From the NCBI GenBank assembly GCA_031459765.1, contig JAVKHY010000001.1, forward strand, positions 468,156-532,155: 64,000 nt of DNA. Reading direction: 5' to 3'. The position numbers and the translations under genes are program-made. This DNA comes from Candidatus Kaftiobacterium secundum (lineage in GTDB: Bacteria > Sysuimicrobiota > Sysuimicrobiia > Sysuimicrobiales > Kaftiobacteriaceae). The notes beneath the pieces are model-generated. The model saw only the letters and a program-made list of their open reading frames with translations, was not told where the DNA came from and did not search any database. Below, one piece after another: positions 1 to 64,000 of the stretch (positions are counted from its first letter, which is position 1; each line of letters begins with the position of its first letter).

Positions 1-4
1 CGCC

Positions 5-1468
5 GTGCGCCTGATCGGCGACCTGGAGGCCCTGAAGGAGCGGGCGTCCACACCCGGTGGGGACATTGCGGCGGACAGCGATGGGCGGGCCAGCCGCAGG
101 GCGGACCTCGTCCGTCGGAGGGCAGGCCCGGGAGGGTGGTTTACGCCCGGACGGGTCTACGCCGCCGAGCCGTGTAGGGAGGAATCGCCGGTCATCAGCC
201 GCGAGCAGGTGAGCGCCAGCGGGTTCGACGCCCTGAAAGGTGTTCTCCGCGAGAAGCTGAGGGGGGTCCTCCGAGGTGGGCCCGTCGGGGAGAGGGTTCA
301 CAAGCAGGTCCGCGACTACAACACCCTGGTGTTGGTCCTGGCCGCCCTGCGGATCGAGGTCGCCATGGACCCGCCGGGGCCCCCGTTGTTTCGAACCAAG
401 ACGACCGAGCCCGGGGAGCAGCGGTTCATCACGGCGAGGGTGTACCTTGATCCCAAATCCGAGGCCCTGGGCATGAAGGACTGCATTAACGCCCTGCTCG
501 CCAGGCTGGGCTTGAAGCTCAACGTAGGCGACCCTAGGAGCGGAAGCATCGCCGGCGTGCCCCTCACTTGGCGCCTGACGGCCGGCGACGACGTGCTGCT
601 GGTGGAGGCGGGGGTCGGCCAGACCGATCAGGATGGGTCGGAAGCGTTCGCCGTGCTGGGCAAACCCCAGGCCAGGAACCTGGACGCCGACGCGAAGCGC
701 GTCAGCAAGCAGGCGGCGGTGGCGGTGCGGTTCGACCTGCGGCCGTACGCCCTGCTCGGCACCACCCCCGGCCCCGGCGGCCCTCTGACGGCGCCGGAGG
801 TCCTGCTAGATCTCACCTACGGGTACGAGGTGACGTATCCCTTCGAGGTTGTGGATTGGGAAGGCGGGGGCGGGTGGATCGGAACGGTCACGTACACGGA
901 GACCAGGCACGCACAGACTTCCGTGGGGGGTCCCGACAGCCACTATGAGACCGAGTCCACCAGCACCCTCCGCCTCGTTGCGGAAGCGGGTGAAACGACG
1001 ATGCAGGACATCACCATCGACGACAGGACCTTCGTCACCGTGGTGGCCACTGTGCGCGGCGAGTACTCCAGGCAGTTTCGGTCCAGGGGCCGGCATCGTA
1101 CCTACTGCGGCGCGAATGCGGGTGGCTGGCGCACCCTGAACTCCGTCATGGATGAGACGGTAAGCGGTTCGGGATCGGCGCCGGGGTACATCAGGATCAC
1201 CCTGACGCAGGAGAGAGCCACCATCCACGCCGGCTCCGAGGGGAGCTTCCCCGCGCCAGGACGGAAGGTCGGCCGGGCGGAGGGCTGCCCCAGGGATTCG
1301 ACGGTTCAGCAGGACCTTCAGGAGACGGTGAGGCTCGACATCGGGCTCATCGATATGATCAGAGATCCTCGCTCTCCCGACATCCTGCGGGGGAGCCGCA
1401 CCAGCACCAGGCGCGAGGGCGAAGCCCGTATCACCTCCACCATGACCTGGGATCTCCGACGCAGGTAG
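5..1468 (+). CDS. hypothetical protein, probably 5'-partial (reading frame open to window edge)
   Basis: long ORF with no stop between position 2 and 1468; no recognisable motif. Confidence 0.5.
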   Translation: MRLIGDLEALKERASTPGGDIAADSDGRASRRADLVRRRAGPGGWFTPGRVYAAEPCREESPVISREQVSASGFDALKGVLREKLRGVLRGGPVGERVHKQVRDYNTLVLVLAALRIEVAMDPPGPPLFRTKTTEPGEQRFITARVYLDPKSEALGMKDCINALLARLGLKLNVGDPRSGSIAGVPLTWRLTAGDDVLLVEAGVGQTDQDGSEAFAVLGKPQARNLDADAKRVSKQAAVAVRFDLRPYALLGTTPGPGGPLTAPEVLLDLTYGYEVTYPFEVVDWEGGGGWIGTVTYTETRHAQTSVGGPDSHYETESTSTLRLVAEAGETTMQDITIDDRTFVTVVATVRGEYSRQFRSRGRHRTYCGANAGGWRTLNSVMDETVSGSGSAPGYIRITLTQERATIHAGSEGSFPAPGRKVGRAEGCPRDSTVQQDLQETVRLDIGLIDMIRDPRSPDILRGSRTSTRREGEARITSTMTWDLRRR

Positions 1469-1479
1469 CGCGGCGCGCG

Positions 1480-1746
1480 ATGGGGACGTATATGGCCGAT
1501 TGCGACCTTCCGGGGATGACACCCGAGCAACTGACGGGCACCGAGGCGCGCGTCCGGCGGGCGTGCGAGCAGGCCGCCGCCGCCGGCGCCGTCATCCGGT
1601 ACCTGCGCGCGATCTGGGTGCCCGGCGACTGGCGCGTGATGTACCTGTTTCAGGCTCCTGACGCCCCTGCCGTGGAAGCGGTCTGCCGCGCAGCGCACAT
1701 CCCGTTCCTGCGGGTCGTGGACGCCGTCGAGGGGAGTGGGGCGTAA
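1480..1746 (+). CDS. DUF4242-like small protein
   Basis: 88 aa; pattern GAVIRYLRAIWVP...YLFQAPDAPAVEAVCRAAHIP resembles the DUF4242 (SCO4226-like) small-protein family. Confidence 0.5.
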   Translation: MGTYMADCDLPGMTPEQLTGTEARVRRACEQAAAAGAVIRYLRAIWVPGDWRVMYLFQAPDAPAVEAVCRAAHIPFLRVVDAVEGSGA

Positions 1747-1779
1747 CCTTCGCGTCCAGTGCCGGGCGGGCCCGGCCCG

Positions 1780-2535
1780 CTACAGAAGTCTTCCCAGCAT
1801 CCAGAAGCTCCCGGCCAGGACCCGTCCCGCGGCCGGTTCGCCGCCTAGCGTCTCGCGGTCGGCGAAGGCGTGCAGCCGGACACCCTGGATCGTGACCTGC
1901 ATCCACCAGTACGGTGCGCCCGTGGCCGGGTTGGTGAGCAGGCGGGCCCAGTCGATGGGCGCGCTGAGCATTCCCGTGGCCTCCGTGAATGATGCGACCT
2001 CCTCGTCCGCGGCGAAGTGGGCGCTGGAGACGAAGGAGCCCAGGGGCACACGGTAGACCTCGCCGGGGGCGTTCACGTACGCCTGGGGATCGGGGTAGAG
2101 GTCGGCTTCGTGGGCCAGGGCGGCGAGCTCGACGGCGTGCACGGAGGGGAAGCGCACCAAGCGGGTCCGGGTCACCGCGTAGTTGACGAGATCGACGCGC
2201 AGCGGAAACGCCCCGGAGTAGGGCTCGTCGTCCTCGGTGGGCTCGATCCAGCCGTCGATCCAGCCCGCCAGTTCATCATCGGGATCCTCGCCGGTTCCGG
2301 TGACCGCGATCTTGTGCCTCTGCCCGGTGGCGAAGAAGGGCACCGCGCCGGTCACTTCCCCGGCGCGGTTGACAGTGCTCCAGATCTCGGGTCCGGAATC
2401 GACGGTCCAGCGGACCAACGCGCTGCCGTCCGCGGCGAGATCCCGCACGCCCGAGGAGGCGGCGCGGCGGGCCAGGGCCCAGTATTCGTCCATGCTGCGC
2501 ACGGGGAAGCCCACTGCGCTGAAGTGGCTGGACAT
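1780..2535 (-). CDS. hypothetical protein
   Basis: 251-aa ORF, compositionally coding, no recognised domain. Confidence 0.45.
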   Translation of the reverse strand: MSSHFSAVGFPVRSMDEYWALARRAASSGVRDLAADGSALVRWTVDSGPEIWSTVNRAGEVTGAVPFFATGQRHKIAVTGTGEDPDDELAGWIDGWIEPTEDDEPYSGAFPLRVDLVNYAVTRTRLVRFPSVHAVELAALAHEADLYPDPQAYVNAPGEVYRVPLGSFVSSAHFAADEEVASFTEATGMLSAPIDWARLLTNPATGAPYWWMQVTIQGVRLHAFADRETLGGEPAAGRVLAGSFWMLGRLL

Positions 2536-2606
2536 CGCTCACCTGGTGCGGGCGACCTGCACGACCTCCATGGTCGCCTCCCGCGCCTTGCTATGATAGC
2601 ACTGCC

Positions 2607-3893
2607 ATGAGGGAGAGCTCCTTTCCTCCAGGGTTCCGCTGGGGGACGGCGACCAGCGCCCACCAGGTGGAGGGCCACAACGTGCACAACGACTGGTGGG
2701 CGTGGGAGGCGCAGCGGGGGCGCATCAAGGAGAACGGACGTTCGGGGGCGGCCTGCAACTGGTGGGAACGGGCGGAGGCGGACTTCGACCTGGCGGCGGA
2801 GCGCTATCAGAACGCGCACCGGCTGTCCGTGGAGTGGAGCCGCATCGAACCCCGCCCCGGGCAGTGGGACGACCGCGCGCTGGACCGCTACCGGGAGATG
2901 CTCCGCGCCCTGCGGCATCGCGGGATCGAGCCGATGGTCACCCTGCACCACTTCACGAACCCCCTGTGGTTCGCCAACCGCGGCGGATGGGAACGCGCCG
3001 ACGCCCCGCAGCTGTTCGTCCGCTACGTCGAGCGCACGGTGCCGGCTCTGACCGAATTCACCCGGCTGTGGTGCACGCTCAACGAACCGGTGCCGTGGGC
3101 GCTCCACGCCTACGTCACCGGACGGTGGCCTCCGGGACGGCGCTCGCTGCGGGCCGCCTGCCGCGTGCTTACCGCACTGGCACGCGGCCATGCCCTGGCC
3201 TACCGGGCGATCCACCGGCTTCAGCCCGACGCCCAGGTCGGGCTGGCCCACTACTTCCGCATCTTCGATCCCGCCTCGCCGCGCTCACCCTTCGACCGGT
3301 GGGTTACCGCGCTGCAGGACCGCATCGTGAACCGGTCGTTTCTCGACGCGGTGAGTTCCGGCCGGGTGCGCGCCTTCCCCTGGGTGGCGAGGATTCCGGA
3401 AGCCGCCGGCACGCTGGACTTCGTCGGGGTGAACTACTACACGCGCGACCTGGTGGCCTTCGACCTCCTGGCCCCTCAGCGTCTCTTCGGCCGCAACTAC
3501 CTCAACCCCGACGCTCCCCACAGCGACGGCGGGTACGGAGAGATCTATCCCGAGGGGATGTATCGCGCCCTGCGTCTGGCCGGGCGCTACGGCCGGCCCG
3601 TCTACGTCACGGAGAACGGGCTTCCGGACGCCGACGACGACCAGCGCGGGGAGTTCATCCTGTCGCACCTGCGGGAGCTCCGCCGCGCCATCGAGGACGG
3701 CGTCGACGTGCGCGGCTACTACCACTGGTCGCTTCTGGACAACTTCGAGTGGGCCGAGGGGTGGACGCTGCGCTTCGGCCTGATCGCCGTCGATCCGACC
3801 ACCCAGCGGCGCACCCCGCGCCCCAGCGCCGACCTCTACGCGCAGATCTGCCGGCGGAACGCGCTGCCCCAGGAAGCGCCTACGTCACGATAA
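2607..3893 (+). CDS. glycoside hydrolase family 1 beta-glucosidase
   Basis: N-terminal FRWGTATSAHQVEG; catalytic motifs TLNEP and YVTENG; 428 aa. Confidence 0.9.
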   Translation: MRESSFPPGFRWGTATSAHQVEGHNVHNDWWAWEAQRGRIKENGRSGAACNWWERAEADFDLAAERYQNAHRLSVEWSRIEPRPGQWDDRALDRYREMLRALRHRGIEPMVTLHHFTNPLWFANRGGWERADAPQLFVRYVERTVPALTEFTRLWCTLNEPVPWALHAYVTGRWPPGRRSLRAACRVLTALARGHALAYRAIHRLQPDAQVGLAHYFRIFDPASPRSPFDRWVTALQDRIVNRSFLDAVSSGRVRAFPWVARIPEAAGTLDFVGVNYYTRDLVAFDLLAPQRLFGRNYLNPDAPHSDGGYGEIYPEGMYRALRLAGRYGRPVYVTENGLPDADDDQRGEFILSHLRELRRAIEDGVDVRGYYHWSLLDNFEWAEGWTLRFGLIAVDPTTQRRTPRPSADLYAQICRRNALPQEAPTSR

Positions 3894-3978
3894 GGGTGCC
3901 CTTTAATCCGCCCGTGTAGTGGTTGGTGCCGCCGGTCGGGAGGTGGCGGCCGATCTCGAACCGCCCCTTTCTTGATGT

Positions 3979-5043
3979 CTACGACCAGATCCCGGGGATG
4001 GCCGTGCCGCAGTCCGGACAACGCCCCCGATGGGGGCTGAGACGGTCGCGCAGGATCAGGTACCCTCGCCGCGCCACCAGAAGCGCCCCGCAGTGGTGGC
4101 AGAAGGTGTGCTCGTAGCGTCCCACCCGCCCCGGCAGATTCCCGGCGTAGACGTACTTCAGGCCGGCGGCTTCGCCGATCCCTGCCGCGCGGAGCAGCGT
4201 CTCCGCGGGGGTGTCGTCGGGCTCCGTCATCCTGTAGTCCTTGTGGAAGGCCGTGACGTGCCAGGGGATCAAGGGCGAGACCGAGGCGATGAACTCCGCG
4301 ATGGCGCGCAGCTCGTCGCCGGTGTCGTTGAACCCGGGGATGACCAGCGTCACGATCTCCGTCCAGAACCCCAGGGCATAGACGCGTTTGATGGTGTCCA
4401 GGACGCGTTCCAGGACGCCGCCGAGGTACCGGTAGTTCCGGTCGTTGAAGCTCTTCAGGTCTATCTTGTAGCAATCGGTCCACGGCCGCAGGGCGGCCAG
4501 GACCTCGGCCGTGCCGTTGCCGTTGCTGACGTAGCCGGTGCGCAGACCGGCCTGCTTCGCTTCTTTGAAGATCGCCAGCGCCCACTCGGTGGTGATCAGG
4601 GGCTCGTTGTAGGAGCTGACCACATACGCGGCGCCCTCGCCTACCGCCAGGCGCACGATCTCCTGAGGCGAAATCTCCATCGGCTCCGTCCCTGCCACCG
4701 GATCGCGCAGCGCCTGGCTGGTCAGCCAGTTCTGGCAGTTCGGGCACCGGTAGTCGCAGCCGAGCATGCCGAAGGTGAGGGCGCGCGCGCCGGGGCGGAC
4801 GTGGTAGAAAGGTTTCTTTTCGATCGGATCGCACTGCAGTGCGGCGACGTAGCCCCAGGGGACGCGCAGGACGCCGTTGTCGTTGAACCGCACCCGGCAG
4901 ATCCCGCGGCGGCCGGGGAAGATGACGCAGCGGTGACCGCAGGCCAGGCAGCGAACCTTTCCCGCCCCCAGGCGTTCGTAGAGTTCCCCTTCGACCGTCA
5001 GGCGGTCGAGCAGCAGGGCCAGCGTGGGGACGGCGCGGGCCAT
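3979..5043 (-). CDS. AmmeMemoRadiSam system radical SAM enzyme
   Basis: CDYRCPNC (CxxxCxxC) radical SAM motif; characteristic N-terminal RCLACGHRC...VPWGYVAALQCDPIEKKPFYHV. Confidence 0.85.
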   Translation of the reverse strand: MARAVPTLALLLDRLTVEGELYERLGAGKVRCLACGHRCVIFPGRRGICRVRFNDNGVLRVPWGYVAALQCDPIEKKPFYHVRPGARALTFGMLGCDYRCPNCQNWLTSQALRDPVAGTEPMEISPQEIVRLAVGEGAAYVVSSYNEPLITTEWALAIFKEAKQAGLRTGYVSNGNGTAEVLAALRPWTDCYKIDLKSFNDRNYRYLGGVLERVLDTIKRVYALGFWTEIVTLVIPGFNDTGDELRAIAEFIASVSPLIPWHVTAFHKDYRMTEPDDTPAETLLRAAGIGEAAGLKYVYAGNLPGRVGRYEHTFCHHCGALLVARRGYLILRDRLSPHRGRCPDCGTAIPGIWS

Positions 5044-5104
5044 CGGCTCTCAGACCGATTGTAGCAACGAGGAGAGAGGCTGCGCGGCCGGGATGGGCCC
5101 CGGA

Positions 5105-6001
5105 TTACCGCCTGTCCAGGCCGAGGATGCGGCGCGCATTCCCGGCCAGGATGGCCTGCCGGTCGTCGTCGCTCAGTTCGAGCCGCCGGAGAATCGCCAC
5201 CTGCTCCTTGAGGATGTGGCCGCGGTAGCCCCCGTAGGCGGTCGAGTCCGTGCCGAAGAGGATGCGTCCGGGCCCGAAGGCGCGCAGGGCGTCCCTGAAC
5301 ACCTGCTCCAGGGACGGCTGCCCCGGATAGTAGTCGCGCCAGTTGTTGGTCCCGGAGGTGTCCACGCAGACGTTCTCCGTGTGGTAGGCCAGAAACAGCG
5401 TCTCGCGAAAGAAGCCGGCGCCGAAGTGGGCGATGACGAAGGTGACCTCCGGAAACTCCTTCACCGCCGCGGACAGGGGCAGCGGGCTGGCAAAACTCAG
5501 ATCATAGAAGGCGCCGACGGTGATGCCGAAATGGAAGAGGATGGGCAGTGCCGCCTCCGCCGCGGCCTCGTAGACCGGGTACAGCGCCCGGTCGTTGGGC
5601 AGGAACCGCTGGATCGGCGGGTAGAGCTTCAACCCGGACAATCCCATGGAGCGGAACTGGGCCACCGTCCGTCCGGCGTCGGGATGGCGCGGATCGGAGA
5701 GCGAACCCCAGCCGATCAGGCGTTGCGGGTTCATGGCCACGAACCGGGAGAGTTCCTCGTTCCCTTCGCCGACCGCAATGAACGCCCCGGCCTGGACCCC
5801 GGCCGCATCGAAGGCCTGGAGCCAGGAGCGGGCGTGGTCTTCCAGCGACTTCCCTTCCAGCTCGGCCAGACGTTCCTCGAAGGTCTTCCCCCGGACCCTG
5901 GCCGCCTCCATCGCCTTCTTCCGGTACTGCGGAAGGCGCTCGCGCTGGCGCCGGAGCATCGCCGCGGTGATCAGGTGGAGGTGGCTGTCGATGATCGTCA
6001 T
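5105..6001 (-). CDS. amidohydrolase family (TIM-barrel metal-dependent hydrolase)
   Basis: N-terminal IIDSHLHL metal-binding motif; 298 aa; amidohydrolase_2-like. Confidence 0.75.
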   Translation of the reverse strand: MTIIDSHLHLITAAMLRRQRERLPQYRKKAMEAARVRGKTFEERLAELEGKSLEDHARSWLQAFDAAGVQAGAFIAVGEGNEELSRFVAMNPQRLIGWGSLSDPRHPDAGRTVAQFRSMGLSGLKLYPPIQRFLPNDRALYPVYEAAAEAALPILFHFGITVGAFYDLSFASPLPLSAAVKEFPEVTFVIAHFGAGFFRETLFLAYHTENVCVDTSGTNNWRDYYPGQPSLEQVFRDALRAFGPGRILFGTDSTAYGGYRGHILKEQVAILRRLELSDDDRQAILAGNARRILGLDRR

Positions 6002-6118
6002 GGGGCCAGCGTACTGCGGGGTTTCTCAGAGCGTCAATACGAAGTCCCGCAGCGGATGTCGAGCGCTGCTCGTCGGCCCCGGCTTGCCCTGGCACGCCGG
6101 ATGCTCTTTCCTCACAGC

Positions 6119-6559
6119 ATGGGGTCGCGGATGAGACTGGACGGTGTGGAGTGCAGGACGGAGGGGCGGCAGGTCGTGGCCAGGGTCAGGCTCAGCCTGG
6201 ACGACGACGTGCGCACCGGCTCCTCCAGCGCGCCGGCCGTAGGGACCGGATGGCAGCGCGCCGTGGCCGAGGCCACGCTGCAGGCGGTCGCCGCCTTCGT
6301 GGGCGGCGGTGTCGCCTTCACCCTGGACTCCGTCACGGAAATCCGGACCGGGCGTCATCCGCTGATCGTGGTGACGATCGTCGTCCACGACGGGCGTCGC
6401 GAGGTCTTCCTCTCCGGTGCCTCCCGGATCAAGGACCATCCGCCCACGGCGGTGGCGCGCGCCGTCCTCCACGGCCTCAACCGCTGGACGGAGTTCCTGC
6501 ACGAGCGCGACATCACCGCCGATCCCCTCGCCGATCACTCCGGCTCGGCGATTCACTGA
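6119..6559 (+). CDS. hypothetical protein
   Basis: ATG inside the long 5024..6559 frame; 3' end overlaps the QueG 3' end convergently by about 47 nt, so it may be spurious. Confidence 0.3.
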   Translation: MGSRMRLDGVECRTEGRQVVARVRLSLDDDVRTGSSSAPAVGTGWQRAVAEATLQAVAAFVGGGVAFTLDSVTEIRTGRHPLIVVTIVVHDGRREVFLSGASRIKDHPPTAVARAVLHGLNRWTEFLHERDITADPLADHSGSAIH

Positions 6560-7691
6560 CCAGGATCTCCTGCAGGGCCCATTCCACCTCTTCTCGGACG
6601 GCAGGATCCGTTTCGACCGCCCGCCTCCTGAGCAGGGCCTCCATCGCTTCGTTCCCCCCGATCCGGCCGAGGGCCCAGGCCGCGTGCCCGCGCACCATGG
6701 GGTCGTCGTCCTCCAGGGCCCGGCCGAGGGCGGGCAGGGCGCGGGGATCGCGCAGGTTGCCCAGGGCCACGGCGGCGTTGCGGCGCAGCCCCCGGCGCTT
6801 CGCCCGTTTGATCGCGCTGTGGCGGAAGCGCGTCTGATAGGTGGATTCGTCGATGTGCAGCAGTTCCACAAGATCCGGAAACGCCACGTCGCGCCGCGGG
6901 GCGAAGGAGGCATGCAGGCCCCGCGCGACCAGGGCGTTGTGCGGGCAGACGTCCTGGCAGACGTCGCAGCCGAAGACCCATGTCCCCAGGAGCGGCCGCA
7001 GCTCCCGCGGGATCCAGCCCCGCAGTTCGATCGTCAGATACGAGATGCACCGTCGCGCATCGACGACGTAGGGCGCGACGATCGCGCCCGTCGGACACCG
7101 GTCCAGGCAGATCCGGCACTGCCCGCACGATCCTTCCAGCGGCGGGTCCGGCGCCAGGGCCAGGTCGGTGAGGATCTCTCCCAGGAAGACATAGGACCCG
7201 AATCCGGCCTTCGTGATCACCATCGCATTCTTCCCGAACCAGCCCAGCCCGGCCCGCTGGGCCAGCGCCCGGTCCAGCAGGGGTCCGGTGTCCGCGTAGT
7301 ACCGCGCCACGGCGGCGCCTCGATCCCGCAGGAAGGCGGCCAGCGCCCGGAGCTTTTCTTCCATCACCCGGTGGTAGTCGGTGCCCCAGGCGTAGGCCGA
7401 GATCCGGCCGCGCAGCCGGTCGTCGCGGGGAGGCGGTGCGTCCCACCGGTAGGCGAGGCCGACGACCACCGCCGAGCGCGTACCCGGGACGACCTCGGCG
7501 GGAGCCGCGGCCCGCGGCGCGTGTTCCGCCATGTAGCGCATCGTCCCGTGCATGCCCGAAGCGACCCACGCCGCCAGGTGCCGGTCGTGGGGTTCCAGCC
7601 GGTCGGCGGTGGTCACGCCCACCAGGTCGAATCCCAGCCCCCGCGCGTATGCCTTGACCTCCTGCGTCAGCGTCGCCTCCATCGGGTCCAT
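6513..7691 (-). CDS. queG: tRNA epoxyqueuosine(34) reductase QueG with C-terminal HEAT-repeat region
   Basis: two 4Fe-4S motifs CGQCRICLDRCP and CDVCQDVCP; C-terminal HEAT-like repeats (DPMVRGHAAWALGRIG); the 613-aa track ORF was trimmed to the internal start MDPMEATLTQ at 7691. Confidence 0.85.
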   Translation of the reverse strand: MDPMEATLTQEVKAYARGLGFDLVGVTTADRLEPHDRHLAAWVASGMHGTMRYMAEHAPRAAAPAEVVPGTRSAVVVGLAYRWDAPPPRDDRLRGRISAYAWGTDYHRVMEEKLRALAAFLRDRGAAVARYYADTGPLLDRALAQRAGLGWFGKNAMVITKAGFGSYVFLGEILTDLALAPDPPLEGSCGQCRICLDRCPTGAIVAPYVVDARRCISYLTIELRGWIPRELRPLLGTWVFGCDVCQDVCPHNALVARGLHASFAPRRDVAFPDLVELLHIDESTYQTRFRHSAIKRAKRRGLRRNAAVALGNLRDPRALPALGRALEDDDPMVRGHAAWALGRIGGNEAMEALLRRRAVETDPAVREEVEWALQEILVSESPSRSDRRGDRR

Positions 7692-7817
7692 TGTAGAGCC
7701 TTCGACCAGGGGAAAGAGGATAGGGGAGCAAAAGAATCCAGAAACTCTGCAATAACCTATTCCCGTTTCCGCGTCTGTAGTCTGTGAAAGCGGGTCGTCT
7801 GTGTACCCGGTGTCAAG

Positions 7818-8387
7818 ATGAGCGATCCCTTCGAGCAGATGGTCCGGCCGCACCTGGACTTCCTCTACGGTCTTGCCGTGCGGTTGTGCGGCGACCGCAC
7901 CGCGGCGGAGGATCTGGTGCAGGATGCGCTGCTCCGCGCTTTCCGGGCTTTCCCGGGGCTGCGCAACCGGGAGCGCCCGAGACTGTGGCTGACGCGGGTG
8001 CTGACCTCGGCCTTCCACGATCGGGTGCGCGCGCAGGGCGCCGACCTCATGGACCGCGAGGCGGACCGGGAGTTCGACCTGTTCGACCGCATCACGGAAG
8101 AGGATCCGTTCCCGTATTCGGATCGGGTGCACCTGGACTTCCTCGATCTCTTCGACGACGCGAAGATCCTGGAGGTGCTCCAGGCACTGCATCCCGACCT
8201 GCGCGCCGCCTTGATCCTGGCCTATGTCTACGGGTTCACGGCGAAGGAGATCGGCGAGATTCTGGAGCGGCCGCTGGGGACGGTTCTGTCCTGGCTGCAC
8301 CGGGCGCGGAAGCAACTGGAGCGGGAGCTGTGGGAGTACGCGGCCGCCAGGCACCTGTTGACGTCACGGACGGAGGCGCGGGTGTGA
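7818..8387 (+). CDS. ECF (sigma-70 family group 4) RNA polymerase sigma factor
   Basis: region 2 (LVQDALLRAF) and region 4 (LILAYVYGFTAKEIGEILERPLGTVLSWLHRARKQL) signatures; stop overlaps the start of the anti-sigma gene (GTGA). Confidence 0.85.
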   Translation: MSDPFEQMVRPHLDFLYGLAVRLCGDRTAAEDLVQDALLRAFRAFPGLRNRERPRLWLTRVLTSAFHDRVRAQGADLMDREADREFDLFDRITEEDPFPYSDRVHLDFLDLFDDAKILEVLQALHPDLRAALILAYVYGFTAKEIGEILERPLGTVLSWLHRARKQLERELWEYAAARHLLTSRTEARV

Positions 8388-8626
8388 TCAGCTGCAAGGA
8401 AGCCGTCTCACGGCTGTGGACGTACCTCGACCGCAACCTCGGGCGCGTCCAGGAGCACGAGCTGGAAGAGCACCTGGGACTGTGCCGGCACTGCTGCGGG
8501 GAACTGGAGTTCGCGCGGCAGATCAGGGAGCGCCTGCGGGCCACGGCCGCGGGGAGCGAAATCCCGCCCCAGACGCGCGAGCGCCTGGAGACCTTCGTCA
8601 GGCGCCTGGGCGATGGAGGAGCGTGA
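8384..8626 (+). CDS. zinc-finger (ZAS, RsrA-like) anti-sigma factor
   Basis: 80 aa; N-terminal Cys plus HLGLCRHCC (HxxxCxxC) motif; 4-nt overlap with the sigma factor gene. Confidence 0.8.
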   Translation: MISCKEAVSRLWTYLDRNLGRVQEHELEEHLGLCRHCCGELEFARQIRERLRATAAGSEIPPQTRERLETFVRRLGDGGA

Positions 8627-8631
8627 CCGCG

Positions 8632-9453
8632 ATGGAGACCCACCTGCACCCTCCGGCACCGCGGACCGACGATCTGCTGGGTCAGGCGGAAATCACCGCT
8701 TCGGTGCAGCAGGCCTACCGGGCCGTGATCGGGACCCGGACCGAGGTCGCCGCCCGCCTCTATGACCCGGCCCAACTCGCCCAACTACCCCGGGGCGCCA
8801 TCGAGCAGGCGTTGGGGGTGGGGAATCCGGTACGCGCCGCCGGGTTGCGCCCGGGCGAGGTGGTGATCGATCTCGGCTCCGGCGGGGGCATCGACACCAT
8901 CCTGGCCGCCCGGGCCGTCGCTCCCGGCGGGGAGGCGATTGGTCTGGACATCCTCCCGGAGATGCTGGAGATTGCGGCCCGCAACGCCGCGGAAGCCGGC
9001 GTCACCAACGTGCGGTGGCTGCAGGGCCAGATGGAGGCCATCCCGCTGCCCGACGAGAGCGTGGACGTCATCATCAGCAACGGTGTCGTCAACCTCTCGC
9101 CGCGCAAGTCGCGCGTGTTCGCCGAGATGTTTCGGATCCTGCGGCCGGGCGGGCGCTTCTCCGTGGCGGACATCGTCCTGGACGAGGATCTCCCGCCGCA
9201 GATTGCCACGCATCCAGCGGCCTGGGCGGGCTGAATTTCGGGGGCCCTGGCGGAGCGTGTCTTCGTCAGCAAACTGGTCAAGATCGGGTTCGTCGAGGTG
9301 GCGCGGGGTGAGGAGTTGCCCTTCGGCGTGGAGGAGTGCAGCCAGTACCCATTGTTCACGCCGGAGCTGATCGCGCTGATGCGGCGGCTCATCCCGCCGG
9401 AGAAGCAGGCCGCGGTGGCGCGGTCGGTGATCTTCACGGCGCGGAAGCCGTAG
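8632..9453 (+). CDS. ArsM/UbiE-like SAM-dependent methyltransferase with an in-frame TGA (9232..9234) at the conserved WAG-C-ISGAL cysteine position; selenoprotein candidate or interrupted gene
   Basis: SAM motif VIDLGSGGGID; ...DIVLDEDLPPQIATHPAAWAG-TGA-ISGALAERVFVSKLVKIGF... stays in frame with homology continuing to the stop at 9453. Confidence 0.6.
9247..9269 (+). other. SECIS-like hairpin 13 nt downstream of the in-frame UGA
   Basis: CUGGCGGAG-CGUGU-CUUCGUCAG: 9-bp stem (two G.U pairs) with a GU-containing apical loop; loop G lies about 23 nt after the UGA. Confidence 0.35.
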
Positions 9454-9464
9454 GAGGGCTGGTC

Positions 9465-10049
9465 ATGACCTGGGTGCGGACACTGGACACGGATGAGGTG
9501 ACCGGCCGGCTGCGGCAGGTGTACGAGGCCGAGGAGGCCCGGCTCGGGTTCGTGATGGAGGCCACCAAAGCATTGTCAGCCAGGCCGGCTCTGGCCGAGG
9601 CCTTCGACGCCTTCACCGCCGCCGTGAAGGAGGCCTCGGCGCTGACGCCCCAGGAGCGGCGGCTGATCAGCCTGCTCGTGGCCCACCGGTTGAAGTCCAC
9701 GTACTGCGTGCTGGTGTATGCCACGGACGTCGAGCGCGACCTCGGCGGGCTGGACCGCCTGCGGGCGGTCCTGGAGGACTACCGCCGCGCCGGCCTCAGC
9801 GTGCGCGACGTCGCCATCCTGGATTACGCGATCGCCGCGGCGGCGGGCCATCCCACCGAGGAGCACGTCGCCCGTCTGCGCGAACTGGGTCTCGACGACG
9901 GGGCCATCATCGATGTCGCGGTGTGGGCCAACCTCCGCGCCTTCCGCAGCCGGATCTACGAGGCGCTGGGGACGCAAACCGACCCGTTCTTCCTGGAGCA
10001 GCAGGATCTCGTCGAAGCGGTGACGCTGCCGGAGCGGCAGCGCATCTGA
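9465..10049 (+). CDS. carboxymuconolactone decarboxylase (AhpD-like) family protein
   Basis: 194 aa; AhpD/CMD-like helical pattern; GGAGGG RBS 6 nt upstream of the ATG; track ORF trimmed to MTWVRT. Confidence 0.7.
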   Translation: MTWVRTLDTDEVTGRLRQVYEAEEARLGFVMEATKALSARPALAEAFDAFTAAVKEASALTPQERRLISLLVAHRLKSTYCVLVYATDVERDLGGLDRLRAVLEDYRRAGLSVRDVAILDYAIAAAAGHPTEEHVARLRELGLDDGAIIDVAVWANLRAFRSRIYEALGTQTDPFFLEQQDLVEAVTLPERQRI

Positions 10050-10137
10050 AGCGGTCTCTTCACAGTCGTCACCCCCGGGGACAGGCATGCCTGACGCTGC
10101 GGGAGAGGCCGTACATCACGCAAGGAGGGAGACCGAG

Positions 10138-10704
10138 ATGAAGTCCACGACTCCCGCGTCACTGAACGGCGTGAACGTGCAGCAACTGGTCGACACCATC
10201 AACGCCGTCAAGTCCAACCCCGATATCGCCCGCTTCCGCTTCCGGGCGGAAACGGACTGGATCGAGGGCGGGCACTCGCGCACGAAGATCCAGGGGTTCT
10301 TTGGGGCCGGGCAGGAGGACACGTCCCGCGCCCGCCCGTTCGTCCTCGACGGCGACGAGCCGCCGGTGCTCCTCGGCACGAACGCCGGTCCCAACGCCGT
10401 GGAGGCGGTGCTCCACGCGCTGGCGTCGTGCCTGGCCGTCGGCTTCGTCTACAATGCGGCGGCCCGCGGGATCAAGGTCGAGAGCCTCGGCTTCCGGCTG
10501 GAGGGCGACCTCGACCTGCACGGGTTCCTGGGGCTGTCCGAGACGGTGCGCCCCGGCTATCAGAACATCAAAGTGACGTACCGGGTGAAGGCGGATGCGC
10601 CCCGCGAGCAGATTGTCGAACTGTGCAACTACGTGCAGAAGACATCGCCGGTGCTGGACATCATCCGCAACCCGGTTCCCGTCACCGTCGCCCTCGAGTC
10701 GTGA
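10138..10704 (+). CDS. OsmC/Ohr family peroxiredoxin-like protein
   Basis: OsmC-family pattern incl. conserved Cys regions (ALASCLAVGF, IVELCNYV); AGGAGGG RBS. Confidence 0.85.
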   Translation: MKSTTPASLNGVNVQQLVDTINAVKSNPDIARFRFRAETDWIEGGHSRTKIQGFFGAGQEDTSRARPFVLDGDEPPVLLGTNAGPNAVEAVLHALASCLAVGFVYNAAARGIKVESLGFRLEGDLDLHGFLGLSETVRPGYQNIKVTYRVKADAPREQIVELCNYVQKTSPVLDIIRNPVPVTVALES

Positions 10705-10823
10705 GGCGGGCGGGCCTGACGTGAGAGGGTGCAGCGATATTCCGCGGGGGACGGCGGGAACGACCGTCGTCCCCCGTGCGAGTTCTTCCGGCAGGGAGAA
10801 ACCGCTCAGGAGGGGAGGAAAGG

Positions 10824-11228
10824 ATGGATCCGAAGTCGCAGGCGCAGGTCGGCCCGGCAGGGAGTCGGAAGATGGCGAGCATCGAGGGGAAGAATTTCGA
10901 CACACCGGATGAGACGCGCCGCCCCTTTGCCAAGGGGCGGGTCGAGGTCATACGCGTCGGAGGGCTGACCTTCTACCGCGAAACCCTGGAGCCGGGCTGG
11001 CGCTGGTCGGAGCACGTCAGGCCCGTCGTGGGCGGAACGAGCTGCCAGCGCTACCACGTCAAGATCTTCCTGAGGGGACGCCAGCGGATCCGCATGGACG
11101 ACGGGACCGAGATGGAGTTCGGGCCGGGGGATGTCGCCGTCATGCATCCCGGCCACGATGCCTGGGTCGTCGGCGACGAGCCCAACGTGCTGATCGAACT
11201 GGCGGACGCGGTGAAATCGGCTCCGTAG
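10824..11228 (+). CDS. cupin domain protein
   Basis: cupin-2 motifs (GWRWSEHV..., MHPGHDAWVVGDEP); RBS AGGAAAGG. Confidence 0.7.
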   Translation: MDPKSQAQVGPAGSRKMASIEGKNFDTPDETRRPFAKGRVEVIRVGGLTFYRETLEPGWRWSEHVRPVVGGTSCQRYHVKIFLRGRQRIRMDDGTEMEFGPGDVAVMHPGHDAWVVGDEPNVLIELADAVKSAP

Positions 11229-11258
11229 ACACCTGCGGGTGTCCGGCGGCGCCGCGCT

Positions 11259-12137
11259 TCAGATCCGCATCCGCGGGTCGAGCAGGTCGCGCAGGCCGTC
11301 GCCCAGGAGGTTGAAGCCCATCACGGTCAGGAAGATGGCCAGCCCCGGGTAGATCGACAGCCACGGCGCCTCGGTCAGGTAGTCCCGCCCGACCGTCAGC
11401 ATCGATCCCCAGGACGGCGTGGGGGGTTGCGCGCCCAGGCCGAGGAAGGAAAGGCTGGCCTCGGCCAGGATCGCGCCGCCGATGCCCAGGGTGACCAGGA
11501 TGATGGCCGGGGCGACGATGTTCGGCAGCAGGTGCCGCACGATGATGCGCCGGTTGCTGGCGCCCAGAGCCCGGGCCGCCTCGACGAACTCCTGTTCTTT
11601 CACCGCCAGCACCGCGCCCCGCACGACGCGGGCCAGGGAGGTCCAGCTCACCAGGCCCAGGGCGATGAAGACGTTGTAGAGGCTGGGGCCGATCACGGCC
11701 ATGACGGCGATGGCGAAGAGGAGCCCGGGGAAGGCGAAGATGATCTCCGCCAGGCGCATGATCAAATTATCTACCCAGCGCCCGTAGAATCCTGACAGCA
11801 GGCCGAGAGCCACTCCGATCGTCAGCGCGGAGGCCTGGACGGCGATCCCCACGCCGAGCGAAATGCGCGCCCCGTGGAGGATCCGACTGAGGACGTCGCG
11901 GCCGAAGGTATCGGTCCCGAACAGGTACCGGCCGCCGGGCGGCCGGAGGTAGTCGTTCAGGTCCCCGCGCACCGGGTTGTGGGGCGCAATCCAGGGCGCC
12001 AGGACCGCCACAAGGATGAAGACGGTCACGATCGTCCCGCCGACGGTCAGGTTGCGCAGACGGCGGGCGCGTCGCCACAGCGACCGCCGGGGGGCGCGGC
12101 GGAGGGCGGCGGGGGGCGTGGCGGCCACGACGTTCAT
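11259..12137 (-). CDS. peptide/nickel ABC transporter permease (DppC/OppC-like)
   Basis: DppC-type N-terminus and EAA-like loop; operon with 12154..13101 and 13156..14751. Confidence 0.85.
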   Translation of the reverse strand: MNVVAATPPAALRRAPRRSLWRRARRLRNLTVGGTIVTVFILVAVLAPWIAPHNPVRGDLNDYLRPPGGRYLFGTDTFGRDVLSRILHGARISLGVGIAVQASALTIGVALGLLSGFYGRWVDNLIMRLAEIIFAFPGLLFAIAVMAVIGPSLYNVFIALGLVSWTSLARVVRGAVLAVKEQEFVEAARALGASNRRIIVRHLLPNIVAPAIILVTLGIGGAILAEASLSFLGLGAQPPTPSWGSMLTVGRDYLTEAPWLSIYPGLAIFLTVMGFNLLGDGLRDLLDPRMRI

Positions 12138-12153
12138 CGCCTGACCGTCCTGC

Positions 12154-13101
12154 TCATTCGTAGCGGATCCTGGGGTCGAGCCAAGCGTAGGAGAGATCGA
12201 CGACGAGGTTCAGGATGATGAAGACCGAGGCGATGAAGAGTACGCAGCCCTGGACTACGGGCAGGTCGCGCGCGCCGATGGAATCCAGCAGCAGACGGCC
12301 CACCCCCGGCCAGGAGAAGACGCGCTCGGTGATGACCGCCCCCGACAGCAGCCCGCTGATCTGCACCCCGATGATCGTCACGATGGGGATCGCCGCATTC
12401 CGCAGGGCGTGCGCCACGATCACCCGGCGCTCGGCCAGGCCCTTGGCCCGCGCCGTGCGCACGTAGTCCTGCCGGATCACCTCCAGCATCGAGGAGCGCG
12501 TGAGGCGGGCGATCACCGCGGCCAGCCCCGTCCCCAGGGTGAGGGCCGGCATGATCAGGTACGGGTACGGCGGGCCGTAGCCCGACGGCGGAAGCCAGCG
12601 CAGCTCGACGGCGACGACGTAGATCAGGAGCAGCCCCAGCCAGAAGTTGGGGATGGAGACCCCGAAGGTGGCCAGTGAGATCGCCGCCGCGTCCAGCGCC
12701 GTATTCTGCCGCAGCGCCGCGAGCACGCCCAGGGGGATGCCGATGGCGACGGCGACGGCCAGCGCGGCCGCGGCGAGCCGGGCGGTGGCGGGAAAGCGCT
12801 CGAGGACGGTGCTCAGGACGGGCTGTTCGCTGCGGAAGGACAGCCCCAGGTCGCCCCGCAGGGCGTTGCGGAGGAACTTCAGGTACTGCACGGCGAGCGG
12901 ATCGTTGAGGCCCCACTTCTCCCGGAACAGCCGCGCGGCGGTGGGATCGGTGCTGGCCATCTTCTCCTCGACCATCACCGTGACGGGATCGCCCGGGACG
13001 ACGTACATCAGGACGAACGTGACCAGAGTGACACCGACGAAGACGGGGAGGGCGAGGAGGAGACGACGGGCGATGAACGCGGGGAGGCCTGTCCTCATCA
13101 A
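12154..13101 (-). CDS. peptide/nickel ABC transporter permease (DppB/OppB-like)
   Basis: MMRTGLPAFIARRLLLALPVF... typical DppB N-terminus; 6-TM permease. Confidence 0.85.
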   Translation of the reverse strand: MMRTGLPAFIARRLLLALPVFVGVTLVTFVLMYVVPGDPVTVMVEEKMASTDPTAARLFREKWGLNDPLAVQYLKFLRNALRGDLGLSFRSEQPVLSTVLERFPATARLAAAALAVAVAIGIPLGVLAALRQNTALDAAAISLATFGVSIPNFWLGLLLIYVVAVELRWLPPSGYGPPYPYLIMPALTLGTGLAAVIARLTRSSMLEVIRQDYVRTARAKGLAERRVIVAHALRNAAIPIVTIIGVQISGLLSGAVITERVFSWPGVGRLLLDSIGARDLPVVQGCVLFIASVFIILNLVVDLSYAWLDPRIRYE

Positions 13102-13155
13102 CTAAAGACATGCCCGGCGGGGAAGACCTCCCCGCCGGGCGGCCGCGGAGGGCAT

Positions 13156-14751
13156 CTAGCGTCCTCCGATCCAGACCCGGGTCATGTCCTGGACGTCCAT
13201 CTCCATCGGATTCCCCACCAGGCCGTGCACGTTGGGCTGGTGCACCAGGACCGCCTTGTTGTAGTTGAAGAAGAACCACGGCGCGTCCTGCACGATCAGC
13301 TCCTCCGCCTGCTGGCAGAGCCGGATCTGCAGGGGAGATCCCGCCGCCGCGCGCTCCGCCTGGTCCAGCAGCTGGTCCACGCGGTCGTTCTTGTAGAACA
13401 TGCGGTTTCCGGCCGGGCCGAAGTTGCGCGAGCGGAAGGGCCCCAGATAGCCGACACAGTTGGGCGTCCCGCCGTGGGAGAGAACGTAGGTCGGAATCTC
13501 TCCCTTCCCGGCGCGGTCCAGCACGACGCCGAAGTCCTGCTGCTGGATGCGCGTCCGCACCCCCACGTCGTTCCAGTAGCGCTGGATGCCTTCCATCCAG
13601 CGGCCGACGGTGGGACTGGTCGAGCCGTTCAACTCCAGATCGAACCCATTGGGGAAGCCGGCCTGAGCCAGCAGCTCGCGCGCCCGCTGAGGATTGTACT
13701 CGTAGCCCCGGAGGTTCCGGTTGTAGGCGGGGTGACTGGGCGGGAAGACGCCGGTGGGGGGGAAGGCCTTGTTCCCCAGGACGGTGCGCACGAGCGCCGC
13801 TTTGTCCACGGCGTAGTTCAGGGCCTGGCGGACCCGCACATCGTTGAGCGGGGGTCGGGTCACGTTGAAACCCACGTGCCGGGTGAACAGCTCCGCCACT
13901 TCGATGACGTAGGGCTGCCACCGGGGGTCCTCGGCGTAGCGGCGGTAGTTCACATCGCTCAGCAGCATGAACTCCAGCCGTCCGGTGTCGAATTCCGCCT
14001 GGGCGGTGGCCGGATCGGGGATGATGCGGAACTCGAGCGCACTGATGTAGGGTCTCCCGCCCCAGTAGTCGTTGTTCGCCCGCAGCAGGATGCTGGTGTC
14101 CTTCTGCCAGGAGACGAAGAGGAAGGGCCCCGAGCCCACCGGCCGCTGGCCGAAATCCCGGCCCAGGCGTTCCGCCTCCTCCCGGGGGACGATGTACAGG
14201 CCGAAGGCGCCGGCGAAGTTCCAGATGAAGTTGGGGTCGGGTTGCGTGATCGTGATGGCCAGACGGTAGCGGTCCAGCACCCGGATGCCGCTCACCTCGC
14301 GGGCCTGGCGGGCGATGAACTCCTGGGCGCCGACGATGCGGTCGTATCCCCGCACCTGGGGCGACGCCGTCTCCGGGGCCAGGATGCGCTCGATGCTGTA
14401 CTTCACGTCGTCGGCCGTCATCTCGCGCCCGTGGTGGAATCGGATGCCCCGGCGCAGGGTGAAGGTGAAGGTCCGCCCGTCGACACTGACCGACCACGAC
14501 TCCGCGGCCCGCGGGGTGAAGCGCAGCGTCCGCGGGTCGACGTCCAGCAGCGTGTCGAAGATGTTCATCCGGACCGCGTCCTGACGGACGAGGCGCGTCC
14601 CGGCGGGATCGAGGGTGGCGGGATCGCTGCTCAGCGCCCGGCGGAAGTGGCCGCCCCGCACCGGCGTCTGAGCCATCGTCGGGGGGACCGCCGCCGTCAA
14701 CAGGAGAACGATGACCGCCCAGGCGCCCGGGCGCCGCAGATCGAGTTTCAT
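13156..14751 (-). CDS. ABC transporter substrate-binding protein, family 5 (peptide/nickel)
   Basis: signal peptide then SBP_bac_5 pattern; 531 aa. Confidence 0.85.
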   Translation of the reverse strand: MKLDLRRPGAWAVIVLLLTAAVPPTMAQTPVRGGHFRRALSSDPATLDPAGTRLVRQDAVRMNIFDTLLDVDPRTLRFTPRAAESWSVSVDGRTFTFTLRRGIRFHHGREMTADDVKYSIERILAPETASPQVRGYDRIVGAQEFIARQAREVSGIRVLDRYRLAITITQPDPNFIWNFAGAFGLYIVPREEAERLGRDFGQRPVGSGPFLFVSWQKDTSILLRANNDYWGGRPYISALEFRIIPDPATAQAEFDTGRLEFMLLSDVNYRRYAEDPRWQPYVIEVAELFTRHVGFNVTRPPLNDVRVRQALNYAVDKAALVRTVLGNKAFPPTGVFPPSHPAYNRNLRGYEYNPQRARELLAQAGFPNGFDLELNGSTSPTVGRWMEGIQRYWNDVGVRTRIQQQDFGVVLDRAGKGEIPTYVLSHGGTPNCVGYLGPFRSRNFGPAGNRMFYKNDRVDQLLDQAERAAAGSPLQIRLCQQAEELIVQDAPWFFFNYNKAVLVHQPNVHGLVGNPMEMDVQDMTRVWIGGR

Positions 14752-14868
14752 CGTGCCCTCCCGTCTACATGTCGCCGTGTTCTTCGCCGCGTCACCAACC
14801 CGCCCTGCCAGGAAAGGTCTGCCCGGGGAAGGCGGGGCCGGGCCGGTTGCGAATCGTTACACGCGGAG

Positions 14869-16068
14869 ATGTCCTCACCCTCCCTGGTCATCGCCGCCGA
14901 GCGGGTGATCGCCGAACAGGGCGATCTGGCCCCCGGCGTCGTGGAAGTCCATCGGGGGCGGATCGTCGCCGTCCGCGGCGGTCGGCCTCCCCGCAAAGCG
15001 CGCCTGGAGCGCGGTTTCCTCGCCCCGGGCCTCGTCGACCTGCAGATCAACGGCTGCGCGGGCGTCGATTTCGTCACCCTGGAGGACCCCGGCCGGCTCC
15101 GGCCCGTGCGCCGCCTCCTGCTCGCCTGCGGAGTCACCGCCTTCCTGCCCACCCTGATCACCACACCCCTGCCGGTATTGCGGCGGGCGCTGGCGTTCTG
15201 GCGGGAGGTCGCCCGCTCCGGCGGTGCGCCCCGCGTGATCGGGGTCCACCTCGAAGGTCCCTACCTCAATCCCGATTTCGCCGGCGCCCATCCCAAGGAG
15301 CATCTGCGGACGCCGGATCCCGCGGAGTTCGCCGCGTTGCTCGACGCCGCCCCCGGGCTGGTCCGGCTCTTCACCCTGGCGCCCGAACTGCCGGGTGCGG
15401 AGGAGGTGATCAGGGCGGCGCGGGCCCGCCGCATCGTGCTCAGCGCGGGGCACACCGGCGCAACCTTCGAGCAGGCCCTCCGCGCCTTTCGGGCGGGGGT
15501 GCGGATGGTCACCCACCTGTTCAACGCCATGCGCCCGCTCCACCATCGGGAACCGGGCATCGTGGGAGCGGCGCTGGCCGCCGACGGTGTGACCGCGGGC
15601 CTCATCGCCGACCTGGTCCACGTCCATCCGGCGGTGGTGCGGGCGGCCATTGCCGCCAAGGGCTGGTCGCGCATCGCCCTGGTCACCGACGCCGTGGCCG
15701 CCGCGGGGCAGGAGGCGGCGGCCGGCCGGCCGGTGGGGACTTCCTCTCTGGCGGGGCAGACGGTCACCGTCTCGGATGCCCCGCGGCTGCCCTCGGGAAC
15801 CCTGGCCGGCAGCCTGCTCACCCTCGACCGGGCCATCCGCAACGTGGTGACCCTGGGGGTGCCGGTGCGCGAGGCCGTTCTGATGGCCTCCACCGTTCCG
15901 GCCTCGCTGCTGGGGCGGCGCGACCTGGGCCGGATCGCAGTGGGCGCCCGCGCCGATCTGGTGCTCTTCGACCGGAGGCTCGGGGTGCGCTCCGTCTATG
16001 TGGCCGGAGAGCGGGTGTTCCACCGGGCGCGGGAGCGGACAGGAATCCCCTCTGCGGCGACGGAATAG
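14869..16068 (+). CDS. nagA: N-acetylglucosamine-6-phosphate deacetylase
   Basis: QINGCAGVDF, HLEGPYLNP and SAGHTGAT motifs typical of NagA; embedded in the artefactual long ORF 13225..16068. Confidence 0.85.
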   Translation: MSSPSLVIAAERVIAEQGDLAPGVVEVHRGRIVAVRGGRPPRKARLERGFLAPGLVDLQINGCAGVDFVTLEDPGRLRPVRRLLLACGVTAFLPTLITTPLPVLRRALAFWREVARSGGAPRVIGVHLEGPYLNPDFAGAHPKEHLRTPDPAEFAALLDAAPGLVRLFTLAPELPGAEEVIRAARARRIVLSAGHTGATFEQALRAFRAGVRMVTHLFNAMRPLHHREPGIVGAALAADGVTAGLIADLVHVHPAVVRAAIAAKGWSRIALVTDAVAAAGQEAAAGRPVGTSSLAGQTVTVSDAPRLPSGTLAGSLLTLDRAIRNVVTLGVPVREAVLMASTVPASLLGRRDLGRIAVGARADLVLFDRRLGVRSVYVAGERVFHRARERTGIPSAATE

Positions 16069-16106
16069 CGCAACGGAGCCGGGAGAGAGACTCCGGAGGT
16101 GTACAG

Positions 16107-17663
16107 GTGAAGAGATTCCGCATCTGCGCTCTCGGGTTAGCGGTGCTGCTCTTTGCGCTGACCGGCGCGCAGGGGCAGACCCCCGCCCCCCAGCGGGGCG
16201 GGACGATCCGGGTGGGGATCACCCAGGAGATCCTGAACCTCGACCCGCACGTCGCCACCGCCTTCTCGTCGTTCCAGGTCCTGGACCTGGTCTATGAGAG
16301 CCTGCTGCGGTTGAACCCGCGGACGCTGAAGCTGGAGCCGGGCCTGGCGCAGTCCTGGACGGTGTCCCCCAACGGGCTGGAGTACACTTTTACCCTGCGC
16401 CGCGATGTCACATTTCACGACGGCAGCGCGCTGGACGCCAGTGACGTGAAGGCCACCATCGACCGCATCCTGGACCCGGCGACGCGCTCGCCCCAGGCCA
16501 GTTTCCTCGCTCCCATCGGCGAGGTGACCATCGTCAACCCCTTCGTGGTGAAGGTGACGCTCAAGCAGGCCGCGCCCTTCTTCCTCTCGCTGCTGACGGT
16601 GCCCGGCCGCGGGATCGTCCCCGCCAACTTCGTCGACAAGGTGGGCGATCCGCGGGTCAAGACACTGGGCACCGGCCCGTACATGCTGACCGAGTTCGGT
16701 CCGGGCTCCGTGCGCCTCACCCGCTACGAGCGGTACTGGCGGAAGGACGCGGCGGGAAACCGCCTGCCCTACGCCGATGCCGTCATCTATCGGGTGATCC
16801 CCGATCCGGCCACGCTGCGCGCCGCGGTCCGCGCCGGCGAGGTAGACCTGATCATCGGCTTCGGGGTGGACATCACGGCCGCCCGGGCCCTGGCCGGGGT
16901 GAGCGACCTCCGGATTATGTCGGTGCCGGACCTGTCCTACAGTCTCGTGGGGATCAACGCCGGGAAGGCCCCCTTCAGCGATGTGCGGGTCCGCCAGGCG
17001 ATGAGCCTGGCCACCAACCGCGAGCAGATCGTCCAGGTCGTCTACGGCGGGCGGGGCACGGTGGGCGGCCCCATTCCCCCCACCCTGGAGGAGTGGCGGC
17101 CGGTGCCGGCCCGCAACCTGCCCCTGTACCAGCCCGATCCGGCCCGCGCCCGGCAGCTGCTCCAGCAGGCCGGGGTCAATTTGCCCGTCGCCGTCAAGAT
17201 GATGCCGATCCCCACGGTCCCCGAGGCCGTGCAGATGGCCCAGGTGCTCAAGGAGCAGTGGGCGGCGGCCGGCTTCACCGTGGAGATCGAGCAGGTGGAC
17301 TTCGCCACCTTCCTGGCGCGCTGGCGCGGCAGCCAGTTCGACACCTTCGTCTCCCTCAACGGCGGCGCCGTGGACCCGGACATCCACCTCTACCGGCACA
17401 TCCACTCCACCGGCAGCACCAACGTCTTCAAGTTCAAGGACGCCGCCATCGACCAGCTCCTGGACCAGGCCCGGGCCACGGCCGATCCGGCGCGGCGGGC
17501 GGAGCTGTACACGAGGCTGCAGCGGGCCATCGCCGAGCAGATCCCCTTCCTGTTCGTGGCCTACGCCGACCTGTTCGCCGTGGCGCGGACGCAGCTCAAC
17601 GGGTTCGTGCTGTCGTCGACCAGGTCGATGACGCCGCTGGCGGAGTCGTGGCTGAGCAGGTGA
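16107..17663 (+). CDS. ABC transporter substrate-binding protein, family 5 (peptide-type)
   Basis: GTG start after GGAGGTG RBS; lipoprotein-like signal; SBP_bac_5 pattern. Confidence 0.85.
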   Translation: MKRFRICALGLAVLLFALTGAQGQTPAPQRGGTIRVGITQEILNLDPHVATAFSSFQVLDLVYESLLRLNPRTLKLEPGLAQSWTVSPNGLEYTFTLRRDVTFHDGSALDASDVKATIDRILDPATRSPQASFLAPIGEVTIVNPFVVKVTLKQAAPFFLSLLTVPGRGIVPANFVDKVGDPRVKTLGTGPYMLTEFGPGSVRLTRYERYWRKDAAGNRLPYADAVIYRVIPDPATLRAAVRAGEVDLIIGFGVDITAARALAGVSDLRIMSVPDLSYSLVGINAGKAPFSDVRVRQAMSLATNREQIVQVVYGGRGTVGGPIPPTLEEWRPVPARNLPLYQPDPARARQLLQQAGVNLPVAVKMMPIPTVPEAVQMAQVLKEQWAAAGFTVEIEQVDFATFLARWRGSQFDTFVSLNGGAVDPDIHLYRHIHSTGSTNVFKFKDAAIDQLLDQARATADPARRAELYTRLQRAIAEQIPFLFVAYADLFAVARTQLNGFVLSSTRSMTPLAESWLSR

Positions 17664-17821
17664 CGCCCGGAGCCACAGGGCCGTCAGTCCAGGTCTTTCA
17701 ACCCGCGTAGCCGGGAGCGGCTTCTCGCCAGGGGCGAAAAGCGTACCGGGCGCGTCCGACGCAATCCCCTCCCGCCGGAGGAGGGGATGGCGTCGTTTCA
17801 GGTGCAAAGGAGCACAGCGGG

Positions 17822-18769
17822 ATGCAGAGGTACGTCGCGCAGCGGCTGCTGCTCCTGATCCCCGTCCTCCTGGTCATCTCGGCGCTGGTGTTCTCGCTGA
17901 TGCACCTCATCCCCGGGGATCCGGCGCAGGTCATCCTCGGTTTCGAGAACACCGACCCCGTTCAGCTGGAGGCGGTGCGCCGCGACCTGGGATTGGACCG
18001 GCCCGTCTACGTGCAGTACGGCCGCTGGCTGTCCCGGGTCGCCCGCGGGCAGTTCGGCACGTCGGTGCGCACCGGGCGGCCCATCGGGACGCTGCTCGGG
18101 GAGGCGCTGCCGTTCACCATCGAGCTGGCGCTGTACGCGGTCCTGCTGGCGATGCTCATCGGGATCCCGGTCGGCACGCTGGCCGGGACGACGCGCTCCC
18201 GCGCCGCTGACGGAGCGATGCAGACCCTGACGCTGCTGGGGTTGTCCCTGCCCGCCTTCTGGGTCGGGGCGATGTTCATCTTGCTGTTCAGCGTCCACCT
18301 GCGCTGGTTTCCCGTCCTGAGCTATCCGCCGCTGGCCACCGACCCGCTGGCCAACCTGCGCGGGTTCTTTCTCCCGGCGTTGACCCTGGCCGTGCCCAAC
18401 GCCGCGGCCATCGCCCGGATGGTGCGGGCCTCGATGGTCGCCGTGCGGGGAGAGGAGTACGTCAAGGCGGCGCGGGCCAAGGGGTTGAGCGAGGTCCTTG
18501 TGGTCCGGCGCCATATGCTGAAGAACGCCCTCATCCCCGTCGTCACCCTGATCGGCATCGTCACGGGGTACCTGCTGGGCGGCGCCATCGTCGTGGAACA
18601 GGTTTTCGCCATCCCCGGCGTCGGACGGATGGGACTGCAGGCCATCGTGCAGCGGGACTACCCGGTCCTCCAGGCCGTGGTGCTCGCCGTCGCCGGGCTC
18701 TTCGTGCTGGTCAACCTGGTCGTGGATCTGATCTATGTCCTCCTCGATCCCCGAATCCGCTATTCGTGA
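17822..18769 (+). CDS. peptide ABC transporter permease (DppB-like)
   Basis: MQRYVAQRLLLLIPVLLVIS...; RBS AAAGGAG. Confidence 0.85.
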   Translation: MQRYVAQRLLLLIPVLLVISALVFSLMHLIPGDPAQVILGFENTDPVQLEAVRRDLGLDRPVYVQYGRWLSRVARGQFGTSVRTGRPIGTLLGEALPFTIELALYAVLLAMLIGIPVGTLAGTTRSRAADGAMQTLTLLGLSLPAFWVGAMFILLFSVHLRWFPVLSYPPLATDPLANLRGFFLPALTLAVPNAAAIARMVRASMVAVRGEEYVKAARAKGLSEVLVVRRHMLKNALIPVVTLIGIVTGYLLGGAIVVEQVFAIPGVGRMGLQAIVQRDYPVLQAVVLAVAGLFVLVNLVVDLIYVLLDPRIRYS

Positions 18770-19652
18770 TCGCGTCGCCTGGGGCGCGGCGCGGGTCGCT
18801 CCCGGACGCCGCGGTCTGGTCACCTTTGTCGTGCGCTCGCGGAAGTTTGTCGTCGGATCGAGCATTCTGGCCGTCGTCGTGCTGGCCGCCCTGCTCGCCC
18901 CCCGCCTGGCGCCCTATCCCGTCACCGAGATGCACGCCCTGGACCGCTTCGCCCCGCCCGGGAGCCGGTACTGGCTGGGCACCGACTTCTTCGGACGGGA
19001 TCTGTTCAGCCGCATTCTCTTCGGCTACCGCACCTCGCTGCTGGTCGCCGCTCTATCCGTGGCCTTCGCCATGACCGTGGGCAGCGCCCTGGGCGTGGTG
19101 GCGGGCTACGCCGGCGGGGGTATCGATACCGCGCTGATGCGCGCCATGGATATCCTCTTCGCCTTTCCCGTGCTGCTGCTGGCCATCGCCATCGTCGTCG
19201 TGCTCGGCGCCGGTACGCTGACCACGGTGTTGGCCATCGGGATCGTCTACGTGCCCATCTTCGCCCGCATCGCCCGGGCCCCGACCCTGGTGGTGCGGGA
19301 GCAGGCGTACGTCGAAGCGGCCCGGGCCCTGGGCCAGCGGACGCGCCGGATCCTCCTGCGCCACGTCCTGCCCAACGTGAGCACGCCGATCTTCGTCCAG
19401 GCCACGATCAACCTGGCCACGGCCATCCTCTTCGAATCGGCGCTGAGCTTCCTGGGGCTGGGCACGCAGCCGCCCTATCCGTCGCTGGGGCTGATGGTCA
19501 GCGAGGGACGCAACTACCTCGAACTCAGCCCCTGGCCCTCGGTCTTTCCGGGTCTGGCCATCGTGTTGGTGGTGCTGGGCTTCAACCTCGTGGGCGACGC
19601 CCTGCAGGAGATCCTCGACCCGCGCCTGCGGCAGACCTGGGCGGGCTCATGA
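18735..19652 (+). CDS. peptide ABC transporter permease (DppC-like)
   Basis: DppC-type pattern; start uncertain (overlaps upstream gene). Confidence 0.8.
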   Translation: MSSSIPESAIRDRVAWGAARVAPGRRGLVTFVVRSRKFVVGSSILAVVVLAALLAPRLAPYPVTEMHALDRFAPPGSRYWLGTDFFGRDLFSRILFGYRTSLLVAALSVAFAMTVGSALGVVAGYAGGGIDTALMRAMDILFAFPVLLLAIAIVVVLGAGTLTTVLAIGIVYVPIFARIARAPTLVVREQAYVEAARALGQRTRRILLRHVLPNVSTPIFVQATINLATAILFESALSFLGLGTQPPYPSLGLMVSEGRNYLELSPWPSVFPGLAIVLVVLGFNLVGDALQEILDPRLRQTWAGS

Positions 19653-20785
19653 TCACGCTGCGCAGCGGGACACCCGAAGAGGCGGAGCTCGATCCCGGGC
19701 GGCTGGCGGCGGTGGAGGCCCTCCTGGCCGAAGGGGTGCGCGACGGCGTCTTCCCCGGCGCCGTCGCGCTCGTCGCCCGCGGCGGGGTGGTGGGATGGCA
19801 GCACGCGGCAGGATGGGCGCAGCTCACCCCCTCCCAGCGGCCGGCCGCCCCGGACACCATCTACGACCTCGCCTCGCTGACCAAGGTCACCGCAGCGCTG
19901 CCGGTGGCCCTGGCCCTGGTGGACCGGGCGCTGCTGGATCTCGATGCGCCGGTGCGCGCTCTGCTCCCCGAGTTCACCGGAGGGGCCCGGGACCTGGTGA
20001 CCTTCCGCCACCTGCTGGCCCACACCTCGGGACTGCCCGCCTGGCGCGCCCTCTACCTGCGGGCCGCGGCGCGGGCGGAGGTGCTCCGGGTGATCTGCGA
20101 CGAGCCGCTCGTCGCCGACCCCGGCGCCCTCGTCGAATACTCCGACCTGGGGATCATCCTGCTGGGGTTTGCCATGGAACGGGCCCTGGGGGTCCGCATC
20201 GATGCGCTCGTGCGCGAGTACGTCACCGCCCCGCTCGGGCTGCGGGAGACGATGTACACGCCGCCCCCGGAGCTGTGGGGGCGTTGCGCGGCCGCCGAGG
20301 TCGGCCACAGGTACGAGCGGGAGAAGGTGGGCGAAGAGGGCCGGGAGCACTCCTGGCGCGAGGAGGTGCTGTGCGGCGAGGTGCACGACGGGAACACCTA
20401 CTATGCCATGGAGGGGGTGGCCCCACACGCGGGGTTGTTCTCGACCGCCCGGGAGGTGGCGGAGGTGGCCTTCCAGTGGCTGCGGCCCGGCGGCCTGCTC
20501 AGCGCCGCGGCGGTTGCCGACGCCACCACGGACCAGCGCGCCGGCGCGGCGGGGTATCCCCGGGGGCTGGGATGGGTTCTCCACCACGAGGGGGTCTTCT
20601 TCGACGCCTTCGGCCCCCGGTCGTTCGGGCACACCGGATTCACCGGCACTTCTGTGGCCGTCGATCCCGATCAGGACCTTGTCGCCGTGCTGCTGACGAA
20701 CCGGGTGCACCTGGGGGGATCGAACACGAAGATTCAGGAGTTCCGTCCGCGCTTCCACCGGGCGGTGCGGGAGGCGCTGCGCTGA
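19649..20785 (+). CDS. beta-lactamase-fold serine hydrolase, AmiE(YbbE)-like candidate MurNAc-L-Ala amidase
   Basis: S-x-x-K motif DLASLTKV; class C beta-lactamase/transpeptidase-like fold; sits beside murQ/nagZ as B. subtilis amiE does. Confidence 0.7.
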   Translation: MITLRSGTPEEAELDPGRLAAVEALLAEGVRDGVFPGAVALVARGGVVGWQHAAGWAQLTPSQRPAAPDTIYDLASLTKVTAALPVALALVDRALLDLDAPVRALLPEFTGGARDLVTFRHLLAHTSGLPAWRALYLRAAARAEVLRVICDEPLVADPGALVEYSDLGIILLGFAMERALGVRIDALVREYVTAPLGLRETMYTPPPELWGRCAAAEVGHRYEREKVGEEGREHSWREEVLCGEVHDGNTYYAMEGVAPHAGLFSTAREVAEVAFQWLRPGGLLSAAAVADATTDQRAGAAGYPRGLGWVLHHEGVFFDAFGPRSFGHTGFTGTSVAVDPDQDLVAVLLTNRVHLGGSNTKIQEFRPRFHRAVREALR

Positions 20786-21720
20786 TGATCCTGGTCGGGG
20801 TGGACGCGGGAGCCACCACCACGCGCGCCGTCGCCTCGGAGGACGGGCGTCTGGCGGGCCGGGCCACCGCCGGATCGGGGAATCCGCACAACGCCGGCGT
20901 GGGGGCGGCGGCCGAGGCGATTGTGCAGGCCGTGCGCCGGGCCGCCGGGGGGCGGGCGGCCGACCTGGTTGTGGCGGGGGTCGCCGGGCTGGAGGACCCC
21001 AGGATCAAAGAAGGCCTGCACTCGGCGCTGGCCGCCAGCGGCTTCTCGCAGCAGTTTCACATTTCCTCGGACGCGCTGATCGCCCTCGACGGGGCGTTTC
21101 TGGGCGGGCCGGGCATCATCGTCATCTCCGGAACGGGGTCGGTGGCCTGGGGGCGGAACGAGCGGGGGGAAGAAGCCCGCTCCGGCGGGTGGGGGCACGT
21201 AATCGACGACGCCGGCAGCGGGTACGACATCGGACGGTCGGTGCTGCGGGCCGTCCTGCGCGCGCACGACGGGCGAGGGCCGGCGACGATCATGACCTCC
21301 AAGGTCTTCGAGACGCTGGGCGTCCGCCTGCCGGAGCAGATCGTCGGCGCGGCGCGGGAGATGTCCCCTCCGCAGATGGCCGCCCTGGCGCCGATCGCCC
21401 TGGAAGCGGCGGCGGAGGGCGATGCCGTGGCGAGGGAGATCCTCGCCGTCGCCGGCCGGGAGCTCGCCGCGACGGCGGAAGCGGTGTGGCGGCAACTCGG
21501 GTTCGCGGGTCCGCATCCTGTGGCCGGCATCGGCGGGGTGTTCAGCCACGCCGGGATGCGCGAGGCGTTCGTCGAGGCGCTGCGCGGGCTGTGCCCCGAG
21601 GCGGTGTTCACCCCGCCCCGCCTGCCGCCCGTGGGCGGGGCGCTGTGGCGCGCCTTTGCGATGCGCGGCCTTCGGCCGCCGGAGGCGCTCATCAGGCAGG
21701 TGGCGGAGGGCGATCGATGA
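20785..21720 (+). CDS. BadF/BadG/BcrA/BcrD-type ATPase, MurK-like MurNAc/GlcNAc kinase candidate
   Basis: ILVGVDAGATTTRAV...ISGTGS ASKHA motifs; ATGA start/stop overlap with neighbours. Confidence 0.75.
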   Translation: MILVGVDAGATTTRAVASEDGRLAGRATAGSGNPHNAGVGAAAEAIVQAVRRAAGGRAADLVVAGVAGLEDPRIKEGLHSALAASGFSQQFHISSDALIALDGAFLGGPGIIVISGTGSVAWGRNERGEEARSGGWGHVIDDAGSGYDIGRSVLRAVLRAHDGRGPATIMTSKVFETLGVRLPEQIVGAAREMSPPQMAALAPIALEAAAEGDAVAREILAVAGRELAATAEAVWRQLGFAGPHPVAGIGGVFSHAGMREAFVEALRGLCPEAVFTPPRLPPVGGALWRAFAMRGLRPPEALIRQVAEGDR

Positions 21721-22643
21721 GCGACAACCCGTCGGGGAGGAACGACTTCGGCGATCTCGTCACGGAGAGGCGGAACCCCCGCTCGATGCGGCTCGACGTG
21801 ATGAGCACGGCGGAGATTGTCGCGCTGATCAACGACGAGGACGCCACCGTCGCCGCCGCCGTGCGCGGGGCCCTGCCCGAGATCGCGCGCGCCGCGGACC
21901 TCATCGCCGACCGCCTGCGGCGGGGCGGCCGGCTGTTCTACGTCGGGGCGGGCACCAGCGGGCGGATCGCCATGCTTGATGCCGCGGAGTGGACGCCGAC
22001 CTTCGGCACCGATCCCGGGCTGGTCCGCGCCGTCGTCGCCGGGGGCGCCGAGGCGACCATCGCGGCGGCCTCCGCGCTGGAGGACGATGCGGAACAGGGC
22101 GCGCAGGACCTGGCCGTCCACGATCCGGTTCCATCTGATGTGGTGGTCGGGATCGCCGCCAGCGGCCGGACTCCGTACGTGCTGGGCGCGCTGCGGAAGG
22201 CCAGAGCCGCCGGCGCGGCGACGATCGCCCTCTGTTCCAACGCCAACACGCCGATGGCGGAGGAAGCCGACCTGGCCATCGTCGTCCTCACCGGTCCCGA
22301 GGTGCTCACGGGATCGACGCGGATGAAGGCCGGGACGGCGCAGAAGATGGTGCTGAACATGCTGAGCACCGCGGCGATGGTCCGCCTGGGGAAGGTGTAC
22401 AGCAACCTCATGGTGGACATGGTCCCGGCGAACGAGAAGCTGCTCCACCGCGCCCGGCGGATCGTCGCCGAGGCGGCGGGCGTCTCGCCCGCCCAGGCCG
22501 CGCAGGTGCTGGAGGCCGCAGGCAACCACGTGAAGACGGCGATCGTCATGGCCGTCCTCCGCTGCGGGCGGGACGAAGCCCGGGCGGCGCTGGAGCGGGC
22601 CGGCGGCATGGTGCGTATCGCCCTGGAGGCGCGGCGGCCGTGA
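21717..22643 (+). CDS. murQ: N-acetylmuramic acid 6-phosphate etherase
   Basis: SIS domain with the MurQ N-terminus (ERRNPRSMRLDVMSTAEIVALINDED) and GAGTSGRIAMLDA. Confidence 0.85.
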   Translation: MSDNPSGRNDFGDLVTERRNPRSMRLDVMSTAEIVALINDEDATVAAAVRGALPEIARAADLIADRLRRGGRLFYVGAGTSGRIAMLDAAEWTPTFGTDPGLVRAVVAGGAEATIAAASALEDDAEQGAQDLAVHDPVPSDVVVGIAASGRTPYVLGALRKARAAGAATIALCSNANTPMAEEADLAIVVLTGPEVLTGSTRMKAGTAQKMVLNMLSTAAMVRLGKVYSNLMVDMVPANEKLLHRARRIVAEAAGVSPAQAAQVLEAAGNHVKTAIVMAVLRCGRDEARAALERAGGMVRIALEARRP

Positions 22644-23797
22644 TACGCACCTGGCCGGCGGCGGCCGACCGCCTGGTGGTGGTCGGGCTCATCTCCGGAA
22701 CCTCCGTGGACGGGATCGACGCCGCGGTGGTTGAGGTGACCCGCCGCCCGGACGGCGGAGTTACCGCGCGCACCCTGACCGCCATGACGCGGCCCTATCC
22801 GCCTGACATGCGCGAGCGGATCCTCGGCCTGTGCCGCCCCGACGCGCCGCTGGAGGAGGTGTGCCGGGCGAACTTCGACGTGGCCGCGGAGTTTGCCCTG
22901 GCCGCGCAGGAGGCCCTGGAGGCGGCGCAGCGGGTCGGCCTGCGCCGCGAGGATGTCGACCTCATTGCCTCGCACGGGCAGACGATCTGGCACATCCCCC
23001 GCCACAGCACGCTGCAGATCGGCGAGGCCGCGGTCATCGCCGAGCGCACCGGCTTGCCCGTGGTCAGCAACTTCCGCGCGCGCGACGTTGCCGCCGGCGG
23101 TCACGGTGCGCCGCTCGTTTCTTATGTCGACTACGTTCTCTTCCGCGATGCCGCGCGCGGCCGGGCCCTGCAGAACCTCGGCGGGATCGGCAACGTCACC
23201 TGGATTCCGGCCGGCGCCGGGCCCTCCGACGTCCTGTCCTTTGACACAGGGCCGGGCAACATGCTGATCGACGGGGTGGCCCGCCTGGCCGCGGGGCGGG
23301 AGCGCGACGACGGCGGCGCGCTGGCCGGGCGGGGACGCGTCCACCCGCAGCTGCTGGAGGAGCTGCTGGGCGACCCGTACTACAAGGAACCTCCGCCCAA
23401 GACGACGGGACGCGAGAAGTTCGGCGAGGCCTGCGCCCGGATGGTCCTGGCGCGCGGGCGGGCGCTGGGGGCGGGCCCGGAGGACCTCCTGGCGACCGTG
23501 ACGATGCTGACCGTCCGGACGATCGCCGACGCCTACCGCGCCCACCTGCCCGGCGTGCAGGAGGTCGTCCTCAGCGGCGGGGGCGTCCACAACGCCACAT
23601 TGGTCCGCTGGCTGCGGGAGGCCCTGTCTCCCGCACCGGTGATCAGCAGCGCGGAGTACGGCGTCGACCCCGACTTCAAGGAAGCCGTGGCCTTCGCCGT
23701 GCTCGGCGCGCAGACGGCCTGGGGCCGACCCGGCAACCTCCCCGCCGCCACGGGAGCCTCGCGGGCCGTCATCCTCGGCGACCTCACGCCGGCCTAG
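22640..23797 (+). CDS. anmK: anhydro-N-acetylmuramic acid kinase
   Basis: GLISGTSVDGIDAAVV N-terminus typical of AnmK; GTGA overlap with murQ. Confidence 0.85.
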   Translation: MIRTWPAAADRLVVVGLISGTSVDGIDAAVVEVTRRPDGGVTARTLTAMTRPYPPDMRERILGLCRPDAPLEEVCRANFDVAAEFALAAQEALEAAQRVGLRREDVDLIASHGQTIWHIPRHSTLQIGEAAVIAERTGLPVVSNFRARDVAAGGHGAPLVSYVDYVLFRDAARGRALQNLGGIGNVTWIPAGAGPSDVLSFDTGPGNMLIDGVARLAAGRERDDGGALAGRGRVHPQLLEELLGDPYYKEPPPKTTGREKFGEACARMVLARGRALGAGPEDLLATVTMLTVRTIADAYRAHLPGVQEVVLSGGGVHNATLVRWLREALSPAPVISSAEYGVDPDFKEAVAFAVLGAQTAWGRPGNLPAATGASRAVILGDLTPA

Positions 23798-23927
23798 TTC
23801 CTTCCTCCTCCGGTCCATCCCGGTCGGAAAAGATCAGGTCTCGACCCGATCTCTCCGGCATCGTTCCGGGTAGAGAAGGACAGTAGCGTCGGTTATCCCT
23901 GTCGGTTTGGGGAAGGATTGATGGAAG

Positions 23928-25811
23928 ATGCTCGTCCGCCGCCCTCTCCTCGCTCTTACGGCCGTCTTCCTCCTGGCGATGCTGGCCGGCTTCCCTGCGG
24001 CGCCGGCGCGGGCCCAGTACGAAGACCTCATCGCCCAGGTGAAGCCCGCCGTGGTCCTGATCCAGGTGACCCACGCCCTGGGCGGGCGCGGACACGGCTC
24101 GGGGTTCGTCTACGATCCTTCCGGCTTCATCCTCACCAACCACCACGTCGTGGAAGGGGCGGCGCAGATCACGGTGCGGCTGCAGGACGGCCGCACCTTT
24201 CCGGCCCGGGTCGTGGACTACGTCCGGCGCGCGGAGTACTCGTGTCCGCCGCAGGTGGCGCGGATGGTCGATGCCGCGGTCCTGAAGATCGACGCCACGG
24301 ACCTCAAGGCCATCCCGCTGGGCGATTCGTCGTCGCTGCGGCAGGGACAGGAACTGCTGGTGCTCGGCTATCCCGGCGGGGTCGGGACGGAGGAGGTGAG
24401 CGTGACCCGGGGCATTGTCGGGGCGCTGCGCAGCGGATGGTTCCAGACCGACGCCACGATGATGCCGGGCAACAGCGGGGGCCCGGCGGTCGACCGGCAG
24501 GGCAGAGCGGTCGGGCTGGTCGCTTTCGGCACCGGCCAGTACTTGAAGATCGGCGGCGTCATCGCCATCAACGAAGTGCGGGCCATGGCCGCCGCCGCCC
24601 TCTCTCCCGACGGTCCCCGGACGCGCCAGGTCCTCGTCAGCGGCCGGGAGTTCGTTGCGGCCATGGAGGTAGGCCGCCGGAAGACCCTGCGCCAGACCGC
24701 CGAGGCTCCGGGGATGCGCACGTCGGTGTCGGAGTACAGCTCGGAGGTGACGCAGGTTCAGGAGTTCGCCGGCGCGTTGCTGGCGACGATCCGCACGGGC
24801 CAGGACCGTGAAATGCGCGAGCTGCTGGATGCCGACGGCCTGTTCATCGTCGGCATCTCCGGCGACCGCCACTGGAAGCACTCCTTCCGCGAGCCCTGGA
24901 CCCTGCTCTCGTTCCCCCTGTGCCCCGGCGTCGGATGGCGGAGCCAGGTCGGCATGCAGGAGCTCTCCGACGGCACCATCCGGCAGATGACGATCTCCGC
25001 CCGGGTGGAGGCGGTGGGTGAGACGGTGACGGTCCCGGCCGGGACCTTCTCCGGAACGGTGAAGATCGTCGAGGCGTACGAGATCGTCGATCTTTCGGGT
25101 CGGAAGCCGCCGATCCGCCAGCAGGAGACGGCCTGGTGGGCCCAGGGCGTCGGCGCGGTGAAATCCGTGACGGTGGACGCCGCCACCCAGCAGCGCTGGA
25201 CCGACGAGCTGGTGTCGTCCAGTACCGTTGCGGCCGCGCCCCCGGCGCCTCCGCCCACCCCCGCCCCTTCGCCCTCCGCCCCGACCGTCCCCGCGCCCTC
25301 GGCCCCGGGCCCGTCGACGGAGCCCGGAGCGCCGGCGGCCCGCCCGCCGGCCCCCAACGACCGGGTCATCGTGCCCGGCGAGCGCGTGGGGGCCGTGCGC
25401 ATCGGCGATCCTCTGGACCGGCTCTTCGAAACGCTGGGAGAAGTCCCCACGGTGTCGGGGTCCCAGCGTCCCGGACAACCCTCCGGCTGGATCCGGTACC
25501 AGTGGCGGAACAGGGTGTACGCCTACGTGGAGAAGGACCGGCGGCTGATCACCGAGGTGGGGGTCTGGGCGCCGAACCCCGGCGAGATCGCGCAGCCGCC
25601 CTTCCGCATGGCAAACGGGATCGGCCTGGGCAGCACGGAGGGCCAGGTGGTGGCCGCCTTCGGCCGGCCCCCCAAACGGCAGGAGGGGGCGCGCCACGTC
25701 ATCTACATCTACAGCCCTCAGGGAGTCGCCTTCTTCATCGGGACGAATCCGGGCTATGCCTTCAACGGGCAGGTGTACGACATCTTCGTCTTCCCGCCGG
25801 GCACGTACTGA
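23928..25811 (+). CDS. secreted trypsin-like (S1) serine protease with Pro-rich linker and C-terminal domain
   Basis: signal peptide; HHVV (His), GNSGGP (Ser) active-site motifs; PAPPPTPAPSPSAPTVPAPSAPGPS linker. Confidence 0.75.
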   Translation: MLVRRPLLALTAVFLLAMLAGFPAAPARAQYEDLIAQVKPAVVLIQVTHALGGRGHGSGFVYDPSGFILTNHHVVEGAAQITVRLQDGRTFPARVVDYVRRAEYSCPPQVARMVDAAVLKIDATDLKAIPLGDSSSLRQGQELLVLGYPGGVGTEEVSVTRGIVGALRSGWFQTDATMMPGNSGGPAVDRQGRAVGLVAFGTGQYLKIGGVIAINEVRAMAAAALSPDGPRTRQVLVSGREFVAAMEVGRRKTLRQTAEAPGMRTSVSEYSSEVTQVQEFAGALLATIRTGQDREMRELLDADGLFIVGISGDRHWKHSFREPWTLLSFPLCPGVGWRSQVGMQELSDGTIRQMTISARVEAVGETVTVPAGTFSGTVKIVEAYEIVDLSGRKPPIRQQETAWWAQGVGAVKSVTVDAATQQRWTDELVSSSTVAAAPPAPPPTPAPSPSAPTVPAPSAPGPSTEPGAPAARPPAPNDRVIVPGERVGAVRIGDPLDRLFETLGEVPTVSGSQRPGQPSGWIRYQWRNRVYAYVEKDRRLITEVGVWAPNPGEIAQPPFRMANGIGLGSTEGQVVAAFGRPPKRQEGARHVIYIYSPQGVAFFIGTNPGYAFNGQVYDIFVFPPGTY

Positions 25812-25884
25812 GTCGAACAGGAAACTCATCGAGGTCTGCGGCCCGCCGCCCCCGGCAACGAGTATAGTGAGGGACAAGAGGCGC

Positions 25885-27423
25885 ATGCGGTCGCAGACGG
25901 CCGACCTCGTCGGCCAGCATTTCATCGTCGATTTTTCCGCTCCCGAGGTCACGCCCGACCTGGAGCGTCTGGTGCGCGAGGGGCGCATCGGCGGGGTGAT
26001 CCTCTTCGCCAAGAACATCCGCTCCGCCGCGCAGGTGCGCACCCTGACGGCCGACCTGCAGCGTCTGGCGGCGGACGCCGGGCTGCCGCCGCTGTTCGTG
26101 ACGGTCGATCAGGAAGGCGGCGTCGTGGCCAGGCTGCACGAAGGGTTCACCGTCTTCCCCGGGGCGATGGCCCTGGGAGCGACGGGACGGCCGGAGGACG
26201 CCGCGACCGCCGGCCGCGTCACGGCGCAGGAACTGCGGGCGCTCGGCATCAACGTCAACCACGCCCCCGTGCTGGACGTCAACACGAACCCCGCCAACCC
26301 GATCATCGGGCCGCGGGCCTTCGGCGACGACCCGCACGACGTGGCGCGGTTCGGGATCGCCTACCTCCGGGCCCTGCAGGCCGCCGGCGTGCTGGCCACC
26401 GTCAAGCACTTCCCCGGTCACGGAGATACCGTCCTCGACTCCCACCTCGACCTGCCCACGGTGGGGAAGGATCTGCGGCGGCTCCGGGAGGAGGAGCTGT
26501 ACCCCTTCCGGGAGGCCGTCCGCGCCGGCGCCGACGGTCTGCTGTCGGCGCACATCGTCTATCCCGCCCTGGACGCCTCGCGTCCGGCCACGCTCTCCCC
26601 GCGGGTGATGCGGGACCTCCTGCGCGGCGAGCTGGGCTTCGAGGGTGTGGTCATGACGGACTCGATGGCCATGAAGGCCATCGCCGACCGCTGGTCGCGG
26701 GGGGCGGCCGCGGTGGAGGCCCTGCGCGCCGGATGCGACCTCATCCTGGCCTGCGGGTCCCGCGAAGAGCAGTGGGCGTCCATCGAAGCCGCCCGGCAGG
26801 CGGTCGCCGACGGGAGGCTCGATGCCGGCATGATCGAGCAGAGCGGCGCGCGGATTGCCGGAATCAAGGCGCGGTATGCGCGCCCCTCCTCCGGGGACGG
26901 CGGGGCCACCGGGACGGCCTGGCCCCTGGCCCAGGCCATCGCCGACCGCGCCGTGACCCTGGTGCGAAACGACGCCGGACGCATCCCGCTGGGATCCGGG
27001 CGTGTCGCCGTGATCGCCGTAGGCGACCGCACCTGGGAGGACCGCTTCCCGACGCTCGGTGAGGAGCTGGCCCGGGCGGGGCCGGGGGTCGTCGTCGTCA
27101 CGTCGCTGGACGAGGTCCTCAATGGCACCTGGGACACCGTTGTGGCCGCCAGCCTGACCCTGCGCGCCGCCGAAGGAGTGGAGGCGGTGCGCGCCCTGCA
27201 CCGGCATCTCGGTGACCGGCTGGTCGTGGTCGGGATCGGGAGTCCGTACGAGTTGCTGCGGTTTCCCGAGGTCTCGACCTACCTGGCCGCCTACGGGCCG
27301 GATCCGGCCAGCGTCCGCGCCGCGGCGAAAGCCCTGACCGGCGCCCTGACGCCTTCCGGCCGCCTGCCCGTGGCCCTGCCCGGCCTGCATCCCCGCGGGT
27401 GGGGCGTCAGCGCACGCGGGTAA
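25885..27423 (+). CDS. nagZ: beta-N-acetylhexosaminidase, GH3
   Basis: GGVILFAKNI..., KHFPGHGDT motif of GH3 NagZ. Confidence 0.8.
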   Translation: MRSQTADLVGQHFIVDFSAPEVTPDLERLVREGRIGGVILFAKNIRSAAQVRTLTADLQRLAADAGLPPLFVTVDQEGGVVARLHEGFTVFPGAMALGATGRPEDAATAGRVTAQELRALGINVNHAPVLDVNTNPANPIIGPRAFGDDPHDVARFGIAYLRALQAAGVLATVKHFPGHGDTVLDSHLDLPTVGKDLRRLREEELYPFREAVRAGADGLLSAHIVYPALDASRPATLSPRVMRDLLRGELGFEGVVMTDSMAMKAIADRWSRGAAAVEALRAGCDLILACGSREEQWASIEAARQAVADGRLDAGMIEQSGARIAGIKARYARPSSGDGGATGTAWPLAQAIADRAVTLVRNDAGRIPLGSGRVAVIAVGDRTWEDRFPTLGEELARAGPGVVVVTSLDEVLNGTWDTVVAASLTLRAAEGVEAVRALHRHLGDRLVVVGIGSPYELLRFPEVSTYLAAYGPDPASVRAAAKALTGALTPSGRLPVALPGLHPRGWGVSARG

Positions 27424-28450
27424 CCTTGCGCAGTCCCCGCGGCCGGTCGGGATCGAACCCTCTGGCCAGGGCCAGGTGCGCGGCGAACAGCTGCAGCGGG
27501 ACGATGTAGACGTGGGGGCTCAGCACCTCGTCCACAGGTCCCGGGGCGGGCAGCAGGGTGCGGGCCGGCGCCCGGAGGGCCGGGCTGGAGGAGACCGCGA
27601 TCACATCCGCGCCGCGGGCGCAAAGGTCGTGCGCCACCCTGGTCAGGTGGGGCCGCGTCCGTCCGGGAGGCGCGATCACGATCACCGGGAAGCGCCGTTC
27701 CACCACGGCGATCGGACCGTGCAGCAGGTCGGCTGACGACAGCGGTTCCGCCGCGATATAGCCCGTCTCTTTGAGCTTCAGCGCCGCTTCCCTGGCCGTG
27801 GCGTAGTTGTAGCCGCGCGACGTCACGATACAGCGTTCGATCCCGCGATAGCGGTGGGCGGCGTTCTGGAGCACTTCCTCGGAGGCCAGCGCCCGCCCGA
27901 CCAGGTCGGGGAGGAGGCGGTGGCGGTCGAGGAGGCGGCGGTCTTCCGCCACGGCCCCGACCAGGAGGCTGAGGATCGCCAGCTGCGCCGTGTAGGTCTT
28001 CGTCGCCGCCACGCTGCGCTCCGGACCGGCGTGGAGCAACAGCGTGCTGTGCGCGGCGCCGGCCAGCGGGGAGCGACCGTCGTTGGTGATGGCGATGGTG
28101 CGCGCGCCGGCCCCGCGGGCCGCCCGGAGGTACTCGACGATGTCGGGTGAGCGACCGGACTGGGACAGCCCCATGACAAGCATCCCCCGCAGCCGCGGGA
28201 CGCGCCGGTAGAGCGTGACCACCGACGGCGAGGCCAGGGAGACGGGGATACGCAGAACCGTTTCGATGAGATAGTGGCCGTACAGCGCGGCGTTGTCCGA
28301 GGAGCCGCGCGCCGCCAGCACGACGCCCAGGGGAGGATGGCGGCGCAGCCCGGCGGCGACGGCCTCCACGGAGCGCCGTTCCCGGTCCAGCAGCCGGGCC
28401 AGGACCTCCGGCTGCTCCCGGATCTCTGCGATCGTCAGCGTTCCCTTCAC
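27407..28450 (-). CDS. SIS-domain sugar-phosphate isomerase/deaminase (GlmS C-terminal-like, AgaS/NagB-II type)
   Basis: two SIS domains (GSSDNAALYG..., SRGYNYATAREAALKLKETGYIAAE); GTG start with GGAGG RBS; track ORF trimmed. Confidence 0.7.
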   Translation of the reverse strand: MKGTLTIAEIREQPEVLARLLDRERRSVEAVAAGLRRHPPLGVVLAARGSSDNAALYGHYLIETVLRIPVSLASPSVVTLYRRVPRLRGMLVMGLSQSGRSPDIVEYLRAARGAGARTIAITNDGRSPLAGAAHSTLLLHAGPERSVAATKTYTAQLAILSLLVGAVAEDRRLLDRHRLLPDLVGRALASEEVLQNAAHRYRGIERCIVTSRGYNYATAREAALKLKETGYIAAEPLSSADLLHGPIAVVERRFPVIVIAPPGRTRPHLTRVAHDLCARGADVIAVSSSPALRAPARTLLPAPGPVDEVLSPHVYIVPLQLFAAHLALARGFDPDRPRGLRKVTRVR

Positions 28451-28539
28451 GGTTGTTCCTCCGCTGGATAATGTTAGAACAAGGGGCAGGGTTTCCCCGT
28501 AGAGGGGAGAAGGCGGCGGGGAGTCGAAGGAGGCGGCCC

Positions 28540-29796
28540 ATGGCGACACTCACCATTCGAACGGCGGCGCTCCTGGCCCTCGTCCTGGCCGTGGCGGCGG
28601 CGGCGCCGGCCGCGCCCCGGGCGACGATCGAGTTCTGGACGATCTCCCTGCAGCCGTTCTTCACCGACTTCGTGCAGGGCCTCGTCGCCGGCTACGAGCG
28701 GGCCAACCCCGGGGTGCAGGTCCGGTGGGTGGATGTGCAGATGCAGGCCATCGAGCAGAAGCTCCTGGCCGCCATCGCCGGGGGCGTGCCGCCCGACGTC
28801 GTCAACCTGAATGTGGAGTTCACGGTACGCATCGCGGAGAAGGGGGCCCTCCTGGACATGGACGGCGCCGTCCCCGCCGCCGATCGGGCCAAGTACTTCG
28901 AGGGGTTGTGGACCAGCGCGCGGTACCGCGGCCGCAGTTACGGCATCCCCTGGTACATCGCCCCGCCGGTCCTCTTCTACAACAGCGACCTCTTCAAGCA
29001 CGCCGGGTTGGATCCTCTGCGGCCGCCGGCCACCGAGGAGGAGATGATCGAGGCCGCCCGGCGGATCAAGGACCGCACCCGGACCTACGGCTTCATGCCG
29101 CTGATCGACGGCACGCGCCTGATGCACCGCTTCCTGGAGAACGGGCTGCCGATGTTGAGCCCGGACGGCAGGCGCGCCGTCTTCAACTCCCCGGCCCACG
29201 TCGCCTACCTGGCGAAATACGTTGACCTGTTCAAGAAGGACTACTTCCCGGACGACACGCTGCGCCGCGGGTTCGCCGGCGCGGTGGAGCGCTACAGCGC
29301 CGGCCAGCTGGGCATGCTGCTGGTGGGACCGCAGTTCCTGCTGCGGATCAAGGAGAGCAACCCGGAGGTCTATGCGAAGACCTTCGTCGGCCCCTACCCC
29401 ATGGGCGGGGGGAAGGTGATCCACACCGGGCTGATGGTGCTGGCCGTGCCGAAGACCAGCCGGAATGCGGCGGAGGCGGTGAGGTTCGCCCTCTACGTCA
29501 CCAACGACGAGAACCAGCTGGCCTTCTCCAAACTCCCCCTCACGGTGCTGTTCCCCTCCACGAGGAAGGCCGCGGCCGACCCCTTCTTCAAACAGCAGGG
29601 CGCCGGGCCGGAGTGGAAGGCGCGGGCCATCGCCGCAGACGAGCTGAAGTTCGGGCGGGACCTCACCGTGGTCGTAGCCAATCAAAGCGAACTCTACAAG
29701 ATCTTCCGGGAGGCCGTGGAGAGCGCGTTCTTCGGGAAGATGAGCCCGAAGGAGGCGCTGGACTGGGCCGTCCGGGAGTGGAATGCCCGGCTGTAG
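28540..29796 (+). CDS. sugar ABC transporter substrate-binding protein (family 1)
   Basis: signal peptide; SBP_bac_1 pattern; AGGAGG RBS. Confidence 0.8.
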   Translation: MATLTIRTAALLALVLAVAAAAPAAPRATIEFWTISLQPFFTDFVQGLVAGYERANPGVQVRWVDVQMQAIEQKLLAAIAGGVPPDVVNLNVEFTVRIAEKGALLDMDGAVPAADRAKYFEGLWTSARYRGRSYGIPWYIAPPVLFYNSDLFKHAGLDPLRPPATEEEMIEAARRIKDRTRTYGFMPLIDGTRLMHRFLENGLPMLSPDGRRAVFNSPAHVAYLAKYVDLFKKDYFPDDTLRRGFAGAVERYSAGQLGMLLVGPQFLLRIKESNPEVYAKTFVGPYPMGGGKVIHTGLMVLAVPKTSRNAAEAVRFALYVTNDENQLAFSKLPLTVLFPSTRKAAADPFFKQQGAGPEWKARAIAADELKFGRDLTVVVANQSELYKIFREAVESAFFGKMSPKEALDWAVREWNARL

Positions 29797-31984
29797 CCCG
29801 CCCGCCCGCAGGCGGGGGATCGTTCTCCTCTTGCTGATCCTGGCCGCGGCCGCAGGGTCGCCCGCTGTCGGGGCCCCCGGTCGCGCCGTGCCGGACGCCT
29901 ATCTGCCCGCGCCCGCATCCGGCGATCTGCTGCCGGTCCCAAAGGAAGCGACCATCGGCAGGGGATCCTTTGCGCTCTCTTCCGCGACGCGGATCGTCGT
30001 GGCCGACGGCGCGACGGACGAGGACCTCTTCGCCGCGCGGGAGCTCAACGAGGAACTGCGGGCCATGGGGGCTCCCGCGCTGCAGGTGGTCCGAGAGCGG
30101 GAGGTCTCCGGTCCCGATGGCCACGTCCTCATCGGGCAAAACTCCGCCCACGCCTTGCTCCGCCGGGCGTTGGGTGATGCGGCGCCCGTCGCCCGTCCCG
30201 AAGGGTATCTGTTGCGGGTCACTCCCTCGGCCGTTGTCGTCGCCGGGGCGGACCGCCGCGGCACCTTCTACGGCGCGCAGACGCTCCGCCAGTTGCTGCG
30301 GCGCGGGGCGGGGCGCAGTATCCCCGAAGCCGTGATTCGCGACTGGCCCGACCATCCCATCCGCGCCGTACACCTCCTGCTGGACAACGCCTCCGACCCC
30401 TTCCACATCGACCTCATCGACCGCATCCTGGCGCCCTACAAGTTCAACACCATCGTCGCCGAGGCCGAGCACGTGCAGTGGGAGAGCGGCCGTCCCTGGT
30501 GGAGGCCGGATTCCCGGGGGGCGACGAAGGCGCAGGTCCGTCGGCTGCTGGAGGCCGCCCGGGAGCACCACATCCAGGTCATCCCGCTCGTGGCGACGCT
30601 CGGCCACAGCGAGTGGGTCTTTGCCGGGTTGCAGGACGAGACGCTGTGCCCCCGGCTCGCCTACAGTCCGCGGGGAGAGGTCACCTGCGACCGCGGGCGC
30701 GGGGTGTTTCCCGCCGTCTACGATCCCACCAGGCAGTTCACGGTGGAGGGCCGGACGACCACGCTCAACGAGGCCCTGATCGTTCCCGTCCTGAAAGAGG
30801 CGGTGGATCTGTTCAGACCGCAGTACCTGCACCTCGGCCACGATGAGGTCCGCGGACCGTCCGGGCTGCGCTACGAGATGGCGCTCTACCTTCGGGACGT
30901 CATCGCGCTGGCCGGCGAACTGCGCGCCCTGAACGTCCGTCCGATGATTTGGGGCGACGTCCTGTGGGAGCGCAGGGCCGAGGCCACGGCCCAGCCGCAG
31001 TACAGGGACCTGCCCCCGGACCTGGTGATCGTGCCCTGGAAATACGAAGAGGTTCGGGACTACCCCGAGCTGGCCTACTTCCGCCAGGCCGGATTCGACG
31101 TGCTCGGCGCCACCTGGTACCGGACGGCCAACAACCACTTCTTCAGCCGCGCGGCGAGGGCGGCCGGGGCCCTCGGCATGATCCGCACCACGTGGACCGG
31201 GTCCTTTCAGAACCGCGCGGCGCTCGGTCGCGCCTACCAGCAGCTGTATACCTACCTCACCGCCGCGACCTATTTCTGGACGGCGGACCGGCCGGCCCCC
31301 GACCGCGCGCCGTCCGATGGCGAGTTGAGCCGGCGGTTTGCGGATGCCTGGACCCGGGGGACGTCGGTCCCGGAGCAGTCATCAGGCACCTTGCTGGACC
31401 TCTCCCCCGTCGCCAACCAGCGGCACATCGACGACGACGGGAAGGGCTGGCTGGGCAAGGGGCGCGACTACGACCTGCGCGCGCTCCGGCCGGGCCGCCG
31501 GCGACTCGGCGGCGTGCTGTTTGAGGTGCTCGATCCCGCCCGGAACCGGGGCCGGAGCATCATCATGCTCAGGGGCGAGCGCGACGTGGCCGCCTCCCTG
31601 CCCGAGCGGGTGACGGTGCGGTTCGGCGGGCGCGCCGCCTGCCTGGTGTTTCTCCACACCACGCTGGACCGGGCGGTCACCTTCGGCGAAGTCGTCGGCC
31701 GCTACACCATGGTCCTGGCGGACGGCCGCCGTGTGGCGCTGGAGCTCAGGTACGGGCAGAACATCAGTAGCTGGTTGGCGGATGCGGAGAGAGGAATCCC
31801 GTCCATCGAACAGGAAGTGGCCTGGACAGGCCGGACGGTCGCGGGCAACGATGTGCTGCTGACGATGGTCCGCTGGAAGCACCCCCAGCCCGAGGTGCCC
31901 GTGCAGTCCATCGAACTGGCCAGCGCCGGCGGCCGGGCCTCTCCGGCCGTCTTCGCGATCACGGCGCTGGACCGATGCCCGTGA
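29783..31984 (+). CDS. secreted GH20-like beta-N-acetylhexosaminidase family protein
   Basis: signal peptide; GH20b-like N-domain (GTFYGAQTLRQLL) and LHLGHDE catalytic-type motif; assignment moderate. Confidence 0.6.
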   Translation: MPGCSPPARRRGIVLLLLILAAAAGSPAVGAPGRAVPDAYLPAPASGDLLPVPKEATIGRGSFALSSATRIVVADGATDEDLFAARELNEELRAMGAPALQVVREREVSGPDGHVLIGQNSAHALLRRALGDAAPVARPEGYLLRVTPSAVVVAGADRRGTFYGAQTLRQLLRRGAGRSIPEAVIRDWPDHPIRAVHLLLDNASDPFHIDLIDRILAPYKFNTIVAEAEHVQWESGRPWWRPDSRGATKAQVRRLLEAAREHHIQVIPLVATLGHSEWVFAGLQDETLCPRLAYSPRGEVTCDRGRGVFPAVYDPTRQFTVEGRTTTLNEALIVPVLKEAVDLFRPQYLHLGHDEVRGPSGLRYEMALYLRDVIALAGELRALNVRPMIWGDVLWERRAEATAQPQYRDLPPDLVIVPWKYEEVRDYPELAYFRQAGFDVLGATWYRTANNHFFSRAARAAGALGMIRTTWTGSFQNRAALGRAYQQLYTYLTAATYFWTADRPAPDRAPSDGELSRRFADAWTRGTSVPEQSSGTLLDLSPVANQRHIDDDGKGWLGKGRDYDLRALRPGRRRLGGVLFEVLDPARNRGRSIIMLRGERDVAASLPERVTVRFGGRAACLVFLHTTLDRAVTFGEVVGRYTMVLADGRRVALELRYGQNISSWLADAERGIPSIEQEVAWTGRTVAGNDVLLTMVRWKHPQPEVPVQSIELASAGGRASPAVFAITALDRCP

Positions 31985-32853
31985 AGCGGCGCGCCACCCT
32001 CGTCGCCTACCTCTTCCTGTTGCCGGCACTCGGGCTGCTCGCGGTCTTCACCTTCTACCCCGTGATCTACGGGACCGTCCTCAGCCTGTTTGAGTACGAC
32101 ATCATCAACCCGCCGCGCTACGTGGGGCTGCAGCAGTTCCGGCGGTTGCTGGGCGACCGCTACTTCTGGATCGCCATTGCGAACTCGGCGAAGTACATCC
32201 TGGTTGTGCCGGTCATCCAGCTGGGTTCGATCCTGCTGGCCGTGCTGGTGAACCGGCGGCTGCGGGGCATCGGGGCGTTTCGCGCCGCCTACTACATTCC
32301 GGTGATCACCTCCTGGCCGGTGGTGGGGATCATGTGGACCTGGATGTACGATCAACAGGGCGTCGTGAACTGGATCCTGCGCAGCCTGGACCTCATCAGC
32401 CGCCCCGTCTCCTGGTTGAGCCATCCGACGATCGCGCTGTACGCCGTGATGTTCGTCACGATGTGGAAGGGCCTGGGCTGGTACATGGTCATCTACCTGG
32501 CCGGGCTGCAGTCGATTCCCGCGGAGTACGAAGAGGCGGCGATGCTGGACGGGGCCTCACGGAGCCGCATCTTCTGGCGGATCACCGTGCCGCTGCTGCG
32601 GCCCTACGTCCTGCTGGCCTCGCTGATCTCCACGATGGCCGCGGTGAAGGTCTTCGAGGAGATCTACGTCATGACGCGCGGTGGCCCGTTCTTCAGCACC
32701 TACACCATGTTCATGTATATCTTCGACGAAGCGTTCCAGGAGTTGAACATGGGCTATGCTGCGGCGCTGGCCGTGGTGCTGGCCGCGGTGATCCTGGTCT
32801 TCTCCGTGGTGAACTTCCGCGTCTTCCGATCGGGCGGACTGGAATGGTACTGA
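31975..32853 (+). CDS. sugar ABC transporter permease (MalF/UgpA-like)
   Basis: EAA motif region AGLQSIPAEYEEAAMLDGAS. Confidence 0.85.
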   Translation: MPVKRRATLVAYLFLLPALGLLAVFTFYPVIYGTVLSLFEYDIINPPRYVGLQQFRRLLGDRYFWIAIANSAKYILVVPVIQLGSILLAVLVNRRLRGIGAFRAAYYIPVITSWPVVGIMWTWMYDQQGVVNWILRSLDLISRPVSWLSHPTIALYAVMFVTMWKGLGWYMVIYLAGLQSIPAEYEEAAMLDGASRSRIFWRITVPLLRPYVLLASLISTMAAVKVFEEIYVMTRGGPFFSTYTMFMYIFDEAFQELNMGYAAALAVVLAAVILVFSVVNFRVFRSGGLEWY

Positions 32854-33656
32854 GGAAGGCCGGCCTCTACCTGATCCTGCTCGCCCTCGCCGCCTTCACC
32901 ACCTTTCCCTTTCTGTGGACGCTGCTGGTCTCGCTGCGCACCCGCGGGCCCATCTTCGCCATCCCGCCGGATTTGAGTCTGGGGGGGCTGAGCGCCGCCA
33001 ACTACGTGGGGGTCTGGAACACGCTGCCCCTGCCGCGCTATGTGCTGAACAGCCTGTACATCGCCGCCATGGGCGTCGGGCTGACGCTGATCGTCTGCTC
33101 CCTGGCCGCCTATCCCCTGGCCCGGATGCAGTTCCCCGGTCGGAATGTGGTCTTCTACGCGATCATCGCCACGCTGATGCTGCCGGAGCACATCGGGCTG
33201 ATCGTGAACTTCATCACGATGATGCGCCTGCGCCTGGTGGACACCTACATCTCGGTGTACCTGCCGAGCGTCGCCAGCATCTTCGGCATCTTCCTGCTGC
33301 GCCAGGCCTACCTCTCCATCCCCCAGGAACTGGAGGACGCGGCGCGCATCGACGGGGCCGGGGAACTGACCATCTGGTGGCGGATCCTGCTGCCCCTTAC
33401 GGTCCCGGCGCTGGCCACCCTCGCCATCTTCCAGTTCGTGGCCTTCTGGAACAGCTTTCTCTGGCCGATCATCATCCTGAAGACTCCGGACAAATACCCG
33501 CTGGCCGCCGGGCTCCTCTACCTGCGCGGGCTCTTCGCCCACAACACCCGCTTCATCGCCGCCGGCACGGTGATCGCCACACTGCCGATCATCGTGGTTT
33601 TTCTCTTCACCCAGCGCTACTTCATGCGCGGGATCACGGCAGGGGCGATCCGGTGA
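32844..33656 (+). CDS. sugar ABC transporter permease (MalG/UgpE-like)
   Basis: EAA motif LSIPQELEDAARIDGAG; 10-nt overlap with the upstream permease. Confidence 0.85.
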   Translation: MVLRKAGLYLILLALAAFTTFPFLWTLLVSLRTRGPIFAIPPDLSLGGLSAANYVGVWNTLPLPRYVLNSLYIAAMGVGLTLIVCSLAAYPLARMQFPGRNVVFYAIIATLMLPEHIGLIVNFITMMRLRLVDTYISVYLPSVASIFGIFLLRQAYLSIPQELEDAARIDGAGELTIWWRILLPLTVPALATLAIFQFVAFWNSFLWPIIILKTPDKYPLAAGLLYLRGLFAHNTRFIAAGTVIATLPIIVVFLFTQRYFMRGITAGAIR

Positions 33657-35689
33657 CGCGGCATCCGGTCCTGCTCTTCGTGCCTCTCGATGACCGGCCG
33701 GTCACCTGCGACATGGTGGTGGAGCTGGCCGAGGCGGCGGGGGCGGAGGTGCGCACGCCCGACCGCGCCCTGCTCGGGGACCGCGATCGGCCCGGGGATG
33801 TGCGGGGAATCTGGGAGTGGCTGGAGGCCGCAGCGCGCCGTGGGGACGGCGCGGCGCTGATCGCCTCGGCAGAGATGCTCTGCCTCGGCGGGCTGGTCGC
33901 TTCCCGCAAGAGCGAGGCCGAGTTCGAGGAGATCGCCCCTCTGCTCGAGCGCCTCGTCGCCCTCGCGGCCCGCCTGCCCGTCTACGTCTCGGCGGTCATT
34001 CCCCGCACCCCGGTGGTGCCCACGGACGAAGACGCACCCTACTGGGCCGCCTACGGTGATGCGCTGCGGAGTATCACGGCGGGCGCGGAAGGACCGCAGC
34101 CCTCCGTCCCGGAGGCGCTGGACGTCGTCCTGCAGGCCGCAGACCTCCCCGACCCGGTCCGCGAGGCCGTCCGGCGGCAGCGGGGCCGCCATCTCCGGAT
34201 CAATGCCCGGCTGATCGCCGCGGCGGCGTCCGGCGCCATCCGGTATCTCCTGATCGGGCAGGACGACACCGCGCCGGGCAGCCTGTCGCAGATCGAGCGG
34301 GAGGCGCTGCAGGCGCTCGTGGATCAACTCGCCGCATCCGGCGTGATGCTGACGAGCGGGGCGGACGAGCTCAATGCGCGGTTGCTGGCCCGGTGGCTGA
34401 ACGACCTGACCGGCCGGCGGCCGTCGGTGCGCGCCCTCTACACTTTCCCCTGGAGATCCGACGGCGTTCCCCTGTACGAAGCGCAGCCCCTCAATCGCAC
34501 GGTGGCCGAGCACGTTGCCAGCGCAGGGTGTGTTCCGGGCGGCGACGATCCGGAGATCGTGCTCTGGGTGCACAACTTCGAGGACCGCCAGCGCGAGGCG
34601 CAGGATCAGCACGAGGCGCCGTCCCTGCAGGGGCTGGAGCCTCTCCTGAGGGCCGTCCGCGCCGCCGTGCGCGAGGACCGCGTGGTCGCCCTGGCCGACG
34701 TCCGGTTCGCCAACGGCGGCGACCGGGAGCTTGTCACCCGTCTCCTCGATGAGCCGCGATTCGCCGGGATCGTCGCGTATGCCGGGTGGAACACCTGCTC
34801 CAATGCCCTGGGATCGGCCATCAGCCAGGCCGTCGTCGCCTGCCATCTGCGTGCCTACACGCTGCCGGGGGACGACCGTCGGTACCGTCTTGCGCTCTTC
34901 CGACGGCTCCTCGAGGACTGGGGATATCAGAGCGTCGTCCGGCCGCTGCTGACCCGGTGGATCATCGACCAGGGGGGGCGCTCCGCGGAACTGGGTGAGC
35001 ATGAGGCCGAGGCCGAGCGGCGGGCCCTGGAGGGCATGAGAGATGTTGTGCTCCCCCCTCTGCAGCGGTCGTACCGTTACCATCCGATCGACGTGCAACA
35101 GGTGATCTTTCCCTGGCACCGGCTGTTCGAGGTGCGGATCGCCCTGCAGATGCCCGCCACGAGTCGGGGCCGGCAGCAGATCGTCGTTGTGGACTACGAT
35201 CCCGACTGGCCGCGGCGCTACGAAGAAGAGAGGGCCGCCATCGTTCAGACGCTCGGTCCCCTCCTCCGGGGGATCGAGCACGTCGGCAGCACTGCCGTGC
35301 CCGGGCTGGCGGCGAAGCCCATCATCGACATCATGGTCGGGGTGGCCGCCGACGATCTGGACGGGGTCATTGAGCCCCTGGCCGTCCTCGGGTACGAGTA
35401 CGGTCCCGACTGGGAGATCTCGATGCCGCTGCGCCGGTACTTCCGCCGTCTCGCCCCGGACGGTTCGCACACTCATCACCTGCACGTCGTGCCCTACGGG
35501 GAGGAGTTCTGGACGCGGCACCTGCGCTTCCGCGACTACCTCCGGACGCACCCGGAGGCGGTGCGCGCCTACGGTGACCTGAAGAAGCGCCTCGCGGCCA
35601 CCCGCCGGGAGAGCATCGACTACACCTTCGCCAAGACGGAGTTCATCCTGTCCACCGAGGCGGAGGCGGGAGTGGTCCACCGCAGATGA
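33653..35689 (+). CDS. DUF4127 domain fused to a C-terminal GrpB (UPF0157) domain
   Basis: N-terminal DUF4127-like region; C-terminal GrpB-family pattern (HVGSTAVPGLAAKPIIDIMVGV...HHLHVV); GTGA overlap with the permease. Confidence 0.6.
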   Translation: MTRHPVLLFVPLDDRPVTCDMVVELAEAAGAEVRTPDRALLGDRDRPGDVRGIWEWLEAAARRGDGAALIASAEMLCLGGLVASRKSEAEFEEIAPLLERLVALAARLPVYVSAVIPRTPVVPTDEDAPYWAAYGDALRSITAGAEGPQPSVPEALDVVLQAADLPDPVREAVRRQRGRHLRINARLIAAAASGAIRYLLIGQDDTAPGSLSQIEREALQALVDQLAASGVMLTSGADELNARLLARWLNDLTGRRPSVRALYTFPWRSDGVPLYEAQPLNRTVAEHVASAGCVPGGDDPEIVLWVHNFEDRQREAQDQHEAPSLQGLEPLLRAVRAAVREDRVVALADVRFANGGDRELVTRLLDEPRFAGIVAYAGWNTCSNALGSAISQAVVACHLRAYTLPGDDRRYRLALFRRLLEDWGYQSVVRPLLTRWIIDQGGRSAELGEHEAEAERRALEGMRDVVLPPLQRSYRYHPIDVQQVIFPWHRLFEVRIALQMPATSRGRQQIVVVDYDPDWPRRYEEERAAIVQTLGPLLRGIEHVGSTAVPGLAAKPIIDIMVGVAADDLDGVIEPLAVLGYEYGPDWEISMPLRRYFRRLAPDGSHTHHLHVVPYGEEFWTRHLRFRDYLRTHPEAVRAYGDLKKRLAATRRESIDYTFAKTEFILSTEAEAGVVHRR

Positions 35690-37053
35690 GCGAGACCTAC
35701 GACGTCGTCGTTGCCGGAGGCGGTCCCGCCGGAACCGTGGCCGCCGTGGCCGCGGCGCGCAACGGCGCCCGGGTGGCGCTCATCGAGCGCTACGGGTTCC
35801 TGGGCGGCGCCCTGACCGCGGCGATGGTCGCCCCCATGATGGGATTCCATGCCGGGGATCTCCAGGTCGTGCGCGGCATTCCCCAGGAGATCATCGAGCG
35901 GCTGCAGCGCCTCGGCCTCTCTCCCGGGCACGTCCCCGATCCCATCGATTTCTGCTACACGGTGACGCCCTTCGACTACGAGGGGCTGAAGCGCGTCCTG
36001 CTGGAGCTGGCCGTCGAGGCGCAGGTGGAGGTGTGGCTGCACAGCCTGATGCTCGCGGCCGACGCCGCCGCGGGGCGCGTCGGCTGCGTCCGCGTGTGGC
36101 AGAAAGACGGCGTGAAGACGCTGAGTGCCGCCGTGTACGTGGATGCATCAGGTGACGCTGATCTCTGTGCCTCCGCCGGGGCTCCCTTCGAGATCGGCCG
36201 CGCCGCAGACGGCATCCCGCAGCCTATGACCCTGATGTTCCGGCTGCACGGCGTCGATTGGGACGCGGTGATGGCGCACTTCGCCCTGCACGACGAGGAC
36301 CTGCAGCACGGCCAGGGCGTCCACGAGCGCATCGATCTGGACTGGCTGCGGCATTTGCCGATCCGCGGTTTCGCCGGGTTCAAGGGGCTTGTGGCGGAAG
36401 CCCGGGAGCGCGGAGAGTGGACGGTGCCCCGGGACCGCCTCCTGGTCTTCGAGGGCATTCGCCCGGGCGAGGCGGTGGTGAACACGACGCGGGTCACCGG
36501 CGTCGTCGGCGTGCGCGGGGCGGATATGATCCGGGCGGAGATCGAAGGCCGGCGGCAGGCGCACGAGGTGGTGCAGTTCCTTCGCAACAGAGTGCCAGGA
36601 TTCCAGAGCGCGTTTCTCGTCGAGACTCCGGCACAGATCGGGGTGCGGGAAACACGCCGCGTGCTCGGCGCGTATGTGCTGCAGCAGGAGGACATCCTGG
36701 GGGGCGTCAAGTTCCCGGACGCCGTGGCCTGCGGCGGCTACCCCATCGACCTGCACGACCCGGTGTCGATGCGTCTTACCGCGAAGCGCCTGCCGCCGGG
36801 CGAGTACTACACCATTCCCTACCGCTGCCTGTTGCCCCGCGGACTGCACAATGTGCTGACCGCCGGCCGCTGCATCTCCGCCACCCACGAGGCCTTCGCC
36901 GCCTTCCGCGTTTCAGCCATCGCCATGGCCATCGGGCAGGCCGCCGGCACCGCGGCGGCGATGGCGGCCGCCTCCGGCCGTCCCCCCGCCGACGTGGACA
37001 TTACGGAGCTGCGCCGCCGGCTCCGGGACCAGGGGGCGTTCCTCCCCCCGTGA
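35686..37053 (+). CDS. FAD-dependent oxidoreductase
   Basis: DVVVAGGGPAGTVAAVAAARNGARVALIER dinucleotide-binding motif. Confidence 0.75.
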   Translation: MSETYDVVVAGGGPAGTVAAVAAARNGARVALIERYGFLGGALTAAMVAPMMGFHAGDLQVVRGIPQEIIERLQRLGLSPGHVPDPIDFCYTVTPFDYEGLKRVLLELAVEAQVEVWLHSLMLAADAAAGRVGCVRVWQKDGVKTLSAAVYVDASGDADLCASAGAPFEIGRAADGIPQPMTLMFRLHGVDWDAVMAHFALHDEDLQHGQGVHERIDLDWLRHLPIRGFAGFKGLVAEARERGEWTVPRDRLLVFEGIRPGEAVVNTTRVTGVVGVRGADMIRAEIEGRRQAHEVVQFLRNRVPGFQSAFLVETPAQIGVRETRRVLGAYVLQQEDILGGVKFPDAVACGGYPIDLHDPVSMRLTAKRLPPGEYYTIPYRCLLPRGLHNVLTAGRCISATHEAFAAFRVSAIAMAIGQAAGTAAAMAAASGRPPADVDITELRRRLRDQGAFLPP

Positions 37054-37721
37054 TGATTCCCGACCGCCGGCCGCTGCTGATCGTCAGCCTGCCCCGGAAC
37101 GATCCGGCCCTGGCCGCGGCGGCGCGTCAGGGCGGCGCCGACGTCTTGAAGGTGCACGTGAACGTACGCCACCTCGCCTCGGGTACTGTATTCGGGACCC
37201 TCGCGCAGGAGCGGCCGCGCCTCGAGCAGATCCTGGCCTTCGGGTTGCCCACGGGCCTGGTGCCGGGAGAGGAGCGGATGCTCGCCCCGGAGGAGATGCC
37301 CGAGATCCGGCGGATGGGTTTCGCCTTCCTCGACGCGTTCGTCGACACGATCCAGCCGCATCTGTACGAGGCCGGCATTCCGGTCATCCCGGCGCTGCCC
37401 CACTCCGCCGACGATCGTTTCCTGGAGCGGTCCCGCGATCTCCCGGGCGACTGGGTGGAGGCCGCGGTCGTGGCGCCCGATGGCTACGGGAAGCCGCCGG
37501 AAAAGGCGGACTTCGTCGCCCTGCGGAAGGTGGGGAAGGCGACGAGAAAACGCCTGATCGTGCCCAGCCAGCGATGGATCACTCCGGCGCACGCCGTGCG
37601 GTACTTCGGAATTCCCCAGGTGACGGCGCTCATGATCGGCGCCGTCGTCACGGGCATGGAGGCGAAGTCGCTGGGCGCCGCCACCGCCGCCTTCCGCCGC
37701 GCCCTCGATCGCCTCTTTTGA
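37053..37721 (+). CDS. hypothetical protein, possibly NanE-like TIM-barrel
   Basis: ATGA overlap with the oxidoreductase; weak resemblance to ManNAc-6-P epimerase-like barrels. Confidence 0.45.
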   Translation: MIPDRRPLLIVSLPRNDPALAAAARQGGADVLKVHVNVRHLASGTVFGTLAQERPRLEQILAFGLPTGLVPGEERMLAPEEMPEIRRMGFAFLDAFVDTIQPHLYEAGIPVIPALPHSADDRFLERSRDLPGDWVEAAVVAPDGYGKPPEKADFVALRKVGKATRKRLIVPSQRWITPAHAVRYFGIPQVTALMIGAVVTGMEAKSLGAATAAFRRALDRLF

Positions 37722-37729
37722 TCGGCTGA

Positions 37730-37758
37730 TTGACACCCGCGGAGGTCACTCCTAGAAT
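37730..37758 (+). promoter_or_regulatory. sigma-70-type promoter upstream of tRNA-Asn
   Basis: TTGACA (37730..37735), 17-nt spacer, TAGAAT (37753..37758), about 24 nt before the tRNA 5' end. Confidence 0.6.
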
Positions 37759-37781
37759 GAGGTTGCCCTAATAGCTTTCGC

Positions 37782-37856
37782 TCCGCGGTAGCTCAACGGT
37801 AGAGCGTCCGGCTGTTAACCGGAGGGTTGTAGGTTCGAATCCTACCCGCGGAGCCA
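37782..37856 (+). tRNA. tRNA-Asn (anticodon GUU)
   Basis: cloverleaf: acceptor UCCGCGG/CCGCGGA, D-arm GCUC..GAGC, anticodon loop CUGUUAA, T-arm GUAGG-UUCGAAU-CCUAC, G73, encoded CCA. Confidence 0.9.
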
Positions 37857-38179
37857 CTTAGAACGGCCCCCCGTTTTCGACAGTATCGCAAACGCTGGTT
37901 TCAGGTTCAGATGCACCTTTCCGTCGTTTAGGACGGCGTTCGAAGCGACCACATTCAGAAGGGTCTTCTTGCGGTCCGAGTCCCCATTCATGAAGATTTC
38001 GGAGAGTCGCCGGGCGAAGATCAGGAGGGGTGACCTTGCGGATGGAGGGCACGGATCTGCGCCCAGGTGTTGTACGTGAGCAAGTCGGCACCTCGCCAGT
38101 TGGTGACTGGGAGGGCCTTTTCCTCTGGCATTCTCACACCCCCTGGGGGCGCCTTAGGGGGTGGGCCAGATTTCGAGCA

Positions 38180-38419
38180 TCACTCCTGGATCAGTTTACA
38201 GGCATCGCTAACACCATGGGCTCGATGGACTTGCGCGGCAGGTCCAGCAACTGGCCGTGGAGGTACTGCAACCCCCCCTGCCCGTTGTTCGCGCCGGCGG
38301 AAGAGGGGGCTGAAGATGGCGTGGTAGGCCTGGAGTTCCTCGACGAGGGCCTCCACGTCCCGGGGCGCCAGATTCACTGTTGGGGGTGAGGCAAGGACAG
38401 GGGCGGGTGTCCGTGGCAT
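38180..38419 (-). pseudogene. transposase N-terminal fragment (IS701-like)
   Basis: 79-aa ORF with ...LQAYHAIFSPLFRRREQR... resembling IS701/IS4-type transposase N-termini; no DDE domain follows. Confidence 0.4.
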
Positions 38420-38636
38420 GGGTGCGACTCCTGGTCCGACGTCTGCTGCGACGATGGCGACGACCGTTGCCAGGCCGATTGTGCTACGCTCGGAGGTTAA
38501 TGTCTCGTTGTAATACTAAGGATCAACCCTGCTAGGAAGACGCTGCTCGCATTCGGGCGTGCCGCACAACGGCCGTTTGGGACCGTCAGCTTCGAAGATA
38601 GACGTAAGATTGATACCCGAATTGCTGAGATCCTGA

Positions 38637-38903
38637 ATGACTGACCAACTGCTTGTCGTTCAATTTCCTCACCCTGGCCATGAGCACGGGTCGGATTGGG
38701 ATAACGTCAAGGAATGGAACGTGGGCCGCCACGCGCGGAAGTTCATGGAAGTTTCCGGGCGGTGGCGAGAGACCTCCGATCTCTCGCGGCCAGAGAGCGC
38801 AAGGGCGGCATCGTCTTCTGGGGTGAGGGGGACCGCAATCGTTCGTAAGATCGTCCTGCGCGGGGAGTCGATGCGCAAACTCTGCGCCAAGCGGCGGACA
38901 TGA
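38637..38903 (+). CDS. hypothetical protein
   Basis: 88-aa ORF in the lower-GC segment; no recognised motif. Confidence 0.25.
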   Translation: MTDQLLVVQFPHPGHEHGSDWDNVKEWNVGRHARKFMEVSGRWRETSDLSRPESARAASSSGVRGTAIVRKIVLRGESMRKLCAKRRT

Positions 38904-39254
38904 GGACGCGCACCAGGGCCGTGAGGGGGGACGGGTGAATTACTTACGCCACGCCGAGAGGGGGTGAGACGTCTCCGAGACGGCGGCTCGTCGCTGCGCT
39001 CCGACGGTGATCGCTATCACTGGACTGGGTGATCGGTAAGGCGCGAAGCGGCCGTTGGGAATCACACTGAACTGGGTGTTCGAATTCCGCGAAATCCGCA
39101 CGACGCTGCCCTGGGGTCGCCGGGAAGGACACAAATCATGGCTGTTGCGTTACTCCTGTCATGAAGACATATTTGACCTGCCCCCCGAAAACTGATCCAG
39201 GCTAAATGAGACTGCCGCCCTGGGGGCGAAGACGCAGCCCCTAAGGAGGCAGCC

Positions 39255-39521
39255 ATGCGGAAGAGTCGCTTCACCGAGGAGCAGATCATCCTCATCCTGC
39301 GGGAGGCCGAGGCGGGCGCCGCGGTCACGGAGCTCTGCCGCCGGCACGGGATAACCAAGCAGACCTTCTACCGCTGGAAGGAGAAGTATAGCGGTCTGAG
39401 CGTCGACGAGGCGCGGCGGCTGCGGCAGCTGGAGGATGAGAACCGGCGGCTGAAGCATCTCGTCGCCGATCTCACGCTGGACAATCAGGCCCTGCGGACG
39501 GTGCTCGCAAAAAAGCCCTAA
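39255..39521 (+). CDS. IS3-family transposase OrfA (HTH)
   Basis: MRKSRFTEEQIILILREAEAGAAVTELCRRHGITKQTFYRWK... typical OrfA; leucine-zipper-like C-terminus. Confidence 0.85.
   Translation: MRKSRFTEEQIILILREAEAGAAVTELCRRHGITKQTFYRWKEKYSGLSVDEARRLRQLEDENRRLKHLVADLTLDNQALRTVLAKKP
39509..39515 (+). other. programmed -1 ribosomal frameshift heptamer A_AAA_AAG
   Basis: A AAA AAG in the orfA zero frame just before the orfA stop (39519..39521). Confidence 0.7.
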
Positions 39522-40369
39522 GGCCCGCCGCGCGGCGAGAGGCCGCCCAGATCGTCCGGCAGGAGCTTGGCCTCTCGGAACGCCGCGTGTGCGGGCTGCT
39601 GGGTCTGGCGCGATCGACGGCGCGCTACCGCAGCCGGCGCGGCCAACCCGAAGTGCTCGATCGCCTGCGGATGCTCGCCGCGCGCTGGCCGCGGTACGGT
39701 TATCGCCGCCTGCACATCGAGTTGCGGCGGGAGGGGATGCGGATTAATCACAAGCGGGTGTATCGCCTCTACCGGCTCCAGGGGCTCGCGCTGCAACGCC
39801 GAACGCGCAAGCGCGCGGCCGGGCTGCGGGGGCTGCCGCTCGGCGTGCCGAGCCGTCGCAACCAGCGCTGGTCGATGGACTTCCTCAGCGATGCCCTGGC
39901 CAGCGGGCGCCGGTTCCGGGTGCTGATCGTCCTAGACGACGGCATCCGGAAGGCGCTGGCGCTCGAAGTAGACACGTCGCTGCCGGGGCGGCGGGTGGTG
40001 CAGGTCCTGGAGCGATTGATTGCGGCGTACGGGAAACCGGAGCTCATGGTGATCGATAATGGGCCGGAGTTTGCCGGACGTCTCTTAGATCAGTGGGCGT
40101 ACGAGCACGGGATCAAGCTCCACTTCATCGAGCCAGGCAAGCCGGTCCAGAACGCCTATGTGGAGAGCTTCGCCGGAAAGCTACGCGATGAGTGCTTGAA
40201 CGGGCACTGGTTCACCACCCTGGCCGATGCCCGGCAGACCATCGAGGCCTGGCGGCGGGAGTACAATGAGATCCGCCCGCACAGCGCGTTGGGCGATCTC
40301 CCGCCAGAGGAGTTCGCACGGTTGGTGGAACAAACAGAGCTCGCTCCCCAGGCTGCAGTCACATTATGA
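39509..40369 (+). CDS. IS3-family transposase OrfB (DDE/rve integrase), made as OrfAB by -1 frameshift
   Basis: rve-domain pattern (WSMDF...VLIVLDDGIRKAL...HSALGDLPPEEF); frame is -1 relative to orfA. Confidence 0.8.
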   Translation, partial: KKALRPAARREAAQIVRQELGLSERRVCGLLGLARSTARYRSRRGQPEVLDRLRMLAARWPRYGYRRLHIELRREGMRINHKRVYRLYRLQGLALQRRTRKRAAGLRGLPLGVPSRRNQRWSMDFLSDALASGRRFRVLIVLDDGIRKALALEVDTSLPGRRVVQVLERLIAAYGKPELMVIDNGPEFAGRLLDQWAYEHGIKLHFIEPGKPVQNAYVESFAGKLRDECLNGHWFTTLADARQTIEAWRREYNEIRPHSALGDLPPEEFARLVEQTELAPQAAVTL

Positions 40370-40942
40370 CTGGACCAGAAAAGGGGGGCAGGTCATATTC
40401 GCCCTGGGTGGACTTAGGATGCGTTGCATCACTACCACACCGCTTTCTTTGACACCAAACTTCTTAGGGGGTTGTTTTTCTATGATATCGAAGCCAACAC
40501 GTTGAAAGAATCGAAGGGCCTGCTGGTTGTGCTCCAAAACGCCGATCCGAATCCTTCGGGCACCCTGGCTCGCTGCCCACTTCTCAAACGCAGAGAATAC
40601 CTCGGAACCTACGCCCTGCCGCCTGCGTGACGGATGTAACAACATTAACCCGATGCTCCATTCGCCAGCCGCCGGATAATCCCGGATTACATCAAGAACA
40701 CCTGCCAGAATGTCATCAGCCTCAAATAGACCAATCAGAAGTTTGTCTTCGTAGTGCTTTCCCTCGGGCAATGCGATGAATGTGCTATGCGCTTCCGAAG
40801 GTCCAGGGGGCAATCCGAACTCCAGTTCAAAGTACTCTTGGGATTGCTCGAAGAGTTCTTGCAGTGCGGGAACATCCTGCTCCGCGATTATTGCCGCGGA
40901 CCAGGCCCCTGTTCGAAATAACTTGTTCCGGCGAGCGGTCAT
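40364..40942 (-). CDS. GNAT family N-acetyltransferase; 3' end runs into the IS3 right end
   Basis: GNAT motif RRQGVGSEVFSAFEKWAASQGARRI; the last about 10 codons are encoded by the IS right inverted repeat. Confidence 0.7.
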   Translation of the reverse strand: MTARRNKLFRTGAWSAAIIAEQDVPALQELFEQSQEYFELEFGLPPGPSEAHSTFIALPEGKHYEDKLLIGLFEADDILAGVLDVIRDYPAAGEWSIGLMLLHPSRRRQGVGSEVFSAFEKWAASQGARRIRIGVLEHNQQALRFFQRVGFDIIEKQPPKKFGVKESGVVVMQRILSPPRANMTCPPFLVQS

Positions 40943-40991
40943 GAAATTGCAGCGAGCGCTACCGAACGCGCTGCATCATCTCTGTGAAGGA

Positions 40992-41201
40992 TTACCTTGT
41001 CTTATCCTCGACATCGCCGCTGAGCACAAGTAGGGTTCTGGACAGAGCCGCAAGAATCGGAATGACTTCGCCACGTACGGCATTCCGGGAATGCGACGGG
41101 TCGAAGAAATTGTCCGCCATGATGTCCTGGATGTCAGCAATCGTGTGCTGACCATCACATAGTCTCCAAATCAAGTAGGTGGTCGTACTCATACCAACCA
41201 T
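40992..41201 (-). CDS. PqqD-like peptide chaperone / RiPP recognition element (RRE)
   Basis: YLIWRLCDGQHTIADIQDIMADNF...RGEVIPILAALSRTLLVL matches the PqqD/RRE pattern; track ORF trimmed to MVGMST. Confidence 0.55.
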   Translation of the reverse strand: MVGMSTTTYLIWRLCDGQHTIADIQDIMADNFFDPSHSRNAVRGEVIPILAALSRTLLVLSGDVEDKTR

Positions 41202-41320
41202 GCCGCGGATCCCTGGAGAATAGCAGATTGCAGCTCCCCACTCTGGGAGAAACCGACACCGGACCGCTGGATTCCTGCGATATGTCTCCTGTTCTCGCTG
41301 TCTAGCCCCTTTCACAGATT

Positions 41321-42334
41321 CTATCCTCCCTGGACCTTCCAGCACAGTGGGTCGGGTGCGTCCCAGCATCCCGTTACATAGAACGCCGATGCTCGGCAAC
41401 CTCCTCCGCAGGCGGCGAACAGCTGACACCCATCGCACTCACCTCTAGGCCTCACGTGGCGTAGTGACGTCCATGCGGGAGAATCCCACATTTCAAGCAG
41501 TGGTTTGGTCCAAATATTCCCATAATAGCATACTTCCCTGAGATAAGAGCAGCCAATGACATTCCCGCAGGCATCGACCGTACATGCTTGCGTGCAGCAG
41601 TTGTGGATATTGGGGTAGTATCGATGGGCCACAGTGATGCCCTCAACCGACTTCAGACTCTCAAGGGCATCACGAAGTTCTACTTTGGTGGGGGAAATCT
41701 CAGCCCAATTCCGTTTCGCCCCGCCTACGTAGTAGACGCCTAGCAGATTCACTCTCCTTACTCCAAGGTTCCTTGCAAACTCTATGTAATCCTGAAGCAG
41801 CAGGATGTTCTGACGTATGACCGATGTGTAGAGAATTGTCTCAACCCCAGCTGATCGTAGATACTCTATGCCGCGAATCGTTGCCGCAAAACTCCCGGGC
41901 GTTCTCGTGACCGCCTCATGGGACGTCTGCGTAGGACCGTGTAAAGCAACAAATACCGCACTGACTCCGAGTTGATAGGGGCGGCGAGCTGCCCGGCTGT
42001 CGAGCAGCGACGCATTGGTGGATATATCTACAGAAAGTTGGCGTGTTGCATGGTCCAAGATCTCAAACAAGTCGGGTCTGGAGAAAGGTTCTCCTCCCTC
42101 AATGAGTAGGCCGAGGAACTGGCTCTCCACCAGGTAATCAATAAATGAGGTGATTTCTGCTGTCGAAAGCTCGCCTGGGGCTGGTTCGGCACTACATCGG
42201 TAACAATGAAGGCAGCGCAGATTGCAGGCAGCCGTGACCTCGAGGGTACACGAGATTGGTCTTGTTGGTGGTTTCACTGGCTTACCCTCTCTATGGAGGT
42301 ACTCCCTTCTTGTAAACCGTGGGCGCGATGTCAT
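41321..42334 (-). CDS. radical SAM enzyme with C-terminal SPASM domain (peptide-modifying type)
   Basis: CNLRCLHCY (CxxxCxxC); Cys-rich C-terminus CTQACTVDACGNVIGCSY...CDGCQLFAACGGGCRASA; start uncertain. Confidence 0.75.
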   Translation of the reverse strand: MTSRPRFTRREYLHREGKPVKPPTRPISCTLEVTAACNLRCLHCYRCSAEPAPGELSTAEITSFIDYLVESQFLGLLIEGGEPFSRPDLFEILDHATRQLSVDISTNASLLDSRAARRPYQLGVSAVFVALHGPTQTSHEAVTRTPGSFAATIRGIEYLRSAGVETILYTSVIRQNILLLQDYIEFARNLGVRRVNLLGVYYVGGAKRNWAEISPTKVELRDALESLKSVEGITVAHRYYPNIHNCCTQACTVDACGNVIGCSYLREVCYYGNIWTKPLLEMWDSPAWTSLRHVRPRGECDGCQLFAACGGGCRASAFYVTGCWDAPDPLCWKVQGG

Positions 42335-43547
42335 AAGGCCACAGGGCGTGTCCCGCCAAGAACGCACCTAAGCTCAGGAGGCTAGCCACTGCAAATAGAG
42401 AGCGTGTGGGGAAGTATTGAGCTAGTGCGCCCCAGGTCATCATGCCAAGAACCTGTGCACTCTGGATCGCTAAGGTGCTAAACGCAAAGACACGTCCGCG
42501 CAGAATATCAGGTACCAGCCGCTGTAGGATTGTGGTAAGCAGGATTGCAGTGAGGGCGTTCCCGATACCGCCTACTGCCAGCATCGCGAGGACAGTCGCT
42601 AAGCTCACACTAGTAGCCACTCCCATTGTGGAAACGCCCAGGAGCAGCGATCCGCCCAAGAAGAGGCGTCGCCAACTCCAATGGTGGCCAACGCGCATCA
42701 GGAGGCCGGAGCCCACGACCATGCCGAGACCCCAGAAGGTGACCATCATGCCGAAAGCAAGCTCGGCGTTGGCAGAGATTTCGCGGGCGAAAACCGGCTC
42801 AAGAGCGTTCAACGCGGCGGCCCCGAGAATGGTGGCAGCCACGATCGTCACGGCTCCGAGCGCAACCTTCTGACCAATTAGGTAGTTGAAGCCGGCCAGC
42901 ATGTCTGAGTGAAAGGACTTGTCAAACTTCTCGACACCATTGGTGGGCAAGCCACGCATACGTATAGTGACAAGTAACAGTGCGGATATCAGGAACGAAA
43001 CGGCATCAACCACAAAGGCACCTCTGGCACCGACAAGCCCCAGCGCTATCCCGCCGACGGCGGGACCTGCTACCATCGCGCCGGTGTTTAAGCTCTGACG
43101 GAGCGAGTTGAATTTCAGCAACGATCTTTCGTCAACAAGATTTGGAAGGACCGCGGCGAGGGCTGGACCGAAGAACTGTGACACAGCACCGACTGAGAAC
43201 GCGGCCGCCAACAATAGCCACAACTCGTTTGTGAGCACCATGACTACAAGAAGTCCGGCTCGCACTAGATCGCTGATAATTAATATGTTCCGTCGATCGT
43301 AATAGTCTGCCACGACTCCGGCGAAGGGTGCCACGAGAATGGCCGGCAGTAGCTCGAAAAGCAAGGAAAAAGACGCGAGAATCGGTTGGCCAGTCCAGTC
43401 TAGTACCAGAAGCGGCAAGGCGATGTAAGCCAACCAGTCACCTATCTGCGACAGAAACTGACCCAGGAGGAGCCGAGCCAAATCCCCACGTATCTTACTC
43501 GCCCGTCGTCGTAGCGTGCCAAAATCAGGCGTCACAGGGTCACGCAT
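42291..43547 (-). CDS. MFS transporter (EntS-like exporter type)
   Basis: 12-TM MFS pattern; lower-GC codon usage. Confidence 0.75.
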   Translation of the reverse strand: MRDPVTPDFGTLRRRASKIRGDLARLLLGQFLSQIGDWLAYIALPLLVLDWTGQPILASFSLLFELLPAILVAPFAGVVADYYDRRNILIISDLVRAGLLVVMVLTNELWLLLAAAFSVGAVSQFFGPALAAVLPNLVDERSLLKFNSLRQSLNTGAMVAGPAVGGIALGLVGARGAFVVDAVSFLISALLLVTIRMRGLPTNGVEKFDKSFHSDMLAGFNYLIGQKVALGAVTIVAATILGAAALNALEPVFAREISANAELAFGMMVTFWGLGMVVGSGLLMRVGHHWSWRRLFLGGSLLLGVSTMGVATSVSLATVLAMLAVGGIGNALTAILLTTILQRLVPDILRGRVFAFSTLAIQSAQVLGMMTWGALAQYFPTRSLFAVASLLSLGAFLAGHALWPYDIAPTVYKKGVPP

Positions 43548-43563
43548 CTCAACAACCCAGGCG

Positions 43564-44853
43564 TCACGCGCCGGATTCCCCAATTTGAGGTACCCGCTGC
43601 ACAGTTCCCCAGGGAACGAAATACACTAAGCCACGATCCGACATCTGACGCAACATGAACGAAAACTCCGCGGCAGTCACCCCGGCTCGCCGCCAGAGTT
43701 CCGTCGAAAGCTCGTGAAGCGTAAGCCTTCCGTCAACGCTCAACCATATAAGTGCACCAGCGGCATTGAGGCGAAAAACCCGCTCCGTGTCAACGTCCAA
43801 TAGTACGAATGCCCCGGGGCGGACTCGCAGGTACACTACCCCCGGAGCTCGAACGGGAATCAACGAGACGTCTTCCTCAGGGTTGGCAGCAATATACGCG
43901 TTGCTCACGAACCCGCTACGACGCAACCGGCAAATGCTCCCTGCAATGTCAGCGTAAGGGTAAGGGAGAGCTACTAAATCAGCATCCCGGCGTGGAATCT
44001 GCTTCGTCCCAAAACTATGAGAGTATACGCGGTGCAAGACCGCGGCATCGACTCGCGAGAGCAATACGAGGTGTCGATACCCGACATGGTAAGCGACAGC
44101 AACCGGTCCTCTTGCGCCGCTCAGAGGATCCTCGGGCATGTCCCGGAGTTCGAACCATTTGTTCCCTTTCGGAATTTGGCGTGAAGGCTTAACCCCGGCC
44201 TCTTGATAACAGGAACGCAGGAAGTTCCACTCTTCCCAGCGCTCCTTGAACCCCAGGGTCCGCTTTAGGGGGACACGTCCCACTACTCTGTAGGCTTCAT
44301 CGATCAAATCCTGACCGACCCATCGCCTTAATATTTCCGCCGCGGTCTCCTGACTCAGCCCCTGCTCCACTTCGTATCTGCGCTCTGGGCTCAGCTCATC
44401 CTCGTCTGCAGGCGGAAGAATGTGAACACCGAAGCGCGCAGGATCCTGCGCGACGCGCGAAAGCACGTCCAACCGAAAGATACCCACCCCATTGGAGCAG
44501 TGCTGGTTTCCAAATTCGCGGGTCGTTAGCTTTGATATTTCGTCCAGGAAGGTAAGAGTCCGTTCTGCATCCTCGGCTGTTTCGCCGGGGAATCCCAGGA
44601 AACAGAATAAGTGATAACCAATGCCTCTTGCTAAGCATCGTTTCAGAACAGGAACTATGTCGGCAAGTTTGACCCCTTTGTCCATGAGATCAAGAACTCG
44701 TTGATTGTAGCTCTCCAACCCGAACTGGATGATTCGCATACCCGCTCGCGCTAACTGAGCAACCAAATCCTCGTCAAGGTTCGGGTTGAAGCGGGTCTCC
44801 CCGTACCACCGGAGCACAAGCGCCTGATCGAGAATACTGCAGGAGAAGCACAA
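43564..44853 (-). pseudogene. 5'-truncated radical SAM enzyme fragment with C-terminal PqqD-like RRE domain
   Basis: radical SAM C-terminal half (FGLESYNQRVLDLMDKG) and RRE-like tail (VFRLNAAGALIWLSVDGRLTLHELSTELWRRAG); frame closed by TAA at 44860..44862 so the Cys-triad N-terminus is absent. Confidence 0.6.
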
Positions 44854-44889
44854 TGCCCTTTACTTTACCTTCGTCGATGAGACGCTTGA

Positions 44890-46563
<1,674 letters not shown>

Positions 46564-46592
46564 CCTGCGGTCGAGCAAGGTGGTGGAGAGAG

Positions 46593-46847
46593 TTGGGCAG
46601 AGCCAAGAAGAAGGTGAGGGAGCGCACCCGAGAGCTGAAGGCGGAGGGACGCGGCGACAGGGACGGCAAGGTCGTCTGCTTCTTCCAGGGCGCGCACAAG
46701 TTCAAGACCAGGTACGCGACGTTAGGCTTCAGCGATGCGGCGAACCTCGACGAAGGTGCGATGTGGCCGACCGCTTTCGCCCTGAAGGAGTGGACGCCCG
46801 CGGTCGAGGCCAGAATCGTCGCCCTGGTGAAGAAAGCCGTGAGCTGA
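46593..46847 (+). CDS. small hypothetical protein (possible DUF1801-like C-terminal fragment)
   Basis: 84-aa ORF; weak resemblance to DUF1801 C-terminal half; start ambiguous (TTG 46593 or GTG 46581). Confidence 0.3.
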
Positions 46848-46875
46848 GGGCGGTCGATGGTCGTCCTCAGGCGCT

Positions 46876-47292
46876 TCACTTCCTCGCCGTCACGTTCACC
46901 ATCCACTGCACGCCGAACTTGTCCGTGCACATGCCGAAGGTATCTCCCCAGGCGGCCTTCTCCAGCGGCATCACGACCGTGCCACCGGCGGCGAGGTTGT
47001 TGAAGTAGGTCGTGAGCGTGGACTGGTCGTCCCCGCTGAGGGACAGGCTGATGCTCGAGCCCGTCTGGTAGGGCATTCGCCTGGGGGTGTCGGAGGCCAT
47101 GAGCACCAAGCCGGCGGGGGTATCCAGCCGCGCGTGCATGATCTTGTCGTCCTCGCTCGGGTCGTCCGAGGCCTGGAACTCCCTGAAGGTCGTCAGGGAG
47201 AGCTCACCGCCGAAGACCGATCGGTAGAACTCCATGGCTTGCCGGGCGTTGTCCTTGAAGCTGAGATACGGATTCAGCAGCACCGTCGTCAT
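46876..47292 (-). CDS. VOC/glyoxalase-fold protein (PhnB-like)
   Basis: 138 aa; YLSFKDNARQAMEFY...VQWMVN pattern of PhnB/3-demethylubiquinone methyltransferase-like VOC proteins; trimmed from the artefactual ORF 46876..48501. Confidence 0.75.
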   Translation of the reverse strand: MTTVLLNPYLSFKDNARQAMEFYRSVFGGELSLTTFREFQASDDPSEDDKIMHARLDTPAGLVLMASDTPRRMPYQTGSSISLSLSGDDQSTLTTYFNNLAAGGTVVMPLEKAAWGDTFGMCTDKFGVQWMVNVTARK

Positions 47293-47451
47293 CCGTCCCT
47301 CCCTGGCGCCCACGGAGGTGGTTCTGGGCGAGCCTCGTTGTTGCCCCTTCCAACGACGGGCGGTGCCTCCTATTCCCGTGGCGGCAGGCCGGCTGAAGGG
47401 GGCGGGGAAGGCCGGATGGAACCCTGTGCACAAAGCCGTAGGAGGGACGGA

Positions 47452-48465
47452 ATGAAGACCGCACAGATCAGGATTGTCGCGGCGCTGCTCGCGCTGGGTG
47501 CGATGCTGTGGCCTCTGCTGCCGCCCTTCGGGGCCGATCTGCAGGCCGCTCCGGCCGCCAGACTGAAGGTGGCCGCGGTGTTCCCCGGCGTGGTGACCGA
47601 CGCCGACTACAACACGCTGGGCTTCGTCGCCCTCCGGTCCGTGGGGAACGAACTGGGCGTCGACGTGGCCTACTCGGAGAGCGTCGCCGTGCCCGACGTG
47701 GAGCGGGTGATGCGGGAGTACATCGACCTGAAGTACACCGTCATCTGGACCCACGGCGGCCAGTTCATCTCCCAGACGGAGAAGCTGGCCCGGGAGTTCC
47801 GCAACGTGACCTTCGTCGCCGAGGCGGACGCCCCCCTGGGGGAGCTGCCGCCCAATCTGTGGGTCATCGACCGTAACTTCCAGATCGGGTTCTACCCCAT
47901 CGGCGCCCTGGCCGCGATGCTCACCCAGTCCGGGAAGATCGCCTACGTCGGGGGGCTGACCCTGCCCTTCTCCTACGCCGAAGTGCACGCCGTCCGCCAG
48001 GCGCTGCGCGACCAGCGGCGGACGGTGGACCTGAAACTGGTCTGGGTGGGCGACTTCAACGACCCGGCCAAGGCCCGGCAGGTCGCCGACGCCCTCATCG
48101 CCGACGGCGTGGACGTCATCATGGGCTCCCTCAACCTGGGGATGCTCGGGATCTTCGAGGCCGTGAAGGCCGCGCCCCGGCGCGTGCTGGTCACGGCCAA
48201 GTACACGGACAAGGCTGGCTTTGCCCCCCAGCATTACGTCACGTCGGTGCTGTACGACTTCGCCGGCCCGCTGCGTTCCATCGTCCGGCGCATCCAGCGG
48301 GGGGAGACGAAGGGCTATTACCCGCTGGGCTTCGACACCGGCGTCGGGCTGCAGTTTCCGCTGCGGAACACTCCGGAGTCGGTGAGCGCGACGATGCGCA
48401 GGCTGATGACCGACCTCGTGGCGGGGAAGATCAAGGTCGTCAAGGACTTCACCCCGGTGCGTTAG
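47452..48465 (+). CDS. BMP-family ABC transporter substrate-binding lipoprotein (nucleoside type)
   Basis: signal peptide; Bmp/Med pattern (KVAAVFPGVVTDADYNTLGF); GGAGGGA RBS. Confidence 0.85.
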   Translation: MKTAQIRIVAALLALGAMLWPLLPPFGADLQAAPAARLKVAAVFPGVVTDADYNTLGFVALRSVGNELGVDVAYSESVAVPDVERVMREYIDLKYTVIWTHGGQFISQTEKLAREFRNVTFVAEADAPLGELPPNLWVIDRNFQIGFYPIGALAAMLTQSGKIAYVGGLTLPFSYAEVHAVRQALRDQRRTVDLKLVWVGDFNDPAKARQVADALIADGVDVIMGSLNLGMLGIFEAVKAAPRRVLVTAKYTDKAGFAPQHYVTSVLYDFAGPLRSIVRRIQRGETKGYYPLGFDTGVGLQFPLRNTPESVSATMRRLMTDLVAGKIKVVKDFTPVR

Positions 48466-48473
48466 CAGGCGAG

Positions 48474-50087
48474 ATGCCCGTGCTCCCGGCCGCCGGACCA
48501 CCGGCGGATCTCCTCCCGCCCGGTCCCCGGACGATTCTGGAGCTCCGGGGTGTGCGCAAGGCCTTCGGACCGGTCGTCGCCCTGGCGGCGGCGGATTTTC
48601 AGCTCCGGGAGCGGGAGATCCACGGGCTGCTGGGCGGGAACGGCGCCGGGAAGACCACCCTGATGAACATCCTCTACGGTCTGTACCGGGCCGACGCCGG
48701 TGAGGTCTTCCTGGACGGTCGTCCCATCGAGATCCGTTCTCCTCGCGACGCCCTTCGGCACGGGATCGGCATGGTCCACCAGCACTTCCTGCAGGTCGAG
48801 ACCTTCACCGTGGCCCAGAACATCGCGCTGGGGATGCCCGCAGGGCGCCGGCTGCTCCCCACCCCGGTTGAATCCGAGCGGCGCATCCGGGAGCTGGCCG
48901 CGCGGTTTGGTCTCGAGGTGGATCCCCACGCCCTGGTGGCGGAGCTGCCGGTGGGCGTGCGGCAGCGCGTCGAGATCCTCAAGGCGCTCTACCGCCGGGT
49001 GCGGATCCTGATCCTCGACGAGCCCACCACGAACCTGACACCGCAGGAAGTGGACTCCCTGTTCGCCTCGCTCCAGGCCATGGTCAGAGAGGGGATCAGT
49101 GTCGTCTTCATCACCCACAAGATCCGGGAGGCCCTGGCGGTCTGCCAGCGCATCACCGTGATGCGGTCGGGACGGCGCGTCCTCACCGTGCCGCGGGAGG
49201 AGGCGGCGGAGGAGGCGCTGGTGCGGGCGATGGTGGGGGAGGAGGTCGACCTCGGCCGCAGCGTGCTGTTCTCCGGCGGAGGCGGGAAGCGGCGGCCCTC
49301 CGGAGGACCGGCGGTGCTGCGGGTGGACGGGCTCTCGGTGAGCGCGAAGGGCGGCGTGTCCCTGGTCAGGGACTGCAGCCTCGCCGTGTCTGCCGGGGAG
49401 ATCTTCGGCCTCGCGGGGGTGGCGGGGAACGGACAGCGCGAGCTCGTCGAGGCCCTGGTGGGCGTGCGTCGGGCGGCGGGCGGCCGGGTGTGGATCGGGG
49501 AGGCGGAGGTCACGGACGCCGGCACCGCGGACCGGCTGGCGCTGGGTGTGGCCTACATTCCGGAGGACCGCCTGCACGATGGATTTCTCCCCCGAGGGAC
49601 GGTGGCGCAAAACCTCATCCTGGGCGCGCACCGCCGCCGGCCTTACGCCCGAGGGCCGTGGCTGGACTGGCGGGCCGCCTTCGAGGCGGCGAGGCGGCTG
49701 ATCGAGGAGTACCGCATCCACACTCCGGGCCCCGACACTCCCGCCGTGAATCTCTCCGGGGGAAACATCCAGCGGCTGATGCTGGCCCGAGCCTTCTCTT
49801 TTCCGTGCCGTCTCCTCATTGCCCACAATCCCACCCGCGGATTGGACGTGCCCTCCACGGAGTTCGTCTACCGGAAGTTCCTGGAGTTGCGGGACCGGGG
49901 GGCGGGGACCCTTCTGATCTCCGAGGATCTGGACGAACTCTTCCTCCTCTGCGACCGGATCGCGGTGCTGTACCGGGGCCGGATCGCCGGGGTGCTGGGG
50001 CGGGAAGAGTTCGACCGCTACCGGATCGGGCGGCTGATGGCCGGCGTGGAGGCGGCCGGTGCCGGACCGGCGGGTGCGCGTCCGTGA
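48474..50087 (+). CDS. ABC transporter ATP-binding protein (tandem NBDs)
   Basis: two Walker A (GGNGAGKTT, GVAGNGQRE) and two signature motifs (LPVGVRQRVEILKAL, LSGGNIQRLMLAR). Confidence 0.85.
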   Translation: MPVLPAAGPPADLLPPGPRTILELRGVRKAFGPVVALAAADFQLREREIHGLLGGNGAGKTTLMNILYGLYRADAGEVFLDGRPIEIRSPRDALRHGIGMVHQHFLQVETFTVAQNIALGMPAGRRLLPTPVESERRIRELAARFGLEVDPHALVAELPVGVRQRVEILKALYRRVRILILDEPTTNLTPQEVDSLFASLQAMVREGISVVFITHKIREALAVCQRITVMRSGRRVLTVPREEAAEEALVRAMVGEEVDLGRSVLFSGGGGKRRPSGGPAVLRVDGLSVSAKGGVSLVRDCSLAVSAGEIFGLAGVAGNGQRELVEALVGVRRAAGGRVWIGEAEVTDAGTADRLALGVAYIPEDRLHDGFLPRGTVAQNLILGAHRRRPYARGPWLDWRAAFEAARRLIEEYRIHTPGPDTPAVNLSGGNIQRLMLARAFSFPCRLLIAHNPTRGLDVPSTEFVYRKFLELRDRGAGTLLISEDLDELFLLCDRIAVLYRGRIAGVLGREEFDRYRIGRLMAGVEAAGAGPAGARP

Positions 50088-51136
50088 CCGAACGGGTGCT
50101 TCGCGGTCGGGGTCCGCAGGGATGGCCGGTGCTGGTCGTCGCCGGCGCCGCTCCCTACCTGCTCGGTATCGCGGCGGCCTTCGCGGCGGTAGGTCTCTTC
50201 ATGGCCGTGATGGGGTTTGATGTCGCCAGGGCGTACAGCACGATCCTGTTCACGTCTTTCAGGAGCGCCAACGGCTTCGTCCAGACCCTGTTGAAGTTCA
50301 TCCCGCTGGTGCTGCTGGCGCTGGCCTTCACCGTGCCGCTGGCCGCCTGGAAGTTCAACATCGGGGGAGAGGGGCAACTGATCGCCGGGGCCATCGGCGC
50401 CGCCGCGGCGGGGATCCTCCTGGCCGGCCTGCCGGCGGTCGTCCTGCTGCCGGTGCTGATCCTGGCCGGCGTCCTCTGCGGCGCGTTGTGGGCGCTGGTC
50501 CCGGCCTGGCTCCTCTACCGGTTCGGGATCAACGAAATCCTCACCACGGTGTTGATGAACTTCGTGTCCTTCAGCGCCATGGATTACGTGGCCACGGAGA
50601 TCTGGCCGGATCCGGCGGCCGGGCACCCGACCACGGTCCCCATCGCCGCCGCCGCCCGCCTCCCCCTCCTGGTCGGGAGTCCGCCCCTGCACGCCGGGTT
50701 CCTCATCGCGCTGGCCGCGACCGTCGCCGTCCACCTCTACGTGAACCGCACCACAGCAGGGTACGAGTTGCGGGCCACCGGCGCGAACCTGCGCGCCGCG
50801 CTGCTCCACGGTATCGCCGTGCACCGCATCGCCCTGCTGTCCCTGGTGCTGGGAGGGACTCTGGCCGGACTGGCCGGAGCCGTGGAGGTGGCCGGCGTCC
50901 ACCACCGGCTGATCGAGGGCGTGCAGTCCAACTATCTGTTGCTGAGCATCCTCATCGGTCTGATCGCCAAGGGAAACACCGCGGCCGTACCCCTCGTGGC
51001 CTTCGCCATCGCCGCGCTGGAGGTCGGGGCCCGGGCCATGCAGCGGACGATGATGATCCCGGCGGAGATCGTCTTCGTGGTCGAGGGGGTGATCCTGATC
51101 TTCGTCCTCCTCTCCGACGTCGTGCGCAGGAGGTAA
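50084..51136 (+). CDS. ABC transporter permease (BMP/nucleoside type)
   Basis: GTGA overlap with the ATPase; multi-TM. Confidence 0.8.
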   Translation: MTERVLRGRGPQGWPVLVVAGAAPYLLGIAAAFAAVGLFMAVMGFDVARAYSTILFTSFRSANGFVQTLLKFIPLVLLALAFTVPLAAWKFNIGGEGQLIAGAIGAAAAGILLAGLPAVVLLPVLILAGVLCGALWALVPAWLLYRFGINEILTTVLMNFVSFSAMDYVATEIWPDPAAGHPTTVPIAAAARLPLLVGSPPLHAGFLIALAATVAVHLYVNRTTAGYELRATGANLRAALLHGIAVHRIALLSLVLGGTLAGLAGAVEVAGVHHRLIEGVQSNYLLLSILIGLIAKGNTAAVPLVAFAIAALEVGARAMQRTMMIPAEIVFVVEGVILIFVLLSDVVRRR

Positions 51137-51176
51137 CCTGGTCATCGACGCGTTTGTCACCTTCGCCCGGCTGGTC

Positions 51177-52079
51177 GTGCTCACGCTGGTCCCGTACGTC
51201 CTGGCCGGCCAGGGGACGATGCTGGCCGGGCGGGCCGGGGTGTTCAACGTGGCCCAGGAGGGCATCATGCTGGTCGGCGCCTCGGTGGGCTTCCTGGGCG
51301 CCTATCTCTCGGGGGGGAACCTGCTCGAGGGCCTCCTGCTGGCGGCGGTCGTCGGCGGCCTCTTCGGGCTGGCCCTGGCCTATTTCACGACCACGTTGAA
51401 AATGGACCAGTTCGTGATCGGCCTGGCCCTGTACTTCATCGGCCTGGCGCTGTCCACGCTCTTCTACCGGCTGGCGGTCGGCGTCACCCTCGCCCCTCCG
51501 CTGATCTCCACGCTGCGGGATCTGCCCGTGGCCGGCCTCAGCCGCATCCCGGTGCTGGGCCCGATCCTCTTCCGGCAGAACGTCCTGGTGTACGGCGCCG
51601 TGCTGCTCTCCGCGGCGCTCTCCCTCTTGCTCCGGTCCACCGGGCCCGGGCTGGCCCTGCGGGCCGTCGGGGAGAACCCCATGGCCGCCGACGCCCTCGG
51701 CGTGAATGTGCCGCTGGTGCGTTATCTGACCACCGTGGTCGGGGCCATACTCATCGGGCTGGCCGGCGCCTACCTGCCGATGGTCTACACCGGCACCTTT
51801 ACCGAGGGGATGGTGCGGGGCCGGGGCTGGCTCTCCATCGCCCTGACCTTCTTCGGCGGGTGGAATCCGGCGCTGATCTTCCTGGGGGCCCTGTTCTTCG
51901 CGGGGGTCGAGGTGCTGGCGTTCCGGGTGCAGGTCACGGGCGCGGGGATCCCGTACCAGTTCATCCTCATGCTCCCCTACCTGGCCACCATGGTCGTGAT
52001 GATGCCCGCCTTTCGGCGTCTTCAGGTGCCCGCGTTCCTGGGGAAGAACTACGACCGCGAACGACGGTTGCTGCTGTAG
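51177..52079 (+). CDS. ABC transporter permease (second subunit)
   Basis: multi-TM; true start may be a little upstream (in frame from 51138). Confidence 0.75.
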   Translation: MLTLVPYVLAGQGTMLAGRAGVFNVAQEGIMLVGASVGFLGAYLSGGNLLEGLLLAAVVGGLFGLALAYFTTTLKMDQFVIGLALYFIGLALSTLFYRLAVGVTLAPPLISTLRDLPVAGLSRIPVLGPILFRQNVLVYGAVLLSAALSLLLRSTGPGLALRAVGENPMAADALGVNVPLVRYLTTVVGAILIGLAGAYLPMVYTGTFTEGMVRGRGWLSIALTFFGGWNPALIFLGALFFAGVEVLAFRVQVTGAGIPYQFILMLPYLATMVVMMPAFRRLQVPAFLGKNYDRERRLLL

Positions 52080-52167
52080 CCGAACGGGACGACACGGGAT
52101 CCGAAAGGGATTGGACCCTCGGATCGAGCACTGGTAAACGCGGTTCGCCATCGAGGTCGCCGCCAGA

Positions 52168-54291
52168 GTGGCCCGGGAGCTCGACGACGGCGTGGTCTTC
52201 GTCGATCTCGCGCCGGTCCGTGATCCCGCCCTGGTCTTGGACGCCGTGGCCCGGACGCTGGACCTACCGGATTACCCCGGCCGGCCATCACTGGAGCGCC
52301 TGCGCCGGCACCTGGGTGACCGGAACATCCTGCTCGTGCTCGACAATCTCGAGCACCTCATCTCCGCCGCTCCGGACATTGGTGACGTTCTGGCCGCCTG
52401 CCCGACCGTCAAGGTGCTGGCTACGAGTCGCCAGCCGCTGCACCTCCGCTGGGAGCGTCACTACCCGCTGCTCCCCCTCGGTCTCCCGGAGCCAGGCGCG
52501 GTGCCGGATGCGACGAGACTGCTCCGGTCCCCGGCCACGGCGCTCTTCATTGAGCGGGCTCGCGCGGCCCAGCCGACGTTCACGGTCGACGACCGGAATG
52601 CTCCCGCGATTGTCAAGATCTGCCGCCGGCTGGACGGCCTGCCCCTGGCGATCGAGCTGGCCGCGGCCTGGGTCGGACCGCTGGGGCTGGAGGCGATTCT
52701 GTCCAGGCTGTCCGCCCACCGCGGACTTCCCGCCGGCGGCTCGCCGGACGCGCCCGAGCGCCAGCGCACCCTCATCGACGCCATCGGCTGGAGCTACGAC
52801 CTGCTGAACGACACCGAGCGGATGGTCTTCCGCGCGCTCGGGGCATTTTCCGGCGAGACCCCGCTCGAGGCGATCGAGGCCGTGTGCGAGGGGCTGCGCG
52901 TCGATGCGCTGATGCCTGTTGCCCGGCTCGTCGACAAGAACCTCCTGATCCGCGTCGAAGACGGCGCGCCGCGCTTTCGCATGCTGGAAACCATCCGCGA
53001 GTTCGCGGAGGAACGCCTCGAGCTGACGGGCGAGGCGGAAGCCGTGCGCCGGCGCCACGCGGCGTGGTTCCTCGACCTCGCCCGGCAGGCGGAGCGGTAC
53101 CTGTGGAGCGAGCACCAGGCGGTGTGGTTCGGGCGGATCGAGCAGGCGCACGACAACATCCGCGCCGCCCTGCGGTGGTGCCTTGACGGAGCGGATGAGG
53201 AGACGGGGGTGCTGCTCGCGGCCTCGATGCACCGCTTCTGGTTCTCGCGCGGCCACATCCGCGAGGGCCGTCGGTGGGGTGAGATCGCGGCGTCGAAGCA
53301 GAACGTCTCTGACCGGGCGCGCGCCCTGGCCCTCAGGAACCTGGCATTCTTCCTCGTGCACCAGGGCGAGGCAAGGCAGGCGCTCGGGTTGATGGAGCAG
53401 GCGCTGGCCCTGGCGCGGCGGGTCGGAGAGCCGGCGACGACGGCCTGGGTCCTGCACGGGCTGGCCCTGGCCGCGGCCGGGGCAGGCGATGCCGAACGAT
53501 CCGAACGCGTCAATCTCGAGATGCTGGACGCGGCCCGCCTGGCGGGTGATGAAGCGCTGGCGATCCGGGCGCTCTGCGGGATCGCGAGCGCCCTGCACCG
53601 TCGCGGGCAGACGTCGCGCGCGCGGGAGATCTTCGAGGAAGCCCTGCGCCTGGCCCGGCCGCGCCACGACAAGTGGCTGACCGGTGTGGTGACGGGCGGG
53701 CTGGGCCGGGTGCTCCTGCGAGACGACCCCGCCCAGGCCGTGGTGCTGCTGGAGGAGAGCCTGGCCCTGGCGCACGACGTCGGCCATCGCTGGCTGACGG
53801 CGCTCGGCCTGCAAGACCTGGCCGGTCTTCTGGCCCGCTCCGATCGTGCCGGCATCGCCGCGGCGCTGCTGGGCGCGTCGGAATCGCTGCGGGAGGCTTT
53901 CGGGCTGGTTCCCGGTCCCGGCGTCCAGGCCGCCTTGAGGGAAGCCGGCGAGGCGGCGTGCGAGCGCCTCGGCGATGCCGTCTATGAGGCGGAGGTGGCG
54001 AAGGGGCGGGCGATGACCGTGGACGAAGCGGTCGCCCTGGCGCTCGGGCGAACGCTCCCGCCCGGGAAGACGCGCCCGCAGCGCCCCGGCGGACTGACCG
54101 GTCGTGAAGCGCAGATCGTCCTGGACATCGCCCGCGGCCTCACCAACCGGCAGATCGCGACCAGGCTGGAGATCTCCGAACGCACCGTGGACGCTCACCT
54201 CCAGAACATCCGCAACAAGCTCGGCATGGAGAAGCGCGCCCAGATCGCCGCCTGGGCTTCCGCGCACCTGCCGAAGGGCGCGCGGGCTTAG
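52168..54291 (+). CDS. LuxR-family STAND-type regulator (TPR, C-terminal LuxR HTH), 5'-truncated with disrupted Walker A; possible pseudogene
   Basis: paralog of 56616..58991 but homology begins inside the P-loop (..TRFAIEVAARVARELDDG); 1-nt deletion in GGTAAA(A)CGCGGTTC relative to the GKTRF codons; C-terminal TGREAQIVLDIARGLTNRQIATRLEISERTVDAHLQNIRNKLG. Confidence 0.65.
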   Translation: MARELDDGVVFVDLAPVRDPALVLDAVARTLDLPDYPGRPSLERLRRHLGDRNILLVLDNLEHLISAAPDIGDVLAACPTVKVLATSRQPLHLRWERHYPLLPLGLPEPGAVPDATRLLRSPATALFIERARAAQPTFTVDDRNAPAIVKICRRLDGLPLAIELAAAWVGPLGLEAILSRLSAHRGLPAGGSPDAPERQRTLIDAIGWSYDLLNDTERMVFRALGAFSGETPLEAIEAVCEGLRVDALMPVARLVDKNLLIRVEDGAPRFRMLETIREFAEERLELTGEAEAVRRRHAAWFLDLARQAERYLWSEHQAVWFGRIEQAHDNIRAALRWCLDGADEETGVLLAASMHRFWFSRGHIREGRRWGEIAASKQNVSDRARALALRNLAFFLVHQGEARQALGLMEQALALARRVGEPATTAWVLHGLALAAAGAGDAERSERVNLEMLDAARLAGDEALAIRALCGIASALHRRGQTSRAREIFEEALRLARPRHDKWLTGVVTGGLGRVLLRDDPAQAVVLLEESLALAHDVGHRWLTALGLQDLAGLLARSDRAGIAAALLGASESLREAFGLVPGPGVQAALREAGEAACERLGDAVYEAEVAKGRAMTVDEAVALALGRTLPPGKTRPQRPGGLTGREAQIVLDIARGLTNRQIATRLEISERTVDAHLQNIRNKLGMEKRAQIAAWASAHLPKGARA

Positions 54292-54487
54292 ACTCCGACC
54301 GACTCGCTTTCGCCCACGGCTCTCCCGGTCTTTCCCCTGGTACTTAGGTCCTTCCTCGGATGGCGGCGGTCCAGCCGAAGCGCAAGATAGGTGGACAGCG
54401 AGACATGCGTCCTGGACCGGAGCCCTTGGCTGTGGCGCGGCGCAGGGGAGCCCGGAGCCGGGCGCTTCGCAAAAGGAGGAACTGCCA

Positions 54488-55114
54488 ATGGGAAGGCGTC
54501 TGGTTCTTGCCGCCGCCGTCTTGCTCGCGGGGGCGTTCCTGCTGTCGACGACCGCGGTCGCCCAGCAGACCATCGTGCCCGGATCCCTGGTCGTCAAAGC
54601 GCTCACGGAGAAGAAGGTGACGTCGTTGCCGGTGGGTCGGCCGCGGCTCTACTGGCGGATCGAAACATTTCCCACTCTCGTTCAAGCGCAGGCGGCGGCC
54701 ACCGGACCCTGGGCGCTGGCCGCTGAGGCCTTCGGGAGCGCCTGGCTCTTCAGGCTGGGACCCAAGGGCATGGTTTCTTCAGGTGGGACCCATGCGGCCG
54801 AGGTCGGCCCCCTCCCGCCGGTACGGGCGACGGAGTATCTCCTCCGGATCAATCAAGCCACCGGCGCGCCCGGCAGCATCACCACCGTGCACACTCATCC
54901 GGGAACTGAAGCCTTCTACGTGCTTGCAGGAGAGGGATGCCTGCACACGTCCGGCGGTGTGCTCCGCATCCCGGTCGGTCGGGCCACGGCAGGGGCGGAG
55001 GCGGAAGTCCCCGTCCAGGTCTCAAGTTGCGGCTCGACGGAGTTGCGCCAGTTGATCATGTTTGTGGTGGATGCGAACAGGCCGTTCTCATCTCCGGCCG
55101 TGTTCCACCATTGA
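54488..55114 (+). CDS. secreted cupin domain protein
   Basis: signal peptide; cupin motifs TVHTHPGTEAFYVLAGEG; AAGGAGG RBS. Confidence 0.65.
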   Translation: MGRRLVLAAAVLLAGAFLLSTTAVAQQTIVPGSLVVKALTEKKVTSLPVGRPRLYWRIETFPTLVQAQAAATGPWALAAEAFGSAWLFRLGPKGMVSSGGTHAAEVGPLPPVRATEYLLRINQATGAPGSITTVHTHPGTEAFYVLAGEGCLHTSGGVLRIPVGRATAGAEAEVPVQVSSCGSTELRQLIMFVVDANRPFSSPAVFHH

Positions 55115-55181
55115 GCGGGCCTTTGGAGGAGGGCGGCCGACCGCGTAGACAGTCCCAGCGCCCTGCCGCTATGCTTGCCGC

Positions 55182-56300
55182 ATGACCCTGCGCGTGAGCT
55201 GGCGGCAGGCGCTGGCCTGGCGAATGCGGCGCCACCTGCTGGATCCGGTGGGAACGCTGCCCGTCGCCGGCGTGGTCCGCCGCCTCTGCGCCGTCCAGAC
55301 GCAGGTCGCCTCATCCGCCGAACTCGCCGTCCGCCTCCGACGTGAGCGATCGCGGCCTGGCGAGGTCGCCCGCGCCCTGGCCGAGGGTCGCCTCATCAAG
55401 ACCTGGGCGATGCGCGGGGCGCTCCACCTGCTCACCCCGGAGGACGGCGGCGCCTTCCTCTCGCTGATCGCCGCGGGACGGCGCTGGGAACTCCCCAGCT
55501 GGCAGCGGTACTTCGGCCTGACCCCGCAGGTCATGATCCACTTCCGCGAGGCGGTTCGCGAGGCGCTCGACGGTGCTCCCCTCACACGCGAAGAACTGAT
55601 CGCCGCCCTGGTCCGGCGCCGCCGGCTGCGGCATCTGGGCGAAGGGCTCCGGTCGGGCTGGGGCACGCTCCTCAAGCCCCTGGCCTGGCTTGGAGACCTG
55701 TGCCACGGACCGGCGCGGGGCCCCCGCGTCACCTTCACCCGTCCGGAGGCGGCGAGTCCGCGCTGGGCCAGCCTGCCCGATCCCGATGAGGCCGGGCCGG
55801 TCGCCGTCCGTGCGTACCTTGCGGCATACGGGCCGGCGACGATGGACAACTTCGGCCGCTGGCTTGGCGCCGGAACCGGCAGACGACGGCTGCGGGCGGC
55901 CTTCGCCGCGCTGGGCGACGCGCTGGCCGAGGTCGAGGTGGACGGCGAGCGCGCCTACGTCCTGGCGGAGGACGTCGATGCGCTCGCATCAACAAAGCCT
56001 ACCGCAGCCGTCCGCCTGCTTCCCGGTTTCGATCAGTACGTCCTCGGTCCCGGGACCGACGATGTGCATATCCTGCCGCCCGGGCGGCGCTCCGCCGTGA
56101 GCAGGCAGGCCGGCTGGATTGCGCCGATCGTTGTCGCCAGCGGTGTGGTGTGCGGCACGTGGGAACCGGACGGCGACCACGTGCGCATCGCCTGGTTTCG
56201 GGAAGCGGGCCGGCCGCCCAGGAAAGCGCTGGAGGCGGAGGTTGCCCGCCTCTCCTCGATCCTGGCGCGTGATTTTGGCGCGGTGGTTACACAGGCGTAG
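55182..56300 (+). CDS. winged-helix DNA-binding protein, YcaQ/AlkZ-like (DUF1006) family
   Basis: MTLRVSWRQALAWRMRRHLLDPVG...ELAVRLRRERS... pattern of the YcaQ/AlkZ crosslink-repair glycosylase-like family. Confidence 0.6.
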   Translation: MTLRVSWRQALAWRMRRHLLDPVGTLPVAGVVRRLCAVQTQVASSAELAVRLRRERSRPGEVARALAEGRLIKTWAMRGALHLLTPEDGGAFLSLIAAGRRWELPSWQRYFGLTPQVMIHFREAVREALDGAPLTREELIAALVRRRRLRHLGEGLRSGWGTLLKPLAWLGDLCHGPARGPRVTFTRPEAASPRWASLPDPDEAGPVAVRAYLAAYGPATMDNFGRWLGAGTGRRRLRAAFAALGDALAEVEVDGERAYVLAEDVDALASTKPTAAVRLLPGFDQYVLGPGTDDVHILPPGRRSAVSRQAGWIAPIVVASGVVCGTWEPDGDHVRIAWFREAGRPPRKALEAEVARLSSILARDFGAVVTQA

Positions 56301-56305
56301 CTGAA

Positions 56306-56551
56306 ATGCCAGCCAGGGGGTGGTCCGTGAAGATCGATCGGGTGCGTCGGTTCGCCCTCTCCTTGCCCGAAGCGACGGAAGAGCCGCACTCCGACAAGTC
56401 GTCTTTTCGAGTCAAGGGCAAGATCTTCGCCACTGTGCCTCCAGACGGGCGCCATCTTCACGTGTTCGTGGACGAGGAGCACCAAGACCTCATGGTCTCT
56501 GTGGAGTTGCTGCGTTCAGCGTGGCAACGGAAGGTCCGGATTGGAAAATAG
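56306..56551 (+). CDS. MmcQ/YjbR-family small DNA-binding protein (short form)
   Basis: RRFALSLPEATEEPHSDKSSFRVKGKIFATV pattern. Confidence 0.5.
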   Translation: MPARGWSVKIDRVRRFALSLPEATEEPHSDKSSFRVKGKIFATVPPDGRHLHVFVDEEHQDLMVSVELLRSAWQRKVRIGK

Positions 56552-56615
56552 GCGGAGGAGGCCGGGATTCGCCAGGAACGCGAGTGTCCGAGGCGAATAG
56601 GGTCAGTCACCCGTC

Positions 56616-58991
56616 GTGAAGATCGCGAAGAAGATGGTCCCGTCCAGGGCGCCCGCCGGTTCCTCCTCCGTAGAGAATTCCCGCCGCCGTCCGCCGCCGC
56701 ATCCCCACCGCCTGATCGGGCGGGAGGAGGAACTGGGAGCCGCCCAGGGCCTCATTCTGCGCCGCGACGTCAGGATGCTCACGATTACCGGTCCGCCGGG
56801 GGTCGGGAAGACCCGATTCGCGATCGAGGTCGCATCCGCGGTGGCCAGCGAGTTCGATGACGGCGCCCTGGTTGTGGATCTGGCGCCCATCCGAGACCCG
56901 GCCCTCGTTCTGAGCGCGATCGCCCAGGCCCTGGGCGCGTACGTGCCCCCGAACCAGCCGATCGCGAGGGTCCTGCACGATACCCTGTGCGGGCGGAATC
57001 TGCTCCTTGTGCTGGACAACTTCGAGCAGGTCGCGGCGGCGGGCCCCGAGGTTGCCGGACTCCTGGACGCCGCCCCGGATATCAGGTTCCTCATCACGAG
57101 CCGGGAACCGTTGCATGTCACCTGGGAGCGCGAGTACCGACTGTCTCCGCTGCCGGTCGCCGATCCACGGCTCTCGCAGTGGACAGCGATCAGGCGCAGT
57201 CCTGCCACGGCGCTGTTCGCGGAGCGGGCGAAAGCCGCCGACCCGACGTTCGCCCTGGACGCCGCCAACGCCCGGACGGTTGCGGAGATCTGCCGGAGGC
57301 TGGACGGCCTTCCCCTGGCGATCGAGCTGGCCGCCGCCTGGATCGGCCGTCTGGATCCGGAGGCCATCCTGGCGCGGCTGGAGGCACGGCGCGGCCTGCC
57401 GGCAGAACCGTCCGAAGCGAGGGGCCGACACCGGAACCTCGGCGAGGCGATCGCCTGGAGCTACAACCTCCTGGGTAATGTGGAACGAGCCGTCTTTCGA
57501 CGGGTGGGGATCTTCGCCGGCGGATGTACGGTGGAGGCGATCGAGGCGATCTGCGAGGATCTGAACGTCGGCGTGCTCGAGCCGATCGCCTCGCTCGCCG
57601 ACAAGAACCTGCTCATCCGCATCGAAGACCCCGCCGACGGGCAGCGCGAGCCGAGGGTCCGGATGCTGGAGACAATCCGCGAGTTCGCCCTCCAGGAGCT
57701 GAACCGGGCCGGCGAGACAGATGCGGTGGCCGGGCGCCATGCCCGGTGGTTTCTGGCCCTCGCCGAGCGCGCCGAGCCGCTGTTGTGGAGTCAGGATCAG
57801 ACGGGGTGGCTGGACCGCCTGGACCGCGAGCACGACAACATCCGCGCCGCGCTGCGGTGGTGCTTCAGCGGCCATGGTGATGAGACGGGCGCGCGGCTTG
57901 CCGCGGCAATGGGAAGATTCTGGTTTGCGCGCGGGTACTTCCGGGAGGGACAGGCGTGGTTGGAGGCCGCCGCCTCCAGGCAACAGGTCCCCGCCCGTGC
58001 CCGGGCCCGAGCGCTCGCGGGGCTGGCCGCCTTGCTCTGGCCTCAAGGCAAGGGGGAACGGGCCTCCAGGCTGGCAGAGGAAGCTCTGCTGGTGGCGAGA
58101 TCTGTCGAGGACCCCGCCCTGACCGGGTGGGTGCTGCTGCAGGCGGGCTTGGCGGCGGATTCCATGGGAGATGTGCGGAGCGCCGAGGGCCACCACCGAG
58201 AGTTGATCGCCGTGGCCCACGACGCCCAGGACAGCTGGCTCGAGGCGCGCGGCTCATGCAACCTGGCCATGATCCTGTGGGCTCGGGGCGAAACCGAAGC
58301 CGCGCGGAAATCGGCGGAGAGGGCACTCGTGCTTGCACGCCGCCTGCGGGACAGGTGGTTGACGAGTCTCGTCACCGAAACCCTGGGACGAATACTGCTG
58401 TCCGAGGAACCTGAGAAGGCGCGCGCGCTGCTGGAAGAGAGTCTGGCGCTGTCCAGCGAGATCGGTCACCGCTGGCTCCTGGCCAGCGGCCTGGAGAGTC
58501 TGGCGGCCGTGCTGGTCTGGACCGATCGCGCCGAGCAGGCGGCCCTGTTGATGGGAAGTGCGGAAGAGCTGCGGCGCGCCATCGGGTCGGTGAGAGACGA
58601 CCTCGATCAGGCCGAGATCGCCCGCGCCACGGCAGCCGCCCGTGAACGTCTGGGGAGGACGCGCTTCGAGGCGGCCTGGAATCGAGGCCGGGCCATGACG
58701 GTCGGCGAGGCCGTGGCGTTGGCCCTGGGCAGGCCATCGCCATCTCAGGAGAGGCGAACGCCGCACCCCGGCGGACTCACCGGCCGCGAGACCGAGATCG
58801 CGCGCCACATCGCCGAGGGGCGGACAAACCGTCAAATCGCGATCGCCCTGAGCATCTCCGAGCGGACCGTAGACACGCACGTGCAGAATATTCTGAATCG
58901 CCTGGGCCTGGAACGCCGCGCACAAATCGCCGCCTGGGTTACGGCACACCTGCCCGGCAGCGCCTCCTCCCAGCGAACCCGAACCCAGTAA
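56616..58991 (+). CDS. LuxR-family STAND-type transcriptional regulator (P-loop NTPase, TPR, LuxR HTH), full length
   Basis: Walker A GPPGVGKT; TPR-like repeats; C-terminal TGRETEIARHIAEGRTNRQIAIALSISERTVDTHVQNILNRLG. Confidence 0.85.
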   Translation: MKIAKKMVPSRAPAGSSSVENSRRRPPPHPHRLIGREEELGAAQGLILRRDVRMLTITGPPGVGKTRFAIEVASAVASEFDDGALVVDLAPIRDPALVLSAIAQALGAYVPPNQPIARVLHDTLCGRNLLLVLDNFEQVAAAGPEVAGLLDAAPDIRFLITSREPLHVTWEREYRLSPLPVADPRLSQWTAIRRSPATALFAERAKAADPTFALDAANARTVAEICRRLDGLPLAIELAAAWIGRLDPEAILARLEARRGLPAEPSEARGRHRNLGEAIAWSYNLLGNVERAVFRRVGIFAGGCTVEAIEAICEDLNVGVLEPIASLADKNLLIRIEDPADGQREPRVRMLETIREFALQELNRAGETDAVAGRHARWFLALAERAEPLLWSQDQTGWLDRLDREHDNIRAALRWCFSGHGDETGARLAAAMGRFWFARGYFREGQAWLEAAASRQQVPARARARALAGLAALLWPQGKGERASRLAEEALLVARSVEDPALTGWVLLQAGLAADSMGDVRSAEGHHRELIAVAHDAQDSWLEARGSCNLAMILWARGETEAARKSAERALVLARRLRDRWLTSLVTETLGRILLSEEPEKARALLEESLALSSEIGHRWLLASGLESLAAVLVWTDRAEQAALLMGSAEELRRAIGSVRDDLDQAEIARATAAARERLGRTRFEAAWNRGRAMTVGEAVALALGRPSPSQERRTPHPGGLTGRETEIARHIAEGRTNRQIAIALSISERTVDTHVQNILNRLGLERRAQIAAWVTAHLPGSASSQRTRTQ

Positions 58992-59125
58992 TCCTCGCAA
59001 TTTCCCGATAGAAGCGCGCTCCTACGCCTTTTCCCGGATGCCCGAGCAGCCGGCGGTGGCTAGAGTAGGGGCATCACAACGCCGCGGGCGCACCGTGCCC
59101 ACAGGCCGAGGAGGAGGAACTGATA

Positions 59126-59647
59126 ATGGCCAGAGCGATCGCTGTGATCGCCGCAGTGCTACTTGGGGGTGCCGCAACGGCAGTTACGCCCCGGGAATCC
59201 ATGGGGATGCCCATCAGAGACGAAGCTGCAGCAACGGTCACGGCCCAGGAAGCCATGATTGTCTTCACCCCCGGGCAGTTGAAGTGGCAGGCCGCACCGC
59301 CCTCGTTGCCGCCCGGTGCCCAGATCGTCATCCTGGAAGGTAACCCGGCGCAGGCGGTGCCCCTGACCATGCGGTTGAAGTTCCCGGCCGGATACGCGAT
59401 CCCGCCCCACACCCACCCCGCGCTTGAGCACGTCACCGTGCTGTCCGGGCGGTTCGCTATCGCCATGGGGGACGTGCTCGACAAATCGAAGGGGACAGCC
59501 TACGGCCCTGGGAGTTTCTTCGTGATCGCGCCGGGGATGCGCCACTACGCCTGGACGACGGCTGAAACCATCATCCAGCTGCACAGCGTCGGTCCCTGGG
59601 GCATCACCTACGTCAACCCCGCGGACGATCCGCGGAACAGCCGGTAA
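59126..59647 (+). CDS. secreted cupin domain protein
   Basis: signal peptide; cupin motifs IPPHTHPALEHVTVLSGRF...GPGSFFVIAPGMRHYA; GAGGAGGAA RBS. Confidence 0.7.
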   Translation: MARAIAVIAAVLLGGAATAVTPRESMGMPIRDEAAATVTAQEAMIVFTPGQLKWQAAPPSLPPGAQIVILEGNPAQAVPLTMRLKFPAGYAIPPHTHPALEHVTVLSGRFAIAMGDVLDKSKGTAYGPGSFFVIAPGMRHYAWTTAETIIQLHSVGPWGITYVNPADDPRNSR

Positions 59648-59734
59648 CGCGCTGATCCACGTCGCGGTCAGGTCGTGGTCGGGGAGGGTTGCCTCCCGGG
59701 CCGCGACCTGGCCCGACTCCCCTGGAGGTGTGTC

Positions 59735-59995
59735 ATGACCGTGGATGTGACGACAGAGATCAAGACCAAGGCCCGAGCCGTTTGGGCCAAGGGGGCGTAC
59801 GGCGAGAGCGCGCGGAACCTGGTGGAGGTGTCCGCGCACCTGGTTCGGGCGGCAGGGGTAGGCGCGGGGGACCGCGTCCTCGACGTGGCCACCGGGACCG
59901 GCATCACGGCGATTACGGCCCGCCGGACCGGAGCCTACCTGGCTCCGGTTAAGTCCGCCGGAGTTGATACGGCGATCACGATCAGACGCGGGTAA
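59735..59995 (+). pseudogene. class I SAM-dependent methyltransferase N-terminal fragment
   Basis: AKGAYGESARNLVEV...RVLDVATGTGITAITAARRTGA then loss of homology and early stop. Confidence 0.35.
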
Positions 59996-60016
59996 GCTGA
60001 CCGGATCCGGAACGAG

Positions 60017-60051
60017 AGGGCCCGCTCGCAGGACGACGAGACGGGCCCTCC
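60017..60051. terminator. bidirectional hairpin between convergent genes
   Basis: perfect 9-bp inverted repeat GAGGGCCCG...CGGGCCCTC with 17-nt loop, followed by GTGTGTT. Confidence 0.4.
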
Positions 60052-60079
60052 GTGTGTTCGGAGCGACCGTTCGGGATGC

Positions 60080-60517
60080 CTACCATCCGGCGAGGAAGGG
60101 CAGCGCGATCGCCCCGGGGCCGGTGAAGAGCAGGGCCAGGGCCGCCACCATCAGGGCGAACTCGAACTCCCACCCGGATGCCTGCAGCTCCATGAAACGG
60201 GCCTTGGCCATTCCGCGCTTGACCAGCCGGATGGCCGCGAGCATGTCGATGGCCAGCCCCAGAGCGATGATCCGGGTGGCCACACCCAGGACGAGCAGGA
60301 CGGCGCCGGCCGTCTCCAGCAGGATCACGACCCAGCCCAGCAACGCCGGCAGCGGGACCTCCAACTGCCTGAGGAACCCGACGAAACCGGCCGGGCCCTT
60401 CATCGGACTGTTGGGATTGAGCTTGGGCCAGCCGTGAACAAGAAAGATGATGCCCAACCCTACCCGGAGAATCAGCAGTCCCCAGTCACCCACCGGTTCG
60501 AAGACCCCCTCCAGCAT
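60080..60517 (-). CDS. DoxX family membrane protein
   Basis: LLILRVGLGIIFLVHGWPKL DoxX pattern; AAGGAGGG RBS; track ORF trimmed to MLEGVF. Confidence 0.75.
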   Translation of the reverse strand: MLEGVFEPVGDWGLLILRVGLGIIFLVHGWPKLNPNSPMKGPAGFVGFLRQLEVPLPALLGWVVILLETAGAVLLVLGVATRIIALGLAIDMLAAIRLVKRGMAKARFMELQASGWEFEFALMVAALALLFTGPGAIALPFLAGW

Positions 60518-60680
60518 CTGGTTCCCTCCTTTGCCTGCCGCCCCGGACCGTCGGGTTCCGGGGGAATGTCTTACACATAGTAAGGTGCTTGATAATAATA
60601 AGTCAACCCATGCAGTCCGGCGATCGCCTCCGGGGAGAGCGGGCGGCGCCGGGTTGCGGGGGGCGCGGCGCTCCTGCACA

Positions 60681-61937
60681 ATGGAGGACACAGGAGCCGA
60701 AACCGGCGGGTTGCCTCTGGACGTGGAACGTCAGGTCGCCAGTCATCCGGTCACGATCCAGGAGTCCGCGCTCCGCCCGGGCCATCCCGACTTCCTGGAT
60801 CTCCCCTGGCATGCCCCCGTGGAGATGTGGGACGGATTGTCGGAGCGCATCGTGCGGCGCCCCAGCGGCCCCTCCCGGCACCCCGTGGTGTTCGCGGACT
60901 ACGGGGGCCGGGTGTACGCCTTCAAGCAATCCTCCCGGGACGCTGTGGTGCGGGAGTATGAACGGCTGCGGAGCCTGGAAGCCCTCCGCCTGCCCGTGGT
61001 GACCCCGGTAGGGTACATGCACGTGCGCACGCCCGTCCATGAGGCGGCGGTGCTCATCACCCGCTACCTGGACTACGCGCTGCCCTACCACCACCTCTTC
61101 ATGCAGCCCGACCTGGAGCGGTATCGAGAGCACCTGCTGGACGCGCTGGCCGGGCTGCTCGTGCAGCTGCACATCGCCGGAGTCTACTGGGGAGACTGCT
61201 CCCTCTCCAACACCCTGTTTCGCCGGGATGCCGGCGCGCTGCAGGCCTACCTGGTGGATGCGGAGACGGCCGAGGCGCACCCCCATCTCGCCCCGGGGCT
61301 GCGCGAGCACGACCTGGAGATCATGGAAGAGAACGTCTACGGCGCGCTGCTGGACCTGACCGCCATGGGCGCGCTGCCGCCCGGCTACGCCGTGGACAGG
61401 GTGGGCGCGGAGATCCGCCGCCGCTACGGGCGGCTGTGGGGTGAGATCACCCGCGAGGAGGTGTTGAGCCCGCACGAGCGCTACCGCATCCAGGAGCGCA
61501 TCCGGGCCCTCAACGCCCTGGGCTTCTCTGTGGAAGAGGTGGAACTGACCTCGGTGGCGGCCGGCGATCGCCTCCGCCTGCGCGTGTTCGTCGCCGACCG
61601 GAACTTCCACCGGGACCTGCTGGTCCGGCTGACCGGGGTGGAAGCGGAGGAGGCGCAGGCCCGTCAGATGATGGGCGAGATCCAGGAGTTGAAGGCCACG
61701 CTCTCCCGGGAGGAAAACCGGAGTCTGCCCCTCAGCCTGGCCGCGCAGCGCTGGCTGGCCGAGATTTACCACCCCATTGCCGCCCGGCTGCGCACGCTGG
61801 CCGGCGACGGCACCCCGCTGCCGGAGCTCTACTGCCAGTTGCTGGAACACAAGTGGTATCTCTCGGAGGCCGCGGGGAGGGACGTGGGGCATGCGGCGGC
61901 GCTGGACGACTATGCGCGCCGACTGACCGCGAAGTAA
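60681..61937 (+). CDS. DUF4032-like / kinase-fold hypothetical protein
   Basis: about 418 aa; HIAGVYWGDCSLSNTLF...YLVDAETAE region resembles Kdo/RIO-like kinase-fold families; start uncertain. Confidence 0.5.
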   Translation: MEDTGAETGGLPLDVERQVASHPVTIQESALRPGHPDFLDLPWHAPVEMWDGLSERIVRRPSGPSRHPVVFADYGGRVYAFKQSSRDAVVREYERLRSLEALRLPVVTPVGYMHVRTPVHEAAVLITRYLDYALPYHHLFMQPDLERYREHLLDALAGLLVQLHIAGVYWGDCSLSNTLFRRDAGALQAYLVDAETAEAHPHLAPGLREHDLEIMEENVYGALLDLTAMGALPPGYAVDRVGAEIRRRYGRLWGEITREEVLSPHERYRIQERIRALNALGFSVEEVELTSVAAGDRLRLRVFVADRNFHRDLLVRLTGVEAEEAQARQMMGEIQELKATLSREENRSLPLSLAAQRWLAEIYHPIAARLRTLAGDGTPLPELYCQLLEHKWYLSEAAGRDVGHAAALDDYARRLTAK

Positions 61938-61943
61938 CCCCCG

Positions 61944-62165
61944 GTGCCAGGAGCATTGTCCGTTCTGCTGCCCGTCGGCCTCGTCATCGGGGCGGCGGTG
62001 GCCGTCCTCTTCGGCGGCCACGCGGCTTTCCGTCGCGGGGCCAGGAAGGAGACCCACGCATTTCTGACGCCGGCGCGTGACGAAGCCCGGGTGATCGTCA
62101 CGGAGGAGATGCTCCAGGGTCTGCCCGCGCTCGTGTGCAATGGCGGGAAGCAGCCTGACGGTTGA
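61944..62165 (+). CDS. small hypothetical membrane protein
   Basis: 73-aa ORF with one hydrophobic segment. Confidence 0.25.
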   Translation: MPGALSVLLPVGLVIGAAVAVLFGGHAAFRRGARKETHAFLTPARDEARVIVTEEMLQGLPALVCNGGKQPDG

Positions 62166-62331
62166 GGGGGTTGAGATCGGCGGATCGGCGGACGGCCCGC
62201 TTTGATCAGCGGGCGCGGCGGAAGCGGGCGGCCACGATCGCGTAAAGCACCAGCAGCGACAGCAGGGTGCCAACGGCCACCGCCGCGGCGTCCCCGATCC
62301 CCGGGACGGACCCGGGCGGCGGAGGCGGAGG

Positions 62332-63465
62332 TTGCTGCAGCAGCAAGGACGGCATCCCGTCCTCTCATTCCGCAGGACCGCCGCAACCCCTACCGAAGTC
62401 ACCTCCACCGTGGCCACGCGCACCGAACTTGTCATCCGGACGAGCCTGGTGGTCACCACGGCTCTTGTCCTTATCGGGCTGGCCCGCCTGATCACCCAGA
62501 TCGTCGGCATCCTGCTCGTCGTCCTGGTCGCGGCGATCCTGGCCACGGGCGTGGCTCCCCTGGTCAGCAGCCTGGAGCGCCTCCGGTGGGGCCGGCGCGG
62601 CTGGCACCTCCCCCGGACCGGGGCGATCCTCGCCGTGTTCCTGGGCATCGCCCTCGCGCTGCTGTCGCTGACGGGACTGCTGGTGACGCCCGTCGTCATC
62701 GAGGCGCAGCAGTTCCTGAGCAACCTGCCTCAGAATGTGACCCGGCTGGAAGCCTCCCTGCAGGCCTGGGAGGACCGGTACTCCTGGCTGCCCGATCTCA
62801 GCGGGATCGTCCGGCGCATCCCCCAGGAGATCTACCGGCTGAACCGGTACTTCGGGCAGGCCGCGGGCGTGGCGTTCCGCTTCGTCGGCGGGCTGGCCAC
62901 CGCGGTCACGGTGCTGTTCCTGGCGTTCTACATGCTGGTCGAGGGGCCGGCCATCAAGGCCGGTTTCCTGGCGCTGTTTCCTCCTCCGAGCCGGCGCGAG
63001 GTGGCCGACGTCCTGGAGCAGATCGGGGCCAGGTTCGGCGGATGGGTGCGGGGCCAGTTGCTGCTGGGCCTGATCATCGGGGTGGCGGCGGGAGCGGGCA
63101 TGGCCGCCATCGACATGCCGTTCCCGATCCTGCTGGGGATCGTGGCCGGGATCACCGAGCTCATTCCCATGATCGGGCCGACGCTTGGCGCCATCCCCGC
63201 CGTGTTCCTGGCCCTGTTCCAGCCTCCCTGGAAACTGATCTTCACCATCGCCTGGTATGCCGCCATCCAGCAGGCCGAGGCCAACTTCGTCGTCCCGCGG
63301 GTGATGCGGGCCTCGGTGGGCCTCTCGCCGCTGCTGACGATCATCGCCCTGATCGTCGGCGCGACGCTGCTCGGCGCGGTCGGGGCGCTGCTGGCCGTGC
63401 CGGTGGCCGCGGCGCTGCAGGTGGTGGTCGGAACGATCGCCGGCCGAATCAGGCCGAAGGAGTAG
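62332..63465 (+). CDS. AI-2E family transporter (UPF0118/PerM-like)
   Basis: multi-TM; VGIVAGITELIPMIGPTLGAIPAVFLAL and C-terminal LAVPVAAALQVV pattern; start uncertain (TTG 62332 or GTG 62410). Confidence 0.8.
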   Translation: MLQQQGRHPVLSFRRTAATPTEVTSTVATRTELVIRTSLVVTTALVLIGLARLITQIVGILLVVLVAAILATGVAPLVSSLERLRWGRRGWHLPRTGAILAVFLGIALALLSLTGLLVTPVVIEAQQFLSNLPQNVTRLEASLQAWEDRYSWLPDLSGIVRRIPQEIYRLNRYFGQAAGVAFRFVGGLATAVTVLFLAFYMLVEGPAIKAGFLALFPPPSRREVADVLEQIGARFGGWVRGQLLLGLIIGVAAGAGMAAIDMPFPILLGIVAGITELIPMIGPTLGAIPAVFLALFQPPWKLIFTIAWYAAIQQAEANFVVPRVMRASVGLSPLLTIIALIVGATLLGAVGALLAVPVAAALQVVVGTIAGRIRPKE

Positions 63466-63900
63466 TCAGGGCGAGACGATCACGGTCAGCACGAAGGCCG
63501 TCTCCGGCGCCGCGTAGGGCGTGACGATCCGGATGCGGTAGACTCCCGGCGTCCGCTGCCGGAAACCTGCCTCCGCCACATCCAGCCCCGGGTCGGGAAG
63601 AACCACAGTGGCCGGCCCTCCGCCCACGGCGAGCACGCGGAGGGGTTGCCGCGGTCGGAGGGAGACGACGCGCTGCCGCGCCACCACCCGTCCGTTGCGA
63701 ACCGTGTACCGCCAGCTCACCCCGGGCGGCGCCGCCGGGATCTCCGGAGGATCGGCGGCGGTCCACCGGCCGTCCTGCCAGCGCCAGGCCCGCGTCTCTC
63801 CCCGCCGGCGCTCGACCAGCAGCGGCTCCACCACGTGCAGAGTCCCGAGGAATCGCGCCTCGCGCAGCACCGCGGGGGCGCCGCCCCGCAGACCGATCAC
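63466..63900 (-). CDS. hypothetical protein (may extend beyond window end)
   Basis: 144-aa ORF convergent with the AI-2E gene; no motif recognised. Confidence 0.35.
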   Translation of the reverse strand: MIGLRGGAPAVLREARFLGTLHVVEPLLVERRRGETRAWRWQDGRWTAADPPEIPAAPPGVSWRYTVRNGRVVARQRVVSLRPRQPLRVLAVGGGPATVVLPDPGLDVAEAGFRQRTPGVYRIRIVTPYAAPETAFVLTVIVSP

Positions 63901-64000
63901 CCGGTACTCCTGCGTGCCGTCGTCGTGCAGCCCGGAGAAGATCGCCGCATCACGACCCTCCAGCAGACGCGCGGCGTCGGCGGAGAAGGGGACCGTCCCG

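Follow-up and report, generated by a model that had tools for sequence, protein, structure and literature searches.

The question raised by this locus is whether the TGA at positions 9232..9234 ends a methyltransferase gene of Candidatus Kaftiobacterium secundum or is decoded within it. Here the window means the whole stretch of 64,000 nucleotides that was analysed, and all the features given below lie on its + strand. The predicted gene occupies 8632..9453 and its translation reads METHLH...HPAAWAG*ISGALAERVFVSKL...FTARKP*, in which the TGA is the sole internal stop and TAG 9451..9453 is the terminal one; this bore out the preliminary description, according to which the frame runs on past an in-frame TGA to 9453. 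Judging from sequence comparisons, the apparent stop is almost certainly a selenocysteine (Sec) codon, as that description proposed, so that the gene makes one product. We hold with high confidence that 8632..9453 encodes a single 273-residue SAM-dependent methyltransferase selenoprotein of the ArsM fold, with UGA 9232..9234 read as Sec at residue 201 (U201) and a lone ordinary cysteine at residue 236.

In the public annotation the gene is cut into a 200-aa protein and a 51-aa ORF (9298..9453, with GTG 9298 as its start). The 200-aa protein is labelled "methyltransferase domain-containing protein" on all public records examined and is followed by the 51-aa ORF in both NCBI MAG records, and 77 of the 120 best homologue clusters are 193-203 aa long. 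A coding-signal scan of the six frames of the 64-kb window, based on GC3 of at least 0.82 and GC2 of at most 0.58 in the same frame on both sides of a TGA, passed only TGA 9232..9234. The matches of the same scan in related loci resemble neighbouring genes that share a frame. The source is a metagenome-assembled genome, such that an error of sequencing or assembly at one base, the real codon being TGC or TGT, comes to mind; its probability is negligible. The identical 200-aa product ending at the TGA was found on 13 contigs. These come from four or more separate assemblies, of which two are NCBI MAGs (GCA_031459255.1, GCA_031459865.1) and two or more are Logan runs (among them SRR27730043 and SRR27730041), so a read or assembly error is excluded; dozens of divergent relatives also have the TGA.

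The protein matches Pfam Methyltransf_31/25/11, as expected of a class I SAM-dependent methyltransferase with the ArsM-type fold, and its best PDB sequence matches are all ArsM proteins (5EVJ, E = 3.7e-32). In the HMMER alignment to the solved ArsM structures, the TGA falls on Cys224 of CmArsM (YGECLGGAL), which is equivalent to Cys206 of hAS3MT, and the residues U-I-S-G (201-204) place the Sec in a UxxG motif of the methyltransferase domain. Homology to ArsM therefore persists past the TGA, and the TGA sits at a conserved metal-binding cysteine, both as first described. The AlphaFold model of a Cys-containing orthologue (P0004) shows the segment after the cysteine as a confidently folded helix and strands. 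When this model was searched with Foldseek, the top solved-structure matches were ArsM proteins covering about 250 of the 274 residues, with TMq of 0.65-0.70 for 6CX6, 4FR0 and 5EVJ (0.69 for 6CX6/4FR0).

We then asked which codons occupy this position in other members of the family. Among 148 related loci the codon is TGA in 49, TGC in 88 and TGT in 11, and no other codon was found; where a stop is present at this position, it is always TGA and never TAA or TAG. The full-length homologues carry the motif AAWAGC[LV][SA]GAL, and all 17 of the shortened homologues that were fetched end in ...WAG at their C-terminus. The TGA is retained in 34 distinct DNA variants from at least 14 species-level genomes of Sysuimicrobiota (CSP1-3) from hot-spring and sediment sources, whose proteins are 70-93% identical. 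The Sec form is derived from a Cys form, found widely in Chloroflexota and Actinomycetota, and has changed back to Cys at least three times inside the Sysuimicrobiota clade.

If the TGA were a nonsense mutation of TGC or TGT in a pseudogene, as the preliminary description proposed for its alternative, the frame downstream would be decaying. The public annotation of a 200-aa protein and then a separate 51-aa ORF could be read in this way, and no Sec machinery was seen in the 64-kb window. However, in the 14 species-level genomes and 34 variants the frame stays open past the TGA for another 72-78 codons and closes with a conserved ...ARKP, and the 72 downstream codons contain neither stops nor frameshifts. 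The dN/dS ratio is 0.173 past the TGA and 0.157 ahead of it, so that purifying selection is the same in the two parts. That the loci retaining the TGA are copies of one contaminated sequence is excluded by their divergence, and the stop at this codon, always TGA and never TAA or TAG, also speaks against a pseudogene. The comparison of orthologues, the purifying selection past the TGA and the conserved hairpin described below thus exclude a pseudogene, to which we give an extremely small probability.

True termination at the TGA, with a 200-aa methyltransferase and a C-terminal peptide started separately, for instance at GTG 9298, is a second reading, and a very improbable one. Gene callers do find the 51-aa ORF at 9298..9453, and some shortened product is likely to be made anyway, Sec insertion being usually inefficient. 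Against it, in-frame conservation at the protein level, with a dN/dS of 0.27, extends over the 21 codons that separate the TGA from GTG 9298, the next possible start. This same stretch holds the (I/L)SGAL motif, which adjoins the catalytic cysteine in all Cys-type homologues; the Cys-type orthologues are single polypeptides, and splitting the protein would remove the one invariant cysteine of the family. Neither does a split gene give any role to a conserved hairpin with SECIS features.

The hairpin in question, a predicted bacterial SECIS element supported by an RNAalifold consensus, lies at 9247..9269 and consists of CUGGCGGAG (9247..9255) paired with CUUCGUCAG (9261..9269) around the loop CGUGU (9256..9260). 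Its stem has nine pairs, two of them G-U, and starts 12 nt past the UGA, with 21 nt from the UGA to the loop. For bacterial SECIS elements, PMC13188914 lists the constraints of the model of Zhang and Gladyshev (2005), namely a loop of 3-9 nt, a stem of 4-16 bp, a G within the first two positions of the loop, a spacing of 16-37 nt between UGA and loop and an MFE of at most -7.5 kcal/mol. The hairpin lies within all of them: the 5-nt loop has G as its second and U as its third nucleotide, the stem is of 8-9 bp, the UGA is 21 nt away from the loop, and energies range from -8.7 to -13.0 kcal/mol. Both the 9-bp hairpin with its CGUGU loop and its placement inside the range of bacterial SECIS elements had been noted from the window alone, and they stand. 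In the Rfam searches, neither the window at the gathering threshold nor 9150..9350 at E <= 10 gave a SECIS or other relevant family.

Conservation of the hairpin among orthologues was assessed from its synonymous sites. Codons +5 to +12 have the lowest synonymous diversity among 251 eight-codon windows, 0.06 vs a gene mean of 0.38, and dS is halved in codons +1 to +21. For the arginine of the loop, 33 of the 34 variants use CGT, a codon that accounts for only 5.7% of the arginine codons in the window. Across the 34 variants 97.7% of cells are paired; the few stem substitutions retain pairing (G-U, G-C or A-U at one pair, and C-G, U-G or U-A at another). The Cys-type loci serve as controls. Two of them (L163 and L164) encode the same LSGALAERVF peptide and have three and five synonymous changes, respectively, by which the hairpin is destroyed. 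In the HR32-type Cys orthologues (L013 and L106) the hairpin is still intact, so that it does not depend strictly on the TGA; their closest relatives are Sec-type, which fits a recent reversion. The locus is in this respect a clean natural experiment: with the same peptide encoded, the hairpin is invariant in the 34 Sec-type variants, and of the three close Cys-type lineages two have a decayed one. The synonymous-site constraint on the hairpin is strong and is linked to the TGA; the element is conserved at these sites and agrees with the bSECIS model. Two other ArsM-like genes with a TGA (L163:3903 and L026:7861) have different hairpins at a comparable distance past it, with G at loop position 2, and the hairpin of L163:3903 spans the same codons as that at 9247..9269.

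Two other tests of the hairpin did not reach significance. Covariation among the 34 variants was not significant, the observed score being reached in 74 of 500 shuffles, because the helix is nearly invariant (six of nine pairs do not vary); we therefore rely on the synonymous-site constraint and on the Cys-type controls. The folding energy of the UGA plus 54 nt was not distinguished from that of shuffled sequences (z = -0.32), a test that is uninformative at 69% GC.

No selA, selB, selD or tRNA-Sec gene was found in the 64-kb window or in some 1.2 Mb of sequence from related loci. ARAGORN reported no tRNA-Sec in the window and 17 loci, and no sel genes were found in the 10 kb upstream of the window. 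Searches of the window and all the loci with tblastn gave one match only, to an unrelated GTPase; as the sequences of the E. coli SelA, SelB and SelD probes were unverified, this is a weak negative. In the supplements of the Sysuimicrobiota phylum paper, selD, selA, selB and their KEGG numbers are not mentioned. These results, together with the covariation of the hairpin not being significant, would be compatible with a recoding that is independent of selenium, in which a near-cognate or suppressor tRNA (Trp, Cys or Arg) reads the UGA and the hairpin is a generic stimulator of read-through. We consider it hardly probable. The strict alternation of Cys and TGA at an active-site residue is the signature of Sec and matches the known UxxG selenoproteins of the ArsM family, the hairpin agrees with all four bSECIS constraints and keeps the loop G-U by means of a rare codon, and TGA is the commonest ordinary stop of the window. 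A reassignment of the TGA codon was likewise rejected, as TGA terminates 15 of the 32 confident genes in the window.

For a UGA read as Sec, decoding would proceed as follows. The hairpin 12 nt past the UGA would act as a bacterial SECIS element, its 8-9 bp stem and CGUGU loop presenting the G-U; SelB-GTP carrying Sec-tRNA(Sec) would bind it, such that Sec is inserted and termination by release factor 2 is avoided, and translation would then continue through the folded C-terminal part to the TAG at 9451. By alignment, Sec stands where CmArsM has its substrate-binding, redox-active Cys224 and hAS3MT its Cys206. The single selenol most likely binds or activates a soft, thiol-reactive substrate for methyl transfer, as homology suggests.

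The element resembles those of the E. coli fdhF type, and bSECIS elements as they have been described, in being a stem-loop within the coding sequence 3' of the UGA, with a small apical loop in which G is followed by U and a spacing of 21 nt. The minimal fdhF element begins 11 nt after the UGA, compared with 12 nt here. The hairpin of the window shows no sequence similarity to fdhF, no Rfam match and no evident bulged U.

Selenoproteins of the ArsM family with Sec in UxxG have been known since 2007 (Fomenko et al., 2007, Science 315:387), and PMC13188914 has an entry "Arsenite methyltransferase, NF008823, UxxG, WP_011987699.1"; the gene of the window is therefore an unannotated addition to a known group. 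As those proteins are described, it shares with them the ArsM fold, a single Sec in U-x-x-G (here U-I-S-G) at the position of hAS3MT Cys206 and CmArsM Cys224, the pairing of Sec forms with Cys homologues and a SECIS element within the coding sequence right after the UGA. It differs from the set of Fomenko et al. and NF008823, likewise compared by description, in that with C set at the TGA it scores 237 bits with PRK11873/NF008823, below the cut-off of 263, lacks the equivalents of Cys72 and Cys174, comes from another phylum (Sysuimicrobiota) and lies in a sigma/anti-sigma operon.

The double or triple selenoproteins of Haft and Tolstoy (2025) have the NCBIfam families NF041537 (ArsM/AhpD-domain), NF041536 (ArsM/DUF2284) and NF047649 (methyltransferase/UXPK-star), and we compared them through NCBIfam scores and the table of a 2026 review. 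On the features given there, the window protein has in common with them the ArsM-like methyltransferase domain and Sec in UxxG, but it scores far below their cut-offs (183.8 of 510, 157.6 of 575 and 168.7 of 460 bits, respectively) and has one domain, one TGA and no C-terminal UXPK, ending instead in ARKP and TAG. NF041537, as listed, joins ArsM to an AhpD-type domain, and an AhpD/CMD-like gene lies 11 nt downstream of the window gene; unlike in that family, this neighbour is a separate gene in Cys form, with S-x-x-C instead of C-x-x-U. The idea that it is a split counterpart of NF041537 was rejected, as it does not match that model and the link holds at the superfamily level only.

As for the activity, the protein is like canonical ArsM and AS3MT enzymes (CmArsM, 4FR0/6CX6; CrArsM, 5EVJ; human AS3MT, 8XT7) in its SAM-binding motifs and in the (I/L)-x-G-A-L that follows the cysteine. 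Unlike them, it lacks two of the three arsenite-binding cysteines, the third being Sec, and it lacks the long C-terminal domain, with 273 aa vs about 320-400 aa in the solved chains. By the HMMER alignment, Val replaces Cys72 of CmArsM (YGCGS vs LGVGN) and Gly replaces Cys174 (ISNCVCNL vs ISNGVVNL), in agreement with the replacement of the two other ArsM cysteines reported at first sight, and the same pattern at Cys72, Cys174 and Cys224 is common to all members of the subfamily inspected. Minimal ArsM enzymes such as BlArsM are not known to work with less than the Cys174/Cys224 pair. Since the equivalents of Cys72 and Cys174 are absent, the enzyme is probably not a canonical arsenite methyltransferase, and the earlier suggestion of a substrate other than arsenite is a reasonable one.

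The genetic configuration around the gene may bear on its function. Upstream are the gene of an ECF sigma factor of the SigH/SigR-like type (7818..8387, 189 aa) and that of a zinc-binding anti-sigma factor of the ZAS, zf-HC2 type, RsrA-like (8384..8626, 80 aa), the stop of the former overlapping the start of the latter (GTGA). The sigma factor matches Pfam Sigma70_r2/r4 (r4_2) and passes the cut-off of TIGR02937 sigma70-ECF (77 bits, cut-off 42.9), and its best NCBIfam, TIGR02947 SigH_actino, scores 105 bits, below the cut-off of 251.6. The anti-sigma factor contains the H-x3-C-x2-C motif HLGLCRHC, passes Pfam zf-HC2 (28.6 bits vs 22.2) and stays below the cut-off of TIGR03988 antisig_RsrA (47.2 bits, E=1.8e-12, cut-off 62.5); the stop of its gene is an ordinary TGA. 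Downstream, 11 nt past the methyltransferase stop, is the gene of an AhpD/CMD-like "peroxidase-related enzyme" (9465..10049, 194 aa, with S-T-Y-C in the active-site region), which matches Pfam CMD, scores 81.1 bits with TIGR01926 vs a cut-off of 81.8 and has no TGA in its gene; a gene of this kind is directly 3' of the methyltransferase in 11 of 14 Sec-type genome loci. There follow an OsmC-like protein in Cys form (10138..10704, 188 aa; Pfam OsmC, 64 bits; NCBIfam OsmC-related (seleno)protein, 57 bits, below its cut-off) and a small cupin-domain protein (10872..11228, 118 aa; Pfam Cupin_3, 25.4 bits, just above the cut-off; AraC_binding_2, 24.8 bits, below it), whose gene is uncertain as a part of the operon. 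The ECF-sigma/anti-sigma, AhpD-like and OsmC neighbours named in the preliminary description were thus recovered.

A putative promoter of the ECF type, GCAATAA-N16-CGTC, lies at 7749..7775, 43 nt ahead of the sigma start codon. It is the single match in the window, and GCAATAA...CGTC(T) is kept ahead of the sigma gene in most of the related Sec-type loci. The methyltransferase appears to be the third cistron of a tight operon of a SigH/R-like sigma factor, an RsrA-like anti-sigma factor, the methyltransferase and the AhpD-like protein, and the conserved motif ahead of it, along with homology and gene order, points to an expression that is probably induced by thiol-oxidative or electrophile stress. 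The arrangement is like the SigR-RsrA and SigH-RshA systems of Actinobacteria in the translational coupling of an ECF sigma factor to a small cytoplasmic zf-HC2 anti-sigma factor with H-x3-C-x2-C, and in the antioxidant-type genes (AhpD-like and OsmC) downstream. It is unlike them in that both proteins of the window are below the equivalog cut-offs, and the promoter motif differs from the SigR consensus, which is GGAAT-N18-GTT. To our knowledge, a methyltransferase as fixed third gene is no described feature of those pairs, and we found no paper linking an ECF/anti-sigma pair to an arsenite methyltransferase. The trio of sigma factor, zinc anti-sigma factor and methyltransferase is present in about 60 of the retrieved species-level genomes, labelled Chloroflexota, Actinomycetota, Sysuimicrobiota and a few other phyla.

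The subfamily of this gene is marked by the absence of the other two arsenic-binding cysteines and by a link with an ECF sigma/zinc anti-sigma pair. We offer, as a tentative and rather doubtful possibility, that the trio is a conserved stress module whose ArsM-fold enzyme, having just a single catalytic Cys or Sec left, would not be a methyltransferase of arsenite. It would instead be a so far uncharacterised methyltransferase, induced by redox stress, with some other soft nucleophile or a thiol-reactive toxicant as its target, for example selenide, persulfide, tellurite or antimonite species; the Sysuimicrobiota clade, from hot springs and other habitats, would have upgraded the single catalytic residue to Sec. 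The general picture of selenoprotein biology is unchanged by the finding, ArsM-type selenoproteins having been known since 2007. Reading the UGA as Sec corrects shortened annotations, including those of the 77 homologue clusters mentioned above, and gives here the first indication of the use of selenocysteine in the recently named phylum Sysuimicrobiota (CSP1-3). For the subfamily, the retention of one of the three arsenic-binding cysteines and the fixed ECF/anti-sigma linkage across several phyla point to an uncharacterised stress-inducible methylation function.

Translation of the forward-strand gene at 8632..9453 yields a methyltransferase sequence of 200 residues ending in ...HPAAWAG, followed by a TGA at 9232..9234 and then, in agreement with the frame open to 9453 that had been drawn in the preliminary description, by 72 more codons (ISGALAERVFVSKLVKIGFVEV...FTARKP) up to a terminal TAG at 9451..9453. 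In the public gene calls the locus appears as two pieces, a 200-aa 'methyltransferase domain-containing protein' (8632..9234) and a 51-aa hypothetical ORF (9298..9453). This TGA was the sole codon of the entire window to pass a six-frame scan for a strong two-sided coding signal in the same frame (GC3 of at least 0.82 and GC2 of at most 0.58 on both sides). The window DNA matches contig JAVKIX010000010.1, from a MAG labeled Armatimonadota in GenBank, and the nearest named relatives for the gene are Candidatus Fervidifonticultor, Thermofontivivens, and Tepidifontimicrobium, of the phylum Sysuimicrobiota, formerly CSP1-3. An identical product terminating at the TGA was found in 13 contigs of the collection, some of them from NCBI MAGs (GCA_031459255.1 and GCA_031459865.1) and others from two or more separate Logan run assemblies; the base call, for which a check of read support had been proposed, is therefore not an artefact.

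The same truncation was seen among homologues. In a protein search, 77 of the 120 best homologue clusters had a length of 193-203 aa and a query coverage of 69-73%; all 17 truncated homologues fetched end in ...WAG, and the full-length ones read AAWAGC(L/V)(S/A)GAL. This site was read in 78 genome loci, in 80 metagenome loci, in the loci found by exact protein look-up, and in the window itself: it is TGA in 49 cases (Sec-type), TGC in 88 and TGT in 11 (both Cys-type), with no other stop and no other amino acid, which is the outcome of the orthologue alignment proposed earlier. The TGA-bearing sequences comprise 34 distinct 69-nt variants. The frame was followed over its whole length in 14 genome sequences, 13 from genome-collection loci plus that of the window; in every one it runs on without a stop for 72-78 codons past the TGA and conserves ARKP near or at the C-terminus. 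Pairwise Nei-Gojobori estimates put dN/dS at 0.157 over the 185 codons that precede the TGA and at 0.173 over the 72 that follow. The Sec/Cys codon pattern, the open downstream frame, and this purifying selection on both sides exclude a pseudogene, the alternative first considered; sequencing error is likewise excluded by the conservation and translation evidence for the TGA across relatives. A split gene, with true termination at the TGA, is very unlikely, as the 21 codons between the TGA and the first possible restart codon are constrained (dN/dS 0.27). Reassignment of TGA was ruled out because this codon serves as the normal stop in 15 of the 32 confident window genes, including the anti-sigma gene 5 nt upstream.

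Pfam places class I SAM-methyltransferase domains in the protein, and the best NCBIfam match is the arsenite methyltransferase PRK11873 (237 bits, cut-off 263), followed in second to fourth place by curated ArsM-type selenoprotein families, each far under its cut-off. The closest solved structures by sequence are without exception ArsM/AS3MT. In CmArsM, Cys72, Cys174, and Cys224 are arsenite ligands, equivalent to Cys61, Cys156, and Cys206 of human AS3MT (PMC4211708). The HMMER alignment puts the TGA on Cys224 (YGECLGGAL in CmArsM, WAG-U-ISGAL here), whereas Cys72 (YGCGS) is aligned with Val (LGVGN) and Cys174 (ISNCVCNL) with Gly (ISNGVVNL), so that both the placement of the TGA at a conserved ArsM cysteine and the replacement of the other two, as first described, were borne out. 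Only one cysteine is invariant among 14 full-length Cys-type homologues, the one that occupies the Sec position; a second (C236 of the window protein, within the motif EEC-x-QYPLF) occurs often in homologues but not in all. The Cys orthologue P0004, modeled with AlphaFold (mean pLDDT 85, pTM 0.85), has lower confidence at residues 181-210, Cys included, and a confidently folded helix and strands beyond the Cys; in the PDB the model resembles CmArsM, CrArsM, and human AS3MT most closely, with TMq values as high as 0.70 and alignments that span ~250 of 274 residues. As modeled, the segment after the TGA is therefore part of the methyltransferase fold and no spurious extension.

The 9-bp hairpin was found as described: CUGGCGGAG (9247..9255) and CUUCGUCAG (9261..9269) form the stem, and CGUGU (9256..9260) the loop. 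The bacterial SECIS model calls for an apical loop of 3-9 nt on a stem of 4-16 bp, a G within loop positions 1-2, usually followed by G or U, a UGA-to-loop distance of 16-37 nt, and an MFE of -7.5 kcal/mol or lower (PMC13188914). With its CGUGU loop, a stem of 8-9 bp, a spacing of 21 nt that fits the placement initially proposed, and energies from -8.7 to -13.0 kcal/mol over all variants, the hairpin agrees with the model in 4 of 4 requirements. The folding energy of the region was not distinguished from that of shuffles (z = -0.32), and formal covariation did not reach significance, 6 of the 9 pairs being invariant; one pair varies as G-U, G-C, or A-U with pairing kept, and the closing pair varies as C-G, U-G, or U-A and is unpaired in 7 variants. 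Synonymous diversity reaches its minimum among 251 eight-codon windows at codons +5..+12 after the TGA, exactly the hairpin (0.06 versus a mean of 0.38), and dS is halved over codons +1..+21. The loop begins with the three bases of an Arg codon, for which 33 of the 34 variants use CGT, while CGT makes up only 5.7% of Arg codons in window genes. This nucleotide-level constraint is stronger evidence for a SECIS than the standard structural tests, folding energy and covariation, which are weak.

Whether the hairpin accompanies the TGA in relatives, a check suggested in the preliminary description, was examined in Cys-type sequences. Two Cys-type close relatives, L163 and L164, encode the same peptide, LSGALAERVF, with three and five synonymous changes, respectively, and their hairpin is lost or weakened (-4.6 and -3.7 kcal/mol), so it is the TGA, rather than the peptide, that the nucleotide constraint accompanies. 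The HR32-type Cys orthologue (L013 and L106) departs from this pattern and retains an intact SECIS sequence; it is nested among Sec-type sequences in a neighbour-joining tree, as would be expected of a recent Sec-to-Cys reversion. In total, three Cys-type lineages lie within the Sec-type clade (L013:2254 with L106:3574; L163:2444; L164:3604), which points to repeated reversion from Sec to Cys.

Two further ArsM-like genes with an in-frame TGA were met by chance in related loci. At L163, the operon runs from the Cys-type sigma-linked methyltransferase through an AhpD-like gene to a second methyltransferase paralogue (L163:3342..4091; HPTAWTG-U-IAGTLTEQVF), annotated as two ORFs of 187 and 54 aa. 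The other (L026:7861, on an Actinomycetota-labeled genome contig, identical to metagenome contig L124:775; DLWTG-U-IAGALPCAGW) is a distinct ArsM-like gene ~2 kb upstream of a Cys-type sigma-linked methyltransferase, and probably encodes another selenoprotein. Their hairpins are unrelated in sequence, with G at loop position 2 and at comparable distance 3' of the TGA: that of L163:3903 (CCGAAC-AGGU-GUUCGG) covers the same codons as in the window gene, and that of L026:7861 (CCCUGC-CGUGC-GCAGGG) is a few nucleotides closer, starting ~10 nt past the TGA.

Searches of the window and of related loci totaling ~1.2 Mb found neither tRNA-Sec nor selA, selB, or selD, a weak negative because the E. coli protein probes are only approximate, and none of these genes lies within 10 kb beyond the upstream end of the window; the Sysuimicrobiota phylum paper has no mention of selenium. 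From the long-term upkeep of a translated TGA, we infer that the Sec machinery exists in this genome.

The neighborhood agrees with the ECF-sigma/anti-sigma setting first noted. The window has a single copy of a promoter-like motif (GCAATAA-N16-CGTC, 7749..7775), placed 43 nt before the sigma gene, and most Sec-type loci conserve the motif 5' of theirs; it is probably an autoregulated ECF promoter. It is followed by the ECF sigma gene (7818..8387), the anti-sigma gene (8384..8626), whose start overlaps the sigma stop, the methyltransferase after a 5-nt gap, an AhpD/CMD-like 'peroxidase-related enzyme' after 11 nt (9465..10049), OsmC (10138..10704), and a cupin (10872..11228). The sigma factor is nearest to actinobacterial SigH and the anti-sigma factor, with a zinc motif H-x3-C-x2-C, to redox-sensing RsrA, both under the equivalog cut-offs. 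As judged from window 7818..9453 and loci L014-L066 (match at ~10001 in each), the trio of sigma, zf-HC2 anti-sigma, and methyltransferase is present in ~60 of 78 genome loci, in species-level genomes labeled Chloroflexota, Actinomycetota, Sysuimicrobiota, and a few other phyla. Cys-type carriers include Chloroflexota (Limnocylindria) and Actinomycetota, among these the cultured Blastococcus deserti, and usually have OsmC upstream, transcribed divergently. Of the 14 Sec-type genome loci, 11 have the AhpD-like gene directly after the methyltransferase; distant Cys-type loci lack it there.

Elsewhere in the window, a low-GC island (39255..44853; 55-56% versus 69%) lies downstream of tRNA-Asn (37782..37856). 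It includes genes for an IS3-type transposase pair, a GNAT acetyltransferase, an MFS transporter, and two radical-SAM proteins, of which one ends in a PqqD domain, as well as a PqqD-like ORF, and has the appearance of a RiPP-like cluster borne by a mobile element. The adjacent P-type ATPase ORF (44950..46563; only 537 aa) begins at the E1-E2 actuator domain, apparently without its N-terminal membrane and metal-binding part, and may thus have been truncated by insertion of the island.

Taken with the conservation of the TGA, the selection downstream, and the SECIS constraint, the selenoprotein reading proposed at the outset is supported, and we are highly confident that TGA 9232..9234 does encode selenocysteine and is accompanied by a functional-looking SECIS. 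A Sec/Cys pair in the ArsM family is reported to have served Fomenko et al. (2007) in identifying the catalytic cysteines of mouse AS3MT; a 2026 review (PMC13188914) counts 'arsenite methyltransferase', motif UxxG, among experimentally verified selenoproteins and cites three fused ArsM-type families from Haft and Tolstoy 2025. The window gene resembles known members in fold, Sec position (U-I-S-G), and SECIS type, but it scores under every curated cut-off, has one domain and one Sec unlike the fused proteins, lacks the arsenic-binding cysteines other than the Sec site, and is set apart by its sigma/anti-sigma linkage, for which no paper connecting an ECF or anti-sigma factor to arsenite methyltransferase was found in the literature searched. 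The product would be a stress-induced single-selenol methyltransferase with a substrate probably other than arsenite; that the conserved module constitutes an uncharacterised stress-induced methylation system for a non-arsenic substrate is a tentative and rather doubtful suggestion. The ArsM-family selenoprotein class is already known, and the window gene adds to it a new member that has been mis-annotated until now, cut by annotation in the same way as 77 of the 120 best homologue clusters.

What the first reader, a model, noticed from the sequence alone, without database searches (positions are those of the whole stretch)
33653..37721. DUF4127-GrpB fusion with FAD oxidoreductase and a NanE-like hypothetical appended to the amino-sugar locus
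A 679-aa protein joins an N-terminal DUF4127 region to a C-terminal GrpB (UPF0157, nucleotidyltransferase-like) domain. It is coupled by a GTGA overlap to the upstream sugar permease, then by ATGA overlaps to a GidA/HI0933-like FAD oxidoreductase and a 222-aa protein with faint ManNAc-6-P epimerase-like features. Such tight coupling to a sugar importer suggests an uncharacterised modification or catabolic step for an imported amino sugar or glycan.
Basis: partly seen in the sequence, partly recalled or inferred. Interest (0 to 1): 0.5.

Follow-up and report, generated by a model that had tools for sequence, protein, structure and literature searches.

The report
Uncharacterised cell-wall amino-sugar catabolic module
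Three tightly coupled genes of unknown function (a DUF4127–GrpB fusion, a PF12831 flavoprotein and a small new TIM-barrel protein) are a conserved add-on to a sugar importer inside a peptidoglycan-recycling locus, and probably carry out an undescribed step in breaking down a cell-wall amino sugar.

Summary
Window 33653-35689 encodes a 678-aa DUF4127 + GrpB fusion. It is translationally coupled to the upstream ABC permease, to a PF12831 flavoprotein and to a 222/223-aa protein. The window is from an Armatimonadota MAG.

The neighbourhood is strongly conserved. In 37 genomes whose DUF4127 is at least 35% identical:
- both permeases lie upstream in 29/29 assessable loci;
- the binding protein in 22/22;
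- a GH20-like enzyme in 17/22;
- the flavoprotein downstream in 17/22;
- the 222-aa protein in 11/14.

GrpB is a clade-specific extra, fused in only 7/37.

Corrections:
- The flavoprotein is PF12831, not GidA/HI0933.
- The 222-aa protein is a small Pfam-less family with a phosphate-binding TIM-barrel fold. By sequence and by structure it is not NanE.

In Bacillota and Thermotogota, however, genuine NanE, ROK kinases and RpiR regulators accompany DUF4127. On two Lactobacillales plasmids DUF4127 is the only glycosidase candidate beside a Lac/Cel-family PTS IIC and NanE.

Best reading, from context only: this is a catabolic module for a cell-wall-derived N-acetylhexosamine, probably ManNAc-type, oligosaccharide. 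DUF4127 is the substrate-cleaving enzyme.

No solved structure matches DUF4127 or, beyond its FAD-binding end, the flavoprotein, and no paper on DUF4127 was found.

The parts
33653..35689 (+). DUF4127-GrpB fusion gene (678 aa). DUF4127 domain is approximately nt 33674-35140, GrpB domain approximately nt 35177-35656. No signal peptide.
35686..37053 (+). PF12831 FAD-dependent oxidoreductase (455 aa), ATGA-coupled to the fusion gene.
   Evidence: Pfam E 4.6e-125, full length. GxGxxG motif at residues 11-16. No solved homologue beyond the FAD-binding N-terminus.
37050..37721 (+). 'p222': a 222/223-aa Pfam-less protein with a phosphate-binding (beta/alpha)8 barrel fold, overlapping the flavoprotein stop codon.
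28540..29796 (+). CUT1-type solute-binding protein of the importer.
   Evidence: SBP_bac_1 E 1.6e-39. Closest solved homologue is 6WPM, MsBP (E 5e-58).
29783..31984 (+). 733-aa GH20-like N-acetylhexosaminidase homologue with a signal-peptide-like N-terminus (RRRGIVLLLLILAAAAG) and an HLGHDE motif.
   Evidence: Glyco_hydro_20b E 2.9e-22; GH20 catalytic domain 24.4 bits against a cut-off of 22.3. PDB sequence hits to GH84 and GH20 enzymes. Sequence read.
31975..32853 (+). ABC permease 1.
   Evidence: BPD_transp_1; UgpA/MalF-like.
32844..33656 (+). ABC permease 2; its stop codon overlaps the fusion gene's GTG start.
   Evidence: BPD_transp_1; UgpE/MalG-like; junction read.
27407..28450 (-). Two-SIS-domain protein similar to GlcN-6-P deaminase NagB-II / the GlmS isomerase domain. 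Context gene.
   Evidence: NagB_SO3506 E 3.9e-75, below the curated cut-off.
25885..27423 (+). GH3 NagZ-type beta-N-acetylhexosaminidase. Context gene.
   Evidence: PRK05337 246 bits, above the cut-off of 207.
19649..25811 (+). Upstream peptidoglycan-recycling genes. In order: beta-lactamase-fold hydrolase (19649-20785), BadF-type sugar kinase (~20.8-21.72 kb), MurQ etherase (~21.75-22.64 kb), AnmK (22640-23797), S1 peptidase (23928-25811). An Opp-type importer (16.1-19.65 kb) precedes them.

Best explanation
The three genes are the cytoplasmic part of a conserved import-and-breakdown module for a cell-wall-derived N-acetylhexosamine oligosaccharide. In this genome the module sits at the end of a peptidoglycan-recycling gene array.

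Proposed flow:
1. An exported GH20-like enzyme trims the glycan outside the cell.
2. The CUT1 ABC importer brings in the fragment, probably an anionic one.
3. DUF4127 is the signature enzyme that cleaves or unmasks the sugar. The most likely substrate is a beta-linked, manno-configured residue such as ManNAc-beta-1,4-GlcNAc.
4. The PF12831 flavoprotein is its usual partner in ABC-importer versions of the module. Its redox step is unknown.
5. The 222-aa phosphate-binding TIM barrel acts on the phosphorylated product. It sits in the slot that genuine NanE (ManNAc-6-P 2-epimerase) fills in other phyla, and would feed GlcNAc-6-P towards the neighbouring NagB-II-like enzyme.
6. GrpB is a nucleotidyltransferase-fold accessory domain acquired by one clade. 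It is not essential to the module.

Shown: the domain identities, the coupling, the conservation and the recurring partners. Inferred: the substrate and every catalytic role.
For: Conservation. In 37 species-level genomes with DUF4127 at least 35% identical, both permeases lie upstream in 29/29, the binding protein in 22/22, the GH20-like gene in 17/22, the flavoprotein downstream in 17/22 and p222 in 11/14. A Deinococcus plasmid has the same layout.

Pairing of DUF4127 with a PF12831 flavoprotein in Bacillota at 25-30% identity:
- Paenibacillus mendelii
- chromosome CP079720
- metagenome locus L094
- Priestia plasmid
- a Peptococcaceae MAG

Amino-sugar and ManNAc signature around distant DUF4127 genes:
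- bona fide NanE
- ROK kinases
- RpiR/MurR regulators
- GH20, GH84 and GHL10-type hydrolases

Glycosidase slot. On the Carnobacterium and E. faecalis plasmids the operon is NanE, HAD phosphatase, DUF4127 and a Lac/Cel-family PTS IIC, with an RpiR regulator and no other glycosidase.

Window context. An Opp importer, BadF-type kinase, MurQ, AnmK, NagZ and a NagB-II-like gene lie directly upstream.

Binding protein. Its closest solved relative has a positively charged cleft that prefers anionic sugars (PMC8938411).

DUF4127 active site. The invariant set is rich in Asp, Arg and aromatic residues, as expected for an enzyme acting on an anionic sugar.

p222. It is a confident phosphate-binding barrel, and a GHMP sugar kinase follows it in 17 loci.
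Against: - All functional evidence is contextual. No member of DUF4127, PF12831 or the p222 family has a tested activity or a solved structure, and no paper on DUF4127 was found.
- p222 is not detectably NanE, so slot equivalence may not mean the same reaction.
- The window module has no kinase of its own. The nearest is the BadF-type gene about 12 kb upstream.
- PTS versions of the module lack the flavoprotein, so its role is not explained.
- In the 43 sampled genomes below 35% identity, mostly Negativicutes, none of 33 assessable loci has a close relative of this flavoprotein downstream. The Negativicutes, cyanobacterial and Desulfofundulus loci examined show no conserved sugar-gene context.
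- The Priestia locus carries GH38 and ManA, pointing to mannose rather than ManNAc.
- The DUF4127 fold gives no mechanistic clue.
Confidence: 0.55

Rival explanations
1. Pyruvyl-ketal route. The module salvages 4,6-pyruvylated ManNAc (or pyruvylated mannose) from secondary cell-wall polymers that anchor SLH proteins. DUF4127 and/or the flavoprotein remove the pyruvate ketal, a reaction for which no enzyme is known. The freed ManNAc is then phosphorylated and epimerised.
For: - In a Peptococcaceae MAG, DUF4127 is divergent from an operon of a PF12831 flavoprotein, DUF5693, TagA (ManNAc transferase), LytR-CpsA-Psr and the CsaB pyruvyl transferase, with an SLH protein on the other side.
- Manno-sugar enzymes (NanE, ROK, ManA) recur near DUF4127.
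- Carriers include Thermotogota, Deinococcota, cyanobacteria, Paenibacillus, Armatimonadota and Limnochorda. From my own knowledge, not tested here, these are lineages in which SLH proteins and CsaB occur.
- Actinobacterial xanthan loci, where pyruvylated mannose is released, carry an ABC importer paired with an uncharacterised 'FAD-dependent oxidoreductase'.
- A 2019 review lists no depyruvylating enzyme.
- The binding protein's relative prefers anionic sugars (PMC8938411).
Against: - The CsaB adjacency was seen only once among the loci sampled.
- The Lac/Cel-family PTS versions presumably phosphorylate O-6, which a 4,6-ketal blocks (inference).
- Ketal hydrolysis needs no redox cofactor.
- The Pfam family of the xanthan-locus oxidoreductase was not verified.
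- From my own knowledge, Negativicutes anchor their SLH proteins to polyamine-modified peptidoglycan rather than to pyruvylated polymer.
Confidence: 0.15
2. Peptidoglycan-specific route. The importer takes up a MurNAc-containing disaccharide. DUF4127 and the flavoprotein are an alternative way to cleave the MurNAc glycoside or its D-lactyl ether, for example flavin-dependent desaturation of the lactyl group to an enolpyruvyl ether followed by hydrolysis. p222 finishes the phosphosugar.
For: - The window module lies directly after a BadF-type kinase, MurQ, AnmK, an S1 peptidase and NagZ.
- Other loci have NagZ and a beta-lactamase-fold hydrolase upstream.
- GHL10 proteins accompany DUF4127 in Bacillota. 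From my own knowledge, this family contains the E. coli denuded-glycan hydrolase DigH.
- RpiR/MurR-type regulators recur.
- Sequence relatives of PF12831 at the FAD-binding end include fumarate reductases and 3-ketosteroid dehydrogenases. From my own knowledge, these enzymes desaturate next to a carboxylate or carbonyl group.
Against: - The window already encodes MurQ and AnmK, so a second etherase would be redundant.
- The NanE, ROK and ManA association is not explained by MurNAc chemistry.
- Many conserved loci (L006, L009 types) have no peptidoglycan-recycling neighbours.
Confidence: 0.15
3. Salvage rather than catabolism. The GrpB nucleotidyltransferase-fold domain, with a GHMP anomeric kinase in sister loci, converts the imported sugar into a nucleotide-activated sugar for re-use in wall synthesis, by analogy with the AmgK/MurU bypass.
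For: - A GHMP kinase most similar to the heptose-phosphate kinase HddA follows p222 in 17 loci.
- An HD_4 phosphohydrolase and a CoaB-like ligase occur in some loci.
Against: - GrpB is absent from most versions of the module (30 of 37 close genomes; all distant ones).
- Some loci have neither GrpB nor a GHMP kinase (L022, L023).
- No GrpB protein has a demonstrated nucleotidyl-transfer activity. The only study found concerns folding of the fused CoaE (PMC2765170, abstract only).
- The NagB-II and NanE partners point to breakdown.
Confidence: 0.08

Closest known systems
Lac/Cel-family PTS plus 6-phospho-beta-glycosidase operons, and the S. aureus MurP/MupG system (PTS import of MurNAc-GlcNAc, then 6-phospho-N-acetylmuramidase). 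The MurP/MupG comparison rests on my own knowledge.
   Same: An importer, one dedicated cleaving enzyme, a phosphosugar-processing enzyme and an RpiR/MurR regulator. On the Carnobacterium and E. faecalis plasmids DUF4127 takes the place of the phospho-glycosidase.
   Different: DUF4127 matches no solved structure outside its GrpB domain in the fold search, and by sequence only 2nrk (GrpB) matched. The window version uses an ABC importer and adds a flavoprotein. No activity has been shown.
Sialic acid / ManNAc catabolic clusters (NanE, NanK, RpiR-type regulator)
   Same: Distant DUF4127 loci contain bona fide NanE, ROK kinases and RpiR regulators. In the window, p222 sits in the corresponding position.
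   Different: No sialate lyase (NanA) is present in any locus examined. p222 is not a NanE family member by HMM, profile or structure ranking.
Peptidoglycan recycling pathway (NagZ, AnmK, MurQ, MurK-type kinase)
   Same: These genes lie immediately upstream on the same strand. NagZ is also adjacent in other loci.
   Different: The DUF4127 / PF12831 / p222 trio is not part of any described recycling pathway, and it also occurs without these neighbours.
CoaE-GrpB (UPF0157) fusions of mycobacteria
   Different: The partner here is DUF4127, not dephospho-CoA kinase. In mycobacteria the domain was linked to folding of CoaE (PMC2765170), and no catalytic role is known.

Membership tests
DUF4127 (PF13552) | Full-length match to the Pfam profile above the gathering score | tested here: met
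   E 1.3e-112, 377 bits against a cut-off of 27; residues 8-496 cover profile positions 2-488 of 489.
GrpB / UPF0157 (PF04229) | Pfam match above the gathering score, and the GrpB fold | tested here: met
GrpB / UPF0157 (PF04229) | A defined biochemical activity | not testable with these tools
   No activity is established for the family. The only paper found concerns CoaE folding.
PF12831 FAD_oxidored | Full-length Pfam match and an FAD-binding GxGxxG motif | tested here: met
   E 4.6e-125, residues 6-446 cover profile 1-416 of 416. G11, G13 and G16 are invariant or nearly so.
GidA (PF01134) / HI0933-like (PF03486) | Match above the gathering score over the catalytic domain | tested here: not met
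   GIDA 21.1 bits against a cut-off of 22.1; HI0933_like 22.7 bits against 50. Both cover only residues ~6-39.
NanE, ManNAc-6-P 2-epimerase (PF04131) | Sequence-family membership (HMM or profile match) | tested here: not met
   No Pfam or NCBIfam hit at E <= 0.01. hhalign against a genuine NanE gives probability 2%. A p222 profile retrieves only 370 cluster representatives from 1.84 billion, which I read as too few to include the NanE family.
NanE, ManNAc-6-P 2-epimerase (PF04131) | Closest structural neighbour is NanE | tested here: not met
NanE, ManNAc-6-P 2-epimerase (PF04131) | Epimerase activity on ManNAc-6-P | not testable with these tools
   Only positional equivalence was seen: genuine NanE stands next to DUF4127 in six distant loci.
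Ribulose-phosphate-binding (beta/alpha)8 barrels | TIM-barrel fold with a C-terminal Gly-rich phosphate-binding loop | tested here: met
GH20 beta-N-acetylhexosaminidase (the 733-aa neighbour) | GH20b N-domain, catalytic TIM barrel and an H-x-G-x-D-E acid pair | tested here: inconclusive
   GH20b 80 bits; catalytic domain 24.4 bits against a cut-off of 22.3, covering only residues 248-357. The HLGHDE motif is present at residues 350-355. Sequence is equally close to GH84 N-domains. No structure was predicted.
Peptidoglycan recycling locus | AnmK, MurQ and NagZ present and adjacent | tested here: met
   AnmK 450 bits against a cut-off of 387; MurQ 402 bits against 168; NagZ 246 bits against 207. 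All lie on the + strand between 21.7 and 27.4 kb.

The most novel reading that the evidence does not exclude
DUF4127 is the founding member of a new class of glycoside-cleaving enzyme. It would be a (phospho-)beta-N-acetylmannosaminidase, or an enzyme that unmasks pyruvylated ManNAc. With the PF12831 flavoprotein and a new TIM-barrel family, it would form a previously unrecognised pathway by which Armatimonadota, Deinococcota, Bacillota, Thermotogota and related lineages recycle ManNAc-containing wall polymers such as secondary cell-wall polymers and teichoic-acid linkage units. No enzyme for either reaction turned up in the literature searches.
Probability: 0.2. Interest if true: 0.75.

Novelty: new variant of a known kind. 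Interest (0 to 1): 0.5.

Why it matters
Three enzyme families with no known function or matching solved structure (DUF4127, PF12831 and a Pfam-less TIM barrel) travel together with amino-sugar importers in at least three phyla, including cultured, tractable hosts. Working out what they do would fill a gap in how bacteria reclaim or scavenge cell-wall sugars. It could also reveal an enzyme for beta-ManNAc or pyruvyl-ketal linkages, for which none is described. The Lactobacillales plasmid version (NanE, HAD, DUF4127, PTS IIC, RpiR) is a minimal five-gene system that makes the question directly testable.

Tried and rejected
Literature
- Full-text searches for DUF4127, DUF5693 and 'N-acetylmannosaminidase' returned nothing. 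PF12831 returned two irrelevant papers.

Structure of DUF4127 and the flavoprotein
- A flavoprotein profile against PDB sequences matched only FAD-binding N-termini.

p222
- Longer p222 relatives carry only a ClpX-type zinc finger, or in one case half of a PfkB kinase, which is probably a chimera.

Other leads
- I tried to map the mutated binding residues of MsBP (R125, D173, R228, F248) onto the window's binding protein. The numbering offset between paper and chain could not be resolved, so no claim is made.
- The xanthan-locus 'FAD-dependent oxidoreductase' could not be shown to be PF12831, because no sequence was available.
- The idea that GrpB substitutes for the GHMP kinase was rejected. 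Some loci have both (L006) and some have neither (L022, L023).
- Negativicutes, Desulfofundulus and cyanobacterial contexts were uninformative.
Full report
**What is there**

The window is about 70% G+C. Its DUF4127-GrpB protein is identical to one annotated in Armatimonadota MAGs (contigs from GCA_031459255.1 and GCA_031081605.1).

Window 33653-35689 (+) is a single 678-codon ORF. Pfam places DUF4127 at residues 8-496 (E 1.3e-112, essentially the whole profile) and GrpB at residues 509-668 (E 1.8e-48).

The junctions are as follows:
- The GTG start overlaps the stop of the upstream ABC permease, as GTGA at 33653-33656.
- The stop overlaps the ATG of the next gene, as ATGA at 35686-35689.
- The third junction reads GTGATG at 37050-37055.

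A near-consensus sigma-70-like promoter sits just after the last stop, at 37730-37758. The co-translated block therefore ends with the 222-aa gene.

**Identities of the three proteins**

*Fusion protein.* The AlphaFold model is confident (pLDDT 93.5).
- By sequence, only GrpB has a solved relative.
- Across 22 homologues from five phyla, the invariant DUF4127 residues are mostly Asp, Arg and aromatic. They include D13, R15, R85, R118, R177, D204, D205, D238, D349, N354, W379-N380-T381, N384, Y425, R430, W488 and R490. No His, Cys or Lys is invariant. This looks like an enzyme that binds an anionic sugar, but it does not identify a mechanism.

*Second protein.* It is a full-length PF12831 flavoprotein (E 4.6e-125).
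- GidA and HI0933 match only the dinucleotide-binding ~30 residues and fall below their cut-offs.
- Neither the protein nor a 13-sequence profile finds a solved structure beyond the FAD-binding N-terminus.

*Third protein ('p222').*
- It has no Pfam or NCBIfam match.
- It folds confidently (pLDDT 96.1) as a phosphate-binding (beta/alpha)8 barrel.
- NanE is not among the top 50 or top 60 structural hits.
- hhalign against a real NanE gives 2% probability.
- An exhaustive profile search retrieves only 370 cluster representatives out of 1.84 billion.

It is therefore a small, distinct family. 'NanE-like' is true only at superfamily level.

**Neighbourhood in the window**

The trio ends a long same-strand array. 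In order:
- Opp-type binding protein and permeases (16.1-19.65 kb)
- beta-lactamase-fold hydrolase
- BadF-type sugar kinase
- MurQ etherase
- AnmK
- an S1 peptidase
- GH3 NagZ
- a NagB-II-like SIS protein, on the opposite strand
- CUT1 binding protein
- a 733-aa GH20-like protein
- two permeases
- DUF4127-GrpB, the flavoprotein and p222

The GH20-like protein has a signal-peptide-like N-terminus and an HLGHDE motif. It is probably exported and catalytically competent.

The binding protein's closest solved relative is MsBP of Synechococcus (6WPM, E 5e-58). MsBP has an unusual positively charged cleft and prefers anionic sugars, and its true ligand is unknown (PMC8938411).

**Conservation**

A scan of one genome per species returned 406 DUF4127 loci, of which the 80 best were kept. 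I searched these with the window's proteins.

| Feature | Genomes with DUF4127 >= 35% identical (37) |
|---|---|
| Both permeases directly upstream | 29/29 assessable |
| Binding protein | 22/22 |
| GH20-like gene | 17/22 |
| Flavoprotein downstream | 17/22 |
| p222 | 11/14 |
| GrpB fused | 7/37 |

- Accessory genes in sister clades are a PF00756 esterase (21 loci), a GHMP kinase after p222 (17), an MFS transporter (13), and sometimes SHMT, a DAO-type oxidase, an HD_4 hydrolase and a CoaB-like protein.
- GrpB is fused in about 50 of the 120 best protein clusters and in none of 120 Bacillota-type homologues.
- In the remaining 43 genomes, mostly Negativicutes, none of 33 assessable loci has a close relative of this flavoprotein downstream. 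The loci I annotated there show no conserved context.

**Distant contexts**

| Source | Genes around DUF4127 |
|---|---|
| Deinococcus plasmid | nagZ, binding protein, split GH20-like, permeases, flavoprotein, DUF4127 |
| Paenibacillus mendelii | flavoprotein, GHL10, ROK, RpiR, NanE, DUF4127 |
| Chromosome CP079720 | binding protein, permeases, NanE, DUF4855, RpiR, AP_endonuc_2, DUF624, DUF4127, flavoprotein, three Gfo/Idh/MocA, HAD |
| Metagenome locus L094 | flavoprotein, GHL10, importer, GHL10, ROK, DUF4127, RpiR, ADP-ribosylglycohydrolase-like, GH20 |
| Thermotogota MAG | NanE-ROK fusion, DUF4127, GH84, DUF4434 |
| Priestia megaterium plasmid | permeases, flavoprotein, GH38, ROK, esterase, DUF4127, ROK, ManA, PTS, NanE, RpiR |
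| Carnobacterium and E. faecalis plasmids | RpiR, NanE, Cof-type HAD, DUF4127, Lac/Cel-family PTS IIC |
| Peptococcaceae MAG | DUF4127 divergent from flavoprotein, DUF5693, TagA, LytR-CpsA-Psr, CsaB; SLH protein alongside |

The binding protein and permeases of the Bacillota and Deinococcus loci are homologous to the window's (36-47% and 39-59% identity). This suggests related substrates.

**Interpretation**

Four points recur.
1. DUF4127 is tied to import of a sugar, by ABC transporter or by PTS.
2. It is accompanied by N-acetylhexosaminidase-type or GHL-type hydrolases.
3. Its usual downstream partners are enzymes of ManNAc(-6-P) or mannose(-6-P) metabolism and RpiR/MurR regulators.
4. A PF12831 flavoprotein accompanies it in ABC-importer versions but not in the PTS versions.

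In the two Lactobacillales plasmids, DUF4127 is the only candidate for the glycoside-cleaving step that normally partners a Lac/Cel-family PTS.

I therefore think the module breaks down a cell-wall-derived N-acetylhexosamine oligosaccharide. DUF4127 would be the cleaving or unmasking enzyme, and p222 would process the phosphorylated product in the position NanE holds elsewhere.

A beta-linked ManNAc substrate is attractive. From general glycosidase chemistry, not tested here, neighbouring-group catalysis as used by GH20/GH84 cannot work on a beta-manno acetamido sugar. In addition, no N-acetylmannosaminidase appears in the literature searched. This remains inference.

Confidence:
- General statement (a catabolic module for a cell-wall amino sugar): about 0.55-0.7.
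- ManNAc as the substrate: about 0.35.
- DUF4127 as a glycosidase: about 0.25.

**Rivals**

- *Pyruvyl-ketal removal from SLH-anchoring wall polymers.* Supported by the CsaB/TagA/SLH adjacency and the manno-sugar enzymes. Weakened because that adjacency was seen once, and because a PTS would need a free O-6.
- *A MurNAc-specific route.* Supported by the window's MurQ/AnmK/NagZ context and by GHL10 neighbours. It would be redundant with MurQ and does not explain NanE or ManA.
- *Salvage to a nucleotide sugar through GrpB and a GHMP kinase.* Weakened because GrpB is dispensable and has no demonstrated activity.
- *Chance adjacency.* Excluded by the conservation figures.

**Novelty and value**

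The genes are already annotated as 'DUF4127 family protein', 'FAD-dependent oxidoreductase' and 'hypothetical protein', so the sequences themselves are not new. What has not been described, as far as I could find, is:
- the conserved module;
- its link to cell-wall amino-sugar metabolism;
- the NanE-slot relationship;
- the minimal plasmid version.

It is a new variant of a familiar kind, a sugar-utilisation locus, built around three families of unknown function. It would become important if DUF4127 proves to be a new glycoside-cleaving or depyruvylating enzyme.

Noticed in passing
window 39255-40369 (+): An IS3-type insertion sequence (HTH_Tnp_1 ORF followed by an rve/rve_3 integrase ORF) lies about 1.5 kb downstream of the module. 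It is present in assembly GCA_031081605.1 (L002) but absent at the same place in GCA_031459255.1 (L001), so the insertion is polymorphic between closely related MAGs.
   Followed up: partly
window 40000-46000: A low-G+C island (55-62% against ~70% elsewhere). It carries a GNAT acetyltransferase (40364-40942, -), a radical SAM/SPASM protein (41321-42367, -), an MFS transporter (42291-43583, -) and a radical SAM protein with a PqqD domain (43564-44853, -). This looks like a horizontally acquired RiPP-type maturation cluster. A P-type ATPase follows at 44950-46563.
   Followed up: partly
window 37730-37758 (+): A near-consensus sigma-70-like promoter (TTGACA, 17 nt, TAGAAT; 11 of 12 matches) lies 9 nt after the stop of the 222-aa gene. 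It was the only such site in 11.7 kb.
   Followed up: no
window 11259-14856 (-) and 16100-19652 (+): Two separate Opp/Dpp-type importers (SBP_bac_5 plus two permeases each) are arranged divergently. The + strand set leads straight into the beta-lactamase-fold hydrolase, BadF-type kinase, MurQ and AnmK genes, as expected for a muropeptide importer.
   Followed up: partly
L069 5353-9743 (-), Peptococcaceae bacterium BRH_c8a: A 620-aa PF12831 flavoprotein with an N-terminal extension and a DUF5693 protein are embedded in a TagA, LytR-CpsA-Psr and CsaB wall-polymer operon beside an SLH protein. This suggests PF12831 and DUF5693 have a role in biosynthesis or remodelling of the pyruvylated secondary cell-wall polymer.
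   Followed up: partly
L098 7505-12832 (Carnobacterium pCAR50) and L099 5053-10821 (E. faecalis plasmid LR962301.1): A compact, apparently mobile five-gene module (RpiR, NanE, Cof-type HAD phosphatase, DUF4127, Lac/Cel-family PTS IIC) occurs on Lactobacillales plasmids. In the E. faecalis record an IS6 transposase lies about 2 kb downstream.
   Followed up: partly
L006 12067-18049 and L024 12575-20266: Sister versions of the module interleave genes whose connection to a sugar pathway is unexplained: a RelA/SpoT-type HD_4 hydrolase, a D-amino-acid-dehydrogenase-like DAO, serine hydroxymethyltransferase, an HddA-like GHMP kinase, an MFS transporter and a stand-alone CoaB-like (DFP) ligase.
   Followed up: partly
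P0383, P0489, P0484 (relatives of the 222-aa protein): Two p222 homologues carry an N-terminal ClpX-type C4 zinc finger. One 282-aa protein joins the first half of p222 to the C-terminal half of a PfkB sugar kinase, which may be a frameshift chimera of adjacent genes.
   Followed up: no
window 21938-23833 (-), 33617-35680 (-) and others: Very long antisense ORFs (626-752 aa) shadow the real genes. They have no Pfam hits and are ORF-length artefacts of the high G+C content, not genes.
   Followed up: yes

Follow-up and report, generated by a model that had tools for sequence, protein, structure and literature searches.

Remnant of a radical SAM RiPP cluster, very probably horizontally acquired and inactivated, in Candidatus Kaftiobacterium secundum

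Genes and composition of the lower-GC block

Between a tRNA-Asn gene and a 5'-truncated P-type ATPase gene lies a minus-strand operon that encodes a GNAT acetyltransferase, a stand-alone PqqD-type RiPP recognition element (RRE), a SPASM-domain radical SAM enzyme, an MFS exporter and a class B radical SAM enzyme reduced to its C-terminal half. Pfam and NCBIfam domain searches uphold all five gene assignments of a preliminary description of this DNA; going beyond it, the second radical SAM enzyme can be specified as cobalamin-type (class B). Throughout, the window is the whole 64-kb stretch of DNA that was analysed, and its positions are used for the features below.

37782-37856, plus strand: tRNA-Asn (GTT), the left boundary of the lower-GC block (ARAGORN; Rfam tRNA, 74 bits)
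37857-39173, no strand: stretch of intermediate GC (0.607) with short ORFs only (GC)
39174-40395, plus strand: IS3-family insertion sequence, 1222 bp, of host-like GC (Pfam HTH_Tnp_1, rve, rve_3)
39255-39521: IS3 orfA (HTH)
39587-40369: IS3 orfB (DDE rve)
40364-40942, native part 40396-40942, minus strand: GNAT N-acetyltransferase (Acetyltransf_1, 54 bits)
40992-41315, minus strand: stand-alone PqqD-type RRE, 107 aa (Pfam PqqD, 24.2 bits, cutoff 23.4)
41321-42277, minus strand: SPASM-domain radical SAM enzyme, 318 aa (Radical_SAM 65 bits, SPASM 22.5 bits)
42291-43547, minus strand: MFS transporter of the EntS/MFS_3 secretion type, 418 aa (MFS_1 107 bits, MFS_3 89 bits)
43564-44839, minus strand: C-terminal half of a class B (cobalamin-type) radical SAM enzyme with a fused C-terminal RRE (Radical_SAM, PqqD)
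44840-44920, plus strand: inverted relic of the class B gene, about 80 bp (hmmsearch with the family HMM)
44921-46563, plus strand: heavy-metal P-type ATPase, 5'-truncated, of host GC (E1-E2_ATPase, Hydrolase)

The operon (40396-44919) has a GC content of 0.551 and a GC3 of 0.55-0.63, against 0.69-0.70 and 0.83-0.94 in the remainder of the window (the genome is about 70% GC). This composition supports the view, already taken in the preliminary description, that the operon is foreign. The same description extended the lower G+C over about 7 kb, which is true of the operon but not of the rest, where 37857-39173 is intermediate and the IS3 element resembles the host. The intermediate stretch is probably decayed island DNA; none of its ORF fragments matches Pfam, a tblastn comparison with plasmids returned nothing, and it is not repeated elsewhere in the window. 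Of the features of a tRNA-integrated island, the shift in composition and the adjacent tRNA are present, whereas an integrase and a direct repeat are absent: the scanned ORFs of 37857-44920 contain no integrase domain, and the 3' 25-mer of tRNA-Asn has no second copy in the window with up to 3 mismatches allowed. The route of acquisition is thus unproven.

The IS3 element carries everything expected of its family, namely orfA, orfB, terminal inverted repeats (TGACCTGCCCCCC...) and a short target duplication (the 4 bp TATT at 39170-39173 and 40396-40399), the last two read from the sequence. It sits three codons ahead of the GNAT stop, and the insertion replaced the last 2 codons of that gene and added 7; its removal in silico yields a 185-aa ORF that ends in ...PPRANMSS. 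The five short-read contigs from other runs that extend to this side of the operon all break off at 40367, 29 nt within the IS3. The GNAT is 34% identical (E 1e-19) to one encoded downstream of the class B gene in a related locus (L113), and a GNAT gene is present alongside in 9 of the related genome loci.

The SPASM enzyme is apparently intact and PqqE-like. It keeps the CxxxCxxC motif (C12, C16 and C19) together with seven further family-invariant cysteines, and the best solved relative of its family profile is PqqE (6c8v, E 6.5e-35, full length), although it falls under the cutoff of every NCBIfam model. For the stand-alone RRE the score refers to a gene model of 107 aa; PqqD is also matched by 6 of 8 aligned orthologues, and the best sequence match of this RRE in the PDB, a weak one, is PqqD 3g2b. 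The fused RRE has a profile that matches the lasso-peptide RREs TfuB1 and TbiB1 as well as PqqD in the PDB. Stand-alone and fused RREs align to each other with an hhalign probability of 97.5%, and by this profile comparison the two types are homologous.

The rearranged head of the cluster

The class B gene has lost more than was first thought. Rather than the two-thirds originally estimated, about half survives: 424 codons of roughly 790-820. In alignments with relatives of 735-821 aa, the fragment begins at their residue ~385. Its match to the family HMM begins at position 335 of 751, it covers only positions 88-166 of the Radical_SAM model, and its C-terminal PqqD domain scores 32.2 bits. 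Neither the B12-binding domain nor the CxxxCxxC motif for the Fe-S cluster survives. A full-length relative in locus L009 combines B12-binding, Radical_SAM and PqqD domains; in the actinobacterial class B enzymes the C-terminal PqqD domain is not detected by Pfam.

Part of what precedes the fragment lies next to it in the opposite orientation. The plus strand of the relic encodes QEKHNALYFTFVDETLEPGILRRLSAS, the 27 codons that originally stood ahead of ILDQALVLRWYGETRF. Plus-strand bases 44828-44920 match positions 307-333 of the family HMM (E 4e-8) and the minus-strand part takes over from 335, whereas the relic bases read on the minus strand score below zero. The relic directly abuts the truncated ATPase gene, so that the junction is at 44920/44921 and not, as proposed earlier, at 44853-44890, which falls inside the relic. 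The ATPase lacks some 200 N-terminal residues (against the ZntA-type model PRK11033, 731 positions long, its match begins at 203), and no HMA metal-binding motif was found anywhere in the window. The head of the cluster is a rearrangement scar.

Could the truncation and the junction be artefacts of assembly, with the real cluster intact? That the sequence comes from a metagenome-assembled genome, and that GC differs greatly between the two sides of the junction, would suit such an explanation. However, independently assembled contigs from five other sequencing runs are 100% identical from 40367 to as far as 46754, a span that includes the junction and the operon, and this is evidence against an assembly chimera. 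The junction is also coherent in itself, with relic codons 307-333 lying beside those from 335 onward. An artefact is therefore scarcely credible.

Intact relatives and the lost precursor

A search of other genomes for intact homologous clusters found them, and recovered both the precursor and the N-terminus of the class B enzyme. All five gene types are found together again in relatives from Streptomyces, Rhodococcus ruber, Kitasatospora and metagenomes. Locus L012 has an RRE protein, MFS, SPASM enzyme and PqqD in unchanged order (55/43/43% identity, the MFS being 43% identical to the one here in the same position), L009 has the class B enzyme with its RRE, SPASM enzyme and PqqD, and L002 has the precursor, class B enzyme with its RRE, SPASM enzyme (45% identity) and PqqD. 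Twelve actinobacterial genome loci combine the SPASM enzyme, precursor and class B enzyme, most of them with GNAT and MFS too, and Streptomyces relatives also carry a P450. Many other relatives consist of SPASM enzyme, PqqD and precursor only, and Hyphomicrobiaceae, Bradyrhizobium and Mesorhizobium have variants that bear repeats. The unusual pairing of two enzymes, which had raised the possibility of an undescribed RiPP class, thus recurs in other genomes, and I found no curated family or paper for it.

The precursor of these relatives, annotated only as "hypothetical protein", is about 55 aa long and has the pattern ...L..LK.K...PAVExVQPE(I/V)R(T/S)xxQYA(L/M)LPSM..., in which P, R and A are invariant and E and Y nearly so. 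Its gene stands directly upstream of the class B gene in 20/20 related loci where both are visible. Within the window, the precursor HMM found no such gene anywhere (best match E 0.47, against 1e-8 to 1e-26 for controls), in line with the preliminary description, which saw none and supposed that it had gone with the missing 5' part of the cluster. Since the precursor adjoins the 5' end of the class B gene in relatives and is absent here, it was evidently lost through deletion.

The layout of the operon had been likened to sactipeptide, ranthipeptide and PQQ-like systems. Among solved proteins, PqqE comes closest to the SPASM enzyme. Thioether chemistry is unlikely, for the relatives' precursors are nearly free of cysteine (1 Cys in 3263 residues). 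A SPASM radical SAM enzyme with an RRE is indeed the usual layout of the two thioether classes, and the SPASM enzyme has weak matches to the NCBIfam models for StsB, PapB and AlbA. All thioether-maturase models nevertheless score far under cutoff, and the precursors contradict such a role for the family; that the operon is a sactipeptide or ranthipeptide maturation system is highly improbable.

Taken together, the block is very probably the inactivated remnant of a horizontally acquired, RRE-dependent radical SAM RiPP cluster of an apparently uncharacterised family. To judge from the relatives, the ancestral operon would have run precursor, class B enzyme with its RRE, MFS, SPASM enzyme, stand-alone RRE and GNAT. 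Both RREs would bind a conserved leader in the precursor, and the SPASM enzyme would form a radical crosslink in its invariant core, most economically a PqqE-like carbon-carbon link from the invariant Glu to Tyr. In alpha- and beta-proteobacterial relatives, Gln replaces the invariant Glu and Tyr is often Phe, which weakens a strict Glu-Tyr model of the PqqE type. The class B enzyme may C-methylate unactivated carbons, the GNAT may acetylate an amine of the product, and the MFS pump would export it. A rearrangement (inversion plus deletion, or template switch) then cost the cluster its precursor gene, its promoter region and the first half of the class B enzyme, cut off the 5' end of the neighbouring host ATPase gene and left the inverted relic; a host IS3 landed in the GNAT gene afterwards.

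The cluster had been called partly decayed. Its 5' end and the class B gene are truncated, and an IS3 sits in the GNAT gene. The four genes other than the class B gene (GNAT, stand-alone RRE, SPASM enzyme and MFS) are still open, keep their conserved residues and have no inactivating mutation. The case for loss of function is consequently built on what has gone, namely the precursor, the promoter and half an enzyme, and not on decay of those four genes; lacking both a nearby substrate gene and its native promoter, the present system is most likely non-functional. A trimmed system might still work if the four genes were expressed from another promoter and the precursor were encoded elsewhere in the genome, and the open genes, the SPASM enzyme with all its family-invariant residues, and the many relatives without a class B gene, in which SPASM enzyme, PqqD and precursor can evidently stand alone as a module, all lend themselves to this possibility. 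Yet every relative has its precursor within the cluster and none exists here within 64 kb; furthermore, the operon has lost its native 5' region and lies against a truncated, divergent ATPase gene. I consider a working system quite unlikely.

As the window cluster is very probably dead, it carries little biological weight of its own. It shows how a foreign biosynthetic operon falls apart in a genome of the Armatimonadota, by a rearrangement that left a scar and by the arrival of an IS, and its value is as a pointer to a coherent, apparently uncharacterised gene family with an unnamed precursor. It is an even call whether this remnant is a member of a RiPP class not yet described, with PAVExVQPE(I/V)R(T/S)xxQYA(L/M)LPSM as its nearly invariant core and with carriers in Streptomyces, Rhodococcus, Kitasatospora and other actinobacteria. 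Maturation in such a class would involve two radical SAM enzymes, a PqqE-like one with a SPASM domain and a separate RRE, and a cobalamin-type one to which an RRE of its own is fused; acetylation and export would follow. The class might yield a signalling peptide that is crosslinked and C-methylated, or else a peptide of quinone-like nature. A core so nearly invariant across genera is unusual for antibiotic-type RiPPs, and it suggests that the product is conserved along with its target or role. Among the carriers of the family are Streptomyces and Rhodococcus strains that can be cultivated, which makes its chemistry open to direct testing.

Comparison with known systems

Compared with a generic RRE-dependent radical SAM RiPP cluster, the operon has the maturase and the PqqD-fold RRE and lacks the precursor gene. 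Among better known systems, the proteusin C-methyltransferases PoyB and PoyC are, by their published descriptions, similar to the class B enzyme, being class B radical SAM proteins with a C-terminal fused RRE; such fusions are known in proteusins (PMC7470986), and the PoyB group is treated as B12-dependent C-methyltransferases (PMC10288494). Proteusins differ in their precursors, for no Pfam or NCBIfam model, those of the NHLP and Nif11 leader families included, recognises the precursors of the relatives. The best NCBIfam match of the class B fragment is TIGR03975 (57 bits), and two full-length relatives reach 114.5 and 124.5 bits, all under the cutoff of 281.85. With TIGR03975 scoring best and the relatives carrying B12-binding and Radical_SAM domains, the class B architecture is present but membership of that family is rejected. 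The HaaN-type GNAT of cyclophane RiPPs (NF041716) likewise sits inside a radical SAM RiPP cluster, but the GNAT here scores 16 bits against a cutoff of 250, which makes HaaN a precedent for the role and not an orthologue.

Mycofactocin biosynthesis also employs a SPASM radical SAM enzyme and a stand-alone RRE acting on a short precursor, and MftC (TIGR03962) is the top NCBIfam score of the window SPASM enzyme. At 149 bits against a cutoff of 265 (116-122 bits for actinobacterial relatives), membership is rejected. MftA ends in a Val-Tyr tail, which the relatives' precursor lacks, and the operon has no mftD/E/F-like genes.

These resemblances, and those to PQQ, raise the question of whether the family makes a peptide-derived redox cofactor or an intracellular modified protein instead of an exported product. 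The kinship of the SPASM enzyme with PqqE and MftC points that way, as does a precursor core that is almost invariant across genera, like PqqA and MftA, with a conserved Glu and Tyr; in addition, proteobacterial versions have no exporter and fuse the motif to a domain of ~130 aa. On the other hand, PqqE, PqqD and MftC scores are all far under their cutoffs, the biosynthetic genes particular to either cofactor are missing from the operon's five, and the secretion-type MFS pump and GNAT found both here and in the actinobacterial relatives, together with the P450 in Streptomyces, are typical of secreted, tailored peptides. A cofactor is an unlikely product, and an exported peptide remains my preferred reading.

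PQQ biosynthesis itself (pqqABCDE) is rejected as the home of these genes, which score 89.6 bits against a cutoff of 381 for PqqE (TIGR02109) and 18.4 against 46 for PqqD (TIGR03859), with none of the five operon genes resembling pqqB, pqqC or pqqF. The cluster adds a class B enzyme, a GNAT and an exporter, and the relatives' precursor is longer, with another motif and an E-to-Y spacing of 7, whereas PqqA has its conserved Glu and Tyr as E-x-x-x-Y. Nonetheless, both systems pair a SPASM radical SAM enzyme with a separate small peptide chaperone of the PqqD fold, and in both the precursor conserves a Glu and a Tyr that lie only a few positions from one another.

Composition and gene content of the block

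A composition scan of the window shows GC falling, unevenly, from 37857 to about 44920. The operon (40396-44919) has a GC of 0.551 and a GC3 of 0.55-0.63, against a GC3 of 0.83-0.94 in the adjoining host genes, a contrast well beyond chance, so the lower-GC block seen in the preliminary description is real. The IS3 element at 39174-40395 is host-like in GC, and the 1.3 kb beside the tRNA (37857-39173) is intermediate (0.607) and holds short ORFs only. These ORFs have no Pfam match, two of them tested by tblastn had no plasmid match, and a suspected likeness of one to an IS701-type transposase N-terminus is unsupported. I found no second copy of the tRNA-Asn 3' end as an att repeat in the window, and an RNA search of the block gave the tRNA alone, with no riboswitch.

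Features of the block and its borders
37782-37856: tRNA-Asn
39174-40395: complete IS3-family element, with inverted repeats TGACCTGCCCCCC and a TATT target duplication
40364-40942, minus: GNAT acetyltransferase
40992-41315, minus: PqqD-type RRE, 107 aa (Pfam PqqD 24.2 bits, cutoff 23.4)
41321-42277, minus: SPASM radical SAM enzyme, 318 aa
42291-43547, minus: MFS pump, MFS_3 secretion type
from 43564 upward, minus: radical SAM fragment with C-terminal PqqD domain (32 bits)
44921-46563 (8255-9901 of the retrieved contig L003), plus: heavy-metal P-type ATPase, 5'-truncated, directly after the inverted relic described below

The operon consists of five tightly packed minus-strand genes with gaps of 5-49 nt, and domain searches bore out the identity first assigned to each of them (GNAT, PqqD-type RRE, SPASM radical SAM, MFS and radical SAM-RRE fragment). 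The PqqD match of the stand-alone RRE is found in six of eight aligned orthologues. Furthermore, a profile of the fused C-terminal domain matches both the stand-alone PqqD-like proteins (hhalign 97.5%, E 5.6e-12) and, among PDB structures, TfuB1 and TbiB1, two RREs of lasso-peptide systems; both RRE assignments hold. The SPASM enzyme keeps its CxxxCxxC motif and each Cys that does not vary across its ten closest relatives. The GNAT shares 34% identity (E 1e-19) with its counterpart next after the class B gene in L113, a retrieved cluster, which argues that it is part of the cluster and no chance neighbour.

The second radical SAM enzyme is, judging by its sequence, of class B (cobalamin-type) rather than generic: its best-scoring families are cobalamin-type, led by TIGR03975, "RiPP maturation radical SAM C-methyltransferase". 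Full-length relatives (735-821 aa) contain B12-binding and Radical_SAM domains, joined in the related locus L009 by PqqD. The window copy aligns from about residue 385 of these relatives and so has lost both the B12 domain and the Fe-S binding motif. The enzyme is therefore truncated and ends in an RRE, as had been proposed, but about half of it remains rather than two-thirds. Against NCBIfam and Pfam, named families for the SPASM enzyme, the class B enzyme, the GNAT and the precursor were all below cutoff or absent.

Related clusters and a conserved precursor

A search for related clusters in other genomes, as the preliminary description had advised, found that the gene set recurs, and with a conserved precursor peptide. 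The closest SPASM homologues sit in clusters of the same kind in three related loci. L012 (SPASM 55% identity) encodes an RRE protein, MFS, SPASM and PqqD in the same order as the window; L009 (51%) has two class B genes, SPASM and PqqD; and L002 (45%) has a 110-aa ORF, a class B rSAM-RRE, SPASM and PqqD. In both L009 and L012, the nearest of these, the contig stops short of where a precursor might have been visible. Ahead of MFS in L012 (58-1275) stands a gene whose product has an RRE and, C-terminal to it, a nucleotidyltransferase domain; the contig end hides the N-terminus. The class B genes of L009 (188-4518) are a tandem pair of 622 and 821 aa, each with an RRE-like C-terminus, ahead of SPASM and PqqD.

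Farther afield, scanning a single genome for each species identified 261 loci encoding relatives at 34-41% identity, and metagenomes queried with the class B enzyme gave 308. SPASM, precursor and class B enzyme occur together in 12 of 80 retrieved genome loci, most of which also have GNAT and MFS; their carriers are several Streptomyces, Rhodococcus ruber, Kitasatospora and two Actinomycetota MAGs. Streptomyces loci include NZ_JBEPAL010000041 and, in S. flaveolus, NZ_JNWV01000052; the R. ruber locus is on NZ_JAPWIJ010000005. In the Streptomyces clusters a cytochrome P450 directly follows GNAT (L038 14530-15819).

The metagenomic cluster L115 contains a 146-nt direct repeat encoding two near-identical peptides of 53-55 aa, one on either side of the PqqD gene, and similar peptides adjoin the enzymes in many loci.

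Precursor genes and peptide
1320-1487 and 1858-2019 of L115: precursor genes flanking PqqD
Rhodococcus ruber precursor: MTNHNDRDALLKRLKGKLRETPLGDPAVETIQPEIRSVSQYAMLPSMRAGFRLDDADDA

An alignment-based search of 5.8 billion proteins gathered the precursor family into 58 clusters, all named "hypothetical protein" and none with a Pfam domain; a search for a Pfam or NCBIfam model likewise gave no match. Conserved in the peptides are a leader (L..LK.K...PAVE) in which one Leu is invariant, the block P-A-V-E-x-(V/I)-(Q/E)-P-E-(I/V)-R-(T/S)-x-(A/S)-Q-Y-A-(L/M)-L-P-S-M and an acidic tail. The L002 peptide bears the family motif as NPEIRTVSYA and thereby links the subgroup of the window cluster to this family.

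In Hyphomicrobiaceae, an ORF after PqqD (L076 5073-6110; also in the loci L068, L063, L066, L071, L055 and L051) encodes up to six tandem units of ~32 aa, PAV(E/D)xVNQQVRTSMSVP(F/Y), followed by a ~130-aa C-terminal domain without a Pfam match. Bradyrhizobium and Mesorhizobium have one unit and the same ~130-aa domain.

Two scars and a missing precursor

The minus strand matches the class B family HMM from position 335 on, while plus-strand 44828-44920 matches HMM positions 307-333 (E 4e-8). These matches on opposite strands identify the ~80 bp at the cluster head (44840-44920) as an inverted piece of the class B gene, 27 codons (QEKHNALYFTFVDETLEPGILRRLSAS) that originally preceded ILDQALVLRWYGETRF. 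This stretch is thus a relic and not spacer. The minus-strand reading past 44853 in another frame (PTEYAWFKRLIDEGKVKGI), taken as a frameshifted continuation of the enzyme, is rejected because the sequence there runs antisense to FVDETLEPG, and it is the plus strand, not the minus, that the family HMM recognises. Thus, the junction lies at 44920/44921, with its inverted relic, and not at 44853-44890 as first placed.

The ATPase beyond it matches the ZntA-type model only from position 203 (of 731) and is without about 200 N-terminal residues (the metal-binding domain and first helices); a search for the missing piece found no HMA motif anywhere in the window. The gene list of the public record enters the truncated ATPase as a 548-aa CDS and has no CDS for the SPASM enzyme, the PqqD protein or IS3.

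With an inverted relic and both reading frames truncated, two divergent genes lacking their 5' ends meet at the junction. The scar is compatible with two histories. A segment between the radical SAM and ATPase genes might have been inverted and nearly all of it then deleted, or a single template switch might have produced the scar at once; short inverted repeats near the breakpoints (44817-44831 with 44874-44888; 44893-44903 with 44982-44992) could have mediated the latter. Contigs from five other sequencing runs cover the junction at 100% identity, so it is no assembly artefact. Over 21 kb the window is also 100% identical to contig JAVKIQ010000005.1 of an Armatimonadota metagenome-assembled genome (GCA_031459405.1).

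The second scar is the IS3 element, inserted three codons ahead of the GNAT stop; its excision in silico restores a 185-aa GNAT. Given its host-like GC, it probably jumped in after the island came.

No precursor reached significance when the six reading frames of the 64 kb were searched with two HMMs and for the motif (best E 0.47, against E 1e-8 to 1e-26 in positive controls), in agreement with the initial reading that none is evident, and none was found downstream of GNAT with IS3 removed in silico. A PDIRT...YA stretch of 27 codons at 42925-43005 on the minus strand (PDIRTVTCHYTYA), out of frame inside the MFS gene, mimics the precursor motif but is judged a chance match, having no leader and no significant HMM score. 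In all 20 loci of this clade where both genes are visible, the precursor gene immediately precedes the class B gene; the window has lost precisely this region, which fits the proposal that the precursor went with the missing 5' part. The locus has lost its precursor gene and promoter region, as well as the catalytic, N-terminal half of the class B enzyme, and is most likely a non-functional remnant. The overall interpretation of a foreign, partly decayed RiPP system is supported, with corrections to enzyme class, surviving fraction, junction and chemistry.

Proposed mechanism and comparison with known systems

In an intact cluster, both RREs would dock one and the same leader, the SPASM enzyme would put a radical crosslink into the invariant core, the class B enzyme would C-methylate, the GNAT acetylate and the MFS pump export. 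The nearest solved relative of the SPASM enzyme is PqqE (6c8v, E 6.5e-35). PqqE joins Glu and Tyr of PqqA, and the conserved Glu and Tyr of the precursor, seven residues apart, are obvious candidate sites. However, proteobacterial variants have Gln in place of this Glu, often Phe in place of Tyr, and repeated units; the crosslink model is to be held loosely.

I found no paper on this precursor and enzyme family in a literature search that covered subscription journals thinly, so an earlier description is possible. The family to which the locus points looks like a new form of RRE-dependent radical-SAM RiPP biosynthesis, testable in cultivable actinobacteria. By analogy, it may unite a pair that works like PqqE/PqqD or MftC/MftB with a class B methyltransferase of the proteusin style, one that ends in an RRE. 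Such C-terminal fusions have been noted in proteusin-style class B enzymes (PMC7470986), and the PoyB group is treated as B12-dependent C-methyltransferases (PMC10288494). Nevertheless, it belongs to no PQQ, mycofactocin or proteusin system, every curated model being far below its cutoff. Unlike PQQ and mycofactocin operons, the window's operon lacks pqqB/C-like and mftD/E/F-like genes, respectively; unlike those of proteusins, the family's precursors are not NHLP/Nif11-type; and unlike those of thioether systems, they are not Cys-rich (1 Cys in 3263 residues), which makes the sactipeptide or ranthipeptide chemistry first suggested unlikely.

Follow-up and report, generated by a model that had tools for sequence, protein, structure and literature searches.

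The 64,000-nucleotide stretch of Candidatus Kaftiobacterium secundum DNA analysed here (the window) carries two genes for STAND regulators with a LuxR-type DNA-binding domain, and the first of them, copy 1, lacks its 5' part. The locus raises the question of whether copy 1 is a dead gene or a shortened regulator that is still in use. The host is an uncultured hot-spring bacterium, and the G+C content of the region is about 70%. In the gene order of the window, a P-type ATPase gene is followed by a Bmp/PnrA-type ABC transporter operon (binding protein, double ATPase and two permeases) and then by copy 1. The second permease gene lies at 51177..52079 on the + strand (Pfam BPD_transp_2, E=9e-26) and ends with the stop codon TAG at 52077-79. 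Downstream of copy 1 are an intact cupin gene (54488..55114, + strand, 208 aa), which is the conserved downstream partner of this regulator family, an AlkZ-like glycosylase gene together with a YjbR gene, and copy 2 (56616..58991, + strand; annotated start ATG 56634, 785 aa, P0077), an intact paralogue with the motif GPPGVGKT. The regulator-cupin pair was found in L001-L004, L006-L008 and L011, and a 220-aa gene, aligned at the nucleotide level only, occupies the cupin position in L092.

In the frame of its long open reading frame (ORF), the sequence of copy 1 reads TGG TAA ACG CGG TTC GCC ATC GAG GTC GCC GCC AGA GTG, and the equivalent stretch of copy 2 reads GGG AAG ACC CGA TTC GCG ATC GAG GTC. 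A sequence-only reading of this DNA had stated that the codons for GK and for TRFAIEV stand in different frames with a TAA stop between them, and that the permease stop is close by; the re-read window sequence bore this out, and the strings quoted were correct. The GGT AAA at 52133-38 is in the +1 frame relative to TRFAIEV, the TAA at 52135-37 stands directly before ACG CGG TTC GCC ATC GAG GTC, and 53 nt separate the TAG from the GGT. Since this TAA precedes the residual frame, translation could begin only at the GTG at 52168, ten codons further in; this GTG, proposed earlier as a site of expression, is the first in-frame start, and it opens the longest ORF of the remnant (52168..54291, + strand, 707 aa, P0001). 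The residual coding sequence itself runs from the Thr codon of GKT to the stop (52138..54291, + strand) and gives Pfam matches to TPR_12 (E=1.4e-16) and GerE (E=9e-16). In nucleotide alignments with L011, L001 and L002, the homology of copy 1 to the full-length regulators begins at the ACG at 52138. Only 5 nt upstream of this codon, GGTAA, can be aligned to the Gly-Lys codons, and no codons resembling G-P-P-G-V were found upstream of GGTAA in the same alignments. With its homology starting at the Thr codon of GKT, copy 1 has neither the N-terminus nor an intact P-loop, in agreement with the sequence-only reading.

The size of the N-terminal loss had been put at roughly 50 aa by comparison with copy 2. 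At just 55% amino-acid identity to copy 1, copy 2 is an old paralogue; it serves poorly as a reference for copy 1, for which orthologues at 80-87% identity exist. The full-length orthologues compared were P0002 (L011 locus; 87% identical to copy 1, 86.5% aa; 791 aa), P0003 (81%, 791 aa), P0004 (80%, 782 aa) and P0006 (78%, 781 aa), and the L001 orthologue is 81% identical in amino acids. In all four of the former, GPPGVGKT stands about 64-74 residues from the start, and by the orthologues the stretch missing from copy 1 amounts to about 59-74 residues. Where orthologues exist, lesions of this kind are better judged against them than against a paralogue.

The arrangement before the lesion can be read from L092 (JGI Ga0137716_10017340), which carries the same four-gene ABC operon, 88.4% identical in nucleotides to that of the window, followed after the permease stop by a 53-nt leader and then by the ATG of a full-length 782-aa orthologue. 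The 58-nt spacer of the window (52080..52137, + strand; with the conserved block AAAGGGATTGG at 52103-52113 and the end TGGTAA at 52132-37) was found by alignment to be homologous to this leader, to the spacer that follows the permease gene in L012 (Smith-Waterman p=0.002) and to the L002 leader, which lies 21 nt ahead of the full-length orthologue's ATG (Smith-Waterman p=0.004). In blastn, the match of L092 to the window is interrupted after the leader and resumes exactly at L092 position 5196, which equals window position 52138. Given that the homology with L092 spans the leader and restarts at 52138, the lesion is an internal deletion of about 200 bp and not a truncation against a foreign gene. 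Its junction, GGTAA/ACGCGG, lies at 52133..52143 (+ strand; about 200 bp missing relative to L092 and L002), and the ends of the deletion are placed to within about 5 nt. By sequence comparison, the spacer is the regulator's own native leader, which has been retained, and the order permease-leader-regulator is ancestral. The earlier view, in which the truncation reached the permease stop and left nothing of the regulator's own upstream region, does not hold on this evidence.

Other origins of the upstream region were also considered. An MFP-MacB-FtsX cluster lies upstream of the regulator in L011 and L001, which suggested that the ABC operon had replaced the regulator's upstream region in the window; the gene order of L092 and L012 rules this out. 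A match of GG[A/G]TCGAGCAC between the spacer and L011 codons 15-19 was not significant (estimated chance expectation ~0.2), and the whole spacer compared with the L011 5' region gave a Smith-Waterman p of 0.43. The spacer had no match in Rfam, its hairpin was not better than that of shuffled sequence (z=0.67), and a consensus scan around the junction found no sigma-70-like promoter and no + strand terminator; by these tests the spacer was ruled out as a known RNA, a terminator or a promoter. A split gene with its N-terminus elsewhere was rejected as well, in that tblastn with the L011 N-terminus matched only copy 2 within the 64 kb window.

The consequences of the loss for the protein were assessed on an AlphaFold2 model of P0002, built from a 31-sequence alignment (mean pLDDT 82). 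The model comprises a disordered tail (residues 1-39), a helix (residues 46-57), strand beta1 (residues 63-67), the P-loop (residues 68-74), helix alpha1 (residues 74-88) and strand beta2 (residues 93-97). Its best fold matches were the STAND-TPR protein 6mfv, Apaf-1, plant NLR NB-ARC domains and CED-4, and the predicted fold is of the STAND / Apaf-1 type. The codons lost from copy 1 are those for the disordered tail, the helix 46-57, beta1 and the P-loop through Lys74 (P0002 numbering). Since the GTG at 52168 corresponds to P0002 residue 85, translation from it would give a product that begins shortly ahead of beta2 and has no beta1, no P-loop and little of alpha1. The Walker A pattern GxxxxGK[ST] that follows beta1 is absent from copy 1, where the Thr codon at 52138-40 alone is retained. 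Copy 1 keeps the Walker B motif ILLVLDNLE, of the pattern hhhhD[D/N], and downstream of it the TSR motif LATSRQPL, both (nearly) invariant in the 31-sequence alignment, the GLPLA motif LDGLPLAIELAAAW of the NB-ARC-type helical / winged-helix module, the TPR sensor region (TPR_12) and the C-terminal GerE/LuxR helix-turn-helix.

The orthologues, which carry PF00931 and PF25872, and copy 2 share their layout with the STAND-class ATP-binding LuxR regulators (LAL / MalT-like: MalT, PikD and MilR, with an AfsR-related nucleotide-binding domain), namely a P-loop domain with Walker A and B, an NB-ARC-type GLPLA / winged-helix module, a TPR sensor and a C-terminal GerE/LuxR domain. Copy 1 departs from this group in that Walker A, beta1 and the native start are missing. 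The family is neither MalT nor AfsR proper: the score was 30 bits against a cut-off of 537 for the MalT equivalog (NCBIfam NF003420), with the match confined to the helix-turn-helix region, and 35 against a cut-off of 1430 for the AfsR NCBIfam model. It is an uncharacterised STAND (NB-ARC/TPR/LuxR) subfamily, usually cupin-paired. Replacing just the Walker A lysine is enough to abolish the activity of MilR and PikD, two LuxR-type ATP-binding regulators (PMC5015266). By analogy, a copy 1 product without a P-loop would be expected to have lost ATP-dependent switching and oligomerisation.

To assess selection on the remnant, copy 1 was aligned by codons with L011, L001, L002 and six others, and parsimony was used to place the changes on branches, the outgroups being L001 and L002. 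The window branch had 35 synonymous and 24 non-synonymous changes (dN/dS 0.26), and the L011 branch had 43.5 and 38.5, respectively (dN/dS 0.34). The window branch departs from neutrality (P=3e-7), and the window copy has fewer lineage-specific amino-acid changes than the intact L011 gene (28 vs 52, p=0.01). No excess of these changes was seen in the residual nucleotide-binding domain (11/28), and there were no internal stops or indels over the 717 codons of the remnant. The absence of stops means little, because the G+C content is 70% and a spurious ORF of 315 aa runs across this region too. With a background dN/dS of about 0.22, the neutral share of the window branch is at most about 20% (dS <= ~0.013). 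It follows from the dN/dS of 0.26 that either the deletion is recent or the remnant is still constrained, and the selection figures fit a very young pseudogene and continued constraint equally well. Of the usual marks of a pseudogene, loss of the start and of an essential motif relative to orthologues (L092, L002 and L011) was observed, and relaxed selection (dN/dS near 1, indels, stops) was not. If copy 1 is a pseudogene, a dN/dS of 0.26 without indels or stops is compatible only with recent inactivation. The P0001 cluster has a single member, with no variant of at least 90% identity in the database.

A sister lineage has lost most of the same gene. L012 (Ga0209172_10000309) is collinear with the window at about 85% nucleotide identity on both sides, and its second permease is 92% identical in amino acids to that of the window. 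Behind the same leader, only the last ~77 regulator codons remain as a remnant with the helix-turn-helix alone; about 1.9 kb is deleted, with the junction TATTGAG/TA CCG CCG, and the cupin, AlkZ and 5' YjbR genes are also missing. The ABC operon of the window is 88.4% identical in nucleotides to that of L092, versus 85.2% for L012. L092 is no more distant from the window than L012 is and has the full-length gene; the window and L012 deletions are therefore independent events, and a shared origin of the two junctions is ruled out. The two remnants are alike in locus, leader and left deletion end, and differ in the extent of the loss, which in L012 includes neighbouring genes. Their left deletion ends lie no more than about 4 nt apart, both within the purine-rich element that immediately precedes the start codon, and this element may be a recurrent deletion hotspot. 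Given that L012 has lost the same gene, the regulator locus is dispensable in this clade, and the state of L012 favours the view of the window copy as a gene on its way out.

The sequence-only reading had offered two outcomes for copy 1, a pseudogene or an ATPase-dead regulator expressed from the GTG at 52168. The former is favoured here: copy 1 is probably a young, recently inactivated pseudogene that has not yet accumulated further damage. Its presumed loss of function is suggested by the absence of its own start signal, of the phosphate-binding loop and of an N-terminal strand of the nucleotide-binding fold. The working regulator is a minority alternative, and the added suggestion that it heterodimerises with or antagonises copy 2 found no support; a product from the GTG would be without beta1, the P-loop and most of alpha1.

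That the truncated gene is nevertheless in use is unlikely, yet it is the alternative that survives best. Read-through from the ABC operon and a start at the GTG at 52168 would then yield a P-loop-less TPR-LuxR protein whose DNA binding does not depend on ATP; it might, for instance, regulate the neighbouring cupin gene constitutively or compete for sites that copy 2 also uses. The ORF of copy 1 lies 88 nt behind the ABC operon with no recognisable + strand terminator between them, and the sequence makes read-through transcription from that operon possible. A GAGG stands 11 nt upstream of the GTG, which is compatible with use of this start but says little, because most neighbouring genes have no Shine-Dalgarno sequence. 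The lineage dN/dS of 0.26 without indels or stops would suit a working gene; against this, the selection signal is not datable to after the deletion, with one member in the P0001 cluster, and a stop-free frame means little at this G+C content. Likewise, the partner cupin gene is intact and constrained (dN/dS 0.22-0.24 versus L001 and L011), the allele is identical in three assemblies with its protein on 11 contigs, and NCBI annotates the 707-aa ORF as an intact protein, but the product would begin at orthologue residue 85, point mutations in Walker A suffice to inactivate related regulators (PMC5015266), and the sister lineage L012 discarded the gene altogether. A more specific version, in which selection has kept copy 1 as a P-loop-less STAND-LuxR regulator that is co-transcribed with the ABC operon, starts at the GTG at 52168 and couples cupin control to transporter expression without an ATP switch, appears less likely still. 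Were the remnant functional, it would offer a natural test of a STAND regulator without its nucleotide switch; the evidence leans against function.

For copy 1 as a recent pseudogene, the orthologues also suggest how the deletion may have arisen. In L092, the leader ends CAATAT GGGAAGA ATCC ATG and the Walker A codons read GTG GGC AAG ACG CGG. Here, GGGAAGA (4990-96) and GGCAAGA (5190-96) form direct repeats that are nearly identical and lie 200 bp apart; in L002 the corresponding spacing is 200 bp as well. Small deletions commonly arise by slippage or illegitimate recombination at repeats of this kind, and the product expected from repeat recombination is one hybrid copy followed by CGCGG. 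The window junction reads TGGTAA/ACGCGG and is 1 nt shorter than the product of perfectly in-register recombination. The ancestral gene encoded a regulator of about 780-790 aa (nucleotide-binding domain, TPR repeats and LuxR DNA-binding domain) 53-58 nt downstream of the permease gene, and one deletion of about 200 bp took the last leader nucleotides, the start codon and the first ~64-74 codons. We propose that it most likely arose when GGGAAGA in the leader and GGCAAGA in the Gly-Lys-Thr codons of Walker A slipped or recombined illegitimately. The leader end lost in this way was a purine-rich, Shine-Dalgarno-like element, and the junction TGGTAA/ACG sets a TAA directly before the remaining frame. 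The deletion probably ran between these two heptamers, with the repeat-mediated mechanism read from orthologues and not from the direct ancestor. Copy 1 thereby resembles pseudogenes made by short-repeat (microhomology) deletion in its ~200-bp deletion flanked by 7-nt near-identical direct repeats, its lost translation start and its long, otherwise intact ORF that annotation pipelines still call; it differs from them in the indirect, orthologue-based view of the mechanism and in the 1 nt by which the junction falls short of the in-register product.

The sequence-only reading had described a separate 1-nt deletion from an A-run within Walker A. The GGTAA at the junction allows three readings: as leader, as the Gly-Lys codons minus one base, or, without a gap, with TGG TAA ACG set against GGC AAA ACG. 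A history of two lesions, in which a 5' truncation ended upstream of the Gly-Lys codons and one A was then lost from the AAAA of GGC AAA ACG, seems rather improbable to us. The sequence GGC AAA ACG is really present in L002 and, with a 1-nt gap, GGTAA matches GGCAA at 4/5 positions, but this support consists of 5 nt only, for which a chance match has a probability of about 5% with three offsets allowed. The same bases also fit the purine-rich leader element at that position (GGGAAGA in L092, TGAGAGA in L002 and TGAG in L012, where the following TA is linker-derived), and TGGTAA occurs in the L001 leader (TGGTAAGA), which aligns only weakly with the leaders of L092, L002 and L012. Because GGTAA fits the leader as well as Gly-Lys, so that the readings are inseparable, and because the single junction TGGTAA/ACG requires no second event, to speak of a 1-nt loss from the A-run is to read too much into a deletion junction. 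The choice between one and two events is without functional consequence, since the spacer contains no start codon in the Gly-Lys frame; the only one, GTG 51860, lies inside the permease gene. The likelihood of two events was kept apart from the main ranking, as both histories can end in a pseudogene or in a working remnant. A programmed -1 frameshift at GGT AAA C was rejected, as there is no slippery heptamer and nothing homologous upstream.

An assembly or sequencing artefact, either a chimeric join or a homopolymer error, can be dismissed almost entirely, for although the source is a metagenome-assembled genome, the window is 100% identical in nucleotides across the junction to GCA_031459255.1 (L009; over 8.1 kb) and to an independent Logan assembly of SRR27730044 (L010; over 6.9 kb), the exact 707-aa protein was found on 11 contigs, a stretch of three As is not a likely site of homopolymer error, and both flanks are collinear with L092 and L012. 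The identity of the three assemblies across the junction means that the lesion is not an assembly slip; copy 1 is truly truncated and P-loop-less, and this state is fixed in the population sampled. The junction 24-mer had no exact match in JGI metagenomes.

The finding is an ordinary one, and its value is mainly for annotation. NCBI lists P0001 as a 'tetratricopeptide repeat protein' of an Armatimonadota metagenome-assembled genome, and this 707-aa entry of the public record corresponds to a decapitated STAND-LuxR regulator. Inference of a regulon for the regulator-cupin pair in this genome should use copy 2 or the orthologues. As to the host, L002 is Candidatus Fervidifonticultor quartus, which is among the closest named relatives; its genus appears in work on the candidate phylum CSP1-3/Sysuimicrobiota that draws in large part on Tengchong hot-spring samples (PMC11604079), and the window organism may belong to the same group. 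The proteins P0010, P0076 and P0080 were considered as recurrent P-loop-less relatives of copy 1 and set aside, as L092 shows that a 657-aa call can be the choice of a gene caller: in L092 this call starts at the GTG of GVGKT, inside an intact longer frame. 'P-loop-less' relatives in protein databases are thus, at least sometimes, start-codon miscalls at the GTG of GVGKT.

The locus of the regulator remnant copy 1 was compared with that of L012, a locus from a sister lineage. In L012, the copy-1 orthologue is reduced to approximately 77 codons of the helix-turn-helix region, which lie behind the same leader as in the window (L012 5904-6189, 6190-6444), and a second deletion has removed the cupin, AlkZ and 5' YjbR genes. 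The deletions in L012 and in the window are independent events. Their left ends are at most about 4 nt apart, and this near-coincidence may reflect a deletion hotspot at the purine-rich element 5' of the start codon. In copy 1, the linker preceding the helix-turn-helix reads P-G-K-T-R-P and is coded by GGGAAGACGCGC (window 54064-54075), a near copy of GGCAAGACGCGG, the string that codes for Walker A. Given this resemblance, the repeat to which the copy 1 deletion is attributed has a third copy in the linker string.

The leader itself, which runs from the stop codon of the permease gene to the start of the regulator gene, carries a block, AAAGGGATTG[A/G], that is conserved in four diverged genomes (window 52103-52113; L012 5919-5928; L002 5110-5120; L092 4961-4971), the form in L092 being GAGGAATTGA. 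It might serve as an operator or as a -35-like element.

Divergence was not uniform along the locus. For the regulator, the dS of the window was 0.23 against L011, the locus with the closest protein, and 0.48 against L001, a second locus with a full-length orthologue, whereas for the cupin gene the corresponding values were about equal (0.35 and 0.32, respectively). The helix-turn-helix remnant of L012 (5986-6180) was much nearer to L001 (dS of 0.18) than to the window (dS of 0.56). Such discordance along the regulator and cupin genes suggests that recombination has taken place among related populations.

A cupin gene of approximately 205-220 aa was found 3' of the regulator in nearly all of the loci recovered (window 52138-55114; L001-L004, L006-L008, L011 and L092), among them loci of a Meiothermus MAG and of Calidithermus roseus. 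The regulator and the cupin constitute a conserved module. The cupin had no match in NCBIfam.

In L012, the orthologue found at the position of copy 2 showed an apparent 1-nt deletion within the P-loop codons (approximately 6845-6865), which read GGG CCC CC- GGC GTG and place the N-terminus out of frame with the remainder of the gene. The gap falls in a C5/G run and represents either a true frameshift or a sequencing error; the corresponding P-loop site of L092 is intact. At L092 8405-10579, the protein called by JGI is 657 aa long and begins at the GTG of G-V-G-K-T, although the frame is open from the ATG at 8405, a start that would add 67 residues. The database relatives that seemingly lack a P-loop may likewise be start-call artefacts: the N-terminus of P0076 is VGKTR, and P0080 (VFVDLAP...) and P0010 (LDAIALALG...) start deeper within the domain.

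The AlkZ-like gene 3' of the cupin gene in L011 (8897-9448), which among the full-length relatives is the closest, was called at only 140 aa, although the tblastn match spans residues 34-258; the gene is probably disrupted in L011. Elsewhere in the window, the G+C content of 44000-45000, just 5' of the P-type ATPase gene, was 0.53-0.57, compared with approximately 0.68-0.72 in the rest.
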